A DNA stretch of 64,000 nucleotides, from the NCBI GenBank assembly GCA_021781745.1, contig JAJXWH010000008.1, forward strand, positions 26,781-90,780. Direction: 5' to 3'. The position numbers and the translations under genes are program-made. The DNA comes from Bacillota bacterium. GTDB taxonomy: Bacteria; Bacillota; Clostridia; Clostridiales; Clostridiaceae. A model generated the notes under the pieces. It worked only from the letters and a program-made list of their open reading frames with translations, was not told the origin of the DNA and searched no databases. How positions within the stretch are numbered: position 1 is the first letter of the stretch; each line of letters opens with the position of its first letter. Shown in pieces: positions 1 through 64,000 of the stretch.

Positions 1-214
1 TATTATTTAAATTTAATATATAAACCTGAAAATAGGGTTTCTACTGATTAAGCATAGATTGTTTAATATTTAAGTAGAAGCCTTATTTATATATCAACAT
101 ACTTATATAGGCGTGGAAGGAAATTAATAAAAATAATAGTAAATGACATCTCAAAATGATATAATTTTGAACAGGAGCTATTTGTATAATAATTTGTGAT
201 GGTTGGAGGGCATT

Positions 215-406
215 ATGGAAAAGAAACTTTACTTATCATCAACAGACAAAAAATTGGCTGGTGTATGTGGAGGATTTGCTGAATATTTTGGGATTGATTC
301 TACGTTGATTAGAATTGGTTATTTAGCTATGGTTATTTTAGCAGGAACAGGCGTACTTTTATATATAATCTGTGCTTTGGTCATACCTAAAAGACCAGAA
401 TATTAA
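215..406 (+). CDS. pspC: PspC domain membrane protein
   Basis: KKLYLSSTDKKLAGVCGGFAEYFGIDSTLIR is a typical PspC motif followed by one TM helix. ATG at 215 follows GGAGGG (205-210). Confidence 0.9.
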   Translation: MEKKLYLSSTDKKLAGVCGGFAEYFGIDSTLIRIGYLAMVILAGTGVLLYIICALVIPKRPEY

Positions 407-512
407 TAAATAAATAAGTTGATTTATTTAGGGTTACGTTTTATTTTTCTTAACTAAGCTGAAACTAAAAAATACAAAGCAATATGTTTATATAGAAAAC
501 AGGAGGGAACTA

Positions 513-824
513 ATGGAAAAGATTAGTGATTTAATCAATCAAAGCCCGGTACATATTACTACAAACACTATAGTATTAGCAGTAATAGCTATTGTTGGTT
601 TTTATATTTTAATGAAAGCTATAGCTGGTCTTATAAGAATAGCTGCACTTATAGGTGCTTGTTGGTTTATATTAATGTCTCTTCAGAGTACAAATCTTGT
701 TAATATACCGGTAATAAAAGAGGCTTATACAACAATAGAAAAAATTATCCCTGCAAAAGAATTGTGGACAGAAGCTGTGGATAAGGTTGGAAAAATAAAT
801 AAGGTTGTGGATGACTTAAAATAG
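513..824 (+). CDS. Hypothetical membrane protein (2 TM)
   Basis: 103-aa ORF with SD GGAGGG and two hydrophobic segments. Confidence 0.75.
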   Translation: MEKISDLINQSPVHITTNTIVLAVIAIVGFYILMKAIAGLIRIAALIGACWFILMSLQSTNLVNIPVIKEAYTTIEKIIPAKELWTEAVDKVGKINKVVDDLK

Positions 825-926
825 TGAGTTTTCTAAATGTACTTAACCTAAGAAGTGGAGAAAGAATACATAATTAAAATAATAAAGTACATAATAAACT
901 TAAAATTACATCTTTAAATAAAAAAG

Positions 927-950
927 CACGGGCAATATTTATTATGCCCG
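927..950 (+). terminator. Hairpin, probable terminator
   Basis: ACGGGCA-N10-TGCCCGT followed by an A/T-rich tail. Confidence 0.5.
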
Positions 951-969
951 TATTATTTATATATGAGGA

Positions 970-2040
970 GTGGAAAGTATGAAGGCTTCAATTCACAGAA
1001 TAGCTATTCCTTCAATCCTTGAAGTAGGAAAGGGAAATATTAAAAATGTAGGAAATTTAATTAAAAAGGGAATGTTTCAAAAAGTTTCAATATATTTTGG
1101 AGAAGGTATAGAAGAATTATTTGGAGCTTCCATACAAAATTCCTTAAAGGAAGCTAATATTCAAATTTCTAAAGTAGAAACTATATATGATATAGATTTT
1201 GAAGAAATAAGCACAAAAGCTTTTGAAATACCAAATGATGTAGAAGCATTAATTGGTGTTGGTGGAGGTAAGGCTATCGATGCAGTAAAATATATGAGCT
1301 TTTTAAAGAAAATGCCATTTATTAGCATTCCAACATCAACTTCTAATGATGGTTTCTCAAGTGCTGGTGCATCTCTTATAGTCAAAGGGAGACGAATGTC
1401 TCTTCCAGCAAAAACGCCTTATGGCATAATTATAGATATAGATGTAATAAAAGGGGCACCTGAAAAATTTATTTTCTCAGGAATAGGAGATTTGGTTTCA
1501 AATATTACTGCGCTATATGATTGGAAATTTGAAGAGGATAATGGTAGAGCAATTATTGATGATTTTGCGACTATGATCTCTAAGAAAGCAGTAAATAGTT
1601 TTGTACGAACTGAATTTAAAACTATTAAGGATGATTTGTTCTTAAAGGAACTTGTTGATTCATTAACTTTAAATGGAATATCTATGGAGATAGCAGGTAA
1701 CAGTTCTCCAGCTTCAGGTTCTGAACATTTAATTTCTCATGCCTTGGATAAATTCCTTGAAGTGCCTCAGCTTCATGGTATACAAGTTGGAATCGCAACT
1801 TATATTATGGCTAAGGTTCAAAATCATAGATTTAAAAGAATAACAAAAATATTAAAGGAAACAGGGTTCTTTGAATATGTTAAAACTTTAAATATGAAAA
1901 AAGAGGATTTTAAGAAGGCTATAGATATTGCACCTTCCATAAAACCCAATAGATATACATTTATTCATGTTGAAGAGAACAGGGCACTTGCTAAAGAAAT
2001 AATTGATAAAGATGAAATATTAAATTCTGTATTGATATAG
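970..2040 (+). CDS. Iron-containing alcohol dehydrogenase family protein, glycerol-1-phosphate dehydrogenase (EgsA/AraM)-like
   Basis: Motifs GVGGGKAIDAVK, PTSTSNDG, GSEHLISH, LHGIQVG. Confidence 0.85.
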   Translation: MESMKASIHRIAIPSILEVGKGNIKNVGNLIKKGMFQKVSIYFGEGIEELFGASIQNSLKEANIQISKVETIYDIDFEEISTKAFEIPNDVEALIGVGGGKAIDAVKYMSFLKKMPFISIPTSTSNDGFSSAGASLIVKGRRMSLPAKTPYGIIIDIDVIKGAPEKFIFSGIGDLVSNITALYDWKFEEDNGRAIIDDFATMISKKAVNSFVRTEFKTIKDDLFLKELVDSLTLNGISMEIAGNSSPASGSEHLISHALDKFLEVPQLHGIQVGIATYIMAKVQNHRFKRITKILKETGFFEYVKTLNMKKEDFKKAIDIAPSIKPNRYTFIHVEENRALAKEIIDKDEILNSVLI

Positions 2041-2044
2041 AGTG

Positions 2045-2082
2045 AAAGCACTTCCCATAGAATATATTGGAAGTGCTTTTTA
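2045..2082. terminator. Bidirectional terminator between convergent genes
   Basis: AAAGCACTTCC...GGAAGTGCTTT with T/A tracts. Confidence 0.75.
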
Positions 2083-2098
2083 TAAAAAAATAAATAAC

Positions 2099-3220
2099 TT
2101 ACTCATAAATAATAGTTTTATTTTTGACAGTTTTTTTTGCGGTATAAAGAGCCTTATCTGCATTAGTAAAAAGAGTTTCTTTAGAAATTCCTTTAGATAT
2201 CTCGCTTATTCCAATGCTTATACTAAATCTTTCAGAATTCATTTCATTAATAACTGTATTGTTAAAAGCTATTCTTATTGCTTCCATTTTCTCGAAGACT
2301 TTATTTTGATCTTTATCTGTGAAAATAATGGCAAATTCTTCACCGCCATATCTTGAAGCATAGTCATCTGTGCCTATACTACTTTTAATTATTTCAGAGA
2401 GAACAAGAATAACCTTATCGCCAAGACTATGGCCATAGGTATCATTTATTCTTTTAAAGTTATCAATATCAATTACAGCTAAACTTAATGGAAAGTTAAA
2501 GCTTTCGCTTTGGTCTATTAGTTGACCTAAATACTCATAGAAGGTTTTGTGATTATATAATCCTGTTACTGGTTCTATTTTTGAATTGAATTCCATTATA
2601 AAATTTTTAACCAATAAATCCTGTTCATTTTTGTATATATCAATAAAAGAATTTATAATTTCATTTGACCTATCAATAAAAGAATAAACAAGCAAGACTG
2701 ATGATATTATAAATGCTGTAGTAGTACAGATATCTGTAATATTATGGTTTGTGCTATCAATCGGTTTTGTTGGAAGGTAGAAAAATACTATTAATAAGTA
2801 TGATAGCAGATTTAGAATTAATGAAAAAAGGGTAATTTTTTTATTTCCATAGTAAACTGATAACATAATAGGAAAAATAAATAATACGTAAATAACCGAA
2901 ACTGCATAATGAACGTAAACTAAATTACAGACAAGCATTGTTCCAGCTATTATTATTAAGTATTTAGAAGCTTCTTTGTACCGTTCTTTAGTGAAACGAT
3001 ACAACAATTCAACTATAGAGAATAGTATTATGTTGAATAGCGTTGGTCTTAATACATAACTTTGATAATGAAAGAAATTCCCGTTACCGTTCTTGACTGA
3101 AACGGTAAAAAAAATAATGTTTTCAGTAATATTAGAGATTACAGCTATAATCCAATATGCTTTTAATATTTTTCTATTCCATTTTGTAAATTCAATTATA
3201 TCTAAACTATTCTGGTACAA
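2099..3220 (-). CDS. Membrane-bound GGDEF diguanylate cyclase
   Basis: Multi-TM N-terminus; DIDNFKRINDTYGHSLGD and RYGGEEF; no RxxD I-site. TTG start is uncertain. Confidence 0.9.
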   Translation of the reverse strand: MYQNSLDIIEFTKWNRKILKAYWIIAVISNITENIIFFTVSVKNGNGNFFHYQSYVLRPTLFNIILFSIVELLYRFTKERYKEASKYLIIIAGTMLVCNLVYVHYAVSVIYVLFIFPIMLSVYYGNKKITLFSLILNLLSYLLIVFFYLPTKPIDSTNHNITDICTTTAFIISSVLLVYSFIDRSNEIINSFIDIYKNEQDLLVKNFIMEFNSKIEPVTGLYNHKTFYEYLGQLIDQSESFNFPLSLAVIDIDNFKRINDTYGHSLGDKVILVLSEIIKSSIGTDDYASRYGGEEFAIIFTDKDQNKVFEKMEAIRIAFNNTVINEMNSERFSISIGISEISKGISKETLFTNADKALYTAKKTVKNKTIIYE

Positions 3221-3606
3221 TATTATTCAGCTCTTTTCTTCAGTTAATTTAAAAATATAGCGATAAGCTAGCTTTAACAAATTTTCAATCATAAAATCAT
3301 GTGCAATTTTAATTAACTAAGTTAAGTAAACTCATTATAGCAGATTTTGTTAATAAGATAAAGTTTATAAAGGCTAAAGCATCAATCTAATAGACACATA
3401 TAATATACTCTAAGTTTAAACTTAACTAAATTATGTTATTAGATTGTTCATTTTTAATTATCGAATAAATAGATTAATAAAATTAATTATTAAAATTAAG
3501 AGAATTAAGATAATTGGATTTATGCATAAAAAGTGGTATAATTAACCTTAATTTATTTATGAAAAATTTTAGATATTTTATATAAATACATATTTAAGAT
3601 AAGGGA

Positions 3607-4161
3607 GTGAACATATTGAATAACGCAGTTTATGAACTTCAGAAAAAATTAAAGGAATCGAACATTGAATTTATATTTTCAGGAACATTTTCTCAAGGAT
3701 TAATTGAAGAACTTGGTGTAGCGTTAAAACAAAGACTACAGCTTCAGCAAGTTGCAAAAAGTAAAATTAGTTCAGCTTTTTTCGCGTTTGTTGAGCAAAC
3801 TCAAAATATTAAACAATACGAAGTTTCAAAAGAAAACACAAAGGATTTTTCAGTTATTGCAGGATCAGCTGTAATTGCTATTTCCAAAATAAATTCTGGG
3901 TATAGTGTTTATTCTGGAAATGTTATATTAAACGAAGACATCACAAATTTAAAAGAGAAGTTAGATAAGATAATATCAATGGATAAAGATGAACTCAATA
4001 TTTATTTTAGGGAAGTTTCAAGACAGGAAATTGATATGAGTTGTGGTAGAGCAGGTCTTGGATTAATCCAGATTGCACGAAAATCAGCTGAAAAAATTGA
4101 CTACAAATTTGATAGAATAGATGACAGTTATTCTTACTATACATTAACTGTTACAGTGTGA
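3607..4161 (+). CDS. siaB: SiaB-family protein kinase
   Basis: FSGTFSQGLIEELG, FVEQTQNI and RAGLGLIQIARKS motifs; adjacent to siaC and siaA. Confidence 0.85.
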   Translation: MNILNNAVYELQKKLKESNIEFIFSGTFSQGLIEELGVALKQRLQLQQVAKSKISSAFFAFVEQTQNIKQYEVSKENTKDFSVIAGSAVIAISKINSGYSVYSGNVILNEDITNLKEKLDKIISMDKDELNIYFREVSRQEIDMSCGRAGLGLIQIARKSAEKIDYKFDRIDDSYSYYTLTVTV

Positions 4162-4170
4162 GGTTAGATT

Positions 4171-4554
4171 ATGAATAGTTTTGTTATTGAAAATACAAAG
4201 AGTACTCCGTATTTAGAGTTTATTAATGAAGATAAAAAGCTGATTTTAAAAGGTGAATCTTATCCAGAGAATTCCTATAATTTCTATGAACCTATTTACA
4301 GCTTAATAGATGAATATTTTAATAATTTTAATGAATTGACCATAGACTTTCAACTTTCTTATATAAATACCAGTAGCATAAAATGTTTAATTATTTTATT
4401 CGACAAACTTAATGAAAACTACAAAAATGGAAAAAGTGTCATTATAAACTGGTATTACGATGAAGACAATGGCTTTGACTATGATATGGGACAGGATTTT
4501 AGTATGGATATAGATGTGCCATTTAATTTTATTTCAATTAGTAATGAGGAATAG
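4171..4554 (+). CDS. siaC: SiaC-family (DUF1987) phosphoacceptor protein
   Basis: TKSTPY..LKGESYPEN..YINTSS..NWYY signature; Thr67 matches the position of the SiaC phospho-Thr. Confidence 0.88.
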   Translation: MNSFVIENTKSTPYLEFINEDKKLILKGESYPENSYNFYEPIYSLIDEYFNNFNELTIDFQLSYINTSSIKCLIILFDKLNENYKNGKSVIINWYYDEDNGFDYDMGQDFSMDIDVPFNFISISNEE

Positions 4555-4556
4555 CT

Positions 4557-6410
4557 GTGAAAGAAAATGGGAAATTTAAAAGCTATAATGAATCATATAT
4601 AAGAAATGTTTTTAGGATAATTTTTATAGCCAGTGCAATTATATCTTTTGCAGTGATAGCTACAGGATTATTAGGATATAACAGTACTAAAAAATCATTA
4701 ATAGATAAATTAAAGTCCCAGGACATGGTTTTTATAGTAAAATCTATGGCGGCAAAAATAGACAGTCGTATTAGTCGTGCCGTTGAAACATCTTCTATTT
4801 TTGCTAAAGATCCTTTAAATATTGAATGGATAAATAGTGAAGAAAAAGATAAGGAAGCAGGAAATTTAGTTTTAAATAAAATAGATAGTATTGCAAAATC
4901 ATATGATTACAGTAATTCTTTTATAGCAAGTATAAAGACAAGGCACTATTATTATAGAGAGAATTCAGGTGAAAATAATAAAGGCTTTGTGACATTATCA
5001 GAAAGTAATCCAGCAGATAGCTGGTTTGATGCAATGATAAAATCAAAAAAGGCCATAGAGCTTAATGTAGATTATAATAGGAATATGGATGATTATTTTC
5101 TTTTTGTAAATACAATTATGGGAAGCGTAGATAAACCAGTAGGAATAACTGGAGTCGGTTTAAGTCTTAATGAGATTACAAAGGAATTTAGAGATTTTAA
5201 AGTCGGAAATAAAAGCAATCTATGGATGGTAGATGATGAGGGCGTTATAAAATTATCTGATGCACGTGAAGATATAGGTAAAAATTATGAAGATTTCCTA
5301 CCAAAAGATGTGGTTAATGTGATTCGGAGTAAGCCTATGGAAGGTGAAGAAAATGTTAAGGTATCACAATATACTAATAGTAATAATGAAATTATAGATT
5401 ACGCGTATTGTAAATTAAGTTCAAGCGACTGGATTCTGTTTTATGAAATTCCGCGAACAGAAAATTTGTCTTTAATTGATACACTAAAAAATAATACAAT
5501 TCTTAATGTGATTTTAGTTTTAATATCATTCATGGTATTATTCTACGTTATTTCTAAGAAAATAGCTGATCCATATAAGCAAGCAATGCTAATTAATATG
5601 GAGCTTGAAGAGAAAGTTAATACAAGAACCCAAGAGTTAAAAGAATCTAATCAAAAAGTAAATGATAGCATAGAATATGCAAAAAGACTACAGGAATCAA
5701 TTTTACCATCTGAAGAAGATTTGAAAAGAGCATTTAAAGAAAATTTTGTTATTTGGAAACCTAAAGATACTGTTGGAGGAGATTTCTTCTGGCTGCAGGA
5801 AATTGATGATATGATTATCTTAGCCGTTGGAGATTGTACAGGTCACGGAGTTCCAGGTGCATTCATGACAATGACTGTAAATGCAATATTGCATAATATA
5901 GTAACAACAATAAGTAACGATGACCCAAGTATAATTATTAAAGAGCTGCATACACAGCTTAAGCAATCTCTAAATAAAAATTCAAATCCAAATAGTGTAG
6001 ATGATGGCTTGGATATTGCAATATTTTGTATAAAAAATAAATCAAAGTTACTGTACCTAGGTGCAAATATAGAATTATATGTTAAACGCGATAAAGAAGT
6101 TAAAATTATAAAGCCTCAGAGCAAAGGGGTTGGCTATAGTTATATTAAGTTAAAAGAGTCTTTAGATAATGATATTTTTGAAATTCAAGAGGATGATATA
6201 TTTATTGTCACTACTGATGGTTTTATACATCAAAATGGAGGTGCAAAGAATTATCCTTTTGGAAGAAAACGACTATATAATATGCTAAAAGAATGTTCCA
6301 CTGAGGATTTTAATTCTATGAAAGCTAATTTTGAAGCAACATTAGGATTATATATGAATAAAGAGCAACAAAGAGATGATATTACTGTATTTGCATTTAA
6401 AGTAAAATAA
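4557..6410 (+). CDS. siaA: SiaA-like Cache sensor / SpoIIE (PP2C) phosphatase
   Basis: TM - extracellular Cache-like domain - TM - coiled coil - PP2C motifs GDCTGHGVPGA, DDGLD, TTDG, QRDDIT. Confidence 0.85.
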   Translation: MKENGKFKSYNESYIRNVFRIIFIASAIISFAVIATGLLGYNSTKKSLIDKLKSQDMVFIVKSMAAKIDSRISRAVETSSIFAKDPLNIEWINSEEKDKEAGNLVLNKIDSIAKSYDYSNSFIASIKTRHYYYRENSGENNKGFVTLSESNPADSWFDAMIKSKKAIELNVDYNRNMDDYFLFVNTIMGSVDKPVGITGVGLSLNEITKEFRDFKVGNKSNLWMVDDEGVIKLSDAREDIGKNYEDFLPKDVVNVIRSKPMEGEENVKVSQYTNSNNEIIDYAYCKLSSSDWILFYEIPRTENLSLIDTLKNNTILNVILVLISFMVLFYVISKKIADPYKQAMLINMELEEKVNTRTQELKESNQKVNDSIEYAKRLQESILPSEEDLKRAFKENFVIWKPKDTVGGDFFWLQEIDDMIILAVGDCTGHGVPGAFMTMTVNAILHNIVTTISNDDPSIIIKELHTQLKQSLNKNSNPNSVDDGLDIAIFCIKNKSKLLYLGANIELYVKRDKEVKIIKPQSKGVGYSYIKLKESLDNDIFEIQEDDIFIVTTDGFIHQNGGAKNYPFGRKRLYNMLKECSTEDFNSMKANFEATLGLYMNKEQQRDDITVFAFKVK

Positions 6411-6482
6411 AGCACAATCAAGAAAATAATAAATTAGTATGCTATTTTCTTAATTGTGCTCAAGTTTGGGGTGATATATATT

Positions 6483-7232
6483 ATGGTATCAATTAAATCT
6501 GATTTTTTTGAAGTTGAAAAATCCTTATTAAGTGGTGCAAAAGAATTAATTAATAGTAATAAATATGATGAAGAGACTATATTAGAAAACTTTTCAATAA
6601 TTGTTGAGCAATTTGATAAGTTAATAAGAGATGTTGAGAAGATAATTAAAATAAGCGATGGGCAGCAAGAATATCTTCATAGAATACAAAATGACTTAAA
6701 AAAAGAAATTGAAGATAGAATTAGGGCAGAAGAGAAATTGAAATATTTTGCAGCAATAGATACACTTACGGGTTTTTATAATAGAGGAATGGGATTAACA
6801 CTGCTGGAAAATGAGATTAAAACAATACGAAGGAAAAAGGGCGTTTTTTCAATATGCTATATTGACCTTAATGGGCTAAAATATGTAAATGATAATTTTG
6901 GACACGCAGAGGGAGACGAACTTCTGGTAAATGCATGTGAATTTATAAAAGAAGGCGTAAGAGATAATGACATTTTATGCAGAGTAGGCGGCGATGAGTT
7001 TATAATTCTTTTACCGGAGCTTAAGCAAGAAGAAGTAGAAAAGATTATGGAGAAGATTATGATGAATATAGATATTGAAAATAAAAGTCAAATAAGACCT
7101 TATGATCTCTCTTTCAGCTATGGAATAGTTCAAGTCGAATGTAATAATTGCAGAACTATTGATGAGATTATTCAAATGGCAGATGCAAATATGTATGAGT
7201 ATAAGAAAAAGCATAAAAAATTAATGCAATAA
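6483..7232 (+). CDS. siaD: SiaD-like diguanylate cyclase
   Basis: N-terminal coiled coil plus GGDEF with RxxD I-site (RDND). ATG 6483 follows GGGGTGA. Confidence 0.85.
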   Translation: MVSIKSDFFEVEKSLLSGAKELINSNKYDEETILENFSIIVEQFDKLIRDVEKIIKISDGQQEYLHRIQNDLKKEIEDRIRAEEKLKYFAAIDTLTGFYNRGMGLTLLENEIKTIRRKKGVFSICYIDLNGLKYVNDNFGHAEGDELLVNACEFIKEGVRDNDILCRVGGDEFIILLPELKQEEVEKIMEKIMMNIDIENKSQIRPYDLSFSYGIVQVECNNCRTIDEIIQMADANMYEYKKKHKKLMQ

Positions 7233-7322
7233 ATGTTTGCCCTTAGACAGAATAAATATTTTCCCACTGGTAAAACTACTTATAAATATTGATTAAGTAC
7301 AAAGATATAGGAGGAAAATGTA

Positions 7323-7478
7323 ATGGAGAGACTGAAAAAAGGTGAGCATGAAAAAGCTATGGAGAAAGCAAAAGAAATGCTAGATAGAGGCTGTGGAATG
7401 GGTGAGATAGTAGAAAAAACTAACCTTAGTGAAGAAAATGTATTAAAAGCAAAAAGAAAATGGGAAGATCAATCTTAA
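7323..7478 (+). CDS. Small 51-aa helical/HTH-like protein, absent from the ORF track
   Basis: AGGAGG 8 nt before ATG; MERLKKGEHEKAMEKAKEMLDRGCGMGEIVEKTNLSEENVLKAKRKWEDQS. Confidence 0.8.
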   Translation: MERLKKGEHEKAMEKAKEMLDRGCGMGEIVEKTNLSEENVLKAKRKWEDQS

Positions 7479-7709
7479 AATATAAATGAGCTATGAAACA
7501 TAACTGCTATTAAGTTTTCTATAATGGACTTAATAGCAGTTGTTTTATAATTGAGTTCATACATTAGTGAGATTCTAGTTAGTTATTGAATAAGCAGAGT
7601 TTATGATTGAATATCTAAAATAAAAATGAAAAAACTTTTGAATATTTATGCAAAAAATATGAATATGTTGTATAATATAATTACAAATTGAGAAGCAGAG
7701 GAAAAGAAG

Positions 7710-8150
7710 ATGTGTAATATAACATATAAATATATAGACTATAAAAGCAAAGAATTCAATCAGGTAATAGATTTAAGATTTAATGTACTCTTTAAACCAT
7801 ATGGTAAAATAGCAAAATATAATTATGATGAATTAGATGATGTAAGCTTTCATTTAATTGCATTAAGTAATTATAAAGTCATAGGATACTCAAGAATGAC
7901 TAATGTTAATGGGAAAGGCAAAATTACGAATGTAGTTGTTGACCCTGAATATATAAAAAGGGGAATTGGACTAGAGATGTTAAAAAGGCATATTATTAAA
8001 GCCGAAATTAATGATATAAATTATTTATACTTAAATGCACGTTTAGATACAGTTAATTTTTACAACAAAGTAGGATTTGAGTGTAAAGGAAGTGTCTTTT
8101 TATCCGAAAAAAGCGGTTTGATGTTGCAAGAAATGTATTATACTTTATAA
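7710..8150 (+). CDS. GNAT family N-acetyltransferase (ElaA/YjcF-like)
   Basis: VVVDPEYIKRGIGLEML acetyl-CoA motif; LNARLDTVNFYNKVGF. Confidence 0.9.
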   Translation: MCNITYKYIDYKSKEFNQVIDLRFNVLFKPYGKIAKYNYDELDDVSFHLIALSNYKVIGYSRMTNVNGKGKITNVVVDPEYIKRGIGLEMLKRHIIKAEINDINYLYLNARLDTVNFYNKVGFECKGSVFLSEKSGLMLQEMYYTL

Positions 8151-8186
8151 ATTTCCAGGAATGAGTAAACATCGTATTAAAATATA

Positions 8187-8228
8187 AACTCAATGATACT
8201 AAGCATTAAAGTATTGTTGAGTTTTTTA
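8187..8228 (+). terminator. Intrinsic terminator after the GNAT gene
   Basis: AAACTCAATGATACT / AGTATTGTTGAGTTT followed by a T tract. Confidence 0.7.
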
Positions 8229-8473
8229 TTTAAATAATTACCTAACTCAAGTAAATAAAAAAGCATCTGGAAAAATAAGTAATTTTATGGTAAAATTATG
8301 GTGTCTGTATAAAATAAAAAAAGTTTGTATAAAATTTGTAATATAACAGTCAGTGGTTAAGAATAAAAAGATTAACTGAGTTAAATAAAAGTAAAGTTGA
8401 AAATTATAAGTCTTAGACGTGATTATATGAAAAGAGATGCACTTAAAATTAGTACAGATAAGGAGTAATGATA

Positions 8474-8845
8474 ATGAGTTTAGTGGTATCTATCATTTCA
8501 AAAGAAGACGATATCAATGTAGAGGAAATTCAAAATGAAATAGTATACCCTTACAGTGAACTATTTGGTTTTGAAAGCTGGAGATACGAGATTTGGGGAA
8601 ATAGTATAATTAAATTTTTAGGATGTGACATGCTATATTCACTAAATAGCAACAATATATATGTTTATGACGAGGATATTCAGAAGCTAAAGTTAGAATT
8701 AATTAAGATTAGTAATAATATTCAAATGATTGTTAATGCTACAAAAATAGATGAAAAGATAATTGAAGCACGGATAAATAATGCTTTGGAAGCAATAAGG
8801 ATATCTGAAAAGTATAAAGATAAAGTAGGTATTTCTATTAAATAA
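8474..8845 (+). CDS. Hypothetical protein
   Basis: ~123-aa ORF with SD AAGGAG 8 nt upstream; no recognised motif. Confidence 0.7.
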   Translation: MSLVVSIISKEDDINVEEIQNEIVYPYSELFGFESWRYEIWGNSIIKFLGCDMLYSLNSNNIYVYDEDIQKLKLELIKISNNIQMIVNATKIDEKIIEARINNALEAIRISEKYKDKVGISIK

Positions 8846-9260
8846 TCAAAACATTTTTACATTTGCTTTAAAAAAATAGTAGAGTTCTTTAAGTCTGAAA
8901 AATATTTATGACAATTTATTAAAGACGCATGTTTGTATTAGAACCAGTAATAACTGTGAATACAGAAGGGTTTAAAGTTGATATAGGGATAATTCTTGAG
9001 CATATAAAAAAGAAGATAGACTTGCTGGAAACATGGATGAAAGAATTTAATCAAGTCTCTTCAGTAGCGTGTTTAGGAGGTACGAATGTTGAATTATCCC
9101 ATATAGATATATATGATATATGTTGATATTTAAGAAGACATAGGTAGCAAAAAAGTCCAAGGTATATGAAGTAGATACTGAAGCCTAAGAATACTATTTT
9201 TTGAAATTTAGAGAGCGGATATTTAAAAATGTGAAAAAAGTGTTAATTTTATGTAAAACA

Positions 9261-9289
9261 TTGAATTTATTTCCTTATTATGCTATAAT
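9261..9289 (+). promoter_or_regulatory. SigA promoter with extended -10
   Basis: TTGAAT-17-TATAAT, preceded by TGn. Confidence 0.7.
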
Positions 9290-9342
9290 AAAACAGTCAA
9301 AATAATTGAATTAAGATGGTAGATTTCTTGGACTTTATGCTA

Positions 9343-9540
9343 TGGTGATGCGCCGTGGTGGAGATTTGTTAAATACACATCATCAGGTTGAGCGCAATTC
9401 ACTGCGCTTACCAATACTGTTCACTTTGTATTGGTGCTACGCTGAAGAGCCACAACCCAATAATAGAATAGTTAGCAAGAAATTTATCTAATATAAAATT
9501 AGGATTATCTCCAGTTCTATTTAAGGGGGTAATCTCTTTT
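9343..9540 (+). ncRNA. Candidate structured leader RNA/riboswitch with terminator
   Basis: GC-rich island with several perfect stems forming a multibranch junction, followed by a G-U-containing hairpin and U-tract. Confidence 0.6.
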
Positions 9541-9628
9541 GCTATAAAATATATATTTTTTATAAATCTAAACATGTATAGTGATAAAATATGTATTTTA
9601 ATCAAAAAATTAGAGAGGGATGTAATAC

Positions 9629-10186
9629 ATGTGGGCAAAATTTCTAAAGGAATATTTTAAATCACCAAGAACGATAGGAGCTGTTGCACCTAGTTCAGGA
9701 AAGCTTGCTGAAAAAATGGCTGATGATATTGATTATGAAAACGCAAAATGTATTGTGGAGTATGGTCCGGGAACTGGTGTGTTTACAGAAAAATTAGTAA
9801 GTAAAATTAAAAAGCATACAATGTTAATACTTATTGAGTATAATGAGGGATTCTGTAAACAGTTAAAAGAAAAATATAGTTCTTATGACAATATTGTAAT
9901 CGTAAATGATTCAGCTGAAAATATTGATAAATATTTAAAAAAATATAATATTGAAAAAGTAGATTATATAGTTTCGGGATTACCATTTGCTAGTTTACCA
10001 AAAAATATGTCAAATAATATATTAAAGAAGACTAAAAATATATTAAAGAAAGATGGCTTGTTTATTACTTTTCAATACACACTACTTAAAAAAGGTTATA
10101 TAGCAAGTTATTTTGAAGATATAAGTTTTGAAAGAGTTGTTTTTAATTTACCGCCAGCTTATGTGTTAAAGTGTCAAAATACATAA
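9629..10186 (+). CDS. Phospholipid N-methyltransferase (PmtA-like) class I SAM methyltransferase
   Basis: SPRTIGAVAPSS, VEYGPGTG, SGLPF, FITFQY. Confidence 0.85.
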   Translation: MWAKFLKEYFKSPRTIGAVAPSSGKLAEKMADDIDYENAKCIVEYGPGTGVFTEKLVSKIKKHTMLILIEYNEGFCKQLKEKYSSYDNIVIVNDSAENIDKYLKKYNIEKVDYIVSGLPFASLPKNMSNNILKKTKNILKKDGLFITFQYTLLKKGYIASYFEDISFERVVFNLPPAYVLKCQNT

Positions 10187-10503
10187 ACTAAGTTTGGCTT
10201 ATTATTTACTAAATAAGGGTTATGCATTTACTTTTGTTGCTAAAGATTTATATAGTGTTTCCAAAGTTTATAAGCGTACAATTATAATTAAGAAACGCAA
10301 TCATTTAAATCTTAAATGCAGTATTATGTAGAAGTATAGCTTTTATTTTTGTATAGATATGTTGTTGCGTATTATGGGTTATAGGAGGAGAATTTTATAT
10401 TTTATAACATAAACACCAAAATATGCACAAGATTCATATTATAGACTTTTTTATTTACAGCGATTATAATATGTGTAAACAAACATAATAGTTGGGGGTA
10501 TTT

Positions 10504-10950
10504 ATGGACACAATGGACTATAAAATATTAAAATGTTTGAAATCTAATGCAAGAAATAAAGCATCAGATATAAGTAAAGAAATTCATTTATCTGTTTCAG
10601 CAGTCATTGAACGCATAAGAAAAATGGAGAAGAATGATATAATTAAAAATTATACTATAATAGTAGATCAAAAAAAATTAGGAAATGATATGACTGCCTT
10701 GATGGAAGTCAGCCTTGAACATCCAAAGTTCTATGAATCTTTTACAAATGCCATTCAAAATAACCCTAACATTGTCTCATGTTATTACTTAACAGGAGAT
10801 TTTGATTTTATGCTTAAAATATTCTGCAAATCATCAGATCATCTTGAAAGAATTCACCGAGAAATAAAGAGTTTAGAAGGTGTATCATTAACAAAAACTC
10901 ATTTTGTTTTAAAAGATATAAAAAATATATTCAGCGTAATACCTGATTAA
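10504..10950 (+). CDS. Lrp/AsnC family transcriptional regulator
   Basis: N-terminal HTH (ARNKASDISKEIHLSVSAVIERIRKME) plus RAM domain (LTGDFDFMLK). Confidence 0.92.
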   Translation: MDTMDYKILKCLKSNARNKASDISKEIHLSVSAVIERIRKMEKNDIIKNYTIIVDQKKLGNDMTALMEVSLEHPKFYESFTNAIQNNPNIVSCYYLTGDFDFMLKIFCKSSDHLERIHREIKSLEGVSLTKTHFVLKDIKNIFSVIPD

Positions 10951-10975
10951 AAGAATAAGGCATGTGAAAATTGGA

Positions 10976-11007
10976 TTGCGTATCTTTTTTATAAAAAAGA
11001 TACGCAA
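10976..11007. terminator. 32-bp perfect palindrome after lrp (terminator or operator)
   Basis: TTGCGTATCTTTTTT-AT-AAAAAAGATACGCAA. Confidence 0.6.
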
Positions 11008-11158
11008 AAATTTTCTTACTTTTACACTAAAAATTAACAAAAAGCAAAAAAGTTTCTGCATAAATAGTATTAACAATAAAAATAACTGTAATTCTAAAAA
11101 ATATTGAAAAATTCTTTTGTGGAATATAAGATATGAATAAGACAATGGTTTATTGTAC

Positions 11159-11225
11159 AAGCCAGATATATTTTAGACAAAGAAGTCAATTTTCATAGTC
11201 TAAAATATATCTGGCTTTTATTTTA
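11159..11225 (+). promoter_or_regulatory. Terminator-like hairpin in the dat leader
   Basis: Perfect 20-bp inverted repeat (11159-11178 / 11198-11217) plus U-rich tail, just upstream of the dat SD. Confidence 0.65.
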
Positions 11226-11249
11226 TAGAATATTAGGAGGCAGATTATT

Positions 11250-12098
11250 ATGGAGAATTTAGGTTATTATAATGGGAAATATGGATTGTTAGAGGAAATG
11301 ACAATACCAATGAACGATCGTGTATGTTATTTTGGTGATGGAGTTTACGACGCTACTTATAGCCGAAATCATGTGATTTTTGCATTGGACGAGCATATTG
11401 AACGTTTTTTTAATAGTGCTGGTTTATTAAAAATAAAAATTCCTTATACAAAAGAACAAGTTAAGGAAATTCTTAAGGATATGGTGAAAAAGGTTGATTC
11501 TGGAGAACAATTTGTATATTGGCAGGTTACAAGAGGAACAGCAATGCGTAACCATGCGTTTCCAGGTGATGAGGTTCCAGCAAATTTATGGATTATGCTA
11601 AAACCATTAAATATTAAAGACATGTCACAAAAAATAAAACTAATTACATTAGAGGACACAAGATTTTTACATTGTAATATTAAGACATTGAATTTACTTC
11701 CTAGTGTAATGGCTGCTCAAAAAACTGAAGAGGCAGGGTGCCAGGAATCTGTATTCCATAGAGGGACTAGAGTAACTGAATGCGCTCATAGCAATGTGTC
11801 TATTTTAAAAGATGGTATCTTGAAAACTGCACCAACAGATAACTTGATTTTACCAGGTATAGCACGAGCTCATCTAATAAAAATGTGTAAATTGTTTAAT
11901 ATACCTGTAGATGAAACCGCATTTACATTAAAAGATTTAATGGAAGCTGATGAAGTTATAGTTACTAGTTCAGGTCAATTTTGTATAACTGCTTGTGAAA
12001 TAGATGGAAAACCTGTTGGAGGAAAGGCTCCAGAGCTTATAAAGAAATTACAGGATGCTCTTCTAAAAGAATTTTTAGAAGAAACAGAGGCAGAATAA
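11250..12098 (+). CDS. dat: D-amino acid aminotransferase (PLP fold IV)
   Basis: FGDGVY (Tyr31-like), RGTAMRNH (Arg98/His100-like carboxylate trap), NIKTLNLL (PLP lysine), ILPGIAR. Confidence 0.9.
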   Translation: MENLGYYNGKYGLLEEMTIPMNDRVCYFGDGVYDATYSRNHVIFALDEHIERFFNSAGLLKIKIPYTKEQVKEILKDMVKKVDSGEQFVYWQVTRGTAMRNHAFPGDEVPANLWIMLKPLNIKDMSQKIKLITLEDTRFLHCNIKTLNLLPSVMAAQKTEEAGCQESVFHRGTRVTECAHSNVSILKDGILKTAPTDNLILPGIARAHLIKMCKLFNIPVDETAFTLKDLMEADEVIVTSSGQFCITACEIDGKPVGGKAPELIKKLQDALLKEFLEETEAE

Positions 12099-12108
12099 GG
12101 AGGCATAT

Positions 12109-13182
12109 ATGAATCAAAAGGAATTGACAATATTCAATTTGGGTGAGAATTTGGACAACCTAATGAATTTGGATCCAAGAGGGTATGGTGTATGCCGCAT
12201 TTTATATTCTGCTTCAAGGGAGTATACAAAGGAACCATTAACTACAAATGCAGCAAAAAAACTAGTAGGAATTTTAAAAGATGGCGATTTAGTTTATATA
12301 ATGACTGGCTTCGTACTGCTTCCGTTTAAGAAAGCAGAAATGGATGGAATTGTTAGTTCTATGCTTTTAGCAAGATCTTTAATTAAAGCTTTTAATGTAA
12401 AGCCAGTAATTGTATGTCCAGAAGATAATATGGAGGCTGTGAAAAACTTAGCTCAGGTTATGGGATTGCACTTCTATGATACTATAGAGGAATTAAAGGA
12501 ATATCCAATATCAATATCTGCTGTAGCTTTTACAAAGGATGTAAATGAAGCAGGGAAGCAGGCAGATGAAATGATTTCTAAGGGGTTGCCTAGCGCTGTT
12601 ATAAGCATTGAGTGCCCAGGTGCTAATTCCATTGGAACTTATCATAATGCAGTAGGTCTAGATGTAACTGAATTAGAAGCAAAACAAGATATTTTATTCA
12701 CTAAATTACAGGACAAGGGAGTTCTTAATATAGCAATAGGAGATCTTGGCAATGAAATTGGTATGGGAGCTATTAAAGAGCAATTAGAAGAATTTATTCC
12801 GTATGCAGCTAAAGGGAAATGTAACTGTGGATGTAATGGAGGCATTGCAGCAGTCACAAAAGCAGATAATATTATAACAGCTACTGTTTCTGATTGGGGA
12901 TGTTATGGTTTAATTGCTGCTATTGCTTATTTAAAGAAAGACTTAGAAATTCTGCATACAAAAGAAATGCAGGAAGAAGCAATGATTGTTGCTTCAAGAA
13001 GTGGAATGATTGATATGTATGGTTGGCTTGTCCCTGCAATTGATGGTTTTGGTCTATCATTGAACCTTTCAATGGTTAATTTAATGAGAGAATGCGTATC
13101 TTATGCTATAAAATTAGAAAAAACATGTGAAACTTGGTTTGAGAAAGTTATTGAGCTAGGTTTTTATGAAAAAGTTATGTAA
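12109..13182 (+). CDS. DUF4392 protein (similar to D-glutamate cyclase C-terminal domain)
   Basis: TGF..AEMDG, SIECPG, IAIGDLGNEIGMG, TVSDWGCYG. Confidence 0.8.
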   Translation: MNQKELTIFNLGENLDNLMNLDPRGYGVCRILYSASREYTKEPLTTNAAKKLVGILKDGDLVYIMTGFVLLPFKKAEMDGIVSSMLLARSLIKAFNVKPVIVCPEDNMEAVKNLAQVMGLHFYDTIEELKEYPISISAVAFTKDVNEAGKQADEMISKGLPSAVISIECPGANSIGTYHNAVGLDVTELEAKQDILFTKLQDKGVLNIAIGDLGNEIGMGAIKEQLEEFIPYAAKGKCNCGCNGGIAAVTKADNIITATVSDWGCYGLIAAIAYLKKDLEILHTKEMQEEAMIVASRSGMIDMYGWLVPAIDGFGLSLNLSMVNLMRECVSYAIKLEKTCETWFEKVIELGFYEKVM

Positions 13183-13275
13183 GAAGTGTTAAAATAATTG
13201 GATGGGAAGTTAATATTTTTTCGAGGTGAATATGTCTAACAATGAAATTATGCCAAGGGTAAGGGGGAATATAGA

Positions 13276-14061
13276 ATGAATTATTCGAAAATGATACCCA
13301 GTGAAATTCGTGATTTAATACGTGAAGGTAAAATAGCAGGGCCAACATCAGGAATGTGTGCGGGTTATGCACAATCTAATTTAGTTATTCTGCCAAAGGA
13401 TTTAGCGTATGATTTTCTTCTGTTTGCGCAAAGGAACCCAAAATCATGTCCTATATTAGAAGTCAGCGATGCGGGGAGTAGAAGTCTTAAGTATATTGCA
13501 GAAAATGCTGATATTGCCAAAGATATTCCTAAATATAGAGTGTATGAAGATGGTATACTAACTGGGGAATATACTAGTGTAGAGCATCTATGGAGAGAGG
13601 ACTTTGTAAGTTTCTTAATAGGGTGTAGTTTTTCTTTTGAATCAGAACTATTAGAAGCTGGAATACCTGTAAGGCATATTGAGGAAAATTGTAATGTACC
13701 TATGTTTATAACTAATATAGAGTGTGAACCAGCAGGAATATTTAATGGAAAAATGGTCGTAAGCATGAGGCCCATTCCATACGATAAAGTTGTAAAATCA
13801 GTAATGGTAACAGGTACAATGCCTAAGGTACATGGAACTCCAATTCATATAGGAGATCCATCAGTTATTGGAATTTTAGATATTAATAAGCCTGATTTTG
13901 GAGATTGTGTTACAATAAATAAAGGAGAAGTACCAGTTTTTTGGGCTTGCGGAGTTACACCACAATCTGTAGTTATGAATGTTAAGCCTAAAATTGTAAT
14001 TACACATTCTCCAGGACACATGCTTATAACCGACATTAAGAATGTGGATTTAAAATACTAA
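13276..14061 (+). CDS. DUF1445/YcsI putative hydro-lyase (similar to D-glutamate cyclase N-terminal domain)
   Basis: PTSGMCAGYAQSNL, RNPKSCP, IGCSFSFE, HGTPIHIG, FWACGVTPQ, THSPGHM. Confidence 0.9.
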   Translation: MNYSKMIPSEIRDLIREGKIAGPTSGMCAGYAQSNLVILPKDLAYDFLLFAQRNPKSCPILEVSDAGSRSLKYIAENADIAKDIPKYRVYEDGILTGEYTSVEHLWREDFVSFLIGCSFSFESELLEAGIPVRHIEENCNVPMFITNIECEPAGIFNGKMVVSMRPIPYDKVVKSVMVTGTMPKVHGTPIHIGDPSVIGILDINKPDFGDCVTINKGEVPVFWACGVTPQSVVMNVKPKIVITHSPGHMLITDIKNVDLKY

Positions 14062-14068
14062 AAGTTAT

Positions 14069-14195
14069 TTCAGTTAAAAGTTAAAAGTGAAAAGTTAAGG
14101 AAAAAATACCTTAAGGGATTTTAAAAATAAAATTCAAGAAAGCCAGAGGCTTTCAACTTAAACTGTAAACTGTTAATTGCAAACTGTTAACTGAA
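14069..14195. repeat. REP/MITE-like palindromic element with 7-bp periodic arms
   Basis: Terminal IR TTCAGTTAA / TTAACTGAA, heptamer runs on both arms, internal GAAAGCC-AGA-GGCTTTC hairpin; related copy at 44345-44450. Confidence 0.65.
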
Positions 14196-14207
14196 GAAGG
14201 GGGACTT

Positions 14208-14975
14208 ATGTATAAGATAGATTTAAATTGTGATTTGGGAGAGAGTTTTGGAAATTATAAACTTGGTTTAGATGAGGAAGTAATCTCATATATTTCTTCT
14301 GCTAATGTGGCATGTGGTTTTCATGCATCAGATCCACTTGTAATGTCTCATACAGTTAAATTGGCTAAGGAAGCTGGTGTATGCATCGGAGCACATCCAG
14401 GTTTTCCAGACTTAGTTGGCTTTGGGAGACGAAATATGAGTGTATCGCCAAAGGAAGCTAAGGCTATGGTAATATATCAAATTGGTGCTTTAGATGCTTT
14501 TTGCAAAGCTGCAGGAATAAAGATGCATCATGTAAAACCTCATGGAGCTTTATATAATATGGCAGGGAAGGATTTGAAACTTGCAAAAGCTATTTGCGAA
14601 GGAATATATGAATTAAATCCTGAATTGATTTTATTAGCCTTATCAGGAAGCGAAATGGTTAATGCTGCACAAGATATTGGATTAAAAGTAGCAAGGGAAG
14701 CTTTTGCTGATCGTGCTTATGAAGAGGATGGTTCTTTGGTTGCAAGAACTAAAGAAGGAGCGATGATCACAGATGAGGAAATTGCAATCAAGAGAGTTAT
14801 TAAAATGATAAAGGAAAATAAGGTTGAAGCTATCACGGGGAAAGATATACAAATTAAAGTTGATTCTATATGCGTTCACGGAGATGGAGCTAAGGCTTTA
14901 GAATTTGTAAAGAAAATTAAATGCAGTCTTGAAGGCGAAGATATAAAAATTGCTCCGTTAATCGAAGTAATTTAA
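14208..14975 (+). CDS. pxpA: 5-oxoprolinase subunit A (LamB/YcsF)
   Basis: [39 protein letters not shown]. Confidence 0.95.
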
Positions 14976-15003
14976 TTATGTTATATATAAAGAAGGCTTA
15001 ATT

Positions 15004-16131
15004 ATGGAAAAATATCTTAGAACTTATGCCAAAATAGATTTAAAGGCTATTTTAAATAATATAAATGAAATAAAAAATCGAATAGAAAAAGATGTAAAAA
15101 TTATGGCTGTTATTAAAGCAGATGGATATGGTCACGGTGCAGATGCTTTGGGAGATTTTCTTAAAAATGAAGTGGATTATTATGGAGTGGCTACTATAGA
15201 TGAGGCTATAGAACTTCGGAAATTTGGAATAGAGTTACCTATAATGATTCTTGGTTACACATCTCCAAGTCAATATATTGAAATAATAGAAAATAATATT
15301 ACTCAAACTATATACACTTTGGAAATGGCTAAAGAAATATCAAAAGCTGCTTCAATTTGTGGGAGGCAGGCCAAAATTCATGTAGCATTAGATACAGGTA
15401 TGACTAGAATAGGTTTTAATGCAAATGAAAATGGAGTTTTAGCCATAGCTGATATTTGCAAGCTTCCTAATTTAATCGTTGAGGGTTTATTTACCCATTT
15501 TTCAACTGCCGATGAAATTGACAAAAGCTATAGCAAATTGCAAATGGATAGATATGATAGTTTTGTAGAGTTATTAGAACAAAGGAAAATAAGTATACCT
15601 ATTAAGCATATGTGTAATAGTGCTGGAATTATGGAATTTGACCACCACCGTTTTGACATGGTACGAGCTGGTATAATTCTTTATGGATTATATCCATCAG
15701 AAGAAGTTAATAAAAATTCCGTTAAGCTCATACCAGCTTTAGAGTGGAAAGCTCATGTAATCAATGTGAATACTGTTGATGCAGGACATGGGGTAAGTTA
15801 TGGAAAAACTTATATTACAAAAAATAAGACTAAGATAGCAACTATTGGAGTAGGATATGCTGACGGATACCCAAGAGCTCTTTCATCAAAAGGAAGGGTA
15901 TTGATCCATGGTGAATATGCTCCTATTATAGGCAGAATCTGCATGGATCAAATGATGGTAGATGTTACACATATTAATAATGTAGAAATTGAAGATGAAG
16001 TAACTTTAGTAGGAAAAGATGGGAAGAATATTATTTCTGTTGAAGAATTAGCTAATATGGCTGGAAGTTTCAATTATGAATTTGTTTGTGGAATAGGGAA
16101 AAGGGTTCCTAGGATATATAGTAATGAATAA
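15004..16131 (+). CDS. alr: Alanine racemase
   Basis: AVIKADGYGHG (PLP Lys), DTGMTRIG, VSYG (catalytic Tyr), GYADG, ICMDQ. Confidence 0.95.
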   Translation: MEKYLRTYAKIDLKAILNNINEIKNRIEKDVKIMAVIKADGYGHGADALGDFLKNEVDYYGVATIDEAIELRKFGIELPIMILGYTSPSQYIEIIENNITQTIYTLEMAKEISKAASICGRQAKIHVALDTGMTRIGFNANENGVLAIADICKLPNLIVEGLFTHFSTADEIDKSYSKLQMDRYDSFVELLEQRKISIPIKHMCNSAGIMEFDHHRFDMVRAGIILYGLYPSEEVNKNSVKLIPALEWKAHVINVNTVDAGHGVSYGKTYITKNKTKIATIGVGYADGYPRALSSKGRVLIHGEYAPIIGRICMDQMMVDVTHINNVEIEDEVTLVGKDGKNIISVEELANMAGSFNYEFVCGIGKRVPRIYSNE

Positions 16132-16176
16132 TTTAGAAGCCAATTTTGCTATATAATTTTTGGGGGTAATGTAAAT

Positions 16177-16887
16177 ATGGAAAAGGATAAGCTTAGAACA
16201 AAAATTTCACAAATAAATGAATTTACAGCTTTAATTGAGTTTGGAAATGAAATTAGTGAAATCATAAACAGGAAAATAAGAGTTTTTTGTGCATATATTG
16301 ATGAACATCCATTTGAAGGTTTCATAGAATATATTCCTTATTTTGCAAGTGTTTCTGTAATTTACGATCCTTTAAAAATAAATAGTGATTTTCCTTTTGA
16401 GACTATTAAAGTTATTTTAGAAGATATCTTATCAAGTCTTGATTTTTCATCAAGTGATGAGGAAAATATCGTTGAAATCCCAGTTTGCTATGGCGGTGAG
16501 TTTGGACCTGATCTTGAGTATGTTGCAAAAATAAATAATCTTAATGTAGAGGAAGTTATAAAAATTCATTCAGAAGGAAAATATTTAGTCTATATGATAG
16601 GTTTTGCACCTGGATTTCCTTATTTAGGCGGAATGTCAGAAAAAATAGCTGCGCCAAGGCGTGAATCTCCAAGAACAGTAATTCCAGCAGGCTCAGTTGG
16701 AATTGCAGGAGCTCAGACAGGAGTATATCCGATTGAGACTCCTGGAGGATGGCAGCTTATAGGAAGAACACCTATAAAGATGTTTGATTTAAACGGAGAG
16801 CCTAAGAGTCTTTTAAAATCTGGAGATATAGCTAAATTTCGTCCAATTTCTTATGAAGATTACCTAAGATTAAAGGAGGATGAATAG
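16177..16887 (+). CDS. pxpB: 5-oxoprolinase subunit B (KipI)
   Basis: EIPVCYGGEFGPDL, GFAPGFPYLGG, GVYPIETPGGWQLIG. Confidence 0.95.
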   Translation: MEKDKLRTKISQINEFTALIEFGNEISEIINRKIRVFCAYIDEHPFEGFIEYIPYFASVSVIYDPLKINSDFPFETIKVILEDILSSLDFSSSDEENIVEIPVCYGGEFGPDLEYVAKINNLNVEEVIKIHSEGKYLVYMIGFAPGFPYLGGMSEKIAAPRRESPRTVIPAGSVGIAGAQTGVYPIETPGGWQLIGRTPIKMFDLNGEPKSLLKSGDIAKFRPISYEDYLRLKEDE

Positions 16888-17885
16888 TGAGCATTACTGT
16901 TTTAAATCCAGGACTTCTTACTACTATTCAGGATTTGGGGAGAATTGGGTATCAAAAGTATGGAGTTATAGTCAGTGGGGCTATGGATACATATTCCATG
17001 AGGCTTTCTAACATTATTATTGGTAATAATGAAAATGAAGGAGTTCTTGAAATAACTATGGTCGGACCCTCATTAGAATTGCTAAAGGGAACGTTATTTT
17101 CCATAACAGGTGCAGATATTTCACCTACAATTAATAACAAGCCTGTCCCTATGGGGAGACCTGTTTATTTAAAGAAAGACTGTATATTAAAATTTGGACC
17201 CTGCAAAACTGGATGCCGCTCATATTTAGCTGTAGCGGGAGGCTTTGATATTCCATTAGTTATGGGCAGCAAAAGTACATATTTAAGAGCTGGTTTAGGC
17301 GGGATTGAAGGAAGAGCATTAAAAAGAGACGATGTGCTTAATATTGGTACTAGAAACAAACTGTCTCGCAAACTAATAGATAAGATGAAAGAAATAAAGA
17401 GTGAAGAGGAATTTGTTGCAACAAGATGGTATGTACAAGGTTATAAAGGATCTTCTAATAGCAAAATTATTAGGGCTTTTGAAGATAGACAATATAAGGA
17501 AATATCTCATGAGAGTATTGCTAAATTCTTTAATGAAGAGTTCAACATAGATTCTAAATCTGATAGAATGGGATATCGTTTAGCAGGTCCTAAAATTGAG
17601 CTAAGAGAAAAACTAGAAATGATATCTGAAGAAGTTTCTATGGGAACTATTCAAGTTCCACCTGATGGAAATCCTATTATCCTTTTGGCTGATAAACAAA
17701 CTGCGGGAGGATATCCTAAAATAGCTCATGTAGCTTCTGTAGATATTCAAAAAATAGTTCAATTAAAACCAAATGAGAAAATTGCCTTTAAAAAGATTAC
17801 GATAAAAGATGCTGAAGATTTATATTTAAAAAGAGAAAGGTACTTAGAGGCTTTAAAGAGATCTATAAAATTAATAATTATTTAA
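16887..17885 (+). CDS. pxpC: 5-oxoprolinase subunit C (KipA)
   Basis: TTIQDLGR, GAMD, SDRMGYRL, GTIQVPPDG, QTAGGYPKI. Start overlaps the pxpB stop. Confidence 0.95.
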   Translation: MSITVLNPGLLTTIQDLGRIGYQKYGVIVSGAMDTYSMRLSNIIIGNNENEGVLEITMVGPSLELLKGTLFSITGADISPTINNKPVPMGRPVYLKKDCILKFGPCKTGCRSYLAVAGGFDIPLVMGSKSTYLRAGLGGIEGRALKRDDVLNIGTRNKLSRKLIDKMKEIKSEEEFVATRWYVQGYKGSSNSKIIRAFEDRQYKEISHESIAKFFNEEFNIDSKSDRMGYRLAGPKIELREKLEMISEEVSMGTIQVPPDGNPIILLADKQTAGGYPKIAHVASVDIQKIVQLKPNEKIAFKKITIKDAEDLYLKRERYLEALKRSIKLIII

Positions 17886-17919
17886 AGAAAACATATTTTT
17901 ACTTTAATAAATAATTATA

Positions 17920-17948
17920 TTTACACAGGTAATTTTTAGTAGTATAAT
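17920..17948 (+). promoter_or_regulatory. SigA promoter for the AGCS gene
   Basis: TTTACA-17-TATAAT. Confidence 0.65.
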
Positions 17949-17977
17949 ATAATCAAAATTAAAATAGTATGAAATTG

Positions 17978-18040
17978 AAATCTATAATAATAGGACAAAG
18001 AAGTCTTAAGCGTTCTATTATTATAGATTTTTTTATTTTT
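17978..18040 (+). promoter_or_regulatory. Terminator-like hairpin in the AGCS leader
   Basis: 19-bp IR (17978-17996 / 18012-18030, one G-U) plus long U-tract, between promoter and SD. Confidence 0.65.
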
Positions 18041-18065
18041 TATATATGTTTAAGGAGGAATTGCT

Positions 18066-19499
18066 ATGGAATTATTTTCAAACGTTTTATCGCAAATTGA
18101 TGATTTTGTATGGGGGCCAGTTATGCTCATACTGCTAGTAGGAACAGGGATTTTTCTTACGATACGCTTGAAATTCTTGACTTGGATAAATTTAGGCTAT
18201 GCATTAAAAAGTGTTTTAAGTAAAGAAGCGCGTACTAAGAAAAGAGGAGATGGAGATGTTTCACCATTTTCAGCGCTTATGACAGCACTTGCAGCAACTA
18301 TTGGTACTGGTAATATTGTTGGAGTGGCTACTGCAATGGTACTTGGAGGACCAGGAGCCCTTGTATGGATGTGGATTTCTGCATGTTTTGGTCTTAGTTC
18401 TAAATTTGGTGAATGTATGCTTGCTATAAAGTATCGTCAAGTGAATGAAAATGGAGAAATGTCTGGCGGACCTATGTACACAATGAAGCATGCGTTTAAA
18501 AATAAAACATTTGGAAATTTTATGGGCTTCTTATTTGCCTTATTTACAGTATTAGCTTCTTTTGGTATTGGTAACTTAACACAAGCTAATTCGATTTCAT
18601 CGGCTTTAAATCAGACATTTAATTTACCAGTATGGGTAACTGGACTTGTTATTACAATTTTAGCTCTTATTATTATTGTTGGAGGCATTAGCAGTATTTC
18701 AAAGGTATCTCAAGTGGTAGTGCCAGGTATGGCTGTATTCTATATGGTAGCAGGCATAATTGTTATATTGGGAAATATAGGAAATCTTCCTAGTGGAGTA
18801 GCAACTATATTTAAAATGGCATTTAGCCCACAAGCTGCAGCAGGTGGTGTTGGTGGAACAATCATGGTTAGTATGATGCAATCATTAAGATGGGGTGTTG
18901 CAAGAGGTGTTTTTTCAAATGAAGCAGGTCTAGGGTCAGCAGCCATAACTGCCGCTGCAGCAACAACTGATAATCCGGTTCGTCAAGGATATATTAATAT
19001 GACAGGGACTTTTTTTGATACAATAGTTGTATGTACAGTAACTGGCCTTGCAATAGCAAGTTCTGGAGTGCTTGGTACATTAGATGCATCAGGAAATGTT
19101 ATTACTGGGTCAGCTCTTACAATTTTAGCGTTTTCAACTGTTCTTGGAAATGCTGGTGGTGTTGTTGTATGTATAGGAATTGCACTTTTTGCTTTTTCCA
19201 CTATTATTGGTTGGGAGTATCATGGAGAAAAGGCTTTTGAGTATCTTGTTAAAAATCCAAAATATTGTATAATATATCGTGTTATTTTTTCATTAGTTGC
19301 ATACATTGGAGCTACTACAACTTTACAAATTGTATGGAATTTTTCAGATGTTATGAATGGTCTAATGGCAATTCCTAATTTAATTTCACTTTTAGCGTTA
19401 AGTAGTGTAATCGCAAAAGATGTTAAAGAATATCAAAGTATTATTGAACAAGAGAAAATGGAAAAAAGAAATGCTAAAGTAATGGAACTTGAGAGTTAA
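18066..19499 (+). CDS. Alanine/glycine:cation symporter (AGCS) family transporter
   Basis: LAATIGTGNI, GGPGALVWMW, GGPMY, FSNEAGLGS. Confidence 0.93.
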   Translation: MELFSNVLSQIDDFVWGPVMLILLVGTGIFLTIRLKFLTWINLGYALKSVLSKEARTKKRGDGDVSPFSALMTALAATIGTGNIVGVATAMVLGGPGALVWMWISACFGLSSKFGECMLAIKYRQVNENGEMSGGPMYTMKHAFKNKTFGNFMGFLFALFTVLASFGIGNLTQANSISSALNQTFNLPVWVTGLVITILALIIIVGGISSISKVSQVVVPGMAVFYMVAGIIVILGNIGNLPSGVATIFKMAFSPQAAAGGVGGTIMVSMMQSLRWGVARGVFSNEAGLGSAAITAAAATTDNPVRQGYINMTGTFFDTIVVCTVTGLAIASSGVLGTLDASGNVITGSALTILAFSTVLGNAGGVVVCIGIALFAFSTIIGWEYHGEKAFEYLVKNPKYCIIYRVIFSLVAYIGATTTLQIVWNFSDVMNGLMAIPNLISLLALSSVIAKDVKEYQSIIEQEKMEKRNAKVMELES

Positions 19500-19550
19500 T
19501 ATTATTAATATAACTTTAAATAGTCTAAGAGTTATAATGTATATTGCTAA

Positions 19551-19590
19551 AGGTGTCTTAAGTGATTGTAATCATCTAGGGCACCTTATT
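19551..19590. terminator. Probable bidirectional terminator
   Basis: AAGGTGTCTTA...TAGGGCACCTT between convergent genes. Confidence 0.55.
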
Positions 19591-19620
19591 CTATTAAATA
19601 TAATAAATTGTAGTATAAAT

Positions 19621-20511
19621 TTAATTATTAATACAAGTATCGTCTTTATTGATCTTAAATTCATCTAATTTTTTCCCTTTTAAACTAATTGCGCACACCT
19701 TAATATAATCTGCTTCAATATCAACAACTAAAAAATGATGCACAGCAATAGGTGCAATAGCAATTCCTTCATTACTTTTATATTTATCTCTAAGCGTTTC
19801 ACCGCCCCCTCCTGAAATTATTTGGGTAATACTCCGTTTATAATAATTTTTTTCAGGGCTAAAAGAGTCATCTATAATTCTTCTTGAATAATTATGCTCA
19901 TGTCCACTAAAAACAATATCTATGCCGCATTCATCTACAATCTTCCAAAAAGCATCTCTATTTTCAGGATATAAATCTAGGCAGTGCCCAAGATGAGCGC
20001 CTGTTGGAAATGCTGGGGAATGAATAAAAACCAGTTTGTTTCTCTTAAATGCAGATGCTTTTTCCTTAAACCAATTAAGTTGGGCATCACTAATTCTATG
20101 AGTTGATCCATAGTGAAAGGAATTTAATATTATTAGCCTAGTATCCCCAATATCTAGATAATAAACGGTATTATTATAGTGCTCAAGAGGGGATTGTGTG
20201 CTTAAATTGCTATATGCCATACTAAGGATTTTTTCATATCTATCATCTATGGGTTCAATATTAACTTCGTGGTTACCTACCACTGGAATTAAAGGTGTAT
20301 TTGGATGGTATTTATAAATTATACTTTGCAATCTATTTAGCTGAGATAATAGTATTTCTTCTTTAGAGTGTCCAGCAACAGTATCACCGCACATTACAAT
20401 AAATTGTGGGAGAGGATTAAGCTTACATGTCTCACTCATTAATGCATTTAGTACTTTTTCATTTATACCATTTTTTTTACCTTTTGAATCACCGAAAACT
20501 ACAAATCTCAT
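19621..20511 (-). CDS. Calcineurin-like metallophosphoesterase
   Basis: FGDSK, CGDTV, VGNHE, FIH, SGHEHNY. ATG 20511 follows GAGAGGA. Confidence 0.88.
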   Translation of the reverse strand: MRFVVFGDSKGKKNGINEKVLNALMSETCKLNPLPQFIVMCGDTVAGHSKEEILLSQLNRLQSIIYKYHPNTPLIPVVGNHEVNIEPIDDRYEKILSMAYSNLSTQSPLEHYNNTVYYLDIGDTRLIILNSFHYGSTHRISDAQLNWFKEKASAFKRNKLVFIHSPAFPTGAHLGHCLDLYPENRDAFWKIVDECGIDIVFSGHEHNYSRRIIDDSFSPEKNYYKRSITQIISGGGGETLRDKYKSNEGIAIAPIAVHHFLVVDIEADYIKVCAISLKGKKLDEFKINKDDTCINN

Positions 20512-20552
20512 TTTTTCTCCTCTCAAAAATATTTCACTTACTATATAAAAAA

Positions 20553-21170
20553 TTATTTAATATATTTTAGCCATTCAGCATAAAGTTCAGGATTACTATC
20601 TTTGACAAAGTTAAAAAATTGTTTTTTGTATCCTAACTTGGCTAAACACTGAATAATTAGAGTTGGGTATATACTTGATTTTTTCATAGCTCGCGCAGTA
20701 TCTATAAGTTTAATTTCACCTAATGGTGTTAGAAAAATATGAAATGGCGCAGCATCTAATCGTGTATAGCCTACAAAATTCATAGCTTTGTAAAGCTCCA
20801 TAATTTTATTGGAAATGTTTTGCGTTAAAGGGTGACTTGATAAGTACTTATCTAATTCAATTCCATCAATACATTCTCTTATAATATAATCTTCACCAAA
20901 TGAATAAAGCCTAGGAAAATGTGAATCCTTTTGAGCTATGGCTAAAGTTTCGATTTCATCTGCACATATTTCTTTTCTTTTAAAAATTTTTATACATTTT
21001 TCTGAATTAATTTTATAAACTTTGCCCTGAGTACCTGCTCCTAAAAATTCTAGATCCTTTATATTTAAACCTGAATATAGCTTAATAATAATCACCACTA
21101 ATAAATTCATATCACTACAGTATATGAAAGTATGCTTTTTTGGACATATAAAATAGAGAAAGTTAATCAA
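20553..21170 (-). CDS. Protein-kinase-like protein (short, YrzF/RIO-like); start uncertain
   Basis: Gly loop LGAGTQGKVY, IKIF lysine, degenerate catalytic loop RLDAAPFHI, IKLIDT. Confidence 0.75.
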   Translation of the reverse strand: MINFLYFICPKKHTFIYCSDMNLLVVIIIKLYSGLNIKDLEFLGAGTQGKVYKINSEKCIKIFKRKEICADEIETLAIAQKDSHFPRLYSFGEDYIIRECIDGIELDKYLSSHPLTQNISNKIMELYKAMNFVGYTRLDAAPFHIFLTPLGEIKLIDTARAMKKSSIYPTLIIQCLAKLGYKKQFFNFVKDSNPELYAEWLKYIK

Positions 21171-21254
21171 CTTTCATGTGAAAATATGTAAAGAATTTTA
21201 CAAAATCAGAACGATGAAATCGATGAAGCGGGAAAATTTATACAATTTGAATAA

Positions 21255-21268
21255 AAACACGAACAATA
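21255..21268 (+). promoter_or_regulatory. Possible PurR box
   Basis: AAACACGAACAATA resembles the B. subtilis PurBox and lies upstream of TTGATT-17-TACATT (21313-21341) and a purine permease. Confidence 0.35.
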
Positions 21269-21471
21269 AATTGTGAAAAAATAAAAAAATACAGAAAATA
21301 ATTAAAATAGTATTGATTTATGAAGGAAAGTATTGTACATTAAGTATGTAAAATAAAGAGCTATATATTGCAGAATCAGTACTGTATGTTATTTTTGTAT
21401 TGTTATCATTAAGATAGTGGTATGTAAAAAGAGATTAATGTACTAGTATGCCATATATAAATAATGAAATT

Positions 21472-21543
21472 TTACCCGTATATGCTTAGAAATAAGGTCT
21501 AAGCGTCTCTACCGGACTACCGTAAATTGTCTGACTATGGGTG
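21472..21543 (+). ncRNA. Purine riboswitch aptamer, guanine-type (C74)
   Basis: P1 ACCCGUA/UAUGGGU; P2 GCUUAGA/UCUAAGC with loop ending GG; J2/3 UCUCUAC; L3 CCGUAAA; GAC-UAU discriminator C. Confidence 0.95.
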
Positions 21544-21565
21544 TTTATAAGTATTTTGATAGCTT

Positions 21566-21603
21566 ATAAGCCCCTTTGCAAAAAACAAAGGGGCTTTATA
21601 GTT
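21566..21603 (+). terminator. Riboswitch expression-platform terminator
   Basis: AAGCCCCTTTG-CAAAAAA-CAAAGGGGCTT followed by a U-rich tail. Confidence 0.85.
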
Positions 21604-21733
21604 TGTTGAATATTTATAAATTCTTGTTATTATCTTTTATATTTTTTTCAATGTTAGTGCATCCTACTAACAAGGATATTATTTTGGAGTGGCAGTGTCT
21701 ATTTGTGTAGCTCGAAAATAGGAGGAATTTATA

Positions 21734-23071
21734 TTGGACAATGTATCAAAAAAAACGGTAAAAACAATGGAGGAGAACGGTATGTTAGAAAAATTATTTC
21801 ATTTATCAAAAAACAATACAACTGTTAAGACAGAAATATTAGCTGGTATTACAACTTTTTTAACTATGGCATATATTTTAGTGGTTAATCCAGGTATTTT
21901 AAGTCAATCAGGGATGGATAAATCGGCAGTATTTACAGCAACAGCTTTAGCTTCTTGTATTGGAACTTTAATTATGGCTTTTGTTGCAAATTATCCATTT
22001 GGTATGGCACCAGGAATGGGGTTAAATGCTCTTTTCACATTTACAATTTGTTTAACAATGAAGTTTTCATGGCAAACAGCATTAGCGGCTTCATTAATAG
22101 AAGGACTTATATTTTTAGCGCTTAATTTATTTAAAGTTAGGCAGGCAATTATTGATAGTGTTCCACAAACTTTAAAATATGCGATCAGCATAGGTATTGG
22201 ATTTTTTATAGCTTTTATCGGATTACAAGATTCAGGTATAATTGTAGCTAATCAAGCTACATTAGTTGGTTTAGCTAGTTTAAAGAGTGTAACAGTTTTG
22301 TTAGCATTCTTTGGAGTAGTATTAATTGCAGTATTATATCACAAGAATGTAAAAGGATCATTTATTATAGGTATGCTTGTTGTATATGTACTTGGTATAA
22401 TATTTGGAGTGGCTCAGTTACCAAGCGGAATAGTATCTATGCCTCCATCGGTTGCACCAGTATTTATGCAATTTGATTTTAAGAGCGCTATGGTAATAGG
22501 AATAATTCCAGCTATTATGACTATGTTATTTATAGATATATTTGATAGTATTGGTACTTTAATTGGTTTAGCTTCAAAAGCTGGATACTTAGATGAAAAA
22601 GGTAATGTTCTTAATGCAGATAAAGTTTTAACAGCAGATGCTGTTGGATCAACAATAGGTGCTTGTTTAGGAACTTCTACACCAGTTGCATTTATTGAAT
22701 CAGCTTCAGGTATTGCTGAAGGTGGAAGAACTGGTTTAGCTGGGTTAACAATAGCTGCATTATTCTTCTTATCATTATTCTTTTCACCAATATTAACTGT
22801 TATTCCTGGTTTTGCATCAGGTCCAGTTCTAATTGTTTTAGGATTACTAATGATGGAACCAATAACAAAGATTGATTTTTCAGATTTTACTGAAGGATTA
22901 CCTGTATTCCTTACTTTAATATTAACACTTTTAACATATTCAATTACAGATGGTTTAGCATTTGGATTTATATCATATGTGTTAATAAAAATATTTACAG
23001 GTAAATCAAAAGAGGTTCCTGTTTCAATGTATGTTATTTCAGTATTATTTATAGTAATGTTTGCTATTTAA
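21734..23071 (+). CDS. NCS2/AzgA-family guanine/hypoxanthine permease
   Basis: TEILAGITTFLTMAYI, APGMGLNA, IESASG, GGRTGL. Two SD-backed starts (TTG 21734, ATG 21782). Confidence 0.93.
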   Translation: MDNVSKKTVKTMEENGMLEKLFHLSKNNTTVKTEILAGITTFLTMAYILVVNPGILSQSGMDKSAVFTATALASCIGTLIMAFVANYPFGMAPGMGLNALFTFTICLTMKFSWQTALAASLIEGLIFLALNLFKVRQAIIDSVPQTLKYAISIGIGFFIAFIGLQDSGIIVANQATLVGLASLKSVTVLLAFFGVVLIAVLYHKNVKGSFIIGMLVVYVLGIIFGVAQLPSGIVSMPPSVAPVFMQFDFKSAMVIGIIPAIMTMLFIDIFDSIGTLIGLASKAGYLDEKGNVLNADKVLTADAVGSTIGACLGTSTPVAFIESASGIAEGGRTGLAGLTIAALFFLSLFFSPILTVIPGFASGPVLIVLGLLMMEPITKIDFSDFTEGLPVFLTLILTLLTYSITDGLAFGFISYVLIKIFTGKSKEVPVSMYVISVLFIVMFAI

Positions 23072-23082
23072 TATAACTTATA

Positions 23083-23129
23083 AAAAATGCTTCAAAGTGA
23101 AAGAAAATCACTTTGGAGTATTTTTTTAT
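23083..23129 (+). terminator. Intrinsic terminator
   Basis: ATGCTTCAAAGTGA / TCACTTTGGAGTAT followed by T7. Confidence 0.8.
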
Positions 23130-23234
23130 ATACAAAATTATATTAGATGGTTTGAAAGCTATTCTATTAGGAAATTATAATAAAGAATAGTATAATTATT
23201 GTATGAATAACATGGAAAGGTAGGAAATATTAAT

Positions 23235-24461
23235 ATGAATATGGAAATGCTAAAAAAGTATGCACAGCTTATAATCAAAACTGGAATTAATCTGCAAGAT
23301 AAGCAGCAGCTGCTTATAAGTTCACCAATAGAGTGTGCAGATTTCGCTAGAATAATGGCAGAGAAGGCTTATGAAGCAGGAGCTATTAATGTTATAGTAG
23401 ACTATAATGATGAGGAGCTTTCTTTAATAAAATACAATAAGGCTCCTATGGAGAGTTTTGAAAAAGAACCAACTTATGCAGCGTTATCAAGGGAACAGCT
23501 TATAAAAGAAAAAACAGCATTTATAAGTATATCTGCAAGAGATCCTGAGCTTTTAAGCAAAGTTGACCCAATTAAGATTTCGACTTTGGCTAAAACATCA
23601 AGCAAGGCTATGAAAACAGTCAGTACTTCAATGATGAGTAACGAAGTTCAATGGTGCGTTGTTTCAATACCTACAAAGGGATGGGCAAAAAAAGTATTTC
23701 CTGATGTATCTGAAACAGAAGCTGTAGAAAAACTTTGGGATTCAATCTTTAGTATAGTAAGAGTAGATAAGGAATCACCCGTTTCTGCATGGAATGAACA
23801 CTTAACAAATTTAAAGAATAGAAGAGAATATTTGAATGAAAAGAATTTCAAATATCTTTATTATAAATCTGAAGGTACTGATTTAACTATAGAACTTCCT
23901 GAAGGTCATTTATGGTTAAGTGGTGAGGAATATAGTAAAGATGGTATTAAGTTTGTAGCTAATATGCCTACGGAAGAGGTGTTCACACTTCCTAAGAGAG
24001 ATGGAGTAAATGGTTTTGTTACTAGTAAAAAACCACTAAATTACGGTGGCAATGTAATAGATAATTTTAAGTTAACATTTAAAGATGGAAAGATAATTGA
24101 TTTTAGTGCAGAAAAAGGAGAGGAAATATTAAAAGGGCTTTTAGATACTGATGAAGGTGCAAGATACTTAGGTGAAGTTGCCTTAGTTGGATATAATTCA
24201 CCTATATCAAATTCAGGACTAATATTTTATAATACATTATTTGATGAAAATGCCTCTTGTCATTTAGCCTTCGGTAAGGCATATCCAAGCTGCTTGAAAG
24301 ATAGCGAGAATATGTCAGAGGAAGAGCTTAAAGAAAATGGTGTTAATGATTCATTGACGCACGTTGATTTTATGATAGGATGTGCAGAACTTGAAATAAT
24401 AGGTGAAACTGCTGATGGAGAAATAATTCCAGTATTTAAAAATGGTGATTGGATAATATAA
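23235..24461 (+). CDS. pepS: M29 aminopeptidase (AmpS/PepS)
   Basis: ANMPTEEVFT, GEVALV, FDENASCHLAFG, SLTHVDFMIG. Confidence 0.92.
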   Translation: MNMEMLKKYAQLIIKTGINLQDKQQLLISSPIECADFARIMAEKAYEAGAINVIVDYNDEELSLIKYNKAPMESFEKEPTYAALSREQLIKEKTAFISISARDPELLSKVDPIKISTLAKTSSKAMKTVSTSMMSNEVQWCVVSIPTKGWAKKVFPDVSETEAVEKLWDSIFSIVRVDKESPVSAWNEHLTNLKNRREYLNEKNFKYLYYKSEGTDLTIELPEGHLWLSGEEYSKDGIKFVANMPTEEVFTLPKRDGVNGFVTSKKPLNYGGNVIDNFKLTFKDGKIIDFSAEKGEEILKGLLDTDEGARYLGEVALVGYNSPISNSGLIFYNTLFDENASCHLAFGKAYPSCLKDSENMSEEELKENGVNDSLTHVDFMIGCAELEIIGETADGEIIPVFKNGDWII

Positions 24462-24487
24462 ATAAATTATAAGTTATAAGATAAAAC

Positions 24488-24535
24488 AAGACTGTTAAAC
24501 ATCAATAAACTAGTAGATGTTTAACAGTCTTTTTT
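24488..24535 (+). terminator. Intrinsic terminator
   Basis: AAGACTGTTAAACATC / GATGTTTAACAGTCTT followed by a T tract. Confidence 0.85.
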
Positions 24536-24723
24536 ATAATTAATAATAAAAAAGAGCATAAAAAATATCATTGACTTCCAATGTAGCCGATGATAAAATT
24601 AATACTTATAGAGAAGATGTTTCGGTAAATCTATATATAATAATCATATCATGTTTTGGTAAGGAAGTCAATATTAAAAATGAAAAAAAGTTTTGGAAGG
24701 TGATATTTTTGGAGAATTATCTT

Positions 24724-25191
24724 ATGTCTATTTCTAATTCAATAATAGGGAAGCAAACTTTTGAAGAAATTTTGGAATGTAATGAAAGTACTTTAGAATA
24801 TGGACTAAAGCTTCGAGAAGAAGATGTAAAGGAAATTATTCAAGTAAGAAGTGAGGCTTTAAGTAAAAATGGGAGAGTAGAGTTTGGTGGAGAAATAATT
24901 AAACAAATAATTACTACTTTTTGCGATTCGCCATATATTTCCCAATATAATTATGTAGAAATAATGGAAGAACTAATTGAAACCTTTTATTACTTTAAGA
25001 ATGAAACAATGGAAGAAATAGGCGATAATGATTTAATTAATTTAATGAAAAATTATTTTGATAATCAGTGTCAGGGATCAGTAGAACTACTTAGATATAA
25101 GTATCTAGATAATATAGCCCATAATATTAAGTATGGTATAAAAGATTATTTAAATGTAGATGGGGATGAAGAAGACTATGATTATGAATAA
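24724..25191 (+). CDS. DUF6323-like protein; start uncertain (24709 or 24724)
   Basis: YGLKL..GRVEFG..IITTFCDSPYI..YYFKNE pattern; promoter TTGACT-17-TAAAAT at 24571-24599. Confidence 0.7.
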   Translation: MSISNSIIGKQTFEEILECNESTLEYGLKLREEDVKEIIQVRSEALSKNGRVEFGGEIIKQIITTFCDSPYISQYNYVEIMEELIETFYYFKNETMEEIGDNDLINLMKNYFDNQCQGSVELLRYKYLDNIAHNIKYGIKDYLNVDGDEEDYDYE

Positions 25192-26551
25192 TAATATAAT
25201 AAACAAAGAAGAGAATATGGAGAATTTATTAAGTAAGGAACATTTTTTTCAATCTTTGTTGCAGGTACTTTACTACAATGATTATTTAAATAAGGCAGAA
25301 ATTGAAGGGATTCAATTTCAAATATTAGATATTTTAAAGGAGAATGTTAATTATTATACAAAAGCTGAGAGTTGTTCTGTTAAGGTTGAAGTAGCAGAGC
25401 AGCTCATATTGTCTATCTATTATACAATAGGAATTTATTTAAAGAGCAAATCAATTATGAGAGAACGTATAAAATTAATTAAAGAAAATAAAATGAAGGA
25501 GCTGTTTTTAAAGGGAGAAAAACTTTTAAGAATTAAAGTAGAAGAAGGTAAAAGATTATTAGAGCATGTTCAAAAAACAAAATTAAAAACAGGAAATATT
25601 GCATATCTTGATACTATTGATTATGGCATTCCCCCATTTTTTAAAGAGTATGATATTAGATTTTCCAGTCACGAAGCGCCAGGATCTATAGATTATCCAT
25701 TAGCTATTGATGAAATGGATTTGGTGGGGATTGAATATATATTAGAGTATTTAACTAAGCTGAATTATGAAAATATGTTCTGTTCAAATTTTGATAACGA
25801 AGAAATTCAATTTCTATTAAAAGGCTATGATAAAAACTGTGATCATCTTCTTATAAACATTTTTGAATTAGTATTAACTAATTATTTAGGATGTGTCCTT
25901 ATAGGAAAAGAGGGAAGAAGTTTAAATATAACTGAAATTGATAGATATTATCTTAGAAACAAAATGGAAAATCTCTGTGAAGACGAGTTGAATATAGAGA
26001 TAGGATTGGTAGCTAAAAGAATTTGTGATAATTTTTCTATTGAACATAGTTCCTTTGTTAATTATGTAAGTAGAACTGCTATTAAGATTATGCCAGAAAT
26101 TAAAAGGAATATAGTTATTGATAAATTAGAGAAGACTTTTATTACACTAGATAAGTCAAGTGATAACTATATTGAATATGAAGATGGCAAAAGCATGGAT
26201 AATAGTAAATTTAAGATTATAACGGAGGAAATTAGAGCTTGTAGCGAAGTAGAAGATAAGATAAGAATTATAAAAAGTGAGATTTGCAGCTTAAAAGATT
26301 TAGCAGATGTATTGGGGGCTGATTGTATTTTTGGAGATGAATTTTTTGAAATATTTAGAACTTTGAATGAGCTTGACATAACCTTGCTCCTAAAGTATTT
26401 GTCAAATAATCTGAATACTGAAATTGACTATGGGACTGAAAGTGAAAAAGAGTGGAAAGAGGAATTTAAAAAATATTTAAATAGTTTTGATGCAACTCAA
26501 AAAATAAAGCTTATTAGGGCAGCAGAAGGAATAAGCATTCAAGAGTTATAA
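25184..26551 (+). CDS. DUF6179-like helical protein; start uncertain
   Basis: FFKEYDIRFSSHE..IDYPL..GIEYI..YL..EN..FC pattern; overlaps the upstream stop. Confidence 0.7.
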   Translation: MNNNIINKEENMENLLSKEHFFQSLLQVLYYNDYLNKAEIEGIQFQILDILKENVNYYTKAESCSVKVEVAEQLILSIYYTIGIYLKSKSIMRERIKLIKENKMKELFLKGEKLLRIKVEEGKRLLEHVQKTKLKTGNIAYLDTIDYGIPPFFKEYDIRFSSHEAPGSIDYPLAIDEMDLVGIEYILEYLTKLNYENMFCSNFDNEEIQFLLKGYDKNCDHLLINIFELVLTNYLGCVLIGKEGRSLNITEIDRYYLRNKMENLCEDELNIEIGLVAKRICDNFSIEHSSFVNYVSRTAIKIMPEIKRNIVIDKLEKTFITLDKSSDNYIEYEDGKSMDNSKFKIITEEIRACSEVEDKIRIIKSEICSLKDLADVLGADCIFGDEFFEIFRTLNELDITLLLKYLSNNLNTEIDYGTESEKEWKEEFKKYLNSFDATQKIKLIRAAEGISIQEL

Positions 26552-26722
26552 AAGCATACGAATAACCGTAATAAGTTAGGAAGTAATATTAAAATTATTT
26601 TAATAACTTGACGTGAGAAAGTATTTCCAATAAGATTATTTTATATACAGAAAATTGGGTTAATAATGCTTTACGCTAATTTAAAATAATAGATAAGTAT
26701 AGTTAGCTATGGAGGTTGTACA

Positions 26723-27775
26723 ATGAGCAATGTGTATTTTAAAGCCGTAGATTCTTATTCTAAAACTGAGGAAATAAGTGATGCTGCCAGTGAACTTTTA
26801 AAAGAATTAGTGGAAAAGGAAAATATAAGTCTTGAAAGTTTTATACCACTTAAAGTGCATTTTGGAGAAAAAGGAAATAAGACTTTTATAAAATCAGAAA
26901 ATTATGCAGGGGTAATAAATTATTTAAAGGAAAAAAATATAGAAAGTGCTTTCATTGAGACAAATGTTCTTTATAGAGGGGAAAGGACTACAAGGGAAAA
27001 ACATATTAATTTAGCTAAGGAGCATGGTTTTACTGAGCTTCCTATAATAATTGCTGATGGCGAACATGGAGAAGAATTTGAAGACGTTGAAATCAATAAA
27101 AAGCATTTTAACAAATGTAAAATAGGAAAAGAAATTGCAAATAAAAAGCAATTAATTATTATGAGCCATTTTAAAGGGCACGCCCTTGCAGGATTTGGAG
27201 GAGCTATAAAGCAGCTTGGCATGGGGTGTGCATCAAGAGGTGGAAAGCTTGCTCAGCATGCAAATTCTATACCAAAGATAAGCTCGTTAAAATGTAAGGC
27301 CTGTAATGCCTGTGCAAAAAAATGTCCAGAAGGTGCAATAACTGTAGAGAGAAAAGCAAAGATTGATAAAGATAAGTGTATTGGATGCGCTTCTTGTATG
27401 GCCATATGTCCCCATAAAGCTATATCTAATAGCTGGCTTGCGTCAATTTCTAAATCTTTTAATGAAAGACTTTCAGAGTATGCATATGGAGCTGCAAAGG
27501 ATAAAAACAATATTTATATAACATTTGCATTTAATATAACAAGAAATTGTGATTGTGAAGGTCATAGTATGAAGCCCATAGTAGATGATGTTGGCGTTTT
27601 TGCTTCAACGGATCCAGTGGCTATTGATAAAGCTTGTCTTGATGTTATTGATAGAAATAATAATAAAACTGTATTTAGAAGAGGAAGAGCTACTCTTGAT
27701 TATGCTGAAAAAATTGGATTAGGAAGTACGGAATATGAACTTATAGAAATAAATCCAAGAAGATTTATACATTAA
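26723..27775 (+). CDS. DUF362 iron-sulfur protein with 2x[4Fe-4S] ferredoxin domain
   Basis: KVHFGE, SHFKGH..GFGGAIKQLGMG, CKACNACAKKCP, CIGCASCMAICP, CDC. Confidence 0.88.
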   Translation: MSNVYFKAVDSYSKTEEISDAASELLKELVEKENISLESFIPLKVHFGEKGNKTFIKSENYAGVINYLKEKNIESAFIETNVLYRGERTTREKHINLAKEHGFTELPIIIADGEHGEEFEDVEINKKHFNKCKIGKEIANKKQLIIMSHFKGHALAGFGGAIKQLGMGCASRGGKLAQHANSIPKISSLKCKACNACAKKCPEGAITVERKAKIDKDKCIGCASCMAICPHKAISNSWLASISKSFNERLSEYAYGAAKDKNNIYITFAFNITRNCDCEGHSMKPIVDDVGVFASTDPVAIDKACLDVIDRNNNKTVFRRGRATLDYAEKIGLGSTEYELIEINPRRFIH

Positions 27776-27803
27776 TTTTTATAAAATATATAAAAATAGA
27801 AGA

Positions 27804-27837
27804 AAACCCTAGAAGTTTAGTAAAACTCCTAGGGTTA
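27804..27837. terminator. Bidirectional terminator
   Basis: AACCCTAG...CTAGGGTT between convergent genes. Confidence 0.6.
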
Positions 27838-27841
27838 TTAT

Positions 27842-29779
27842 CTATACTGCTTTATTATCTAAGCTTGCACCTGTAAATTGACTGTTATAAAGGTCTGAAT
27901 AAAAGCCTTTCTTAGCAAGAAGTTCATTATGGTTACCCATTTCAATAATACTTCCTTTATTCATAACTAAAATTAATTCTGCATCTCTAATAGTTGAAAG
28001 TCTATGAGCAATTACAAAACTTGTTCTATTTTTCATAAGTTCTGTCATAGCCTTTTGTATATAAATTTCAGTTCTAGAATCAACACTGCTTGTAGCTTCA
28101 TCAAGTATCATAATAGTTGGATTTGCAAGTATTGCCCTAGCAATTGTAAGTAACTGCTTTTGTCCTTGAGAGATATTTGTAGCTTCTTCATTTAAAACTG
28201 TATTGTATCCGTCAGGAAGAGTCTTAATAAAATGATGAGCATGAGCAGCTTTAGCAGCTTGAATAACTTCTTCCTTTGTCGAACCTTCCTTGCCATAGGC
28301 AATATTATCAAATATTGTGCCGTTAAATAACCAAGTATCTTGGAGTACCATACCAAACATATTGTGTAGTTCTCCACGATTAATATCTCTGAGATCAACA
28401 CCATCAATTGTTATAGAACCTGAACCTATTTCATAAAAACGCATTAGCAGGTTAACTAGTGTAGTTTTTCCGGCCCCTGTTGGTCCAACAATAGCAATTG
28501 TATGACCTTGTCTAACATCAATATTCATGTTTTTAATAAGAGGTTCCTCAGCTTTATAGCTAAAATCAACATTTTCAAATTTAACTTCTCCTTTAGGAGA
28601 TACAATAACTTTAGCGTCTTTAGTGTCAGGTATCTCTTCAGTTTCATCTAGTAATTCAAAGATACGTTCCGCTGAAGCTACTGTTGATTGAATTATATTT
28701 GCAATATTTGCTGTTTGAACTATTGGCTGTGTAAATTGGTTAGAGTATTGAATAAAGGCTTGAATATCACCAATGGTAACTTTACCTTCTATTGCTAAGT
28801 AACCGCCAACAACACAAACTATCACGTAGCCTATATTACTCACAAATCTCATCATGGGCATGATTATTCCTGAAATAAATTGTGCTTTCCATCCAGCATG
28901 ATATAATCTATTATTAATATTTTTAAAGTGTTCAATAGAGTCACGTTCATGACCAAAAGATTTAACAATTTTGTGGCCTGTATACATTTCTTCAACATGA
29001 CCATTAAGTTCACCAATTTCTTTTTGTTGAGCTGCAAAATATTTTTGAGAACGTTTGGCAATGAAAGATGTTACCCCAATATATAATGGCAATGTCAATA
29101 GTACAACTAATGTCATTAGTGGGCTTATTGTTAACATCATTATAATGATACCAACAATAGTAACGATAGAAGTAATAAGCTGTGTAAGGCTTTGCTGTAG
29201 TGTAGTAGCTATATTATCGACATCATTTGTTACACGGCTTAGAATCTCGCCATGAGTTCTTGAATCAAAGAACTTAAGTGGTAAACGCGAAAGTTTATCT
29301 TCAACATCTTTACGAAGATTATACACGGTTTTTTGTGCAACTCCAGCCATAATATATTGTTGAAGAAATCCAAAAAGCGTGCTTACTAAATACAATCCAA
29401 GTAATTGTAAAAGTGTGTTTGCTATATAAGGAAAATCTATACTAGGGATTGGAATATTAGCAGCTTTTCCTGCTTTAAGTAAAGCTTGATTTTGTCCCAT
29501 AGCAGTAAACTTTGCAACCATGCCTTCAGCCAATCTAGTTGTTGCCCATCCAGAAACCATAGGACCAACTATACTAAAAATAGTACTTAAGATTGCAAAT
29601 ATAAAAACTAAAATAAAATTGACTCTTTGGGGTTTTAAATAACTTAAAAGTCTTTTTAGAGTACCTTTGAAGTCTTTTGCTTTGGCTACCGGCCCACCTG
29701 CAAATGAACCCATTGGCCCACCGCCTCGATGTCCCATTCCGCCGCCCATTTGTCTACTGGTGTTTCTGTTTTCACTCAT
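27842..29779 (-). CDS. Heterodimeric ABC exporter subunit (TMD-NBD), consensus Walker B
   Basis: GPTGAGKT, ISQGQKQ, ILDEATS. Confidence 0.95.
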   Translation of the reverse strand: MSENRNTSRQMGGGMGHRGGGPMGSFAGGPVAKAKDFKGTLKRLLSYLKPQRVNFILVFIFAILSTIFSIVGPMVSGWATTRLAEGMVAKFTAMGQNQALLKAGKAANIPIPSIDFPYIANTLLQLLGLYLVSTLFGFLQQYIMAGVAQKTVYNLRKDVEDKLSRLPLKFFDSRTHGEILSRVTNDVDNIATTLQQSLTQLITSIVTIVGIIIMMLTISPLMTLVVLLTLPLYIGVTSFIAKRSQKYFAAQQKEIGELNGHVEEMYTGHKIVKSFGHERDSIEHFKNINNRLYHAGWKAQFISGIIMPMMRFVSNIGYVIVCVVGGYLAIEGKVTIGDIQAFIQYSNQFTQPIVQTANIANIIQSTVASAERIFELLDETEEIPDTKDAKVIVSPKGEVKFENVDFSYKAEEPLIKNMNIDVRQGHTIAIVGPTGAGKTTLVNLLMRFYEIGSGSITIDGVDLRDINRGELHNMFGMVLQDTWLFNGTIFDNIAYGKEGSTKEEVIQAAKAAHAHHFIKTLPDGYNTVLNEEATNISQGQKQLLTIARAILANPTIMILDEATSSVDSRTEIYIQKAMTELMKNRTSFVIAHRLSTIRDAELILVMNKGSIIEMGNHNELLAKKGFYSDLYNSQFTGASLDNKAV

Positions 29780-31551
29780 GATAATTCCTCCTCTGAAAGT
29801 TGTGAAGTTACAATTTCACGATATACTTCACAATTTTTTAAAAGTTCTTTGTGAGTTCCTATACCTGTTATTTCACCATCATCTAAAACTATGATTCTGT
29901 CAGCATCCATAACTGTTGCAACTCTTTGAGCTATAATAAGGACTGTGGCATCTTTTACTTCATCTTTTAATGCAGCACGAAGTTTTGCGTCAGTTTTAAA
30001 ATCAAGTGCTGAAAAACTATCATCAAATATATATATTTCAGGTTTTCTAACTAGAGCACGTGCGATAGATAAACGTTGTTTCTGCCCTCCAGAAACGTTT
30101 GTCCCACCTTGAGCAATAACATGTTCATAGCCTTTGTCCATATCATTTATAAAATCTGAAGCTTGTGCTACTGTAGCAGCATGTTTTATTTCTTCAAGGG
30201 TAGCATTATTTTTACCATATCTAATATTGTCAGCAATAGTTCCAGAGAAAAGAACAGTTTTTTGAGGAACAAAACCTATTTTTGTTCTTAAGCTTTCCTG
30301 ACTCATTTCCCTTACATCCAAACCATCAACAAGCACAGAGCCGCTGCTTACATCGTAAAAACGTGGTATTAAGTTTACTAAGGTAGATTTACCTGAACCA
30401 GTACCACCGATAATAGCAGTTACTTCACCAGGCTTAGCACTAAATGTGATATTACTTATTGCTGGCTGCTCTGCACCAGGGTATTTAAAGCTAACATCTT
30501 TAAATTCAACATGTCCACTTTCTTTATCAGCTAGTACAGCATTTTGTGGATCAACAATATCTGGTGTCATTTCTAATACTTCATTTATTCTTATAGCAGA
30601 AGCTTGTGCCCTTGGAATCATTATGAATACCATAGAAAGCATTAAGAAACCAAATAAAATCTGCATTCCATACTGTATAAACGCAATTAATGAACCAATC
30701 TGCATGCTGCCTGTATCAATTATATTGGCTCCAAACCAAATAATTGAAATTGTTGTAACGTTCATAATCAGCATCATTACTGGCATTAAAAATGCCATGA
30801 TCTTATTTACTTTTATTGCATTATCCATAAGATCTGTATTAGCATCATCAAATCTAAGTTTTTCTGTTTCAATACGATTGAAAGCTCGTATTACTCTAAT
30901 CCCAGTAAGTCCTTCACGTAACACAAGATTTAACTTATCTATTTTTACCTGCATTAATTTAAATAACGGCATAGCGTGTTTTAAAGTTAAAGCAATTATG
31001 ATTCCAAGTAATGGTACGACTACAGCGAAAATCCAAGTTAATTGAGTATCTTCTCTTAAAGCCATAACAATACCACCAAGGGCTGTTAGTGGAGCGAAAA
31101 GCATAATAGAAAAGATCATTACAGTTACTGCCTGAATTTGAGTGACATCATTTGTGGTTCGTGTTATAAGAGTTGCTGTACCAAGCTTATCAAATTCATG
31201 TAATGAAAATCCTTCAACTTTAGTAAACAATTTATCACGGATAATCTTAGCAAACCCCACAGCGGTTTTAGATGAGAGGAAAGATGCTAAAACTGAACAG
31301 ATTACACCGCCAGCTGAGATTAAAAGCATAATTCCTCCTGTTCTAATAATATAATCTATTCCTTTGTAAGAACCACTTATTCCTAAAAAAGAAATAGTTT
31401 GAAATACGTCTTTTTGCACTATACCTTTATCAACTATATCTGCCATTAAAGTTGGCAGATATAGATTAGCAAGTACTTGAGTAAAGATTAATAAAAGTAT
31501 GCCTATTATTTGAAATGTGTATTGTTTTAAAAATCTAAATAATTTAATCAT
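29776..31551 (-). CDS. Heterodimeric ABC exporter subunit (TMD-NBD), degenerate Walker B
   Basis: GGTGSGKS, VSGGQKQR, IFDDSFS, IAQR (TM287-type). Confidence 0.95.
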   Translation of the reverse strand: MIKLFRFLKQYTFQIIGILLLIFTQVLANLYLPTLMADIVDKGIVQKDVFQTISFLGISGSYKGIDYIIRTGGIMLLISAGGVICSVLASFLSSKTAVGFAKIIRDKLFTKVEGFSLHEFDKLGTATLITRTTNDVTQIQAVTVMIFSIMLFAPLTALGGIVMALREDTQLTWIFAVVVPLLGIIIALTLKHAMPLFKLMQVKIDKLNLVLREGLTGIRVIRAFNRIETEKLRFDDANTDLMDNAIKVNKIMAFLMPVMMLIMNVTTISIIWFGANIIDTGSMQIGSLIAFIQYGMQILFGFLMLSMVFIMIPRAQASAIRINEVLEMTPDIVDPQNAVLADKESGHVEFKDVSFKYPGAEQPAISNITFSAKPGEVTAIIGGTGSGKSTLVNLIPRFYDVSSGSVLVDGLDVREMSQESLRTKIGFVPQKTVLFSGTIADNIRYGKNNATLEEIKHAATVAQASDFINDMDKGYEHVIAQGGTNVSGGQKQRLSIARALVRKPEIYIFDDSFSALDFKTDAKLRAALKDEVKDATVLIIAQRVATVMDADRIIVLDDGEITGIGTHKELLKNCEVYREIVTSQLSEEELS

Positions 31552-31584
31552 TAACTCATCTCCTAATTTATTATTACGTAATTT

Positions 31585-32025
31585 TTATTTTTGTTGATCA
31601 TTTAAGAGTTTTTTTAGTGTGTTTAGGCCTTCAAAGATTTTGTTGAGTTCCTCTTCGCTTCCTTGGCTCATTGCATTTTTTATAGTATTTTCAATATTTG
31701 CATGAAAGGATTTATGTATATCTTCAAATTTTGGAGATATACTAACATAAACTACTCTCTTGTCTTCTAAACTTCTTTCTCTTATGACCATTTCTTGTAT
31801 TTCAAGCCTGTCTATAATTCCTGAAACTGTACTGTTAGATAAGCAAAGGTGATTACTAAGTTCGCTAATTTTCATCTTCTTATATTTACTCAATAGCCCG
31901 ATAACCATACCCTGGGGTGCAGACATACCTGTTTCACCGATTACCTTCCTCATATTATGCTTAAATAGATGCATTACTTCCTGGAAAAGTCGTGCAACTT
32001 CGATGCTTTTACTTGAGTTCTCCAT
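31585..32025 (-). CDS. MarR family regulator
   Basis: Winged HTH: ISELSNHLCLSNSTVSGIIDRLE..DKRVVY. Confidence 0.92.
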   Translation of the reverse strand: MENSSKSIEVARLFQEVMHLFKHNMRKVIGETGMSAPQGMVIGLLSKYKKMKISELSNHLCLSNSTVSGIIDRLEIQEMVIRERSLEDKRVVYVSISPKFEDIHKSFHANIENTIKNAMSQGSEEELNKIFEGLNTLKKLLNDQQK

Positions 32026-32051
32026 TTTTATCTCATCTCCATATTAAAATT

Positions 32052-32129
32052 TATTTCGTTTATAAATATTTCGTATTAGAATATTTCGCTTACGAAATAT
32101 ATTTTATTCCTATAAGTGTTCTATGTCAA
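32052..32129 (-). promoter_or_regulatory. marR-ABC promoter with probable MarR operator
   Basis: TTGACA-17-TAAAAT on the minus strand (32129-32101); palindrome ATATTTCG-CTTA-CGAAATAT (32081-32100); TATTTCG repeated three times at 15-bp period. Confidence 0.7.
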
Positions 32130-32385
32130 GATTAATTTAAATGGTAAATTAATCAAAAATCTGTGTTATGAATGTTAAAGAAAGTTTTACATTCATAACG
32201 CAGATTTTATTATTTTATTTTTAAATTAGTTTTTCTTTTCATCATATATTAACTGGTATATAATGAAAATAGACTTAGAACACGTGTGCGATTATGATTA
32301 CAGTAAATAAAAAATAAAATAAAAAAAGAAACCACAGTAAATATACAGATAAGAAAAGGTATTTGAGAATAGGAGAGCACTTGAA

Positions 32386-33354
32386 ATGATAAAGTATTTA
32401 CAATCAAAAACATTTAAGATGGCTCTATCAGCAACGATAGCAGTAACAATATCAAATTATATAGGATTAAAATTTGGAGTAACTTCAGGTATTATTGCTA
32501 TACTCAGCATTCAAGAAACAAAAAGGGAAGCTTTTTTTGTTGCAGGCAGAAGAATAATTGCTTCAGCGTTAGCCATACTTTTGTCATTTATACTATACTT
32601 ATTACTCGGGAATAATCCTCTAATATTTGGATTATTTCTAATTATGTTTATTCCTGCAACAAAGGTTTCAAAGATAGAAGAAGGTATGGTTGTAGGGGCA
32701 GTATTATCTACGCATCTTCTATCGAGCACAAATATAGATGCTTCATGGATTATAAATGAAGCACAGTTAACTATAATAGGTATTTCAGTTGCAATGCTGT
32801 TTAACTTATATACAGCGTCTTTAGAAGATCAATTTGAAAAAAATAAAGAAAGAATAGAGAATTATTATAGAGCCATGTTATCAGATATGGCAGTAACATT
32901 AGTTACTCAGAGTGTGCCAGTATATGAACAGGATATATTATTAAGTGTTGAAGAGTTAGTAAAAAAATCTAAAGAAATGGCTCGGATAATTAATAATAAT
33001 CACTTATTTAAGAAAAATAATTACTATGTAAGCTATATAGACATGAGAATAATACAGTTAGATGCAATGAAAAGAATGAAAAGACATTTTTCAAGATTTT
33101 ATATGACTTATGAACAAACAAATATATTATCGAAGTTTACCAATGATGTTGCAATGAGCCTTAAGGAAGATAATGATTGTATTGAACTTATTAATAAATT
33201 GAATTCACTTAAAAAAGATTATGCAAATATGGAATTACCAAAAAATAGAGGTGAATTTGAAAATAGAGCATTATTGCTTCAGTTTCTAAATGATTTAGAA
33301 GATTTTTTAGTTGTAAAAAAAGAATTTGTAGAATCAGTTCATACAATCAAATAA
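32386..33354 (+). CDS. Aromatic acid exporter / FUSC-like (YgaE) membrane protein
   Basis: TSGIIAILSIQET, NEAQLTIIGISVA; helical C-terminal domain with FENRALL. Confidence 0.85.
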   Translation: MIKYLQSKTFKMALSATIAVTISNYIGLKFGVTSGIIAILSIQETKREAFFVAGRRIIASALAILLSFILYLLLGNNPLIFGLFLIMFIPATKVSKIEEGMVVGAVLSTHLLSSTNIDASWIINEAQLTIIGISVAMLFNLYTASLEDQFEKNKERIENYYRAMLSDMAVTLVTQSVPVYEQDILLSVEELVKKSKEMARIINNNHLFKKNNYYVSYIDMRIIQLDAMKRMKRHFSRFYMTYEQTNILSKFTNDVAMSLKEDNDCIELINKLNSLKKDYANMELPKNRGEFENRALLLQFLNDLEDFLVVKKEFVESVHTIK

Positions 33355-33652
33355 TAAAATTAATATAATATTTGTAACTTTATAATATTTTTTTGGACTA
33401 TTGGTGCTGGTTCACAAAGTATAGTAGTACTATATAAATATTAGATTAAGTAAATGAAAAAATGTAAAAATGTAGAGTAAGAATATAACTATCCGATTAA
33501 GTAAAATTAATTGGATGGTTATATTTTTGTATAGTCAAAATTATGGAATATATAAAAATATATGGGTTTTTATGGAATGGTGTGATATATTATTGTAGTA
33601 TATAATAATTTTTAAGTAAGCAAAATTATAATTTAAAGGGTGGAGTTATAAT

Positions 33653-35098
33653 ATGGTTTCATTTATAGTGATTTTTATTTTAGCCATATTAATGTTTAGT
33701 ATAGTATGGCTGGATATTAGTAAGAAGATATCATTAGTTAATAGAAATTTTATAAGCATATATCTTATTTTTGTTCCCCATATTATTTTGTTGGGATACT
33801 TTTTTATAGTAATCGATGCATTTATTCTGGATAATATAATAGGTAAATGGATTGTTTTAATAGAAATTTTAATTTTTATTTTATATGTTTGGATAAAATT
33901 GAATATAGCCCCATATAGTAAAAAGCCATTTGTAAATGTTAGATTAAGGATAATGCTGGGTGGAAGATATCTTGTACTCTATGGACTATATACATCACTT
34001 ATTCAAACGTTATTATATTTAATTTGGTCAGATGTAATGCAAGGCAGAGATATTCCAAATCATATATTTGTATTAGATATAATTGTAGTGATTCTTAATA
34101 TACTTACTTTACTTGCAAATGGAATGCTGCGTATCTTATATACATCAAGAAGATTAAATATTGTAATAAGACTAATCGTTGCTTTTATGAGTTTCATTCC
34201 CGTAATAAATATTTTTACAATGCTATATGCTTGTCATTTAGTAGCAAGTGAATATGATCATGAATGTTATAAGGTAATAAATAACAATGCTAGGGTTGAT
34301 TCAGAAGTGTGCAAGACAAGATATCCAATCATATTGGTACATGGGGTTGGCTTTAGAGATTTAAAATATATAAATTATTGGGGGAGAATACCTGGAGAAT
34401 TAATTCGTAATGGAGCTATAATTTATTATGGTAATCAAGAAGCGTGGGGAACAATTGAATATAACTCAGAAGAAATAAAAAATAAAATTTTTCAGGTTTT
34501 GAAAGAAACAAAATCAGAAAAAGTAAATATTATTGCACATTCAAAAGGTGGATTAGATGCAAGGTATATGCTTAGTAAGCTGGATATGGGAAATTATGTT
34601 GCATCACTAACAATGATATCATCACCTCATAAAGGGTGTAAATTTGTGGACTTGGCATGCAAAATTCCGGATAAAATTTACAAAGCTATTGCAAGAATGT
34701 TTAACAAGTACTACACTTTGTTAGGAGATAAAAAACCTGATTTTTATACAGCAAGCAGGCAGTTCTCAACTTATAATAGTAAAAAATTTAATGAAGAAGT
34801 AAAAGATGTGCCGCAAGTGTATTATCAAAGCTATGCTTCAGTAATGAAGAATATGTTTAGCGATTATATATTGACGATACCATATATTTTAGTTAAATTG
34901 ACCGAAGGAGAAAATGATGGACTTGTGTGTATTGAATCAGCTAAATGGGGAAATTTTAAAGGTGTGTTAAGAAATAAATATAGACGCGGAATTTCCCATG
35001 GAGATATTATTGATATGAGAAGAGAAGATTATAAAGAATTTGATGTAATAGAAAAATATGTGGAAATTGTTTCGGAACTAAAAAAGATGGGCTATTAA
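33653..35098 (+). CDS. Polytopic membrane domain fused to a lipase-type alpha/beta hydrolase
   Basis: About 200 hydrophobic N-terminal residues; VHGVG oxyanion region, AHSKGG nucleophile elbow, NDGLV, SHGDII. Confidence 0.85.
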   Translation: MVSFIVIFILAILMFSIVWLDISKKISLVNRNFISIYLIFVPHIILLGYFFIVIDAFILDNIIGKWIVLIEILIFILYVWIKLNIAPYSKKPFVNVRLRIMLGGRYLVLYGLYTSLIQTLLYLIWSDVMQGRDIPNHIFVLDIIVVILNILTLLANGMLRILYTSRRLNIVIRLIVAFMSFIPVINIFTMLYACHLVASEYDHECYKVINNNARVDSEVCKTRYPIILVHGVGFRDLKYINYWGRIPGELIRNGAIIYYGNQEAWGTIEYNSEEIKNKIFQVLKETKSEKVNIIAHSKGGLDARYMLSKLDMGNYVASLTMISSPHKGCKFVDLACKIPDKIYKAIARMFNKYYTLLGDKKPDFYTASRQFSTYNSKKFNEEVKDVPQVYYQSYASVMKNMFSDYILTIPYILVKLTEGENDGLVCIESAKWGNFKGVLRNKYRRGISHGDIIDMRREDYKEFDVIEKYVEIVSELKKMGY

Positions 35099-35132
35099 TT
35101 AATAATAACATTTAAGGAGAAAAGGTTTCAGC

Positions 35133-35999
35133 ATGTATGATTATCCATTATATAGACCACCTAGTGAGAGTAATAGTCTCATAATACAAGTAACTTTAGG
35201 ATGTTCCCATAATAAATGCAGCTTTTGCAATATGTATAAGACGAAGAAGTTTACAATAAAATCTTTGAAAGACATTAAATGCGAAATAAATAATTTTAGG
35301 CAAATGTATACTTATGTAGAAAAAATATTTTTAGCAGATGGAGATGCTTTAATTATTCCAATAGAAGAATTAAAAGAAATACTAATATATATAAAAAAAG
35401 TATTCCCAGAATGAAACAGGGTCACCATGTACGGATCACCTAAATCTATTTTACTTAAAAGCCAAAAAGATTTAATAGAACTTAGAAATCTAGGTTTATC
35501 AATGATATACATGGGAGTTGAAAGTGGTGATGATGAAGTTCTAAAAGATATAAATAAAGGAGCAAGTACACAGGAATTACTTAAGGCTTCAAAAATGATT
35601 AAGGACGCTAATATTTTATTATCAGTAACTGTTATAGCTGGCATTGGAGGAGTAGAAAATAGTGAAAATCATGCAATTAAAACAGGGGGAATAATGAGCA
35701 GAATGGAGCCGGATTATCTGGGGATTTTGACTCTTATGATTGAAAAGGGAACTGCTCTACATAATAAAATCATAAATAAGCAATTTGAAGTGTTAAATGA
35801 CAAAGAAATACTAAATGAAATCAAATTGCTAATAGAGCATATTAATGTAGAGAAATCACTAGTCTTCAGATGTAATCATGCATCAAATTATATTTCATTA
35901 AGAGGAAATTTACCAGAAGATAAGGAAAAGTTAATTAATGAAATTAATTACTATCAACAAATGAATAAGTTAAAGGGAGAAGAACACAGAAGATTATAA
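35133..35999 (+). pseudogene. Radical SAM protein interrupted by an in-frame TGA (35412-35414)
   Basis: GCSHNKCSFC cluster motif; the two ORF-track pieces are in one frame (GAA TGA AAC AGG GTC ACC ATG) and join to 288 codons. Confidence 0.85.
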
Positions 36000-36019
36000 T
36001 TATTTTATAATTTATTTCT

Positions 36020-36781
36020 TTATTTTAAAAATTTATAATCTACTCCTTTAAAAAGCAAATCATCTAAAATATATGAATTAACATTTATAGATGAATCAAT
36101 TACTGGTTCTTGCAAATATTTATTCTCGCCTAAATAGTCGTAATCCTTATATACAAAGTCTAAAGAGGAATTGGTATTTGTATTTCTTAAAGCCTGACTA
36201 AGATTCATCTCCCAATCAAAAAAATCATTAAGAGATGTATTCTTGATTGCATATGTAGGTTGACTAATCCATCTAATACCATTATATCTTTTTGCTTCAT
36301 ATTCTGAGACTATACCTTTAATTTTTTCTTCTAACCCAATCAAGCCACAGAATTTATTACTAATAATTAGTTCTTTTATGGATCTAAATTTAATATATTC
36401 TACAGGGAATGAAATCATCTTAAGAATTTCTAATAAGTCGTTATACAAGCCTTCTTCCATGGACATATAAATAACTTCATTATTTTTAATGCCCTCATAC
36501 ATATAAAAATATATGCTTATAAAGAAATGGTTATTTTTTAAATGATAAAACTTTGAATTAGTTTTTGACTTTAATGTATCATTTAAAGTCCATTGTGTAG
36601 AATTATTTACATTTTTACTACAAAAAACACACTTGTAGATTAAGTTATCAAGTAATTGACTTAAGTTAATTACTTCAACATCTAATAAGCTTTGATCTTT
36701 CTTTACTATTAACTCTTCCAACCTATTTCTGACTTTTCCAATGTTGTAGTTTAAATTACAATTATCACATGAAAAATCCAT
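36020..36781 (-). CDS. Spo0E-like N-terminal domain fused to a MEDS-like sensory domain
   Basis: IGKVRNRLEELI..LLDVEVINLSQLLDNLI (Spo0E-like); YMYEGIKNNE..IYMS..YNGIRWI..WE (MEDS-like). Confidence 0.65.
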   Translation of the reverse strand: MDFSCDNCNLNYNIGKVRNRLEELIVKKDQSLLDVEVINLSQLLDNLIYKCVFCSKNVNNSTQWTLNDTLKSKTNSKFYHLKNNHFFISIYFYMYEGIKNNEVIYMSMEEGLYNDLLEILKMISFPVEYIKFRSIKELIISNKFCGLIGLEEKIKGIVSEYEAKRYNGIRWISQPTYAIKNTSLNDFFDWEMNLSQALRNTNTNSSLDFVYKDYDYLGENKYLQEPVIDSSINVNSYILDDLLFKGVDYKFLK

Positions 36782-37050
36782 AATATCCCATCCTTGAGCA
36801 AATACTTATAATTTTTTAATATATTATATCACAGATATATGTAATAAAATGTAATAATGTGTAGTTAGGTTATTACAAATGAAAAAAATTTTTCGTTTGT
36901 AATAATTTAAAAATAATATAAATTTTCATATAGGTTGCTTTTCGTGGAATTAACATCTTAAATGTTAATAATTTTAATAAAGGTATTTACAGTTGTTTGT
37001 TGAATATATCAAATAGAGGTATAAAAGTAATAATAAGGAGGTTGCTTATA

Positions 37051-37824
37051 ATGAGAAAATTTATTGATTTAAGTATTTCTATAGAAAATAATCTACGTTC
37101 TGATCCTGAAGAAATGATACCACATATTAAATACATAAATCATGATACGGGAGCTAAACAAATGGAGATGTTTTTTCCAGGTATCGATACACAAAGAGAC
37201 TTACCGAATGGAAAGGGCTGGGCGTTAGAGCTTATGACTTTATCTTCGCACTCGGGGACTCATCTTGATGCACCTTGGCATTATCACCCTAAAATGAGTA
37301 AAGGAGAAAAAGCACTTACCATTGATGAAATTCCGCTTGAATGGTGTATGGGAAATGGAGTTAAGTTAGATTTTACTCATTTTGATGATGGTTACCTTGT
37401 AACAGCTAAAGATATGGAAGAAGCATTTAAAAAAATAGAATATGATGTTAAGCCAGGTGATATTGTTCTGGTCAATACTGGCGCTGATAAATATTGGGGA
37501 AGACCAGAATATCTTGTGAAAGGGTGTGGTATTGGAAAAGATGCAACCCTTTGGTTATGTGAAAAAGGTGTACATGTTGTGGGGACTGATGCCTGGAGTT
37601 GGGATCGTCCACTAGCGTTGATTGCAAAAGATTTTTCTGAAAATAAAGACTCATCTATAATTTGGGAAGGTCATTTCGCAGGAATAGAGTGCGGATATTG
37701 TCATATTGAAAAGCTCACCAATCTTGAAAGTTTACCGTCATATGGATTTACGGTGTGCTGCTTTCCTATAAAAATAAAGGGCGGAAGTGCTGGATGGATA
37801 AGGGCCGTAGCAATAATAGACTAA
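37051..37824 (+). CDS. Cyclase family metal-dependent hydrolase (kynurenine formamidase-like)
   Basis: HSGTHLDAPWH motif, GTDAWSWD, HIEKL. ATG 37051 follows AAGGAGG. Confidence 0.9.
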   Translation: MRKFIDLSISIENNLRSDPEEMIPHIKYINHDTGAKQMEMFFPGIDTQRDLPNGKGWALELMTLSSHSGTHLDAPWHYHPKMSKGEKALTIDEIPLEWCMGNGVKLDFTHFDDGYLVTAKDMEEAFKKIEYDVKPGDIVLVNTGADKYWGRPEYLVKGCGIGKDATLWLCEKGVHVVGTDAWSWDRPLALIAKDFSENKDSSIIWEGHFAGIECGYCHIEKLTNLESLPSYGFTVCCFPIKIKGGSAGWIRAVAIID

Positions 37825-38065
37825 GATTATATAAAAGCTTCAAAATAACCCTATTATAAAGCATGCAGTTATAGGAAGTGTAGTAGATAAATATTAATTT
37901 AGTTATATCAACAAGTAGCTTTTAATTAAATAAAAGCTGCTTTTTTACTTTAAATTCATGACGAAAGTGTGAAAAGGTACATGACACATACATAAAGGAT
38001 TTCAAGTCTAGGAATAATAGAGTTATTATAATAAGAATAATTAGGATATATAAGGAGTGCACAGT

Positions 38066-39538
38066 ATGAATATATTTAATACAAAACTATTTGATAGTGC
38101 TATAAGGCTAATTGAAAAATGGTACTATATTATCTTAATTATTATATTAATGGTTGCTTCTTTTAATATATTTTATAACTTGGGAATCGTGCCTATTTAT
38201 AGTTGGGACGAAGCAAGACATGGGGTTAGTGCTTATGAAATGATTAAAAATAATAACTATATAGTAAACACATATGAATATAAAAATGATTATTGGAACC
38301 TAAAACCCCCAATAAGTTATTGGGCTATAATTTTAGGATACAAAATGGCTGGATTTAACGCTCTAGGATTAAGAATTATTTCTGGAGTTGCAGCAATAAT
38401 AACGATATTAATTATTACAGCTTTTAGCTTATATATGCACGGAAGACTAGCATCGTTGATTTCAGCAATTGTTTTATCTACAACAATACCATTTATTACA
38501 GAACATTGTGCAAGAACTGGAGATGCTGATTCAATATACGTATTTTTTTTTACTATAGCAATGATATCTCTTGCATTAATAGAAAAAAATGAAAAATGGC
38601 TATATGGTTTTGGACTTTCTTTTGCGTTAGCATTTTTAACAAAAAGTTTGCATTCAGGTAACATTATGGTTATTGGAATAGTTTATTTAATATTCAGCAA
38701 AACCTTGTTTAAGTTAAAAATAAAACAAATAATATTGTTAATCCTAACCTGCTGCATTCCTATTTTAATTTGGAGTATTTTAAGATATAAGGAAGATGGC
38801 ATAGAGTTTTTTAAAACTATTGTTAAGTTCGATTTAGTAGCAAGATCATCAACAGTTTTGGAAGGGCATATTGGCGGATACTGCTATTATATTGAACATT
38901 TACAATGGTCATATTTTTATTGGAATTTGATTTTTGTAGGGACCACTATGGCATGTATTGTTCTGCTTTACAGATACAGATATAGATATGCAGAATATAA
39001 GATGATCGTAAATCGTATTTTGATTATTGTGCTATGGATTGGAGTTCCCTTTGCATTATATACTGTTGTAAAAACAAAAATTTCGTGGTATGTATTACCG
39101 ATATTTCCTGCGATGGCATTAAGTATAGGTTCAACATCTAGTCTTCTATTAAAAGAAAAAAATAGAAATATAATTACCCAAATTCTCCTGATAGCTATGA
39201 TAATAACATCTATATGCAAAAGTGAAGAGGTAATAAAGAGTAGAATTTCTAATCCAGAAAAGGATTTAAATCAAGAATTGATTCAAGATCTAGGAGAATT
39301 ACCGGAATACAGAAGCTGGATAATATATATAAATCACTACGAGCAAAGTTATTGGTTAAGTAGTGAACTATATGCTGACTTGGCTCCGGTAGAGGGCGGA
39401 GCAGAAGGTTTTTTAGAGGATAATCATGATAACACTTTATTATTTATTACAAAAGAAGATGCAAGTGTACTTGGAAAAGAAAAGGATAATTTAAAGGTTG
39501 TACTTGAAAATGAATCAGCATATATCTTTTCTAAGTAA
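38066..39538 (+). CDS. ArnT/PMT-family (GT39/GT83-like) membrane glycosyltransferase
   Basis: SWDEARH, NLKPP, ARTGDADS, AFLTKS, KISWYVLP; many TM helices. Confidence 0.88.
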   Translation: MNIFNTKLFDSAIRLIEKWYYIILIIILMVASFNIFYNLGIVPIYSWDEARHGVSAYEMIKNNNYIVNTYEYKNDYWNLKPPISYWAIILGYKMAGFNALGLRIISGVAAIITILIITAFSLYMHGRLASLISAIVLSTTIPFITEHCARTGDADSIYVFFFTIAMISLALIEKNEKWLYGFGLSFALAFLTKSLHSGNIMVIGIVYLIFSKTLFKLKIKQIILLILTCCIPILIWSILRYKEDGIEFFKTIVKFDLVARSSTVLEGHIGGYCYYIEHLQWSYFYWNLIFVGTTMACIVLLYRYRYRYAEYKMIVNRILIIVLWIGVPFALYTVVKTKISWYVLPIFPAMALSIGSTSSLLLKEKNRNIITQILLIAMIITSICKSEEVIKSRISNPEKDLNQELIQDLGELPEYRSWIIYINHYEQSYWLSSELYADLAPVEGGAEGFLEDNHDNTLLFITKEDASVLGKEKDNLKVVLENESAYIFSK

Positions 39539-39612
39539 CTATAGATTAAAAAAGAAATTACCATATTGCAAAAGTATTTCTATTAAATAAATTAGAAATT
39601 TAATTTTTATAA

Positions 39613-39945
39613 TTGACAACGATTGTTCTAAGTGGTATTGTTTATTTATTAAGGTATTTATTGTAAAAATGCAATAAATATTATGAAAGGAGAAATGTTT
39701 TATGAAAGCAAGTGTAAAGGTGATTGCTGGTTAAAACTAAATATGGGCGAAAATGTGACTTTATAGAGGGATACCCCCTTTGTTTGTTATTCATTTTTGC
39801 AGTTATAATAACCTTTCATAAATATACTGACTATTAAGGAAAGTTTTAATTGTATTTAAGTGAAATATAAATTTCAATTAATTAGTTTTATTAATATATC
39901 CGTGGATAGCAGCCATTTTTGAGGTTGTGTCTGCGGGATTTTTTT
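39613..39945 (+). promoter_or_regulatory. Promoter, uORF and terminator: attenuator-like leader upstream of rsgA
   Basis: TTGACA-17-TATTGT; SD AAAGGAG with uORF MKASVKVIAG (39702-39734); long hairpin plus U7 at 39898-39945. Confidence 0.5.
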
Positions 39946-40106
39946 GCCCATTTTTAAGAATAATTAAGCAATCAATGAAAGGATGATATGAAATGAGAAA
40001 TTCAAAATACGAGAAAAAATATTTGATTAAGGCACATTTAATAAAATGATCAGCTAAGCATAATTGTCTGTTATTTTCTTTCATGTGCCAAATATGGAGG
40101 AAATAA

Positions 40107-41177
40107 ATGAATAATAATATAAAAAAATACGGATACAATGATTTCTTTGAAAGACAAGTAGAAAAGCTTGATATAGCTTCAACAGATTTAATACCTGCAA
40201 GAGTGATTGAAGTACAGAAAGAGCAGTATAAGATTGCAGCGGAATATGGCGAAAATGATGCAAAATTAAAAGGGTCTCTATTTTATAATGAAAATGTCTA
40301 TAATGTATACCCCACTGTAGGAGATTTTGTTTTAGTAAAGCATAATCCTCTAGGTGAAGATGTAATATATCACGTTCTTGATAGAAAAAGCAAATTTTCA
40401 AGGCTTGATTCTTATAATAAGGTGGAGCAGATTGTAGCTGCTAATTTTGATTGTGTATTTATAATGCTTTCACTAAATAATGATTTTAATGTGAAACGAA
40501 CAGAAAGGTATTTAGCCGCTGCATGGCAAAGTGGGGCTTCACCAGTGATTATAATGACTAAGAGGGATTTATGTGATGATTATGATTCATATAAAGAAAA
40601 AGTTGAGGAAATAGCTCCCTTTGTTCCTATAATAGGGGTGAGTTCAGTGACAGGAGAAGGGTTAGAGGAACTATGGACTTATGCAGAGCCCTCTAAAACT
40701 ATTGTGTTTTTAGGATCTTCTGGTATAGGAAAATCATCACTTGTTAATGCCCTTTGCGGTGAAAAAATAATGCAAGTAAATACTATTCGTGAAGATGATA
40801 GTAAAGGCCGCCATACAACAACTCATAGACAGCTTATAAAGCTTAAAAATCATGCTATGATTATTGATACACCAGGTATGCGTGAACTTGGAATGTGGGA
40901 TGTATCAGAAGGATTAGATATAGCATTTGATGATATTGAAGAATTAGCTAAAAAATGCAAATTTAAAGACTGCATGCATGATAAGGAGCCTGGGTGTGCT
41001 GTGAAAGCGGCCTTAGAAGCCGGAGAATTGTCCAAGAAAAGATGGAATAATTATTTAAAGCTTAAGAAAGAAGCAGAGTTTGCTAAATATAAAGAAAATA
41101 TGAGCTTACGTTCAAGAGAAAAAGCTCAATGGAAGGGTATCTCTAAATTACAAAAGGAACTGAAAAGGAAATTTTAA
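40107..41177 (+). CDS. rsgA: Ribosome small subunit-dependent GTPase A (long paralogue)
   Basis: TKRD, GSSGIGKS, GRHTTT, DTPG, zinc finger CKFKDCMHDKEPGC. Confidence 0.93.
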   Translation: MNNNIKKYGYNDFFERQVEKLDIASTDLIPARVIEVQKEQYKIAAEYGENDAKLKGSLFYNENVYNVYPTVGDFVLVKHNPLGEDVIYHVLDRKSKFSRLDSYNKVEQIVAANFDCVFIMLSLNNDFNVKRTERYLAAAWQSGASPVIIMTKRDLCDDYDSYKEKVEEIAPFVPIIGVSSVTGEGLEELWTYAEPSKTIVFLGSSGIGKSSLVNALCGEKIMQVNTIREDDSKGRHTTTHRQLIKLKNHAMIIDTPGMRELGMWDVSEGLDIAFDDIEELAKKCKFKDCMHDKEPGCAVKAALEAGELSKKRWNNYLKLKKEAEFAKYKENMSLRSREKAQWKGISKLQKELKRKF

Positions 41178-41245
41178 TATTTCGGTGAAGTGTTAGAATA
41201 TATATTATATAAAATTATATTTTTATAAATGTAATTAAACTAAAG

Positions 41246-41282
41246 TAATCCCCTAAGGTTTTATATGCCTAGGGGATTATTA
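41246..41282. terminator. Bidirectional terminator
   Basis: TAATCCCCTAAGG / CCTAGGGGATTA. Confidence 0.75.
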
Positions 41283-41308
41283 TTAATTTTAGGTTAGATA
41301 TTTTTAAA

Positions 41309-42283
41309 TTATGCTCCCTTATCAATCTTTTCATTCATGGTATTAGTCCATTTACCACATCTATCTCCAAAACAGCCTATTATAGTATCTTCATTTTTTA
41401 TTCTTACAACTTCACATCTATTGGAGCAGCCTTCACATTCAAAACTACTAGAAATGAAGTTTGAATCTGCTAGATCAAAACCTCTAAAGTTAGTTACACC
41501 TGTTTTATCAACTGTTTCTTTAGCAATAATTGCAGCGCCAATGGCACCCATGACATTATAATGTTCAGGTACGTATACTTCGCATCCTAAAGCTTTTTCA
41601 AAAGAAACCTTCATTCCTTTATTAGCAGCAACACCGCCTTGAAAGAATATTTTAGGGCATATTTCTTTGCCTTTACCGATATCATTAAGATAATTTCTAA
41701 CAAGAGCCTCACACAATCCGTTTATTATATCAGCTTCGTTATAGCCAAGCTGTTGCTTATGTATCATATCGGATTCTGCAAAAACCGCACATCTTCCAGC
41801 TATTCGAAGTGGAGTTGTTGAATTTAATGCATAATCACCAAACTCTTCTATTGGAATACCTAATCGTTCGGCCTGCCTATCAAGGAAAGAGCCAGTTCCG
41901 GCCGCACAAACATTATTCATAGCAAAATCTATGGCAATGCCATCTTTTAATATTATTATTTTAGAATCCTGCCCACCTATTTCTAATATTGTTCTAACGT
42001 CTTTATCTATTTCTAATGCTGCACATGCATGAGCTGTAATTTCGTTTTTTACTGCATCTGCGCCAATTATAAATGACGCTATCTGTCTTCCGCTGCCTGT
42101 AGTTCCAACAGCATTTATTTCTTCATCTTTATATTTTTTCTTTAGAATTTTGCAACCTTCTTGAATTGCATTTATTGGCTTTCCTTTTGTTCTCAAATAT
42201 AGTTTTTCAACTACATTCATGCTACTATCTAAAAGAACAATATCAGTACTTACTGAGCCAACATCAACACCTAGATAATACAT
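41309..42283 (-). CDS. Acyl-CoA dehydratase activase (BadF/BadG/BcrA/BcrD ATPase, HgdC-like)
   Basis: GVDVGSVST, EIGGQDSK, CAAGTG, GRCAVFAESD, QGGVA; C-terminal CEGCSNRC..DRC. Confidence 0.92.
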   Translation of the reverse strand: MYYLGVDVGSVSTDIVLLDSSMNVVEKLYLRTKGKPINAIQEGCKILKKKYKDEEINAVGTTGSGRQIASFIIGADAVKNEITAHACAALEIDKDVRTILEIGGQDSKIIILKDGIAIDFAMNNVCAAGTGSFLDRQAERLGIPIEEFGDYALNSTTPLRIAGRCAVFAESDMIHKQQLGYNEADIINGLCEALVRNYLNDIGKGKEICPKIFFQGGVAANKGMKVSFEKALGCEVYVPEHYNVMGAIGAAIIAKETVDKTGVTNFRGFDLADSNFISSSFECEGCSNRCEVVRIKNEDTIIGCFGDRCGKWTNTMNEKIDKGA

Positions 42284-43361
42284 TTTGTTTTCTCCTTTCT
42301 AATAAGTCTAAAAACGCTTCTATCCTTGTAACATATCCACCTTCTCCAGTCATTTCATCAACTACAAGAGTTAAGATAGGGAAATCTTTATCTTTAGATA
42401 TAGTAGGAAGCATAGCTTTGCATACAATTTCAGGCATGCATCCCATTGGGAATATCTGAATGGCGCCGTCAAATCCTTCTTGTGTAGCCAGTACTGCTTC
42501 ACCAATACACTCCCTTGCATGGCCGCCAATATATAATGGTAGATATTCTTTGGAGGCTTTCCGTATATCTAATGAATTAATTCCAATAACTGACATGAGT
42601 GAGTCTTTTGCCCACCAACTTGGAGTAAGCCTTCTTTGAGTTGAAACCCCGTATTCCATAAGTTTATCTTCAATAAAGAGATTTGAGAATGGCTCTATTA
42701 TTGTATAAATTTCGCCTATAATAGCTATTTTTAATGGATTCCTATCTTTATATATTTCTATGGAACTAAGACTTTTATCATAGGTATTTAATATTCGTAT
42801 CATTTCATTTGGATTATTACTATTTGCTGCATCAATTTTGCATTTATTTAGCAATCTTTTACATTCGCCTTTGTTTTTTTCATATCCAGCCAAATAATGC
42901 GCTTTTGCCTCGATTTTATCAATAAGATTTAAAACCTTAAATCCGATGCGTAAAGCATTTAATTTTTGAACTGTAGTTTTATTACTATTTGAAGATATAA
43001 AGGATATCCTATTTAAAAATTCTTTTAAGCCTATTTCTGAGGGCTTATCTAATACAATAAAATTTAAATTATGACCTAGTTTTTTTAAGATATTGATTTG
43101 TAATTCACAATATTCGCCATATCTGCAAGGGCCGCAGCTTCCTGTAATTATTATTGTATCTGCTCCGTTCTCAATTCCTTGAATATAATTTCCCATCATA
43201 AGCTTAAATGGTAAACACATGTCCTCAGGTGAATACATGGAACCTATTTCCAAAGATTTCTTGCTGTTGAATTCTGGGATTAGGTAATCTACACCAAGGG
43301 CATCAAAAGTAGCCTTGGCAACGAGATATACATTTCCAAGGTGAGGTGTCATAATTTTCAT
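42264..43361 (-). CDS. 2-hydroxyacyl-CoA dehydratase/reductase-like (HGD-D) subunit
   Basis: CLPFK, GPCRYGEY, GEIY, FPMGCMPE, DEMTGEGGYVTRIEAF. Confidence 0.82.
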   Translation of the reverse strand: MKIMTPHLGNVYLVAKATFDALGVDYLIPEFNSKKSLEIGSMYSPEDMCLPFKLMMGNYIQGIENGADTIIITGSCGPCRYGEYCELQINILKKLGHNLNFIVLDKPSEIGLKEFLNRISFISSNSNKTTVQKLNALRIGFKVLNLIDKIEAKAHYLAGYEKNKGECKRLLNKCKIDAANSNNPNEMIRILNTYDKSLSSIEIYKDRNPLKIAIIGEIYTIIEPFSNLFIEDKLMEYGVSTQRRLTPSWWAKDSLMSVIGINSLDIRKASKEYLPLYIGGHARECIGEAVLATQEGFDGAIQIFPMGCMPEIVCKAMLPTISKDKDFPILTLVVDEMTGEGGYVTRIEAFLDLLERRKQNVLSRC

Positions 43362-43362
43362 G

Positions 43363-44253
43363 TTATTGCCTCCTTTCTAACATGTCTACAAAAGCCTCTA
43401 TTCTAGTATCAAATCCAGATTCTCCAGTATGTTCGTCAACCTTTAATATTAAAAAAGGAAAATCTTTAGTTTTTTCTTTTATTAAGTCTATAACTACAGA
43501 ATCTATGCCACATGCAAAGGATGATATGTATACTATGCCATCTACTTTTTTGTTTTCTGATAAATATGTTGATACTCCATATGCATTTCTTGCAAAAGTC
43601 CAAAAAGGTCTTTTAAATAAATCTTTTGTTTTAAGAAAGATAGAATCTTTATCTATAAATTCTTCTGTTATAATTCCAACGCCAAGCATATTGAATTTTT
43701 TTACTAAATTCATATTAATAAAATTATCATAAACATTATAAGGGTGGCCAATTAAGGCTATATTTATGTTATAACCTTCACTTTTTATTCCTATTTGAGA
43801 CTTATTTTGCTCGTTTAATGCTTCATAATAGGCTCTCTTAATTTTTTTCTTATTATTTGTTATCATGCTTCCAGTAGAAAGCACCCATTTATATAATTTT
43901 TCCTTTGATGTTGCATAAATAGGAGCCATAGTAACTTTGGGCATGTTAGGTATACTATTTACAATCATTTCTGGAAGTCCACAAAATTTAGGACAAATAA
44001 ATTCATGCTCTGAAAGCTGCATAATTCTTGGGATAACGATAATATCGCATTTATCTTTAATAGCCACTACATGGCCATGGAAAATTTTCATTGGTAAACA
44101 TGCCTCATTTACACAATGTTTTACGCCTGCATCTAAGATTTGTTTATTTGTATCAGGGGATGTAACTATTTCTGCTCCTAGTTCATAAAAGAATTTTTCA
44201 AGGAAGCCAGAATATTTATAATTTAATAGTCCTTTAGGAATTCCAACCTTCAT
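43363..44253 (-). CDS. DUF2229 activase-related protein
   Basis: VGIPKGL, EACLPMKIFHGH, CPKFCGLP, GHPYN, SFACGID, DEHTG..TRIEAF. Confidence 0.82.
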   Translation of the reverse strand: MKVGIPKGLLNYKYSGFLEKFFYELGAEIVTSPDTNKQILDAGVKHCVNEACLPMKIFHGHVVAIKDKCDIIVIPRIMQLSEHEFICPKFCGLPEMIVNSIPNMPKVTMAPIYATSKEKLYKWVLSTGSMITNNKKKIKRAYYEALNEQNKSQIGIKSEGYNINIALIGHPYNVYDNFINMNLVKKFNMLGVGIITEEFIDKDSIFLKTKDLFKRPFWTFARNAYGVSTYLSENKKVDGIVYISSFACGIDSVVIDLIKEKTKDFPFLILKVDEHTGESGFDTRIEAFVDMLERRQ

Positions 44254-44344
44254 ATGTAATTCACTCCTATAAAATTTAAGCTCATTTTTGTATTTTTCAC
44301 ATAAATTACAAAATTATTCATGTTAATAAAAAAATTATATTTAA

Positions 44345-44450
44345 GAAAAAAGCCTTTGGCTTTTCTAAAGAATACTTTTAGAAATTGCCAAAGGCGGTTT
44401 TATCTTTAACTTTTCACTTACCACTTATAACTTGTAACTTGTTATTTCTT
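44345..44450 (-). repeat. Second copy of the heptamer-periodic REP-like element
   Basis: Shares AAGTGAAAAGTTAA and GAAA(A)GCCA(A/G)AGGCTT, at about 40-nt spacing, with 14085-14154. Confidence 0.6.
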
Positions 44451-44469
44451 CTCTGATTTACCGCTAATT

Positions 44470-45651
44470 TTAGTTTATATACCAATTCCCAGTAGCAACT
44501 ATCATAGCTAAAAGTTTTAGTGTATTTTCATAAAAGGTACATTTGTTTATTGGTTTTTGTATTAAAGTTTCCCATAGGGAAATAGTCCAATGATCGTGCT
44601 CTTTTTCTATAAGAGAACTAACTAGAAAAGGAGCTATAAATGATAAGTTATTTTTTGAACCAAAAGAAGATCCGGGAGGGCCATTAGCTATATAATAGCC
44701 AGAGCTTATATTTTCTGGTTTATATGAAGTATTTTTCTTAATCCAATTATTGAGAGTACGCAATTCTTCTGTTACCGGGGTTTTATTTATAATAATATCC
44801 ATAGAGTAACGCCATGGAATTCTGCAGCTGTTAAAGTAATAATCTCCATCATGAACAGTTTCTAAGATCTTGATTTTAGGTGCTATATAAGTATCGTTAT
44901 ACTTTATGAAAAAATCGGGCATAAGCCCGTTTGATTTACTTTCTTTCTGCATTTGTTTAGAAATTATTGAGTCAATCTTATTAATTACCATTTGCCATTT
45001 ATGAGTGTTTTGTACATCAAATTTACAAAATTCCCGGATATGATACTTTAAAAAATCTGAACTTCTAGTTACATATTGGAATTTATTAATTTTCGATCCC
45101 TTTACCCAATCTCCCAGAGTTAAGATATAATCATTTTCATTTACACAGCTATCCATTAGAGCATTAATTCTTTTGATTGCTTCATTTTTGTAGCTGATTT
45201 TATCATTTTCTCCCCAAATTTTATGTGCAAGAAGCAGCCCGTAACTAATGTCCATATCCCCGTCAGTTGCAGAAGAGGTTTCAGCTTCAGAATTAATAAT
45301 ATTGCCATTAGAATCTTTAATTTGTTGCCAGGCCATTAAATTGGGATTATAAAAACTTGGGTAAGATTTTATATAATTATATATTGCTGTAAAGTGAATT
45401 TTAGCAGTAAGATCAAATTTACTCATCAGCGGGAATATTATCATACCATAGCCCATTGCCTCTGAGACTGTAACAGCATTTTTAGGAGCAGGCTGATCCA
45501 GGGCATAAAATAGATATTCCTTTAGAGTAGGAAAATCATTTGTAGGCCTTAAGTAGCGTATCTTCCAATCATTATAGAAAGATAGTAACTCTAAATTTAA
45601 GCTGCTTTGGGAATAGTAATTAACTAATGTGTCATTATAAATTATGGTCAC
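44470..45651 (-). CDS. Glycoside hydrolase family 8 (GH8b-type), no signal peptide
   Basis: TVSEAMGYGM (acid Glu), SATDGDMDI, LE....YYFNSCRIPWR. Confidence 0.9.
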   Translation of the reverse strand: MTIIYNDTLVNYYSQSSLNLELLSFYNDWKIRYLRPTNDFPTLKEYLFYALDQPAPKNAVTVSEAMGYGMIIFPLMSKFDLTAKIHFTAIYNYIKSYPSFYNPNLMAWQQIKDSNGNIINSEAETSSATDGDMDISYGLLLAHKIWGENDKISYKNEAIKRINALMDSCVNENDYILTLGDWVKGSKINKFQYVTRSSDFLKYHIREFCKFDVQNTHKWQMVINKIDSIISKQMQKESKSNGLMPDFFIKYNDTYIAPKIKILETVHDGDYYFNSCRIPWRYSMDIIINKTPVTEELRTLNNWIKKNTSYKPENISSGYYIANGPPGSSFGSKNNLSFIAPFLVSSLIEKEHDHWTISLWETLIQKPINKCTFYENTLKLLAMIVATGNWYIN

Positions 45652-45677
45652 CGCCTTTCTATTAATTTATTTAATAA

Positions 45678-47939
45678 TCAAGATGCATTTACTGATTTAA
45701 GGATATTATCTAACATATCATTGGTGAAATCGCCATTACTTATAACAGGTAATTTATTAATAGGGATGTATTTAAGGTAATTTATAATTTCTTCTTGAGC
45801 TTCCTTGTTACCTGTAATCAATTCTGCTATATTTTGAAGTATTGGTTCAATAACAGCTCTAGCATTTGGGTTAGTTAAGAATTCACCAATTAGTGTATTT
45901 TCAGCATATTTAGGAACTGGTACATAAGCTGATTGAATGTATATATTTTTAGAAAGTATTATATCCCTTGAAGATTTACCAATTAATATTTCATATGGAC
46001 CACTTTCTACAACCCAAGAGTTTGTTGCTCTATCATAGTAAGAGAAATCTCTTGTGCTAAGATAGAAGGTTACTTCTTTTTCTTCTCCAGGGAAAAGTGG
46101 CATTTTTGTAAAAGCTTTCAACTCTTTTTCAGGTCTTGGTGCTGAACTAATTATATTTCTTACATAAAGTTCTACAACCTCTTTACCAAAATATTTGCCA
46201 GTATTTTTTACTTTTAGTTTTACTTCAAGAATATCAGTATCCCTTATTACATCTTTGCTTAGTGTTAAGTCACTATAGTTAAAAGTAGTATAAGATAATC
46301 CAAAACCAAAAGGAAATTCAACAGGAATTTCTTTCTTATCATAATATCTGTAGCCAACAAAAATGCCTTCTCTATATTCTAGGTGGTTTTCGGGACTAAC
46401 ATTATCTAGGTAAGTAGGGGTGTCGGACAACTTCATGGGAAATGTAGATGACAACTTCCCAGATGGAGTTACTATTCCAAATAAAATATTAGCAATAGCG
46501 CTTCCATTTGCTTGACCTGCAAGCCATGCCTCTAAAATAGCATCAGGGTATTTAGACCATGATGAAGTAGTTAGCGGTGAACCATTGTTAAGTACTAAAA
46601 TAACATTTTTGTGTATTTTGCTAATTTCTTTAATCAGCTTTATTTGATTTTCAGGTAAATTAGCATCTTTGTTATCTTCATTTTCTGCATCGTAGGAGTC
46701 AGGAGTCCCTGCAAATATTATAACCACATCAGATTCTTTGGCAACTCTCTTTGCTTCTCTAAGGAGAGTATTATCATCTTCGACTGTATCATCAGAGAAA
46801 ATATTATATCCTTTTGCATAATTGATTTTGATTGAATTTCCAACTAATTTAGCTATTTCATTATAAGGATTTTCAAGTATCGTAGGGACGACAGAGGAAG
46901 TACCAGTGCCTTGATATTTTGGATTCTTTGCATACTCTCCAATTATCGCTATTCTCTTATTTTTTAATCTTTCTCTTTTTAGTGGTAATATGTTATGTCT
47001 GTTTTTTAGAAGAACCATGCAATTTTCAGCTGCTTCCCTTGCTAAATCATGGTGTTTCTCTTTATCATAAGTATCATATGAATTTTGATTTTGAGCAATT
47101 CTAAATACTATATTTATTATATATTCCACAGCCTTATTTAAGACTGCTGGATCTAAAGCACCATTTAGAATAGCTTCAACAATTGCTTTACTATTAATGT
47201 ATGAATTAGGTAATTCTAAATTTAAGCCTGCCATCAAGGAGTCTATTATCGAATCTATACCATACCAGTTTGATAGCACTAATCCATCAAAATTCCATTG
47301 ATTCCTCAAAAGATCAGTTAAGAAAAGTTTATTTTCTGCACAAGGCATTCCATTTATATTATTGTGAGCAGCCATAACTGCAAAGGGATGTCCTTTTTTT
47401 ACGGCTATTTCAAAATTATATAAATAGATTTCGTTTAATGGTTGATCACCAATAATATTATTAATATTTTGTCTGTGGTATTCTTGATTGCTTCCGGCAT
47501 AATCTTTTATACAGGCACCTACACCTTCACTTTGAAGTCCTTGAATAAAAGATGCAGAAATTTCCCCACTTAGTACAGGATCTTCTGAAAAGTATTGGAA
47601 GTTTCTCCCGCTTAAGGGAGAGCGTTGAATATTCATAGAAGGTCCTAAAAGTAGATTTACATTTTCTGCTACGCATTCTTCTGCAATAGCTTTACCAACA
47701 GCATAAGCTAAGTCTACATCCCAAGATGATGATAAAGCAGAAGGTGTAGGAAAACACGTTGAAGGAATAATGTCAGATAGGGTAGCAGATCTTTTTACAA
47801 GACCATTTGAGCCATAAGCTAAGGTTAATGAAGGAATCCCAAGTCTTTCTATATCTTGAGTTTCCCAAGTATTTTTGCATGAGCACATCGATGCTTTTTC
47901 TTCAAGTGTCAATTGGTTGATAATATTTCTTATATCCAC
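45678..47939 (-). CDS. GH3 beta-glucosidase-fold protein with degenerate active site
   Basis: GH3 architecture (LTLEEKA, PLSGRNFQYFSEDP, MVLLKN, YREGIFVGYRYY, FPFGFGLSYT), but SNW replaces SDW and KD replaces KH. Confidence 0.88.
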   Translation of the reverse strand: MDIRNIINQLTLEEKASMCSCKNTWETQDIERLGIPSLTLAYGSNGLVKRSATLSDIIPSTCFPTPSALSSSWDVDLAYAVGKAIAEECVAENVNLLLGPSMNIQRSPLSGRNFQYFSEDPVLSGEISASFIQGLQSEGVGACIKDYAGSNQEYHRQNINNIIGDQPLNEIYLYNFEIAVKKGHPFAVMAAHNNINGMPCAENKLFLTDLLRNQWNFDGLVLSNWYGIDSIIDSLMAGLNLELPNSYINSKAIVEAILNGALDPAVLNKAVEYIINIVFRIAQNQNSYDTYDKEKHHDLAREAAENCMVLLKNRHNILPLKRERLKNKRIAIIGEYAKNPKYQGTGTSSVVPTILENPYNEIAKLVGNSIKINYAKGYNIFSDDTVEDDNTLLREAKRVAKESDVVIIFAGTPDSYDAENEDNKDANLPENQIKLIKEISKIHKNVILVLNNGSPLTTSSWSKYPDAILEAWLAGQANGSAIANILFGIVTPSGKLSSTFPMKLSDTPTYLDNVSPENHLEYREGIFVGYRYYDKKEIPVEFPFGFGLSYTTFNYSDLTLSKDVIRDTDILEVKLKVKNTGKYFGKEVVELYVRNIISSAPRPEKELKAFTKMPLFPGEEKEVTFYLSTRDFSYYDRATNSWVVESGPYEILIGKSSRDIILSKNIYIQSAYVPVPKYAENTLIGEFLTNPNARAVIEPILQNIAELITGNKEAQEEIINYLKYIPINKLPVISNGDFTNDMLDNILKSVNAS

Positions 47940-48204
47940 TCAAATATCACCTTGTCTTTCTTAATAGTATTTATTTATAATTTACAATTAAACTTCAACA
48001 TAATTAAAAATTAATGCCATTATTATATTATTTAAAAGAAACAATATATATTACCTATGTTGATTATAAATTACAATTAAATTAATATCAGTGGTTAAAA
48101 AGAACCTGATAATATTTAACGATTTAAAATTTTAGGTATTTTCTTTTTTTTATAAGTTATTGTATTATGAAATATAGGAAATATTATTTTGTCTAGGGGG
48201 AAAC

Positions 48205-48990
48205 ATGGAGAGAAAAGCAGTTTTTTTTGATATTGATGGAACTTTATATAACAATAAAATAGGTGTACCAGAAAGTGCAGCTCAGGGAATTAAAGAATTA
48301 AAAGATAATGGACATTATGCATTTATATCAACAGGAAGAGCACGGGCAATGATTCCACAGGATTTAATAGATTTAGGTTTTGATGGAGTATTAGCAGCTT
48401 GCGGTGCTTATGTGGAATATAAAGGAGATGTCATTTATAATATTGATTTAGAAAAAGAAATAGCTAATAGTGCAATTAACGCATTAAGAAAGCATAACGT
48501 ACTTTGTGTATTGGAAGGACAGGATTATTTATACATGGATGAGGATGATTTTTCTCAAGGGGGATTATTTTCTGTGGCAAAATTTAAAGAAAAGCATGGG
48601 GATAAAATAAAACCAATTACTGGAGAAGAGTATCACATTAATAAAATCACTTGCAGAGTTACCAAGGATAGTAATTTTGAGGAGGCATTTAAAGCTATTG
48701 AAAACGAGTTTGATTGTATATATCACAATACAGAATTTATTGAGTTAGTTCCTAAAGGATTTACAAAGGTAAAAGGAATAGAAGCAATAATAAAACATTT
48801 GGGTGTATATATTGATAATACATATGCATTTGGAGATAGTTTAAATGACATTGATATGCTTAAGTATGTGAAATATGGAATTGCTATGGGTAATAGCAAT
48901 CCAGAAGTTCTTAAAATTGTGCAATATAGAACAGATACTATTGAGAATGGTGGAATTTATAAAGGATTAAAACAATTTAAATTAATATAA
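48205..48990 (+). CDS. Cof-type HAD-IIB hydrolase
   Basis: FFDIDGTL, STGR, TKVKG, FGDSLNDIDML. Confidence 0.93.
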   Translation: MERKAVFFDIDGTLYNNKIGVPESAAQGIKELKDNGHYAFISTGRARAMIPQDLIDLGFDGVLAACGAYVEYKGDVIYNIDLEKEIANSAINALRKHNVLCVLEGQDYLYMDEDDFSQGGLFSVAKFKEKHGDKIKPITGEEYHINKITCRVTKDSNFEEAFKAIENEFDCIYHNTEFIELVPKGFTKVKGIEAIIKHLGVYIDNTYAFGDSLNDIDMLKYVKYGIAMGNSNPEVLKIVQYRTDTIENGGIYKGLKQFKLI

Positions 48991-49260
48991 TAATGAATCA
49001 AATACTTAAATTAAGAAGGCTGCTAAAATTAAATTTGTTGAGTAGTATTTTAGTTTACACAAATTTAAATCATATATAATTCAGTAAAAATTACTTAATT
49101 TTACTTTGTTAAGTATAAAGTAAATTAAGTATATTATATAAGTAAGTGCAGAAGACTATATTATAATTCAAAAGTTTAAGTAGAAGAAAAGATTATCAAT
49201 TAATAAAATACTTTGGTATAGAATAAGGGAAAATTATTTCTTTTTTTTTATTTAAGATAT

Positions 49261-49287
49261 ATAATTATCTATAGATAATTATTATCT
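49261..49287. promoter_or_regulatory. Fur/PerR-like box upstream of nox
   Basis: AGATAAT-T-ATTATCT (7-1-7, 49273-49287) overlapping a perfect 22-bp palindrome (49261-49282). Confidence 0.45.
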
Positions 49288-49324
49288 TTAAAAAGTGATT
49301 ATTGAAAATCAAAGGAGGAATTAT

Positions 49325-50662
49325 ATGAAAGTTATTGTAATAGGATGTACCCATGCAGGAACAGCTGCTATTGTTAATTTAAGAGAATTGTATCCGGAAA
49401 GTGAAGTTATAGTATATGAAAGAAATGATAATATTTCATTTTTATCTTGCGGAATAGCTCTAAGTATTGGTGGAGTTGTTACTGAAACGGAAAAATTATT
49501 CTATAATTCTCCAGAGCATTTAAGTGCTTTAGGAGTTACAACAAAAATGAAGCATGATGTTTTAGATATAAATTTTGATAATAAAACTATAAAAGTGAAA
49601 AACTTAACAAGCAACGAAGTATTTGAAGATAATTACGACAGACTTGTGTTAACATTAGGCTCTTGGCCAATAGTTCCAAAGTTTGAAGGCGGAGATTTAG
49701 ACAATATTCTATTATGTAAGAATTATAATCATGCAAAAGAAATTGAGGCTAGAGGCTGCGATGCAAAAAACGTAGTTGTAATAGGTGCGGGATATATTGG
49801 AGTAGAACTTGCTGAAGCCTTTAAAATGAAAGATAAGAATGTAACTTTAATTGATGCTGAAGAAAGAATAATGTCAAAATATTTAGACAAAGAATTCACA
49901 GATATTGCGGAAGAACAATTTAAGGAACATGGAATTAATCTAGCATTAGGAGAAAAAGTTAAGTTATTCAAGGGACAAGATGGTAAAGTTTCTCATGTGG
50001 TAACTGAGAATAGTGAATATGAAGCAGATTTGGTTATACTTTGTATTGGATTTGCACCAGCAACTGCCCTTGTAAAAGGAAAATTAGAGACCTTGGAAAA
50101 TGGTGCGATTATGATTGATGAATACATGAGAACAAGTAAAGAAGATGTATTTGCGGCAGGAGACTGCTGTGTTGTAAAATATAATCCTGCCGATGATACA
50201 AGGTATATACCACTAGCTACTAATGCGGTTAGAATGGGGACATTAATTGCACATAATATAGTTGAGCCTAAACTTAAATATATGGGAACGCAAGGTACAT
50301 CAGGAATTAAAATATATAAAAAATGTATAGCATCTACAGGGTTAACTGAAGAAGTTGCAAGGAATACTACATCATTTAATATAGATTCAGTTTCAGTAAC
50401 TGATAACTATAGACCTGAATTTATGCCTACTTTTGAAGAAGCATTATTAAAGTTAGTGTATGATAAAGACAGCAAAAGAATATTAGGTGGTCAAATAATT
50501 TCAAATTTAGATTTAACACAATTTATGAATACATTATCAGTAGTAATTCAAAATAGAATGACGGTGGAAGAGCTTGCTATGACAGATTTCTTCTTCCAGC
50601 CACATTTTAATAAACCATGGAGTTTATTAAATATAGCTGCACTTCAAGCATTAAAAAATTAA
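49325..50662 (+). CDS. nox: H2O-forming NADH oxidase / NADH peroxidase family flavoprotein
   Basis: GCTHAGT, SFLSCG (redox Cys), GAGYIG, FAAGD, FFFQPHF. ATG 49325 follows AGGAGG. Confidence 0.9.
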   Translation: MKVIVIGCTHAGTAAIVNLRELYPESEVIVYERNDNISFLSCGIALSIGGVVTETEKLFYNSPEHLSALGVTTKMKHDVLDINFDNKTIKVKNLTSNEVFEDNYDRLVLTLGSWPIVPKFEGGDLDNILLCKNYNHAKEIEARGCDAKNVVVIGAGYIGVELAEAFKMKDKNVTLIDAEERIMSKYLDKEFTDIAEEQFKEHGINLALGEKVKLFKGQDGKVSHVVTENSEYEADLVILCIGFAPATALVKGKLETLENGAIMIDEYMRTSKEDVFAAGDCCVVKYNPADDTRYIPLATNAVRMGTLIAHNIVEPKLKYMGTQGTSGIKIYKKCIASTGLTEEVARNTTSFNIDSVSVTDNYRPEFMPTFEEALLKLVYDKDSKRILGGQIISNLDLTQFMNTLSVVIQNRMTVEELAMTDFFFQPHFNKPWSLLNIAALQALKN

Positions 50663-50675
50663 TTAATGTAAAAAT

Positions 50676-50711
50676 TACCTGACCACACACATTATTGTGG
50701 TCAGGTAATAA
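50676..50711. terminator. Bidirectional terminator
   Basis: ATTACCTGACCAC / GTGGTCAGGTAAT. Confidence 0.8.
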
Positions 50712-50721
50712 AAATCTAATT

Positions 50722-52236
50722 TCAGCTGTTATTTTCTAAAATTTTAATATTTTTTCCTATTATTTTAATACCTTTTTTAATATCATCATCTTTGACTCTC
50801 CCAAAGCCGATTCTAAAAGTGTCACTGCCTTTTTGGACGATTTTATTATGATTAGCAAATTCGGTCATAGCTTCATTTACTATCTCCGAATCAAAATTTC
50901 CATAAAATATGTCACCAGGCATAAATAATACATTATCTTTATAACAAAGATCTAGAAGTTCGCGGGCATTTATATTATTTTTCAGTTTTACAAACACATG
51001 AAGACCACCTTCACCAGTTATATATTCATAAGGAATATATTTTTCAATCATTTCTAAGACAAGGTTATATTTATCTCTATAATACTTTCGTACATTTTTA
51101 ACATGTCTGCTAAAAGCACCGCTTTTTAAATAATAATAAAATACACTTTGATCTAAAAAAGAAGAATGAATATTTTTTCCTCTCTTTACGCTTTCTAAAA
51201 CATCTATAAGTTTTTCATCTCCAAATATCCATCCAATTCGAAGTCCTGGGAATAATATTTTAGAAAGGCTTCCAATATAGATAACTCCATTACCTCTCCC
51301 ACATAGTGAGGCAATAGGGTCAATAGGAGAACTTGAGTATAATAGTTCTTCATTAAAACCGTCTTCTATTATTGGAACAGAGTATTTTCTAAAAAGTTTG
51401 TATATTTCTTTTCTTCTTTCAGTTTTAGTTACAATCCCTGTAGGATTATTATATGAAGGAATTAAATATCCAAACCTTGGATTATATTTGCTTAAGGCAT
51501 TCTCCAAGGAGTCTAAATCCAGTCCTTCCTTATCCATTTTCACTTGAACAACTTTAAGCCCATAGGCTTTCATAATCTTTAGAGCTGTATTATGAGTTGG
51601 TTCTTCGCATAATATAATGTCTCCTTTTTTAGTTAAGGAACTAATAACTATATCGAAGGCTTCGGTAAATCCGTTTGTAATGAGGATGTCTTTATTAATA
51701 GTATTAACACGTTTTTCTTCAATATAATTTAAAAAATAATTTATTAAAGGCTTATAACCTTTTGCATATCCATAATTAAGTAAATTAGATTCCTCATAAT
51801 TCCAAGCATCCAAAAGAGCTCTTTTAAAATCATCGAGATTAAATAAATGACTTTCTGGAGAGATGGACTTAAAAGATATCATACTTTTTTTGTATGGTAA
51901 TTCATTTTTTATAATATCAAATTTTTTTAGAGTATCTCCGTAATCGTTGATAATACTTAAATAATCTACATTATATTCATAACTTTCATTTTCACTTTCA
52001 ATAGAGATGAAAGTACCTATGCCTCTTTTGGTAGTTATTACACCCATGCTTTCAAGCTCTTCATAAGCTGAAATTACAGAATTTCTACTTATATTCAAAA
52101 ATTTACTCACTTCTCTTGTGGAAGGCAGTTTACTATCTTTTTTTAATTCTCCATTTTTAATTCCTAGCTTAATATGTCTTTCGATTTGAATGTAAATAGG
52201 TTCATCTTTATTTAACACAAGATTGGAAAATACCAA
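50722..52236 (-). CDS. MocR/GabR family regulator (GntR HTH plus PLP aminotransferase-like domain)
   Basis: KLPSTREVS..ISRNSV..YEEL, PSYNNPTG, GSLSKILFPGLRIGW. Confidence 0.93.
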   Translation of the reverse strand: MVFSNLVLNKDEPIYIQIERHIKLGIKNGELKKDSKLPSTREVSKFLNISRNSVISAYEELESMGVITTKRGIGTFISIESENESYEYNVDYLSIINDYGDTLKKFDIIKNELPYKKSMISFKSISPESHLFNLDDFKRALLDAWNYEESNLLNYGYAKGYKPLINYFLNYIEEKRVNTINKDILITNGFTEAFDIVISSLTKKGDIILCEEPTHNTALKIMKAYGLKVVQVKMDKEGLDLDSLENALSKYNPRFGYLIPSYNNPTGIVTKTERRKEIYKLFRKYSVPIIEDGFNEELLYSSSPIDPIASLCGRGNGVIYIGSLSKILFPGLRIGWIFGDEKLIDVLESVKRGKNIHSSFLDQSVFYYYLKSGAFSRHVKNVRKYYRDKYNLVLEMIEKYIPYEYITGEGGLHVFVKLKNNINARELLDLCYKDNVLFMPGDIFYGNFDSEIVNEAMTEFANHNKIVQKGSDTFRIGFGRVKDDDIKKGIKIIGKNIKILENNS

Positions 52237-52576
52237 TACTAAATCACCTCTTTAGCATAAAATAAGTTTTATTAAGATTACATTAATTGATGATATTTAG
52301 GTATATCACCATCAATTTGAGTAATAGTAATTAGATATTTATAATATTAATACTCAATAGAATTATCATACAACTTATTTTAAATCAACTCAATAAAATG
52401 GTTTTAGTCTGTATATTTATCGTTATCTTAATAAAAGGATGTATATTCTCTAATAATATTAATTATTTTTTGTGAATCTCTTATTAACAACAAATTGGTA
52501 TTAATGTATAATAAATAATGAGAATGAATTTATAAGTAGAGTAGTCTTGATTAAAATAAAATAGGAGGAGTAATTT

Positions 52577-54376
52577 ATGAAGGGGACAGTTGTTTCAACT
52601 TGGATGAGAACTAATAGTAAACTATTCGGAAACTCAGTTGTTAATGATGCAATGGATAATGTTGGCTGGGGAAGCAACAAAATATTTTCACCTATTGAGA
52701 ATGTTAACGATGATGAGGTTAAAAAAGTAATATCATATATAGCTCAAAAGCAAAACATGGGGGTAGGTGAGTTATGGAGATTAATTGGGCAGGATAATAT
52801 AAAAACTTTTAGTCATGACTATCCTGCATTTTTCAAACATGATAATGTTTATTCTTTTTTTAAGTCAATGTTTGATGTACATATAGTAATGACAAAGAAA
52901 TTTTCAGGAGCGAAGCCACCTTTAGTATTAATTGAACCTATTTCAAATAGAGAAGCTATATTTAGTTATAATTCTTCTAGAGGAATGTTTGACTATTTTC
53001 TTGGGATGTTAAATGGGTCATGCGAGCATTTTAACGAGAAAGTAGAGGTAAAAGAGGTTTTAAGAACTGATACAGAATTAAAATTAAAACTCACTTTTGA
53101 TAAAGATATATATTATAATAAGAAATATTTCTTTAATAGATTATTTTCATTAGGATTTATTAAGGATTTTGGAGCTAAAATAGGATTATTTACATTTGTA
53201 TTGTCAGCGGTGGTACTAGTACCTATGTTAGGTATGGACAATATTATTAAGAGTATTATTGGAAGCATTGCAGCTGGCTTTGGAGCTTTCATAGGAGCTT
53301 CTCTAATGATGTCTCCTTTAAATCAAATAAAAGAAGAAATAAATAGAATTATTAATAATCAATATAATATTGATGGTAGCATTGCAACAAACGACTTTTT
53401 TGAGGAAATATTTAAACTCCTTAAAGAGCACAAGAAAGTTATACAAGCGGATTTTGTAGGATTTAAGGGTGTTACAGATGAAATGAGTACTTTTGTAGAT
53501 ACTATTAATAAAATATCAGATACTATGAATCATACATCTAATGAAATAAGTGGTGTTGTTGAACAAGTAGCAGAAGGTGCTATTACTCAAGCACAAAATA
53601 CAGATAGTGCAGTGCAAGCACTTAATGGAAATATTCAAGCATTAAGGAACATAGTTGAAAATGAAAATTTAAATAAGCTAGAACTTGAAGCGGCAATGTA
53701 TAAAATAAATAATAGTTATGAAAATGTAGATAACTCAAGCAAAAACATTTTAACTTCTCTAGAAAAATTTGAAGATGTTAAGGTTAAAGGAACACACCTT
53801 GAAGAGAGAGCTAGAGGTATAACGCAAATTATTTCAATCGTTTCAGGAATATCGGAACAAACTAATTTATTAGCATTAAATGCGTCTATTGAAGCAGCAA
53901 GAGCTGGTGAACAAGGTCGAGGTTTTGCTGTTGTAGCTGAATCAATTAGGAAATTAGCTGAACAATCTAAAGATGCAGTTTTAGAAATTAACTCTAATTT
54001 AGAGCAATTTGTAAAAGAAATAAAATTACTAGTAGGTCAAATTGATAATCAATATGATATATTAGCAAAAGAGACTGACAGCTTAAAAACAGTTAGAGAT
54101 ATAAGCTTTGAAGCCAATCAGTCTGTACAAAGTGTAGCTGGTTCTATGATAGAAACTATAAATAAGTTAAATACAGAAGCTGATTCAATCTCTAATATTT
54201 ATGATGGTATTGAATCTTTAGCTGCAATTGCAGAAGAAAATTCAGCATCATCAGAAGAAGTAAGTGCTAGCGTAATAAATTACACAAATGAAATTAAAAA
54301 ACTAATAGAAAACATATATGACTTTAAAGGCATAACTGAATCCTTTAAAAATGATTTAGAAAAGTATAATATTTAG
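52577..54376 (+). CDS. H-NOX (heme NO/O2-binding) methyl-accepting chemotaxis protein
   Basis: W9, N74, H102, Y131-S133-R135, Y140; MCP hairpin [24 protein letters not shown]. Confidence 0.95.
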
Positions 54377-54394
54377 CTTACGTATAGATAAACA

Positions 54395-54805
54395 ACATGT
54401 AAACTAGACTTATGTGGTAGCTTACCGAAATAATAAATATTTTTGTAACCACAAGGGTCATAATATTACGAAAAACTATGAAAATATCGCTGAAGGCTCT
54501 AAGTTACAAGTTGCACTCACTTTAGCATGCTCCCGCTTTCAGCGTGACAAGCTAAAGTGAGACAACTTACAACTAAGAGCCTTTAACAGCTCATTTTCAA
54601 ATGTTTTCTGCATAAAAATATTTATTATTTCTAGTTAAGATATCCACATGAAGATTTAGTAAATATGTAAGTATGTTCATATAATAAGTCCAATTATAAT
54701 GTAGTATATCTATATAGATATACTACATGTTAACTTGATTAATGTGATAGCTTACCGAAATCATAAATATTTTTATAACCTCAAGGGTCACAATCTTACG
54801 AAAAG
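54395..54805. mobile_element. MITE/REP-like palindromic element plus a truncated tandem copy
   Basis: Perfect 18-bp IR (54427-54444 / 54614-54631) enclosing a long GC-richer hairpin; about 80 bp repeated directly 330 bp downstream. Confidence 0.6.
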
Positions 54806-54965
54806 CTAAATTGGAGTAACCTTCCTTTTAGTGCTTTTAATATATAATTTTAAATAAGTTACTCACAAATATGCATCGCAGAAATGGATTTGTATAATAT
54901 TTACAACATGGAATATAATTGTATAGAATATTTAATTTAGTGTGTAATTGATTTGGAGATATATT

Positions 54966-55775
54966 ATGTATTTAACAAATAGTGTTGCTAAAAAAGGCAT
55001 AAATGATTTTACATTAAAGATAATTGCATTAATTTTAATGACTGTTGACCATATACATCAATTTTTTTCATCAAATGGAATTCCAATCTGGTTCACATGG
55101 ATTGGAAGATTGTCAGCGCCACTTTTCTTCTTTACAATGGCTGAAGGTTTTTTTCATACAAGAAATAGAGTGACCTATGCTAAAAGATTGTACTTTTTCT
55201 CTGTAGTAATGTCTTTAGGTAAACTTATTGCTTGGGAAATATCATTAAGTGATAGGTCTTTTCCTATAGTATATAATAATATTTTTGAAACTTTCTTTTT
55301 GGTAACCTTTAACATATTAATATTTAAATTTTTAATGGATAGAAATAAAGAATTCTATAAAAAAGTTTTTGTAATATTTATTGTGATAGTATGTGAAATT
55401 ATTTTGCCAATAGGCGCTTATAAATTTGTAAGTTCAAAGATAATATCTAAATTTATATTATCTTTTTTACCTTGTCCTTTATTATGTGAAGGAAATTTTA
55501 TTTTTGTGGCTCTTGGAATTACGTTTTTTTATTTAAGAGATAATCGTAAGGAAATGATGTTGATTTATTTGATTTTTTCACTATCTTTTTTACCATATTT
55601 AAATTTTTCATTTAAGGAAGCGTTTTATCACAATTATCAATGGATGATGATTTTTGCAGCTCCACTAATGATGCTTTATAATGGAAAAAAGGGGTGTGGA
55701 TTAAAGTATTTATTTTATTTGTATTATCCAGTTCACATTTTCATATTTTTCTTTATTGTTGGATTAATAACTTGA
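54966..55775 (+). CDS. traX: TraX-family membrane protein
   Basis: LKIIALILMTVDHI, IGRLSAPLF..AEGF.HT, YNGKKG..KYLFY.YYPVH. Confidence 0.85.
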   Translation: MYLTNSVAKKGINDFTLKIIALILMTVDHIHQFFSSNGIPIWFTWIGRLSAPLFFFTMAEGFFHTRNRVTYAKRLYFFSVVMSLGKLIAWEISLSDRSFPIVYNNIFETFFLVTFNILIFKFLMDRNKEFYKKVFVIFIVIVCEIILPIGAYKFVSSKIISKFILSFLPCPLLCEGNFIFVALGITFFYLRDNRKEMMLIYLIFSLSFLPYLNFSFKEAFYHNYQWMMIFAAPLMMLYNGKKGCGLKYLFYLYYPVHIFIFFFIVGLIT

Positions 55776-55952
55776 TTTTTAATATTATTGTGTGGAGGGT
55801 AAATCAGCTAAACATTTTGAATAAGGATTTGTTTAAATTTTAGAGTAAGAAAAACAGTGGCTTTATAGCACTATTTAGTTATATAGGTTTAAAGAGGTAG
55901 ATATTATATCTATCTCTTTTTTGCATATATTAAAAAAATTTGGAAAAAAGTA

Positions 55953-56014
55953 TTGATTTTATATATCAGAGTGATATAATTCTAAATATAACATATCAGA
56001 GTGATATATATCAG
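55953..56014 (+). promoter_or_regulatory. Promoter with tandem probable PadR operators
   Basis: TTGATT-16-TATAAT with TGn; ATATCA-GAG-TGATAT at 55963-55977 and 55993-56007 (30-bp period). Confidence 0.7.
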
Positions 56015-56088
56015 AAGATAATAATGATTAAAAATAAATCATATAAAATTAAAAAATGTTGAAGGTGAATTAAGAAGGAGGAATTAAA

Positions 56089-56790
56089 ATGAAAGTTTTA
56101 GCTTTAAATGGAAGTCCAAGAGGAGAAGCAGGAAATACAGAAGTCATGTTAAAGCCATTTCTTGAAGGATGCAAGGAGGAAGGGGCAGAAGTAGAAACTA
56201 TTTATCTTAAGGAAAAAAATATAAAACATTGCTGCGGATGTTTTTCCTGCTGGACAAAAACTCCTGGAAAGTGTGTGCATAAGGATGACATGGAGGAATT
56301 ATTAAGTAAAGTATCACAAGCAGATATAATAGTTTATGCAACTCCATTATATTATTATACGGTTACTGGCATCATGAAAGATTTTATGGATCGTATGCTT
56401 CCGCTAAATAATAGGGAGATAATTAAAGTTAAAGATAAGTATACTCATCCAAGACGTTATGAAAAAAAATCACCTACTAAGAGTGTATTAATTTCAAATT
56501 GTGGTTTCCCGGGAAATTATAATTTTTCAGGTCTTGTTGAAACATTTAAGGTTTTAGCAAAGGAAAATTTAGCAGGAGTTATTACATGCGGCCAGGGAGG
56601 AATGTTTAGTGAAATTAATAAACACGATGCTCTAAAAGAAATATTTACACCATTTATATCAGCACTAAAAGACGCAGGGCGCGAGATTGTAAGTATTGGA
56701 TTTATATCAGAAAAAATTCAGGCAGAACTTGCAAAAGATATAATTGACCCTGAAATTTATATGAAAAATGCTAATTTAAGTTGGAAATAA
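56089..56790 (+). CDS. Flavodoxin-like / iron-sulfur flavoprotein (NADPH-dependent FMN reductase family)
   Basis: NGSPR..GNT, CCGCFSCW..C, ATPLYY, MKDFMDR. Confidence 0.88.
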   Translation: MKVLALNGSPRGEAGNTEVMLKPFLEGCKEEGAEVETIYLKEKNIKHCCGCFSCWTKTPGKCVHKDDMEELLSKVSQADIIVYATPLYYYTVTGIMKDFMDRMLPLNNREIIKVKDKYTHPRRYEKKSPTKSVLISNCGFPGNYNFSGLVETFKVLAKENLAGVITCGQGGMFSEINKHDALKEIFTPFISALKDAGREIVSIGFISEKIQAELAKDIIDPEIYMKNANLSWK

Positions 56791-56855
56791 GGTTTAAAAA
56801 ATATAGTTGCCCTTGTATAAGGATAAAAAGCAAGGGCTTATGGAGGAGAGTAATT

Positions 56856-57485
56856 ATGGAAAAATCAATTAGTAAATCAAATAAACAATATTCAGTATTA
56901 AAAAATATATTAAACAAAGACTTTGTAATGAGTGCAATTATTCCTATAATAATTTTTTCAATCTTTGATAAAAATGGAATGACACTTGATGGAATAATAT
57001 TATCTGGAGTTTGGAGTATTGGTATAGTTGGCTTAAATTTTATAAAAGAGCATAAGATTAATGCACTTGCAGTAATGGGAGCATCTTTTTCAGGTATTGG
57101 AGTTATAGGAACTATTATTTCTAATAATCCTACATTTTATTTAATATCTCCAATTGTACAGGATATTTTAATTGCAATAATTTTCTTAGGTTCTTTATTT
57201 TGCAAAAGATCACTAGTTCAAATAATTGCTGAACAAAGTTATTTAAGTAACATTCCAGAAGATTTTAAGAAACAACCCAAATATGCAGCAGCTTGGAGAA
57301 TAGTTACTTTATCATGGGGAATTTTAAATATTAGTCAGGCAGTAATAAGAACGATTCTATTATTTTCAGTATCAATGAGTTCATATTATGCAATAAGTAC
57401 TGTTTACTGCAATATTTCCAGTCCTGTTCTTATAGCATTCTCAATATTATTTCCTAGATGGTATTGGAGTAAAAAAGATATATAA
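56856..57485 (+). CDS. VC0807-like membrane protein, copy A
   Basis: About 6 TM helices; ATG 56856 follows GGAGGAG; close paralogue of 58130-58756. Confidence 0.75.
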   Translation: MEKSISKSNKQYSVLKNILNKDFVMSAIIPIIIFSIFDKNGMTLDGIILSGVWSIGIVGLNFIKEHKINALAVMGASFSGIGVIGTIISNNPTFYLISPIVQDILIAIIFLGSLFCKRSLVQIIAEQSYLSNIPEDFKKQPKYAAAWRIVTLSWGILNISQAVIRTILLFSVSMSSYYAISTVYCNISSPVLIAFSILFPRWYWSKKDI

Positions 57486-57546
57486 AATTATAGTAGTTAA
57501 AAAAGTTGGAAAAATATATTGACTAAATATATCAGAGGTGAATAAA

Positions 57547-58107
57547 ATGGCAAAAGTAAATAAAACAAAGTACGCACTTTTAGGAATATTAGATAATATG
57601 TCAGGATCAGGCTACGATATAAAAAAAGTTTGTGATTCATCTATTGGTCACTTTTGGAATGAGAATTATGGTCATATATATCCTGTGCTTCAAAAAATGG
57701 AGCAAGAAGGATTAATAACTAAGGAAGTAAAACAAACTGAAGGAAGGCCAGCAAAAAATATATATTCTATTACGCCAAAAGGAAAAGAAGAATTAAGTAA
57801 GTGGCTTGTTCTTCCCGTAGACAAAGAGCCGCTTAGATCGGAACTTTTACTAAAAATATTTTTATCAAAAGACGTACCCGTAGAAACAATTATTAAAAGA
57901 ATTCAAGATATAAAGGAAGAGTCTGAAAGAAATCTAATTAAATACTCAGAAATAGATAATTTTTTAAGATCAGATAAAATTAAAGCAGATAAGAAGAGTA
58001 AAGCACTATGGCTTATTACTAGCAATTACGGAAGGATTGGTGAAGAAGCTCAAATAAAATGGTGTGAAGAAACAATTAGATCATTAGAAGAAATAAAAGA
58101 TTTATAA
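57547..58107 (+). CDS. PadR family regulator with C-terminal extension
   Basis: GSGYDIKK, FWNENYGHIYPVL, RPAKNIYSITPKG. Confidence 0.92.
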   Translation: MAKVNKTKYALLGILDNMSGSGYDIKKVCDSSIGHFWNENYGHIYPVLQKMEQEGLITKEVKQTEGRPAKNIYSITPKGKEELSKWLVLPVDKEPLRSELLLKIFLSKDVPVETIIKRIQDIKEESERNLIKYSEIDNFLRSDKIKADKKSKALWLITSNYGRIGEEAQIKWCEETIRSLEEIKDL

Positions 58108-58129
58108 GAGGTATTAATAGGAGGTTATT

Positions 58130-58756
58130 ATGGAAAAAGTATCAAACAGTTCAAATAAAAAATATCCAGTATTGAAGAATATATTTAATAAAGATTTTAT
58201 TGTAAGTGCAATTATTCCAGTTTTAATGTTTTCAGTTTTAGATAAGTATGGAATGACTCTTAATGGAATAATATTATCTGGTGCGTGGAGTATTGGAGTA
58301 GTATTAATTGATTATATAAAGCAACACAAAGTTAATGCTCTTGCAACAATGAGTGCTGTTTTTTCAGGAGTTGGAATAATAGGAAGCGTTATATCAAAAA
58401 ATCCTAGTTTTTATTTCGTGGCACCTATTATTCAGGATTTATTAATTGCATTAATTTTCTTTGGCTCATTATTTTGTGAGAAAACATTGATTGAGATAAT
58501 AGTTGAACAAAGTTATTTAAAAAATGTTTCTGAAGAAGTAAAAAAACAACCTAAATATAAATCTGTATGGAGAATAATAACAATCGCGTGGACAATTTTA
58601 AATATTGCTCAAGCTGCATTAAGAGTTGTTCTTCTTAAGAATGTATCTATGAGTTCATATTATGCACTAAGTACATTTTATTCTAACATTTCTACAACGA
58701 TGCTTATTGCATTCTCTATAATGTTTCCAAAGTGGTATTGGAAAAATAAAAAATAA
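58130..58756 (+). CDS. VC0807-like membrane protein, copy B
   Basis: Paralogue of 56856-57485 (LKNIxNKDF..SAIIP, KxNALA, PIxQD, IxEQSYL, FPxWYW). Confidence 0.75.
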   Translation: MEKVSNSSNKKYPVLKNIFNKDFIVSAIIPVLMFSVLDKYGMTLNGIILSGAWSIGVVLIDYIKQHKVNALATMSAVFSGVGIIGSVISKNPSFYFVAPIIQDLLIALIFFGSLFCEKTLIEIIVEQSYLKNVSEEVKKQPKYKSVWRIITIAWTILNIAQAALRVVLLKNVSMSSYYALSTFYSNISTTMLIAFSIMFPKWYWKNKK

Positions 58757-59005
58757 AACTCTACAAAAAAGAAAGCATAAACTTAAGGTAAGTTCTGTGC
58801 TTTCTTTTATATTATAGTGTATATAATGAGATTTAGAAAGATGATTTAATACTTATAAAGTGGCTAAGTGTACAAATGCTAATATTTATTAATTCATAAG
58901 ATATATATATAATTTTGGTGCCCATTTTGTGCATAAAATATACATACAATTTAAAAGATTAGGTTATTATATGAATGTATCTTAACTATTATAGTGCTAA
59001 TTTAT

Positions 59006-59551
59006 TTATCGAAGTCCATATTGTTTTGTGATAGGATCCATAAAAATTGGTAATTTAGGTGGAAAGAAAGTAAAAAGTGTAAAGCAGAGTATTATTAACA
59101 AACCTATTAGTGAAGAGATATAATAGTCAAAAATAGTTATTTCCATATACTTATAAAGGTGAAGTGATAAACACTGAGCTATAAAAAGACCTAAGAATAA
59201 CGAAAAGATATCAAGAAATAATGAATGTATTCCAAGAGCACCGGTGTAAGTATAGTAAAAACAAGTTATAACAATAGCGCTAACAATGACGGAAATAACA
59301 CAGCAAATGCTCCATTTATAATAGTTAATCTTATTTTGAAACAATAGGAAACCTGCTATGTACCAAATGAAAGTGGGGTAGGTAGAAAGTTTTAAGTGCT
59401 CCCAAATACTTTCGTTAACCGGGGTAAAAATTCCAACGATAATTGATTTGCCACTCCACTCAAATGCAAAATGAAATAGTGAACCAAGTAAAAACATAAT
59501 TGGAATACCAATTAGAAACCAAGATTCAGGAGTTACAAGAATATTTCTCAT
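59006..59551 (-). CDS. DUF6512-like membrane protein
   Basis: GSLFHFAFEWS, PVNESIWEHLKL, YYTYTG, PP.LPIF.DP. Confidence 0.75.
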   Translation of the reverse strand: MRNILVTPESWFLIGIPIMFLLGSLFHFAFEWSGKSIIVGIFTPVNESIWEHLKLSTYPTFIWYIAGFLLFQNKINYYKWSICCVISVIVSAIVITCFYYTYTGALGIHSLFLDIFSLFLGLFIAQCLSLHLYKYMEITIFDYYISSLIGLLIILCFTLFTFFPPKLPIFMDPITKQYGLR

Positions 59552-59996
59552 AATAAGTAAACCTCCAAATTTAATATATTAAGAAACAAAAAAATATATA
59601 ATAAATATATGAAGTATATAAATAATTTAGGACTTAACGTTCTAGTATAAAAATTTATATTTTAAACTAATTGTAGGTAAAACAAAGCAGCAAATTAAGA
59701 ATAAATACTCTACACTAGGTTAAAATAAACTACTCATTTTTTATGGGTAGTTTTTATTTTTAATAAAATTGATAGAATATTTTTAAAATATAGATAACGG
59801 ATCAAGTGTTAATTTGTAAGGGATTAAAGGTATTGTTAAACAAAACACAAAGTATTCTTAATTTACTAAATGTATTTTAAAGTTACTAAATATTTTAAAT
59901 TTTCAGACAAAATGATATTATCTAGTTACACCAAACAACAACAATAAAATATTAAATATCAAATGTAAATGTTTAGATATAGAGGAGATGTTTTAA

Positions 59997-61169
59997 ATGA
60001 ATTATTTTGAAGAAAGCCTAAAATTACATGAAGAAAAACAAGGAAAGATTTCAATAGAGTCTAAAGTTAAAGTTGAAACAAGAGAGGATCTAAGCCTTGC
60101 ATATACACCAGGAGTTGCAGAACCTTGCTGGAAAATTCATGAAGATCAAGAAAACGTCTACAAGTATACTTCGAAGGGAAATTTAGTAGCAGTAGTTACG
60201 GATGGTTCAGCAGTTCTCGGACTTGGAGATATAGGGCCAATGGCAGGAATGCCTGTAATGGAAGGTAAAGCAATATTATTTAAAGAATTTGCAAATGTAG
60301 ATGCGTTTCCTATACTGGTAGATTCCAAGGATGTAGATGAAATAGTTAATGCAGTTAGACTAATAGCACCAACTTTTGGCGGAATAAATTTAGAAGATAT
60401 TGGGGCACCAAGATGCTTTGAAGTTGAAGAAAAACTTAAGAAGTTAATTGATATTCCTGTATTCCATGACGACCAACATGGAACAGCAATAGTAACTCTA
60501 GCAGGTGTTTTAAATGCATTAAAAGTAGTTGATAAGAAAATTGAAGATATAAAAGTAGTTGTAAATGGAGCAGGAGCTGCGGGAACTGCGATAGCTAAAC
60601 TTCTATTATCTTCAGGGGTAAAAAAATTAATTGCTTGTGACAGATCAGGGATTTTATATAGAGGAATGGAAAATATTGATTCGTCTAAACAAGCATTAGC
60701 AGAAATAACAAATCCAGATAATATCAAGGGTAATCTTTCAGATGCTTTAGTTGGTGCAGACTTATTTATTGGAGTATCTGCACCAGGAGTATTAAGACCT
60801 GAAATGGTCAAAGCAATGAATAAGGATTCAATAATTTTTGCTATGGCGAATCCAACCCCGGAAATAATGCCAGATGAAGCAAAAGTAGCAGGTGCTAGGG
60901 TTGTAGGAACAGGACGTTCTGATTTCCCGAATCAAGTAAATAATGTTTTGGCTTTTCCAGGAATATTTAGAGGAGCTTTAGATGTTAGAGCAAGAGAGAT
61001 AAATGAAGAAATGAAAATTGCTGCAGCTTATGCAATAGCTAATTATATTAAAGATGAAGATTTAAATGAAGATAACGTAATTCCAAGTTCATTAGATAAA
61101 AATGTAGCTGCAAAAGTAGCAGAAGCAATTGCAAAAGCTGCAAGAGAAAGTGGGGTTGCAAGAAAATAA
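59997..61169 (+). CDS. NAD(P)-dependent malic enzyme (short YtsJ/MaeA-type)
   Basis: LAYTPGVA, MEGKA.LFK, INLEDI, HDDQHGT, GAGAAG, ANPTPEI, NQVNN. Confidence 0.95.
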   Translation: MNYFEESLKLHEEKQGKISIESKVKVETREDLSLAYTPGVAEPCWKIHEDQENVYKYTSKGNLVAVVTDGSAVLGLGDIGPMAGMPVMEGKAILFKEFANVDAFPILVDSKDVDEIVNAVRLIAPTFGGINLEDIGAPRCFEVEEKLKKLIDIPVFHDDQHGTAIVTLAGVLNALKVVDKKIEDIKVVVNGAGAAGTAIAKLLLSSGVKKLIACDRSGILYRGMENIDSSKQALAEITNPDNIKGNLSDALVGADLFIGVSAPGVLRPEMVKAMNKDSIIFAMANPTPEIMPDEAKVAGARVVGTGRSDFPNQVNNVLAFPGIFRGALDVRAREINEEMKIAAAYAIANYIKDEDLNEDNVIPSSLDKNVAAKVAEAIAKAARESGVARK

Positions 61170-61365
61170 GAGATAATATTTTGAAGATTTGAAATATTAG
61201 CTGAGTTTGTACATGAGTCTAATTAGTCAGGTTTAATATTTTTAGAGCATATACAAACTGAGATTAAGAATTATAGAGTAATAATTTGACTAAATAATAA
61301 AAACTTATTATGTATTCTATGTAAAGGTTTAAAGATTAAAAATAGAAATTTTAGGAGGTATAAAT

Positions 61366-62337
61366 ATGCAAATCCCAATAAAGAAAACACTTGATAAAAT
61401 TCCAGGCGGTATGATGGTTGTTCCACTATTTTTAGGAGTACTAGTTAATACATTTTTTCCACAATTTTTAAAGATTGGTGGGTTTACAACTGGATTATTT
61501 GGACCAGCAGCATCAACACCAATTTTAGCTTGTTTTATGTTTTTGATTGGTTCACAAATTAACTTTAAATTAGCACCAAAGGCATTAAAAAAAGGTGCAA
61601 TATTAGTAACAGGAAAATTTATAGTAGGTGCTGGTATTGGTATAATAGCAGGTAAAGTTTTTGGGCCTGCTGGTGTATTGGGTTTATCACCACTAGCAAT
61701 CCTTGCAGCATTAACAAATTGTAATGGCGGATTATACGCTTCTCTTGCTTCACAATATGGTGATGAAACAGATGTAGGTGCTTACGCTTTATTATCTTTA
61801 AAAGACGGTCCATTTTTTACATTAGTTGCATTGGGAGCATCAGGACTTGCTCAAATTCCTTTCATGTCACTTGTAGCTGTATTAGTGCCAATAATAATAG
61901 GTATGATTTTGGGAAATATTGATAATGATATGAGGAAATTTCTTGGAAGCAGCAAATTATTATTAATCCCATTCTTTTCATTTCCATTAGGATCAGGTAT
62001 GAATCTTTCAACTATTATAACAGCTGGAGGTCCTGGTATCTTATTAGGTTTAATAGCTAGTTTAACTGGAATAGGAGCTTTCATACTTCTAAAATTATTT
62101 AGGGAAGAGCCTATAATTGGACTAGCAACAGGATCAACTGCAGGAAATGCAGTAGCGACACCAGTTGCTGTTGCAGCAGCAGATCCAACATTAGCTGCTA
62201 TAGCAACAATTGCTACTGCTCAAGTTGCAGCTGCATGTGTAGTATCTGCTATCGTTTGTCCATTCATTGTATCTTATGTATTCAAATTACTTCGAAATAG
62301 TAAAGCAAAAAAGTTAAACAGTGAAGTTGCCGCATAA
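61366..62337 (+). CDS. kdgT: 2-keto-3-deoxygluconate permease (KdgT) family transporter
   Basis: IPGGMMVVPL, NCNGGLY..QYG, DGPFFT, STAGNAVATP. Confidence 0.85.
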   Translation: MQIPIKKTLDKIPGGMMVVPLFLGVLVNTFFPQFLKIGGFTTGLFGPAASTPILACFMFLIGSQINFKLAPKALKKGAILVTGKFIVGAGIGIIAGKVFGPAGVLGLSPLAILAALTNCNGGLYASLASQYGDETDVGAYALLSLKDGPFFTLVALGASGLAQIPFMSLVAVLVPIIIGMILGNIDNDMRKFLGSSKLLLIPFFSFPLGSGMNLSTIITAGGPGILLGLIASLTGIGAFILLKLFREEPIIGLATGSTAGNAVATPVAVAAADPTLAAIATIATAQVAAACVVSAIVCPFIVSYVFKLLRNSKAKKLNSEVAA

Positions 62338-62409
62338 AAAATTACTAGAGAAACTTTAATATAGTAATAAAAATAATTTCTATTCAAAACTTAACACTGT
62401 ATAAAAAAT

Positions 62410-62450
62410 GGATAATCACCTGTTGAATTAATAGGTGATTGTCCTGATTT
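62410..62450 (+). terminator. Intrinsic terminator after kdgT
   Basis: GGATAATCACCTG / TAGGTGATTGTCC followed by a T-rich tail. Confidence 0.65.
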
Positions 62451-62622
62451 TTATATATTTTTGGGATAATAATATAGATATGAAAGAAATGATTTAGTTG
62501 TTAGTAGATACGGTCTTTTAAGCAAATACTTAGGGGAATTTATTTTGTAATAATTAATTCTTTGTATATAATTAAGATAAATCTAATGAATTAAAATATA
62601 TAGCTAAATAAAGGGTGATAAA

Positions 62623-64000
62623 ATGAAATTAAAAGGAAAAATAATATCCTTTGTAATAATTATTCTTATAATTTCTATTGGAAGCATAACTATACTTTCA
62701 TTTATTGAAATGAAAAATTTATTAAGAGATCAAATAGATAAAAATATGTTAAACATAGCTGATTCCGTTGCATCAACTTATGAAGTTAAAGAATGTTTAA
62801 TGGGGAGTAAAAATATCTCTGATGAATTATTAAATAATGAAGTGGAGAAAGCTCGAATAAAGACAAATGTGGAATATATAGTGGTTATGGATATGAATGG
62901 AAAAAGATATTCTCATCCGGATAAAAGTAAAATTGGTGAAAAGTTTGTTGGGGGAGATGAAGAAAGGGTATTAAAAACTGGAGAACAGTATATCTCGATG
63001 GCAAGTGGTAGTCTTGGGTCAGCTGTAAGAGCTTTTGTACCTGTTTATGATGATAATAATAAGCAGATAGGGGCAGTAGCAGTTGGGATGTTATATAATA
63101 AATTTGATAATGAAGTATACACAAAAATGTATAAGTTTATACCTATTGTATTAATGGGGCTAATTTTAGGGGTTTCAGGTGCTATAGCTCTTTCCTATGA
63201 TATAAAAAAAGCTATATTTGGTCTTGAACCTGAAGAAATAGCTTTAAATCTAAAGCAAAAAGAAATTGTAATTGAAAACATAAAAGAAGGTATAATTGCT
63301 TTAGATATTAGTGGATGCATAACATTGTTTAATGAGAGGGCCGGTAAAATTTTAAAACTAACTCAGGAAGATATAGGAAAACCAATCACTAATTTTACAT
63401 ATGAAAGTATGGTTCAAATGGTACTAAACAGTGGAAAGTCAATGGAAAATATAGAAATAAAAGTGCGCCCAGGCTTAAATATTATGTGTAAATATAGTAT
63501 TATCCGGGGACTTAAAAATAAAATCTTAGGTTTAGTTGTAACTTTTGAGGACTTAACTGAAGTACGTAAAATGGCAGAAGAACTAACTGGTATACGTAAA
63601 ATGACTTGGTCGCTTAGGGCTCAAAATCACGAATTTATGAATAAATTACACACAATTTCTGGACTTATTCAATTGGAAGAATATGATGAAGTAAATAAAT
63701 TTATTAATACTATAGTTGAAAGTAAAAAGAGTATAACAACTATAATATCCGATAAAATTAAGAATGTATCATTAGCAGCACTAATATTATCAAAATATAG
63801 TAAATGTGAAGAAGAAAGGATTAATTTAATTATAGATGATACTTCGAAGATTACTAAGCTCCCTAAGTTTATGACATCTGAAGAACTTGTATCTGTAGTT
63901 GGAAATTTAATAGACAATTCTATAGATGCAGTTAAAAATGACGGCACTGGTGAAATATATATGAAAATACTTGAAGAGGAGGAAAAAGTGAAAATAACTG
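62623..64000 (+). CDS. CitA/DcuS/MalK family sensor histidine kinase, truncated by the window end and absent from the ORF track
   Basis: ATG 62623 follows AAGGGTGA; sCache YIVVMDMNGKRYSHP, GSLG..VRAFVPV, PAS domain, H-box LRAQNHEFMNKLH, N-box VGNLIDNSIDA. Confidence 0.93.
   Translation, partial: MKLKGKIISFVIIILIISIGSITILSFIEMKNLLRDQIDKNMLNIADSVASTYEVKECLMGSKNISDELLNNEVEKARIKTNVEYIVVMDMNGKRYSHPDKSKIGEKFVGGDEERVLKTGEQYISMASGSLGSAVRAFVPVYDDNNKQIGAVAVGMLYNKFDNEVYTKMYKFIPIVLMGLILGVSGAIALSYDIKKAIFGLEPEEIALNLKQKEIVIENIKEGIIALDISGCITLFNERAGKILKLTQEDIGKPITNFTYESMVQMVLNSGKSMENIEIKVRPGLNIMCKYSIIRGLKNKILGLVVTFEDLTEVRKMAEELTGIRKMTWSLRAQNHEFMNKLHTISGLIQLEEYDEVNKFINTIVESKKSITTIISDKIKNVSLAALILSKYSKCEEERINLIIDDTSKITKLPKFMTSEELVSVVGNLIDNSIDAVKNDGTGEIYMKILEEEEKVKIT

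Follow-up and report, generated by a model that had tools for sequence, protein, structure and literature searches.

What would bring genes for D-alanine metabolism into the midst of genes for a putative split D-glutamate cyclase and a 5-oxoprolinase, and in which direction would such a pathway run? The question is raised by a locus within a 64,000-nt stretch of DNA from a Bacillota bacterium (the whole stretch is hereafter called the window). A sequence-only reading had placed nine co-oriented genes here in a single Lrp-linked operon. An ORF check of the window found all nine where that reading had put them, on the + strand, and matches to Pfam and NCBIfam profiles bear out their identities. 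The assembly is sound, because positions 10978–19700 are present with zero differences in a single DNA contig of the source metagenome.

Predicted transcription units

The single operon did not hold up. The sequence predicts three transcription units, namely lrp, dat–DUF4392–DUF1445–pxpA–alr–pxpB–pxpC, and agcS, because lrp is followed by a terminator hairpin of its own and agcS has a separate promoter and leader hairpin. The first gene (10505–10950; this and all genes, promoters, terminators and leaders below on the + strand) encodes an Lrp/AsnC-family transcription regulator with an HTH and a RAM/ligand-binding domain (PF01037, 72.6 bits; PF13412, 47.3 bits), which at 83.6 bits scores far below the E. 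coli Lrp/AsnC equivalog cut-offs of 233 and 227. Its ATG at 10505 follows an RBS-like GGGGG stretch; the mechanical ORF begins at a TTG at 10492. A consensus scan predicts a promoter-like site upstream (10442–10470, TAGACT-17-TATAAT, 10/12), and a terminator scan called an intrinsic terminator downstream (10976–11007) with a perfect 14-bp stem, a 4-nt loop and an A/T-rich tail.

The dat unit is preceded by a promoter-like site at 11104–11132 (TTGAAA-17-TAAGAT), whose -35 context, TATTGAAAAA, is kept in relatives when the upstream regions of 20 related loci are compared. The predicted agcS promoter (17920–17948, TTTACA-17-TATAAT) is near-consensus and, with 11/12 matches, is the best-scoring promoter-like site in the whole region. 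Within the dat unit, a long spacer separates DUF1445 from pxpA (14062–14207) and contains a GC-rich hairpin, GAAAGCCAGAGGCTTTC (14138–14154), and AAACTGT(T)AA repeats (14160–14193). Most relatives have a gap of about 13–40 nt here; one of about 150 nt occurs only in the window and in one related locus (L004). Short pieces of the spacer also match elsewhere in this metagenome, in other contigs. Where agcS and a minus-strand metallophosphoesterase gene converge, we noticed by eye a weak possible hairpin, AAGGTG...CACCTT (19550–19587), which the terminator scan did not call.

A leader hairpin shared by enzymes and importers

Upstream of dat lies a candidate transcription attenuator (11156–11230), in which a stem of about 20 bp (11161–11217) with the tip GACAAAGAAGTC (11176–11187) is followed by a U-run that ends about 20 nt 5' of the dat RBS (RNAfold, -30.2 kcal/mol; covariance model R1, 75.1 bits, E 8.4e-10). 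A second copy precedes agcS (17975–18044), with a 14-bp stem (ATCTATAATAATAG / CTATTATTATAGAT), a U-run and the same tip at 17994–18005 (R1, 55.7 bits, E 2e-6). The exact tip 12-mer has only two occurrences in the 64 kb, one in each of the two leaders; with up to one mismatch allowed, 0.24 matches would be expected by chance. The stem covaries, with compensatory changes in 14 of 17 pairs across 23 hairpin instances.

The same hairpin stands 5' of agcS in related loci (L021, L022, L025, L052 and L034), and in relatives also before a LivK-type ABC importer, whose substrate-binding protein resembles Leu/Ile/Val/Ala-binding proteins. Across the window and related loci totalling about 1.4 Mb, all 27 instances of the motif followed by a T-run, that is, of a GAC-N6-GUC-tipped terminator, lie 5' of dat, agcS or the LivK-type gene. 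A search of Rfam families gave no match to the hairpin, and it is probably a previously undescribed conserved RNA element that would tie alanine-type importers and enzymes into one regulon.

AgcS itself (18066–19499) passes the Na+/alanine(-glycine) symporter profile TIGR00835 (466.8 bits, cut-off 272.65) and is a close relative of M. maripaludis AgcS (PDB 6CSE/6CSF, E 4.6e-136), whose structures reportedly hold L- and D-alanine. An AgcS adjoining the cluster is 73–88% identical in six other loci and 44–47% in two more.

Conservation across Clostridia

A DUF4392 relative was found in 550 species genomes. We surveyed the neighbourhood of DUF4392 in its best 80 loci, which come from species-level genomes and belong without exception to Clostridia; the sequence-only reading had proposed such a comparison. 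The combination of dat, DUF4392, DUF1445 and pxp genes, with or without alr, recurs in dozens of species of these anaerobes. Among these best 80 loci, dat lies directly 5' of DUF4392 in 66 of the 76 that could be judged (about 10 of the 76 clusters have no dat), 32 of 54 related clusters carry alr and 22 lack it, DUF1445, pxpA, pxpB and pxpC occur together in 48/54, and the exact gene order of the window is found in 13. An interleaving of dat and alr that had seemed unusual is thus the norm for this clostridial gene family, and the invariant core consists of DUF4392, DUF1445 and PxpABC and excludes the D-Ala branch. An Lrp-type gene stands directly 5' of dat in about 20 of the related loci. 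We found no description of this cluster in the published literature.

The pairs dat–DUF4392, DUF1445–pxpA and pxpB–pxpC survive in two different gene orders, in Clostridium, Oscillospiraceae, Acutalibacteraceae and Lachnospiraceae; the DUF1445–pxpA adjacency is constant in both orders, and an abundant gut lineage has a tightly packed seven-gene form. This conservation supports the earlier view of one functional unit. Each family does have a well-known stand-alone role, and a pxp operon, a spare alr and dat could in principle lie side by side with no common pathway, but recurrence in dozens of species puts the arrangement far beyond chance. With the same set co-oriented and tightly packed in two gene orders, and a leader element common to the cluster and its importer, chance juxtaposition is hardly credible and effectively refuted by conservation.

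In a relative, C. tyrobutyricum, the homologous cluster is co-transcribed: long metatranscriptome contigs with adapter-marked ends run from dat as far as pxpB, and from pxpB on to a biotin carboxylase gene, and lrp is on a separate contig from dat.

Enzymes of the cluster

The dat product (11250–12098; PF01063, 149.9 bits) is a fold-type IV PLP enzyme, a class-IV aminotransferase closest to D-amino-acid transaminase. It misses the cut-off of TIGR01121 (247.4 against 277.45 bits) and aligns to the Bacillus sp. YM-1 enzyme (1DAA/3DAA) with E 2e-55, keeping Y31, R98, H100, K145 and E177, so that the catalytic residues are all in place and the carboxylate trap is intact, as had been claimed. Alr (15004–16131) passes the profile for PLP-dependent alanine racemase (TIGR00492, 386 bits, cut-off 168), matches structures all deposited as alanine racemase (4Y2W, E 2.7e-103; 4LUS/4LUY, E 1e-98) and has the motifs VIKADGYGHG (Lys) and SYG (Tyr); it is canonical, and the 64-kb window holds no further copy that would make it the second alr of the sequence-only reading.

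Dat and Alr together are also the standard biosynthetic source of D-Glu and D-Ala, as with Bacillus Dat, and the cluster might accordingly serve cell-wall supply and metabolite repair. Here Alr and Dat would make peptidoglycan D-Ala and D-Glu by a Bacillus-type, MurI-independent route, and the DUF pair with PxpABC would clear or recycle D/L 5-oxoproline from glutamate pools, or buffer excess D-Glu. PxpABC was reportedly discovered by Niehaus in 2017 as a damage-repair enzyme, the B. subtilis operon containing pxpABC has the DUF1445 gene ycsI 3' of ycsG and is not known to carry DUF4392 or dat, and the cluster of a relative is expressed in plain-culture RNA-seq (X13, X14). Such housekeeping would, however, leave the attenuator control, the importer link and a dedicated Lrp-type regulator unexplained, and peptidoglycan synthesis is universal whereas the cluster is patchy and DUF4392 a small family (1,568 clusters at 50% identity). 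We consider this explanation improbable.

The three Pxp proteins, assigned as 5-oxoprolinase subunits A, B and C, pass family cut-offs: PxpA (14208–14975, LamB/YcsF family; PF03746, 357.1 bits; NF003814, 383.6, cut-off 226), PxpB (16177–16887, KipI-type, CT_C_D; PF02682, 247.5; TIGR00370, 243.7, cut-off 145.55) and PxpC (16887–17885, KipA-type, CT_A_B; PF02626, 298.8; TIGR00724, 308.6, cut-off 230.2), with the GTG start of pxpC overlapping the pxpB stop. PxpC nonetheless falls below the equivalog NF045499 (250.1 bits, cut-off 500), and between the two gene orders PxpB and PxpC are 35–50% identical, against 60–81% for the other proteins. About 10 relatives with gene order A, C. beijerinckii and C. 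tyrobutyricum among them, carry genes for a BCCP (VMKL motif) and a biotin carboxylase after pxpC, which in C. tyrobutyricum are co-transcribed with pxpB and pxpC, and mycobacterial PxpC/PxpB homologues bind BCCP biotin, "positioned to participate in a carboxylation reaction" (PMC13012033). The Pxp-like proteins might thus form a biotin-dependent, urea-carboxylase-like lactam/amide carboxylase/hydrolase acting on some other cyclic amide that both DUF proteins process, with D-Glu or D-Ala merely the end product for Dat and Alr. We think this very improbable: PxpA and PxpB pass curated NCBIfam cut-offs for subunits of 5-oxoprolinase, the cluster of the window has no biotin carboxylase or BCCP gene, and the sole known activity of DUF1445 with DUF4392 concerns D-Glu and 5-oxo-D-proline (PMC5339696).

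The remaining two proteins are homologous to the two halves of animal D-glutamate cyclase, DUF4392 (12109–13182; PF14336, 304.2 bits) to the C-terminal and DUF1445 (13276–14061) to the N-terminal half. The latter, of the UPF0317/YcsI type (PF07286, 231.3 bits), passes NF003969, annotated "putative hydro-lyase" (416.9 bits, cut-off 324), and is 51–54% identical to 2PIF; the cysteines of its GCSFSFE and ACGVTPQ motifs are kept as far as Pseudomonas and Agrobacterium.

Direction of the proposed pathway

We favour, tentatively and at a little under an even chance, a clostridial regulon for alanine-type uptake in which nitrogen and carbon of D-amino acids are channelled into L-Glu by way of D-Glu and 5-oxoproline. 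In the route that we infer, substrates, direction of flux, stereo-inversion and the reader of the attenuator included, AgcS would import D- or L-alanine (a LivK-type ABC importer filling this role in relatives), Alr would interconvert L-Ala and D-Ala, and Dat would turn D-Ala and 2-oxoglutarate into pyruvate and D-Glu, also equilibrating imported or recycled D-Glu. DUF4392 and DUF1445, as a split cyclase pair, would convert D-Glu to 5-oxo-D-proline, and PxpABC with ATP would open the lactam ring to L-Glu, making the whole conversion irreversible. The D-to-L step needs either a D-accepting, relaxed PxpABC or a 5-oxoproline epimerase activity in one of the two DUF proteins; as a guess, this would be DUF1445, with its two conserved Cys motifs. 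The net reaction would be D-Ala (or D-Glu) + 2-oxoglutarate + ATP to pyruvate + L-Glu. Control would lie with the adjacent Lrp/AsnC-type regulator and with the attenuator hairpin that the dat unit and the importer gene have in common in their leaders.

Several points argue against this route. Without stereo-inversion, cyclase and oxoprolinase would amount to a futile cycle or lead to a dead end, and a fold search gave no racemase-like neighbour for DUF1445. Alr alone can convert D-Ala to L-Ala, and Dat with Alr can convert D-Glu to 2-oxoglutarate and L-Ala without ATP, so that an ATP-costing branch is not obviously needed. Dat and alr are missing from part of the clusters. Moreover, animals excrete 5-oxo-D-proline (PMC5339696), and mouse DGLUCY has both domains, which argues against an efficient 5-oxoproline racemase in either DUF, at least in animals.

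The opposite direction, use of D/L-pyroglutamate (5-oxoproline), would need no racemase and would give every gene a non-redundant role. Opening of the 5-oxoproline ring is only mildly unfavourable, and downstream pull could drive it. PxpABC with ATP would open 5-oxo-L-proline; DUF1445/DUF4392 as a reversible hydrolase, or a DUF-assisted D-specific oxoprolinase, would open 5-oxo-D-proline; and Dat (D-Glu to 2-oxoglutarate and D-Ala) and Alr (D-Ala to L-Ala) would be a cofactor-balanced drain for D-Glu. The invariant core fits this arrangement, as does the presence of the cluster in gut lineages, given that hosts excrete 5-oxo-D-proline. C. difficile, another clostridial organism, grows on 5-oxoproline via KipOTIA (bioRxiv 10.1101/2024.05.01.592088), and a 5-oxoprolinase that works without ATP has been recorded (Nishimura 2000, cited in PMC13274462). 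On the other hand, the co-regulated transporters are alanine- or LIV-type importers, and an SBP-dependent ABC importer is unable to export; co-induced uptake would be odd with alanine as the product; and none of the known 5-oxoproline carrier types (NRAMP-like KipT/YcsG, PxpT) is present. We hold this direction to be rather unlikely.

Comparison with known systems

The alanine-in direction, which the sequence-only reading had proposed, gains plausibility because AgcS is close to its M. maripaludis namesake, because the leader element is common to the dat unit and the agcS or LivK-type importer, and because there is a precedent: in marine bacteria with DgcN/DgcA, D-Glu formed from D-Ala in a Dat-dependent route undergoes an "irreversible racemisation" that costs energy (PMC12363236). 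The group behind that work has also reported D-Ala catabolism via a D-Ala aminotransferase (refs 27 and 28 of PMC12363236).

For PxpABC there is a precedent in C. difficile, whose homologues work as a 5-oxoprolinase (bioRxiv 10.1101/2024.05.01.592088), and for the cyclase pair in mouse DGLUCY, a DUF1445+DUF4392 fusion that converts D-Glu to 5-oxo-D-proline (PMC5339696). The DUF4392 protein also matches structures of TON_0340 (E 1e-18 to 2e-19), and its E77 and D79 align to E59 and D61 of the TON_0340 AETDG motif (PMC5132392). We take E168, D212, E216 and D312, in four further aligned motifs, to be the other four metal ligands. The protein thus appears to combine the metal-binding cavity of TON_0340 with a clostridial CxCxC insertion, whose cysteines (C238, C240 and C242) are invariant in the alignment of clostridial relatives and set them apart from TON_0340, which lacks them.

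Gene content and genomic setting of the cluster

Pfam and NCBIfam searches confirmed the nine co-oriented genes, all on the + strand, with the identities that the sequence-only reading had given them. The first, lrp (10505-10950, +), encodes a predicted Lrp/AsnC-family regulator (PF01037 plus HTH), which is not Lrp proper, since it scores 83.6 bits against a cut-off of 233 for the E. coli Lrp equivalog NF008370. It is followed by dat (11250-12098, +), encoding a class-IV aminotransferase (PF01063, 149.9 bits) nearest to D-amino-acid transaminase. For that function we looked for the Aminotran_4 domain, the catalytic residues Lys145 and Glu177 and the alpha-carboxylate trap Tyr31/Arg98/His100 (Bacillus YM-1 numbering), and alignment to 1DAA and 3LQS showed all five residues to be kept. 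The protein scores below the TIGR01121 equivalog cut-off (247.4 versus 277.45 bits), although no other family, the BCAT and PabC models included, scores it better. The closest assignment is thus a putative D-amino-acid transaminase, which would convert D-Ala and 2-oxoglutarate to pyruvate and D-Glu. Both domains of D-glutamate cyclase come next as separate ORFs with a gap of 93 nt, first DUF4392 (12109-13182, +; PF14336, 304.2 bits) and then DUF1445 (13276-14061, +; PF07286, 231.3 bits; NF003969 'putative hydro-lyase', 417 bits); NCBI names the two products 'DUF4392 domain-containing protein' and 'putative hydro-lyase'.

The three subunit families of the prokaryotic 5-oxoprolinase PxpABC are all present and clustered: pxpA (14208-14975, +; NF003814, 383.6 bits, cut-off 226), pxpB (16177-16887, +; TIGR00370, 243.7 bits, cut-off 145.55) and pxpC (16887-17885, +; TIGR00724, 308.6 bits, cut-off 230.2). 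PxpC falls short of the equivalog NF045499 (250.1 bits, cut-off 500). Homologues in C. difficile open 5-oxo-L-proline with ATP (bioRxiv 10.1101/2024.05.01.592088), and the window's PxpABC is a putative ATP-dependent 5-oxoprolinase. Between pxpA and pxpB lies alr (15004-16131, +; TIGR00492, 386 bits, cut-off 168), whose product has both domains (PF01168 and PF00842) and VIKADGYGHG (PLP-lysine) and SYG (catalytic tyrosine) motifs that align to 4Y2W. Its nearest solved structures, 4Y2W and 4LUS/4LUY, were each deposited as alanine racemase, and by family and motifs it is predicted to be a canonical one. The last gene, agcS (18066-19499, +; TIGR00835, 466.8 bits, cut-off 272.65), encodes a Na+/alanine symporter, recognized by its Na_Ala_symp domain, its subfamily score and its likeness to the structurally characterized AgcS of M. 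maripaludis (6CSE; E 4.6e-136 over residues 4-463). That protein is solved in the PDB entries 6CSE and 6CSF, which reportedly contain L- and D-alanine.

The host, a Clostridium with low GC content, falls into the C. beijerinckii / C. chromiireducens group, and Clostridium sp. LS is the nearest genome (protein identity 90-98%). The source is a mine-drainage metagenome, one DNA contig of which spans the cluster without differences. The genes on either side are unrelated (a partner-switch/GGDEF set, GNAT, methyltransferase and metallophosphoesterase genes, and a purine riboswitch with a permease). At 3607-7232, genes for a DUF6272 protein, a SiaC-family phosphoprotein, a Cache-SpoIIE (PP2C) phosphatase and a GGDEF diguanylate cyclase together resemble a SiaABCD-like partner-switch module for the control of c-di-GMP. 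The riboswitch aptamer (21456-21557; RF00167, 89 bits) is an ordinary one upstream of a xanthine/uracil-family permease gene (21734-23071). Recent horizontal insertion of the cluster was considered and found no support: core synteny extends across the genus and the flanks are ordinary, though the GC content is 0.32-0.35 in the cluster versus 0.27-0.29 in the flanks.

Conservation of the cluster in Clostridia

Scanning an alignment of DUF4392 proteins against one genome per species revealed relatives in 550 genomes. We examined the best 80 of these loci (at least 61% identity) by mapping the window's nine proteins on them. All 80 belong to Clostridia, namely Clostridium sensu stricto, Oscillospiraceae, Acutalibacteraceae, Lachnospiraceae, Faecousia and others, and the habitats of the cluster include soil, mud, the rumen and the human gut. 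The gene dat is directly upstream of DUF4392 in 66 of the 76 loci that could be judged. DUF1445 is present in 52 of 54 loci, pxpB with pxpC in 51/54 and pxpA in 48/54; all four features occur together in 48/54, and alr is present in 32/54. The window's gene order, dat-DUF4392-DUF1445-pxpA-[alr]-pxpB-pxpC, is matched exactly in 13 loci. In a second order, dat-DUF4392-pxpB-pxpC-DUF1445-pxpA-[alr], the pair pxpB and pxpC stands between DUF4392 and DUF1445, and the pairs dat-DUF4392, DUF1445-pxpA and pxpB-pxpC are kept in both. The interleaving of dat and alr, which had been regarded as unusual, is therefore the standard form of the cluster in related loci. Around ten loci are devoid of dat, with no replacement gene in its place, so that the invariant core consists of DUF4392, DUF1445 and PxpABC.

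About 20 loci have an Lrp-type gene upstream. Transporter genes also recur near the cluster: AgcS in eight loci besides the window, and a LivKHMGF-type ABC importer in at least 13, including that of C. beijerinckii. A DUF1445 cluster of 2,822 member sequences represents a tightly packed seven-gene version from a gut lineage. Seven loci carry a small P-loop 'cytidylate kinase-like' gene (PF13189) with no counterpart in the window; in C. beijerinckii (locus L081) it lies at 7795-8418, between the Liv-type importer and the cluster, and in six other related loci (L027, L053, L066, L070, L072 and L075) directly upstream of dat.

Predicted transcription units

The nine genes had been taken for one operon, but the sequence predicts three units, with a terminator after lrp and a separate promoter and attenuator before agcS. 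A promoter-like site precedes lrp, and a perfect 14-bp terminator hairpin (10976-11007) lies behind it. The public assembly graph is interrupted at this palindrome, with two contigs that share just the 32 bases; the interruption was produced by the assembler and does not mark a true junction. The dat unit has a promoter-like site at 11104-11132, whose -35 context is kept in relatives, and extends to pxpC with short gaps throughout, except for a 146-nt spacer ahead of pxpA. The promoter-like site of agcS (17920-17948) is the best of the region, with 11/12 matches, and is followed by its own leader.

For the window itself, we found no RNA run with its sequence, and three metatranscriptomes from the source study gave 0 contigs. 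In C. tyrobutyricum (locus L013), metatranscriptome contigs run from dat to pxpB (9176-14126) and from pxpB to a biotin carboxylase gene (14292-17312), with adapter sequence at their outer ends and the sole break at a strain polymorphism, while lrp is found on a separate, shallower RNA contig. This supports, and does not prove, co-transcription from dat to the biotin carboxylase gene in C. tyrobutyricum, because the contigs are strandless and possibly include DNA. The spacer between DUF1445 and pxpA (14062-14207) is about 150 nt long in the window and in Clostridium sp. LS, whereas most relatives have 13-40 nt there. A GC-rich hairpin (14138-14154) and repeats of AAACTGT(T)AA (14160-14193) lie within it. 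Short stretches of the spacer recur on further contigs from this metagenome, so it may represent a small repeat dispersed among intergenic regions.

A leader hairpin common to dat and agcS

In the dat leader (11156-11230), directly ahead of the dat RBS, about 20 bp pair into a stem (11161-11217) with a U-run behind it, and the tip of the stem carries the motif GACAAAGAAGTC. The same 12-mer occurs at one other place in the 64 kb, in a terminator-like hairpin right before agcS (17980-18027; element 17975-18044); the chance expectation for this 12-mer at no more than one mismatch is 0.24 matches. In about 1.4 Mb comprising the related loci and the window, the pattern GAC-R-A-W-G-R-W-GUC plus T-run has 27 instances, all of which precede dat, agcS (once on the opposite strand) or the gene for a LivK-type binding protein; in C. 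beijerinckii-like genomes the element precedes the LivK-type ABC operon. The loci concerned are the window and its relatives L001-L006, L008, L011, L018, L021, L022, L025, L034, L042, L052, L061 and L081. A covariance model of the hairpin found 23 instances at E <=0.005 and gained two further agcS leaders. In some relatives, e.g. C. tyrobutyricum, the hairpin is absent or plain.

A MAFFT alignment of the leaders put the variable stems out of register, so that RNAalifold yielded just the 3-bp GAC/GUC helix, which never varies; the analysis was instead based on single-sequence folds and realignment to the covariance model. The hairpin appeared in 20/20 single-sequence folds. On the model-fitted alignment, 81.6% of the cells in the stem are paired, as opposed to 35-51% with the partner slid; 14/17 stem pairs have changes on both sides, and the covariation score is 0.459 versus 0.19 for shuffles (0/500 shuffles reach 0.459), figures that are somewhat inflated as the alignment was fitted to the structure. 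The frequent G-U pairs in the stem mean that the pairing survives in the sense-strand RNA only. We therefore rejected the notion that the inverted repeat is simply a DNA operator of an Lrp-type protein: the changes in its arms are G-U-compatible, the sense RNA alone stays paired, and a U-run always lies behind. A DNA role besides the RNA one is possible.

We read the hairpin as a candidate transcription attenuator common to the enzyme unit and the importer, and thus as a marker of a regulon. No family in Rfam 15 matches the leader hairpins, with sub-threshold miRNA-like hairpin noise as the only yield at E up to 10; at gathering scores nothing in the locus is matched, the sole match in the window being the purine riboswitch. 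Only about 25 nt of leader, which are not conserved, lie 5' of the hairpin, so that no classical antiterminator is visible, and near the cluster there is no ANTAR-, PRD- or HutP-type gene. In having a terminator hairpin in the 5' leaders of several units of one regulon, the element resembles ANTAR, PRD/RAT, HutP and small-riboswitch leaders, as it does in its short conserved hairpin or loop (an xAxGxx hexaloop) overlapping the terminator. It differs from these known classes by the missing Rfam match, second ANTAR-type hairpin and visible antiterminator. An ANTAR target was discarded, as the A and G of the loop are fixed but the second hairpin and the ANTAR gene are absent. The element is accordingly a candidate for a new, previously undescribed cis-regulatory RNA for genes of amino-acid transport and catabolism.

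DUF4392 and DUF1445

DUF4392 proteins have been crystallized, and DUF1445 (YcsI) is common beside pxp genes. In B. subtilis, as here, pxpA is accompanied by a DUF1445 gene (ycsI). The DUF4392 family is small, with 1,568 clusters at 50% identity, and among its 150 best-scoring representatives, which mostly have 320-385 residues like the window's protein, we saw no DUF1445-DUF4392 fusion of about 600 aa. Residues E77 and D79 of the window's DUF4392 align to the AETDG motif (E59, D61) of the structurally solved archaeal protein TON_0340, and E59 is the residue named in the paper on that structure (PMC5132392). We take E168, D212, E216 and D312, which lie in four further aligned motifs, to be the probable other four metal ligands. 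All six acidic residues are invariant in the DUF4392 alignment. The clostridial proteins also have an invariant insertion, G-K-C-N-C-G-C-N-G-G (residues 236-245, with C238, C240 and C242), that TON_0340 does not possess; C29, C103, C265 and C340 are invariant as well. The Cys-rich insertion may constitute an extra metal or Fe-S site.

DUF1445 has two 'small-Cys-small' motifs whose cysteines are shared by the Clostridium and Pseudomonas proteins; its conserved cysteines include Cys117 and Cys225. A fold search with its AlphaFold model (pLDDT 71) returned its own family (2PIF, 3DB9) and one weak match, with no racemase or hydrolase neighbour, and so provided no mechanistic clue. The sole neighbour outside the family was the NrpR-like MJ0159 (3NEK; TM 0.34-0.39, E 5e-4). 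NrpR-type repressors sense 2-oxoglutarate, and the match may hint at a C5-dicarboxylate-binding fold.

Biotin carrier and biotin carboxylase genes beside pxpC in relatives

In about ten loci with the window's gene order, a gene for a biotin carrier protein (BCCP; VMKL biotinylation motif) and one for a biotin carboxylase (BC) lie right behind pxpC (L081, at 15676-17503, and L003, L008, L009, L012, L013, L014, L021, L025 and L034; L022 has BCCP alone). Going by the C. tyrobutyricum metatranscriptome contigs, they appear to be co-transcribed with pxpB and pxpC. PxpB and PxpC are homologous to the CT subdomains of urea carboxylase, and together with BCCP and BC they make up a split urea-carboxylase architecture, which hints that some PxpABC-type enzymes may be biotin-dependent. 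The cluster could then serve a different, biotin-dependent lactam chemistry, for which one may cite these BC and BCCP genes and the biotin-binding PxpC homologue of mycobacteria (PMC13012033); the window has neither gene, agcS being next after pxpC, and we find this explanation improbable. In loci from L017 to L080, across gene orders, PxpB and PxpC are 35-50% identical to those of the window, and Dat, DUF4392, DUF1445 and PxpA 60-81%, suggesting that the PxpBC pair either evolved much faster or was swapped for that of another lineage.

A proposed route from D-amino acids through 5-oxoproline

Alr interconverts L-Ala and D-Ala, and Dat interconverts D-Ala plus 2-oxoglutarate and pyruvate plus D-Glu. 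The mouse fusion of DUF1445 and DUF4392 converts D-Glu to 5-oxo-D-proline (PMC5339696). As the sole irreversible step is that of the oxoprolinase, from lactam to glutamate, a cyclase beside an oxoprolinase would be sensible under only two arrangements. In the first, inversion of the stereocentre would take place in the lactam, and the conversion of D-Glu to L-Glu would be driven one way by ATP. Alanine would be racemized to D-Ala by Alr, Dat would make D-Glu from D-Ala and 2-oxoglutarate, D-Glu would be cyclized to 5-oxo-D-proline and inverted to 5-oxo-L-proline, and PxpABC would open the latter to L-Glu with ATP. The net cost would be one ATP per nitrogen assimilated into glutamate, which is also the cost of GS-GOGAT. 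In the second arrangement, ring opening of the D-lactam would fall to the DUF pair and the L-lactam would be left to PxpABC. The carriers regulated together with the enzymes are alanine- and LIV-type importers, which points to alanine (D or L) as the input and favours the first arrangement; we hold it tentatively, at just under an even chance, and consider the second unlikely. A role in cell-wall precursor supply and repair is harder still to credit given these importers. The pathway idea of the sequence-only reading is thus plausible and its parts list stands, unlike its description of the locus as an operon and as unusual, in view of the three predicted units and the standard cluster form.

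If inversion does take place at the lactam stage, the division of labour between the two domains has to be considered. DUF4392 travels with dat and has the metal cavity, and DUF1445 travels with pxpA and has the Cys motifs; our guess from this is that DUF4392 would be the cyclase and DUF1445 the epimerase. Against an epimerase role of DUF1445 speak the absence of a racemase-like neighbour in the fold search and the observation that animals, which have both domains, excrete 5-oxo-D-proline (PMC5339696). A fuller version of the proposal, a 'lactam shuttle' under a new attenuator class, is one we doubt as a whole: Dat would funnel D-Ala and other D-amino acids to D-Glu, DUF4392 would cyclize it, DUF1445 would act as a cofactor-independent 5-oxoproline racemase, and PxpABC, which in many species would draw on a dedicated BC and BCCP, would open the L-lactam with ATP. 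The GAC-N6-GUC attenuator would switch the enzymes and the alanine importers by sensing the supply of D-amino acids, directly or via a protein. If true, this shuttle would explain what each half of human DGLUCY does, and likewise the widespread gene ycsI.

All proteins of the cluster fall into known families, and there is thus no categorical novelty; the locus is a D-amino-acid/5-oxoproline module of known enzymes whose arrangement and leader element are undescribed. To our knowledge, the cluster is the only place where the halves of the animal D-glutamate cyclase occur as separate genes beside enzymes for the likely substrate (Dat) and the likely partner reaction (PxpABC). Bacterial cell walls release D-Glu and D-Ala as their main D-amino acids. 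Strict anaerobes, as far as we know, do not have the oxygen- or quinone-dependent D-amino-acid oxidases, and we know of little work on their use of D-Glu and D-Ala. Our literature search turned up neither a bacterial D-glutamate cyclase nor a 5-oxoproline racemase, and no description of this cluster; a curated catalogue of D-amino-acid genes from 2025 is silent on any cyclase. Six split gut-bacterial homologues of human D-glutamate cyclase have been counted, and nothing more, in a 2025 study (PMC12547972). The roles of DUF1445 and DUF4392 could be assayed one by one in a host amenable to genetics, C. beijerinckii for example, and this could yield a third route of D-Glu catabolism and the fate of 5-oxo-D-proline in the gut. 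The locus is thus a strong, widely conserved and experimentally tractable lead on the functions of the two domains and on the use of D-Glu and D-Ala in anaerobes.

Comparison with known systems

The combination of Alr and an AgcS symporter for alanine use has a counterpart in M. maripaludis, in which Moore and Leigh reportedly described, in 2005, ald-alr-agcS alanine-utilisation genes and growth on both alanine enantiomers as nitrogen source. Alanine dehydrogenase is found there, whereas here we find Dat and the D-Glu/5-oxoproline module. Urea amidolyase and urea carboxylase (BC, CT(A-D) and BCCP) resemble the present system through the homology of PxpC and PxpB to their CT subdomains, but the substrate here is not urea, the window is without BC and BCCP, and the relatives have these as separate genes. 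The pxpA, pxpB and pxpC homologues, and presumably the opening of the lactam with ATP, are shared with B. subtilis ycsF-ycsG-ycsI-kipI-kipA, C. difficile KipOTIA and C. glutamicum PxpTABC. The cluster differs from these in having alanine-type importers in place of an NRAMP- or PxpT-type carrier, in the addition of dat, DUF4392 and alr, and in its predicted control by an Lrp-type protein and an attenuator as opposed to KipR, TnrA or PxpR.

Mammalian DGLUCY (C14orf159; Ariyoshi 2017, PMC5339696) has the same two domains (PF07286 and PF14336), and the metal site of DUF4392 is intact in the clostridial protein; by analogy, the substrate logic, from D-Glu to 5-oxo-D-proline, would be the same, with the bacterial activity being putative. 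DGLUCY is, however, one polypeptide with DUF1445 N-terminal, whereas here there are two genes in the reverse order, DUF4392 has the invariant CxCxC insertion, and both are embedded with Dat, Alr and an ATP-dependent oxoprolinase, a linkage that mammals do not have. The proposed route is closest in outline to that of DgcN/DgcA in marine bacteria (Yu 2022, 2023, via PMC12363236). According to PMC12363236, D-Ala is catabolized there through D-Ala aminotransferase, and the resulting D-Glu is inverted to L-Glu by N-acetylation, racemization and deacetylation, in what is termed an 'irreversible racemization pathway' with 'considerable energetic cost'. The sequence of D-Glu formation by Dat, N-acylation, inversion and de-acylation at the expense of energy would be common to both, but the enzymes are wholly different: here the lactam would take the role of the N-acetyl group and ATP, not acetyl-CoA, would be the cost, in anaerobic Firmicutes instead of aerobic marine Proteobacteria.

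Follow-up and report, generated by a model that had tools for sequence, protein, structure and literature searches.

A candidate GH3 pseudoenzyme under purifying selection upstream of a cytoplasmic GH8 gene in a clostridial genome

Results

The GH3-GH8 locus

The window, by which we mean the whole 64,000-nucleotide stretch of contig JAJXWH010000008.1 that was analyzed, carries a gene for a family 3 glycoside hydrolase (GH3) homolog followed directly by a gene for a family 8 glycoside hydrolase (GH8) (Table 1). The GH3 homolog matches A. thermocellus BglB (structure 7MS2) over residues 1-751 with an E value of 8e-226, and its Glyco_hydro_3 N-terminal, Glyco_hydro_3 C-terminal, and Fn3-like domains (PF00933, PF01915, and PF14310) score 124.3, 182.3, and 86.5 bits against curated cut-offs of 27, 31, and 25, respectively. 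This places the protein in GH3 and bears out the original prediction that the 753-residue frame and all of its domains are intact. Homology is likewise full-length to the BglB-type GH3s PSTG1 (8J9F/9LQL) and T. neapolitana Bgl3B (TnBgl3B; 2X40-42), and the window GH3 shares with the BglB-type proteins three domains, a C-terminal helical extension, and a cytoplasmic location with no signal peptide. Its AlphaFold model agrees with the BglB-type structures at a TM of ~0.81. The AlphaFold2 prediction has a pLDDT of 74.5, its active-site loops being modeled with low confidence; P0019, a canonical member of the same GH3 clade modeled from the same alignment, reaches 81.0 with equally weak loops, so the pLDDT gap stems from alignment depth and does not point to disorder. 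An arabinopyranosidase identity was considered and rejected, the best NCBIfam model (NF041610) scoring 681 bits against a membership cut-off of 1300.

Table 1. Features of the GH3-GH8 locus, with positions counted from the first nucleotide of the window.
Feature	Position	Strand	Basis or remark
GH3 (BglB-type) ORF, probable pseudoenzyme, no signal peptide	45678..47939	-	GTG start, 753 aa; Pfam and 7MS2 match
YGSNG (residues 42-46) replacing DGPHG	47802..47816	-	codons read directly
D146 (GAT) replacing His of Lys-His (TnBgl3B H164)	47502..47504	-	codons and alignment
H192 (CAC) replacing active-site Tyr (TnBgl3B Y210)	47364..47366	-	codons and alignment
N224 (AAC) replacing nucleophile Asp (TnBgl3B D242)	47268..47270	-	codons and alignment
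E419, retained acid/base Glu equivalent	46683..46685	-	alignment to 7MS2
GH8 ORF of the glucanase/chitosanase subfamily (393 aa) with intact catalytic residues and no signal peptide	44470..45651	-	
E64 of GH8, proton donor in SEAMGYGM (ChoK Glu122)	45460..45462	-	alignment
E264 of GH8, catalytic base (ChoK Glu309)	44860..44862	-	alignment
GH3-GH8 junction, 26 bp, with AGAAAGG, no terminator	45652..45677	-	
Ribosome-binding site AAGGTGA, 7 nt 5' of GH3 GTG	47947..47953	-	conserved in orthologues
Upstream block common to orthologues, TATAAT at 48027-48022; putative promoter/operator	48010..48057	-	
Intrinsic terminator after GH8, long hairpin then U-run	44346..44395	-	-21.7 kcal/mol, z = -5.3
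Cof-type HAD-IIB phosphatase, divergent gene	48205..48990	+	GH3 neighbor in most of the derived subclade

The GH8 protein aligns end to end with the beta-1,3-1,4-glucanase of Paenibacillus sp. X4 (5XD0, E = 3e-65) and with the chitosanase ChoK (1V5C, E = 2e-50), and its Pfam GH8 domain, at 77 bits, clears the cut-off of 24. The catalytic residues of ChoK are Glu122 and Glu309 (PMC9615241). Their equivalents, E64 and E264, are conserved as had been predicted, as is the ATDGD motif (A128-D132), so that the domain, donor Glu, base Glu, and motif expected of an active GH8 are all in place. The donor motif of the window GH8 clade reads SEAMGYGM instead of SEGQ/SEAHGYGM. Whereas ChoK and the X4 glucanase are secreted, members of the window GH8 clade are ~390 aa long and have no N-terminal extension. 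An in-frame TAA lies six codons 5' of the GH8 GTG start and the GH3 stop codon is 26 bp away, leaving no space for a signal peptide; the N-terminal signal of a secreted GH8 is thus missing, and no hydrophobic stretch is seen at the N-terminus (maximum 12-residue hydropathy of 0.4, versus at least 2.0 in secreted relatives). The original prediction was right that no signal peptide is present, but it had regarded the GH8 as atypical for this, and the trait is common to a large Clostridium GH8 clade of ~90 cluster representatives. The GH8 Rex enzymes, which trim xylo-oligosaccharides and to which we liken the window GH8, are already known mostly to lack signal peptides (PMC6661730) and set an example for an oligosaccharide-active GH8 in the cytoplasm, although they form a different subfamily and no Rex structure is among the window GH8 sequence matches at E <= 0.01. 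A link to cellulose synthase (GH8 BcsZ with GH3 BglX) was rejected, the BcsZ model reaching only 26 of the 299 bits that its cut-off demands and no synthase genes lying nearby.

The arrangement of the junction and terminator suggests that GH3 and GH8 are co-transcribed. The upstream block shows no convincing sigma-A spacing, and no motif of the sigma-E, -K, -G, or -F type was found upstream of GH3 or of five GH8 orthologues. The spore association proposed in the original prediction is therefore unsupported, though not disproved, no other link to spores having been found either. No sugar transporter or sugar regulator lies within ~12 kb of GH3, and an Rfam search near the operon gave no riboswitch or leader. 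The runs that hold the locus are of metagenomic DNA only; three metatranscriptome runs from the same study contain no contigs on the locus and are silent as to its expression.

Active-site residues of the GH3 protein

We mapped the -1 subsite by aligning the window GH3 to the solved structures 7MS2 and 2X40. TnBgl3B has Asp242 and Glu458 as its catalytic pair (PMC6929035); in GH3 the nucleophile Asp has been called strictly conserved, and the conserved features of the family include a tandem Lys-His (PMC6987092). Four of the nine -1 subsite residues are changed in the window GH3, the nucleophile among them: N224-W225 is encoded by AAC TGG, K145-D146 is encoded by AAA GAT, and Y42 aligns with the sugar-binding Asp of TnBgl3B, D58. 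The SNW, KD, and YGSNG substitutions had been predicted correctly to the base. The change at H192 had gone unlisted. The five remaining positions are retained, with R130, K163, R174, W243, and E458 of TnBgl3B corresponding to R112, K145, R156, W225, and E419. The motif around E419 has degenerated from ESEGFDR to DAENEDN; the alignment to 7MS2 pairs E419 with the ESEG Glu, but the phmmer alignment to 2X40 puts the loop elsewhere, so the assignment of E419 rests on the closer homolog. Thus, unlike the BglB-type GH3s, and unlike an active GH3 beta-glucosidase generally, the window protein has neither the nucleophile Asp nor the complete Lys-His and DGP Asp, keeping the acid/base Glu. These changes are not an assembly error, since an independent Logan contig from run X1 is identical to the window across 44000-48400 at ~24x depth.

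The same nucleophile change is the standard way of engineering an inactive GH3 enzyme in the laboratory. Engineered D286N mutants of P. aeruginosa BglX (6R5R, 6R5P) and of a B. thetaiotaomicron GH3 (5XXN, 5XXO), in which we equate D286 with N224 on the basis of the common SDW motif, are described in their entry titles as inactive and were used to trap bound substrate. Those proteins carry a single change in an otherwise intact pocket, whereas the natural window GH3 has three further pocket changes. Taken together, the residues of the -1 subsite suggest that the window GH3 has lost its hydrolytic activity, and the retained R112, K145, R156, W225, and E419 may permit residual or altered sugar binding.

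Conservation in relatives and recurrent erosion

Among 147 diverse BglB-like GH3 representatives, the nine -1 subsite positions are at least 98% invariant; 147/148 have the nucleophile Asp and 147/147 have the Lys-His histidine. A conservation-shift analysis against "canonical" matches, a set mostly of near-identical Thermotogota sequences, added nothing beyond the motif table. The sole other known carrier of the GH3 changes is Clostridium sp. LS/Maddingley (97% identical), which has both SNW and KD, whereas the next closest orthologue (75% identical) retains SDW and KH. The catalytic loss is therefore recent and, judged by the refuting condition set out in the original prediction, limited to one lineage, and because the exact set of changes occurs in two sequences only, SNW and KD can be called fixed just for one shallow lineage and not across orthologues.

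The small clade that contains the window GH3 is restricted to Clostridium; its basal members are canonical, and its -1 subsite has been eroded independently at least eight times. P0013 and P0015 (loci L083 and L089), for example, were eroded independently of the window GH3 and carry D42Q, R112K, H146Y, Y192S, and E419K. Within the clade, the nine subsite positions show 2.8 parsimony steps, compared with 5.0 for the average column; by position, D42 has 6 steps, R156 has 5, H146 has 4, and D224 has 2. The binding residues have thus been replaced more often than the nucleophile, which argues against a kept canonical sugar-binding function.

These patterns bear on whether the protein could still be an enzyme, its pocket remodeled by Y42, D146, H192, and N224 around the retained E419 and now suited to a different mechanism or substrate. 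The reaction could, for instance, be inverting or phosphorolytic, or a 2-acetamido sugar could undergo substrate-assisted catalysis. Retention of the acid/base Glu, two Arg, the Lys, and the Trp platform is consistent with this idea, as is the strong purifying selection described below, but the other eroded lineages differ from the window and have lost the acid/base residue as well (E419K, E419V), and such non-convergent replacement looks like relaxation and not re-tooling. Given also the reported strict conservation of the nucleophile Asp in GH3 (PMC6987092) and the deposition of the D-to-N forms as inactive, we consider continued enzymatic activity quite improbable. It is more doubtful still that the four replaced and five retained residues make up a new active or ligand site; were that so, the protein would be either the first GH3 to work without an Asp nucleophile (for example by substrate-assisted or inverting chemistry) or a dedicated cytoplasmic sugar sensor.

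Purifying selection on GH3

The young age of the loss, with SDW and KH still present in the 75%-identical orthologue, and the spread of erosion through the clade fit the idea that the GH3 gene died recently and has not yet gathered disabling mutations. The divergence between the window GH3 and that of the one other carrier of the changes (locus L001) took place entirely after the catalytic residues were lost. Over this interval (dS 0.137) there is no stop codon and no indel, and the 25 non-synonymous and 61 synonymous differences give a dN/dS of 0.104 (p = 2e-22 versus neutrality), with flanking genes at 0.05-0.17 in the same comparison. Simulated neutral drift produced an expected 12.9 premature stops, as against 0 seen (P of no stop < 0.0005). 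Likewise, the second multiply eroded lineage (P0013/P0015) has a dN/dS of 0.132 at a dS of 0.28. The catalytic domain has a dN/dS of 0.20, somewhat above the other domains, on small counts. Relative-rate tests gave no consistent speed-up on the window branch, with 64 vs 61 to 81 vs 45 changes depending on the outgroup. Recent death of the gene is thus largely refuted and highly improbable, and the view of the original prediction that GH3 reflects selection and not decay is upheld. With essential catalytic residues gone, the reading frame intact, and purifying selection acting on it, the results support the reading of the window GH3 as a pseudoenzyme.

Linkage of GH3 and GH8 across genomes

The original prediction had joined the two genes in a functional module in which the dead GH3 would serve as a lectin, scaffold, or regulator that binds the GH8, its substrate, or its product. 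The 26-bp arrangement and the single terminator after GH8, both kept in L001/L003, are compatible with such a partnership, as are the lack of a signal peptide in either protein and the ability of single D-to-N nucleophile mutants to bind substrate in crystal complexes (titles of 5XXN, 5XXO, and 6R5R). However, direct adjacency is confined to the window and strains LS/Maddingley. In L002 the two genes flank an EamA gene on the opposite strand, and in L085 they are 3.4 kb apart with three genes between them. No GH8 is found in L004 or L084, L083 and L089, whose GH3 was eroded independently, carry neither a GH8 nor a GH8 remnant, and 0/77 more distant GH3 loci have a GH8 of this clade within 6 kb. 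Members of the GH8 clade sampled elsewhere, in C. manihotivorum, C. cavendishii, and C. perfringens, stand alone. Co-occurrence and adjacency across orthologues are therefore not those of a conserved two-gene module, and the sugar-binding D42 and H146 have themselves been replaced. Thus, it is unlikely that any non-enzymatic job of GH3 depends on the neighboring GH8, and a working partnership of the two is an unlikely account of the locus.

Discussion

We hold, with moderate confidence, that the window GH3 is catalytically dead but selected for a fold-dependent, non-hydrolytic role that does not need the GH8, which came to lie downstream through loss of EamA. The protein would descend from a cytoplasmic BglB-type exo-beta-glucosidase. 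In the Clostridium-only GH3 clade, hydrolysis would have become dispensable, with the -1 sugar pocket eroding independently in many lineages, and purifying selection on the whole protein makes a second, non-hydrolytic role the most likely explanation for its retention. This role would require the fold and neither the canonical glucose pocket nor the GH8; GH3 may, for example, serve as a partner in oligomers or in protein binding, or it may bind a non-canonical ligand. No new conserved surface or partner marking such a role was identified. Loss of the intervening EamA gene in this lineage would have placed an independently evolving, intact cytoplasmic GH8 directly 3' of GH3, giving rise to a two-gene transcription unit. 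The probable task of the GH8 is to trim oligosaccharides of the beta-glucan or chitosan type, either imported or internal, much as the signal-peptide-less Rex enzymes do with xylo-oligosaccharides.

Catalytically dead homologs of glycosidases are known in a few families. Natural pseudo-glycosidases such as the GH18 chitinase-like lectins show that a fold can remain under selection after its catalytic residues are lost. Those lectins belong to another family and fold and retain sugar binding, whereas in the window GH3 the binding residues have been eroded as well. A search of the literature for a bacterial GH3 pseudo-glycosidase found none described.

The case also calls for caution in annotation, as public sources list such proteins under the names "beta-glucosidase" or "glycoside hydrolase family 3". 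Should the role of GH3 prove only marginal, the locus would represent a well-documented yet ordinary lineage-specific enzyme loss. The GH3 gene combines a natural Asp-to-Asn loss of the nucleophile with three further pocket changes, is still under selection, and lies within a repeatedly eroded clade. Since the cultured LS and Maddingley strains share the allele and close relatives have intact sites, the system is tractable and could show what the GH3 fold does once sugar cleavage is gone.

Active-site losses in the GH3 protein

The GH3 and GH8 genes lie on the same strand with a gap of 26 bp. The region from 44000 to 48400 is identical in a separate assembly of a mine-drainage metagenome run (~24x depth), indicating that the changes in the GH3 gene are not assembly errors. 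Pfam places a GH3 N-terminal domain, a C-terminal domain and an Fn3-like domain, each above cut-off, on the GH3 protein, which over its full length aligns with Acetivibrio thermocellus BglB (7MS2; E 8e-226). Thermotoga neapolitana Bgl3B (2X40), whose catalytic pair is Asp242/Glu458 (PMC6929035), likewise aligns with it. The Asn and Asp codons of the original prediction are confirmed at exactly the positions it gave, and the Tyr-to-His change at position 192 is a further loss that it did not list.

Features in the window
Feature	Coordinates	Strand	Details
GH8 ORF	44470-45651	-	393 aa; Pfam GH8
GH3 ORF	45678-47939	-	753 aa; Pfam GH3
GH3 N224 codon	47270-47268		AAC
GH3 D146 codon	47504-47502		GAT
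Partial palindrome	~48021-47997		kept in part only
Interval lacking chemotaxis gene	48990-49295
DUF2229/activase operon	41309-44253	-	three genes
Spo0E-like protein	36020-36781	-	253 aa; domain N-terminal
Purine riboswitch aptamer	21456-21557	+	RF00167; 89 bits
ORF downstream of riboswitch	21734-23071		445 aa
H-NOX/chemotaxis signalling protein	52577-54376	+

Residues of the -1 subsite, aligned to 2X40
Bgl3B	Window GH3	Replacements in the derived half of the clade
D58	Y42	N, Q or Y; at least five lineages
R130	R112 (kept)
K163	K145 (kept)
H164	D146	D, N or Y
R174	R156 (kept)	K, E or S
Y210	H192	H or S
D242 (nucleophile)	N224	N, second occurrence, in homologue P0020
W243	W225 (kept)	L
E458	E419 (kept)	K or V

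GH3 enzymes are routinely inactivated by engineering an Asp-to-Asn change at the nucleophile (entry titles 6R5R, 6R5P, 5XXN and 5XXO), and reviews of the family describe this residue as strictly conserved (PMC6987092), which together suggest that the window GH3 would not hydrolyze glycosides by the family mechanism. Among 147 diverse BglB-like GH3 representatives, one per 50%-identity cluster, 147/148 retain the nucleophile Asp and 147/147 the K-H His, and just one protein besides the window GH3 is multiply degenerate; no motif deviation occurred in the 81 canonical matches of the first homologue search. P0307, an 823-aa BglB-like metagenomic representative unrelated to the window GH3's clade, has a multiply degenerate -1 subsite (ERKHKYGSG vs canonical DRKHRYDWE).

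Erosion within the GH3 clade

The clade is compact (57-97% identity, a single cluster at 50%) and was present in 3 of 185,579 species genomes, namely Clostridium sp. LS, Clostridium sp. C2-6-12 and one Clostridium MAG, the remaining members being metagenomic. Fixation of SNW and KD is seen in one shallow lineage only: the full Y42/D146/H192/N224 set is shared solely with the 97%-identical WP_008427385.1 of Clostridium sp. LS/Maddingley, whereas SDW and KH are intact in the next orthologue (75% identical, syntenic), which carries Asn at D42. Thus, the residue losses of the window GH3 are young and lineage-specific. In a neighbor-joining tree, all nine sites are canonical throughout the basal half of the clade, and the derived half has undergone at least eight independent erosions. 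Parsimony changes at the nine sites (mean 2.8 vs 5.0 for the average column; p = 0.07) are not distinct from those of random columns. Clade-wide, sugar-binding residues were lost more often than the nucleophile, with replacements that differ between lineages. This resembles relaxed constraint on the -1 pocket as a whole, rather than conserved binding or convergent re-tooling. An enzyme with altered catalysis, which the kept E419 might accommodate, is quite unlikely beside this pattern.

Selection on the GH3 gene

Divergence between the window and L001, a Clostridium sp. LS/Maddingley locus, is entirely later than their shared losses. The two GH3 genes differ by 25 non-synonymous and 61 synonymous changes (dN 0.014, dS 0.137, omega 0.104; p = 2e-22 against neutrality), and eight flanking genes give omega values of 0.045-0.169. 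Neutral drift simulated at this divergence yielded 12.9 premature stops, and 0/2000 replicates were stop-free. A gene that died recently, its disabling mutations yet to accumulate, would fit a young loss and is very unlikely given these values. An independent multiply eroded pair, from loci L083 and L089 (D42Q, R112K, H146Y, Y192S, E419K), has an omega of 0.132 at dS 0.28, and pairs with canonical sites give 0.155-0.20. Since omega is low in eroded and canonical pairs, the GH3 is held by selection with or without its catalytic residues, and the pseudoenzyme reading gains comparative and selective backing.

Linkage of GH3 and GH8

The gene order is conserved as MocR-type regulator, NADH oxidase, Cof-type HAD, divergent GH3, a variable islet and a DUF2229-DUF2229-activase operon. 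The islet is GH8 alone in the window, L001 and L003 (also LS/Maddingley); EamA (opposite strand) and GH8 in L002, the locus of the 75%-identical orthologue; small ORF, amidase, LRR protein and GH8 in L085; flagellin and EamA in L083; EamA and LRR protein in L089; and without GH8 in L004. No GH8 remnant was found in the GH8-less GH3 loci, nor this GH8 at more distant GH3 loci, and GH8s of this clade are solitary, in unrelated contexts, in C. manihotivorum, C. cavendishii and C. perfringens. We conclude that the two genes became tightly paired secondarily and in this lineage only, probably through EamA loss, and the proposed GH3-GH8 module is not upheld. That the GH3 is a partner of the GH8 would suit their adjacency in the window and is unlikely given this variability.

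The downstream operon, encoding two DUF2229/HGD-D-like proteins and a BcrAD/BadFG-type acyl-CoA dehydratase activase, is syntenic in every close relative, and purifying selection on it is strong (omega 0.04-0.10). In Maddingley, the NADH oxidase and HAD genes are separated by a gene for a 760-aa methyl-accepting chemotaxis protein (L001 2311-4593) that is absent from the window; GH3 also adjoins chemotaxis or flagellin genes in loci L083, L090 and L091.

The GH8 protein

As predicted, the GH8 retains both catalytic Glu residues and lacks a signal peptide. E64 and E264 align with ChoK Glu122/Glu309 (PMC9615241), the ATDGD motif is kept, and a stop codon lying in frame six codons before the start leaves no space for a signal peptide. 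A strong hairpin with a U-run lies 3' of the gene (-21.7 kcal/mol, z = -5.3). None of ~90 cluster representatives of its clade (at least 50% identity, 385-408 aa, many Clostridium species) has a hydrophobic N-terminus, whereas relatives at or below 44% identity have N-terminal extensions (32-96 residues long in single-domain ones), each with a hydrophobic stretch. GH8 Rex enzymes without a signal peptide are on record (PMC6661730) and, by analogy, the GH8 would most simply be a cytoplasmic oligosaccharide-trimming enzyme. In three clade members, P0190, P0195 and P0197 (Clostridium sp. CTA-5, C. weizhouense and C. taeniosporum), the proton-donor Glu is gone (SS[T/V/A]AMGYGM), as is the first Asp of ATDGD, and these are possible GH8 pseudoenzymes.

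Regulatory context

No sporulation-type promoter was recognized, leaving the spore-associated reading unsupported. No RNA family was found near the operon, and neither a sugar transporter nor a sugar regulator within ~12 kb. In L002, ~70-95 bp upstream of the GH3 start (GH3 6001-8259), the HAD/GH3 intergenic region holds a near-perfect palindrome, AATGGTATTAA-TTT-TTAATACCATT, possibly an operator. Elsewhere, the window encodes a purine riboswitch, a protein joining a haem-NO-binding (H-NOX) domain to a methyl-accepting chemotaxis signaling domain, and a Spo0E-like protein far longer than typical Spo0E phosphatases.

Implications

On balance, we lean towards a moonlighting GH3, whose fold-dependent, non-hydrolytic role would be older than the catalytic loss and would not require the GH8. 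No description of a bacterial GH3 pseudoenzyme was found in the literature searched. Pseudo-glycosidases are a known kind; the present case falls in GH3, in a system open to experiment.
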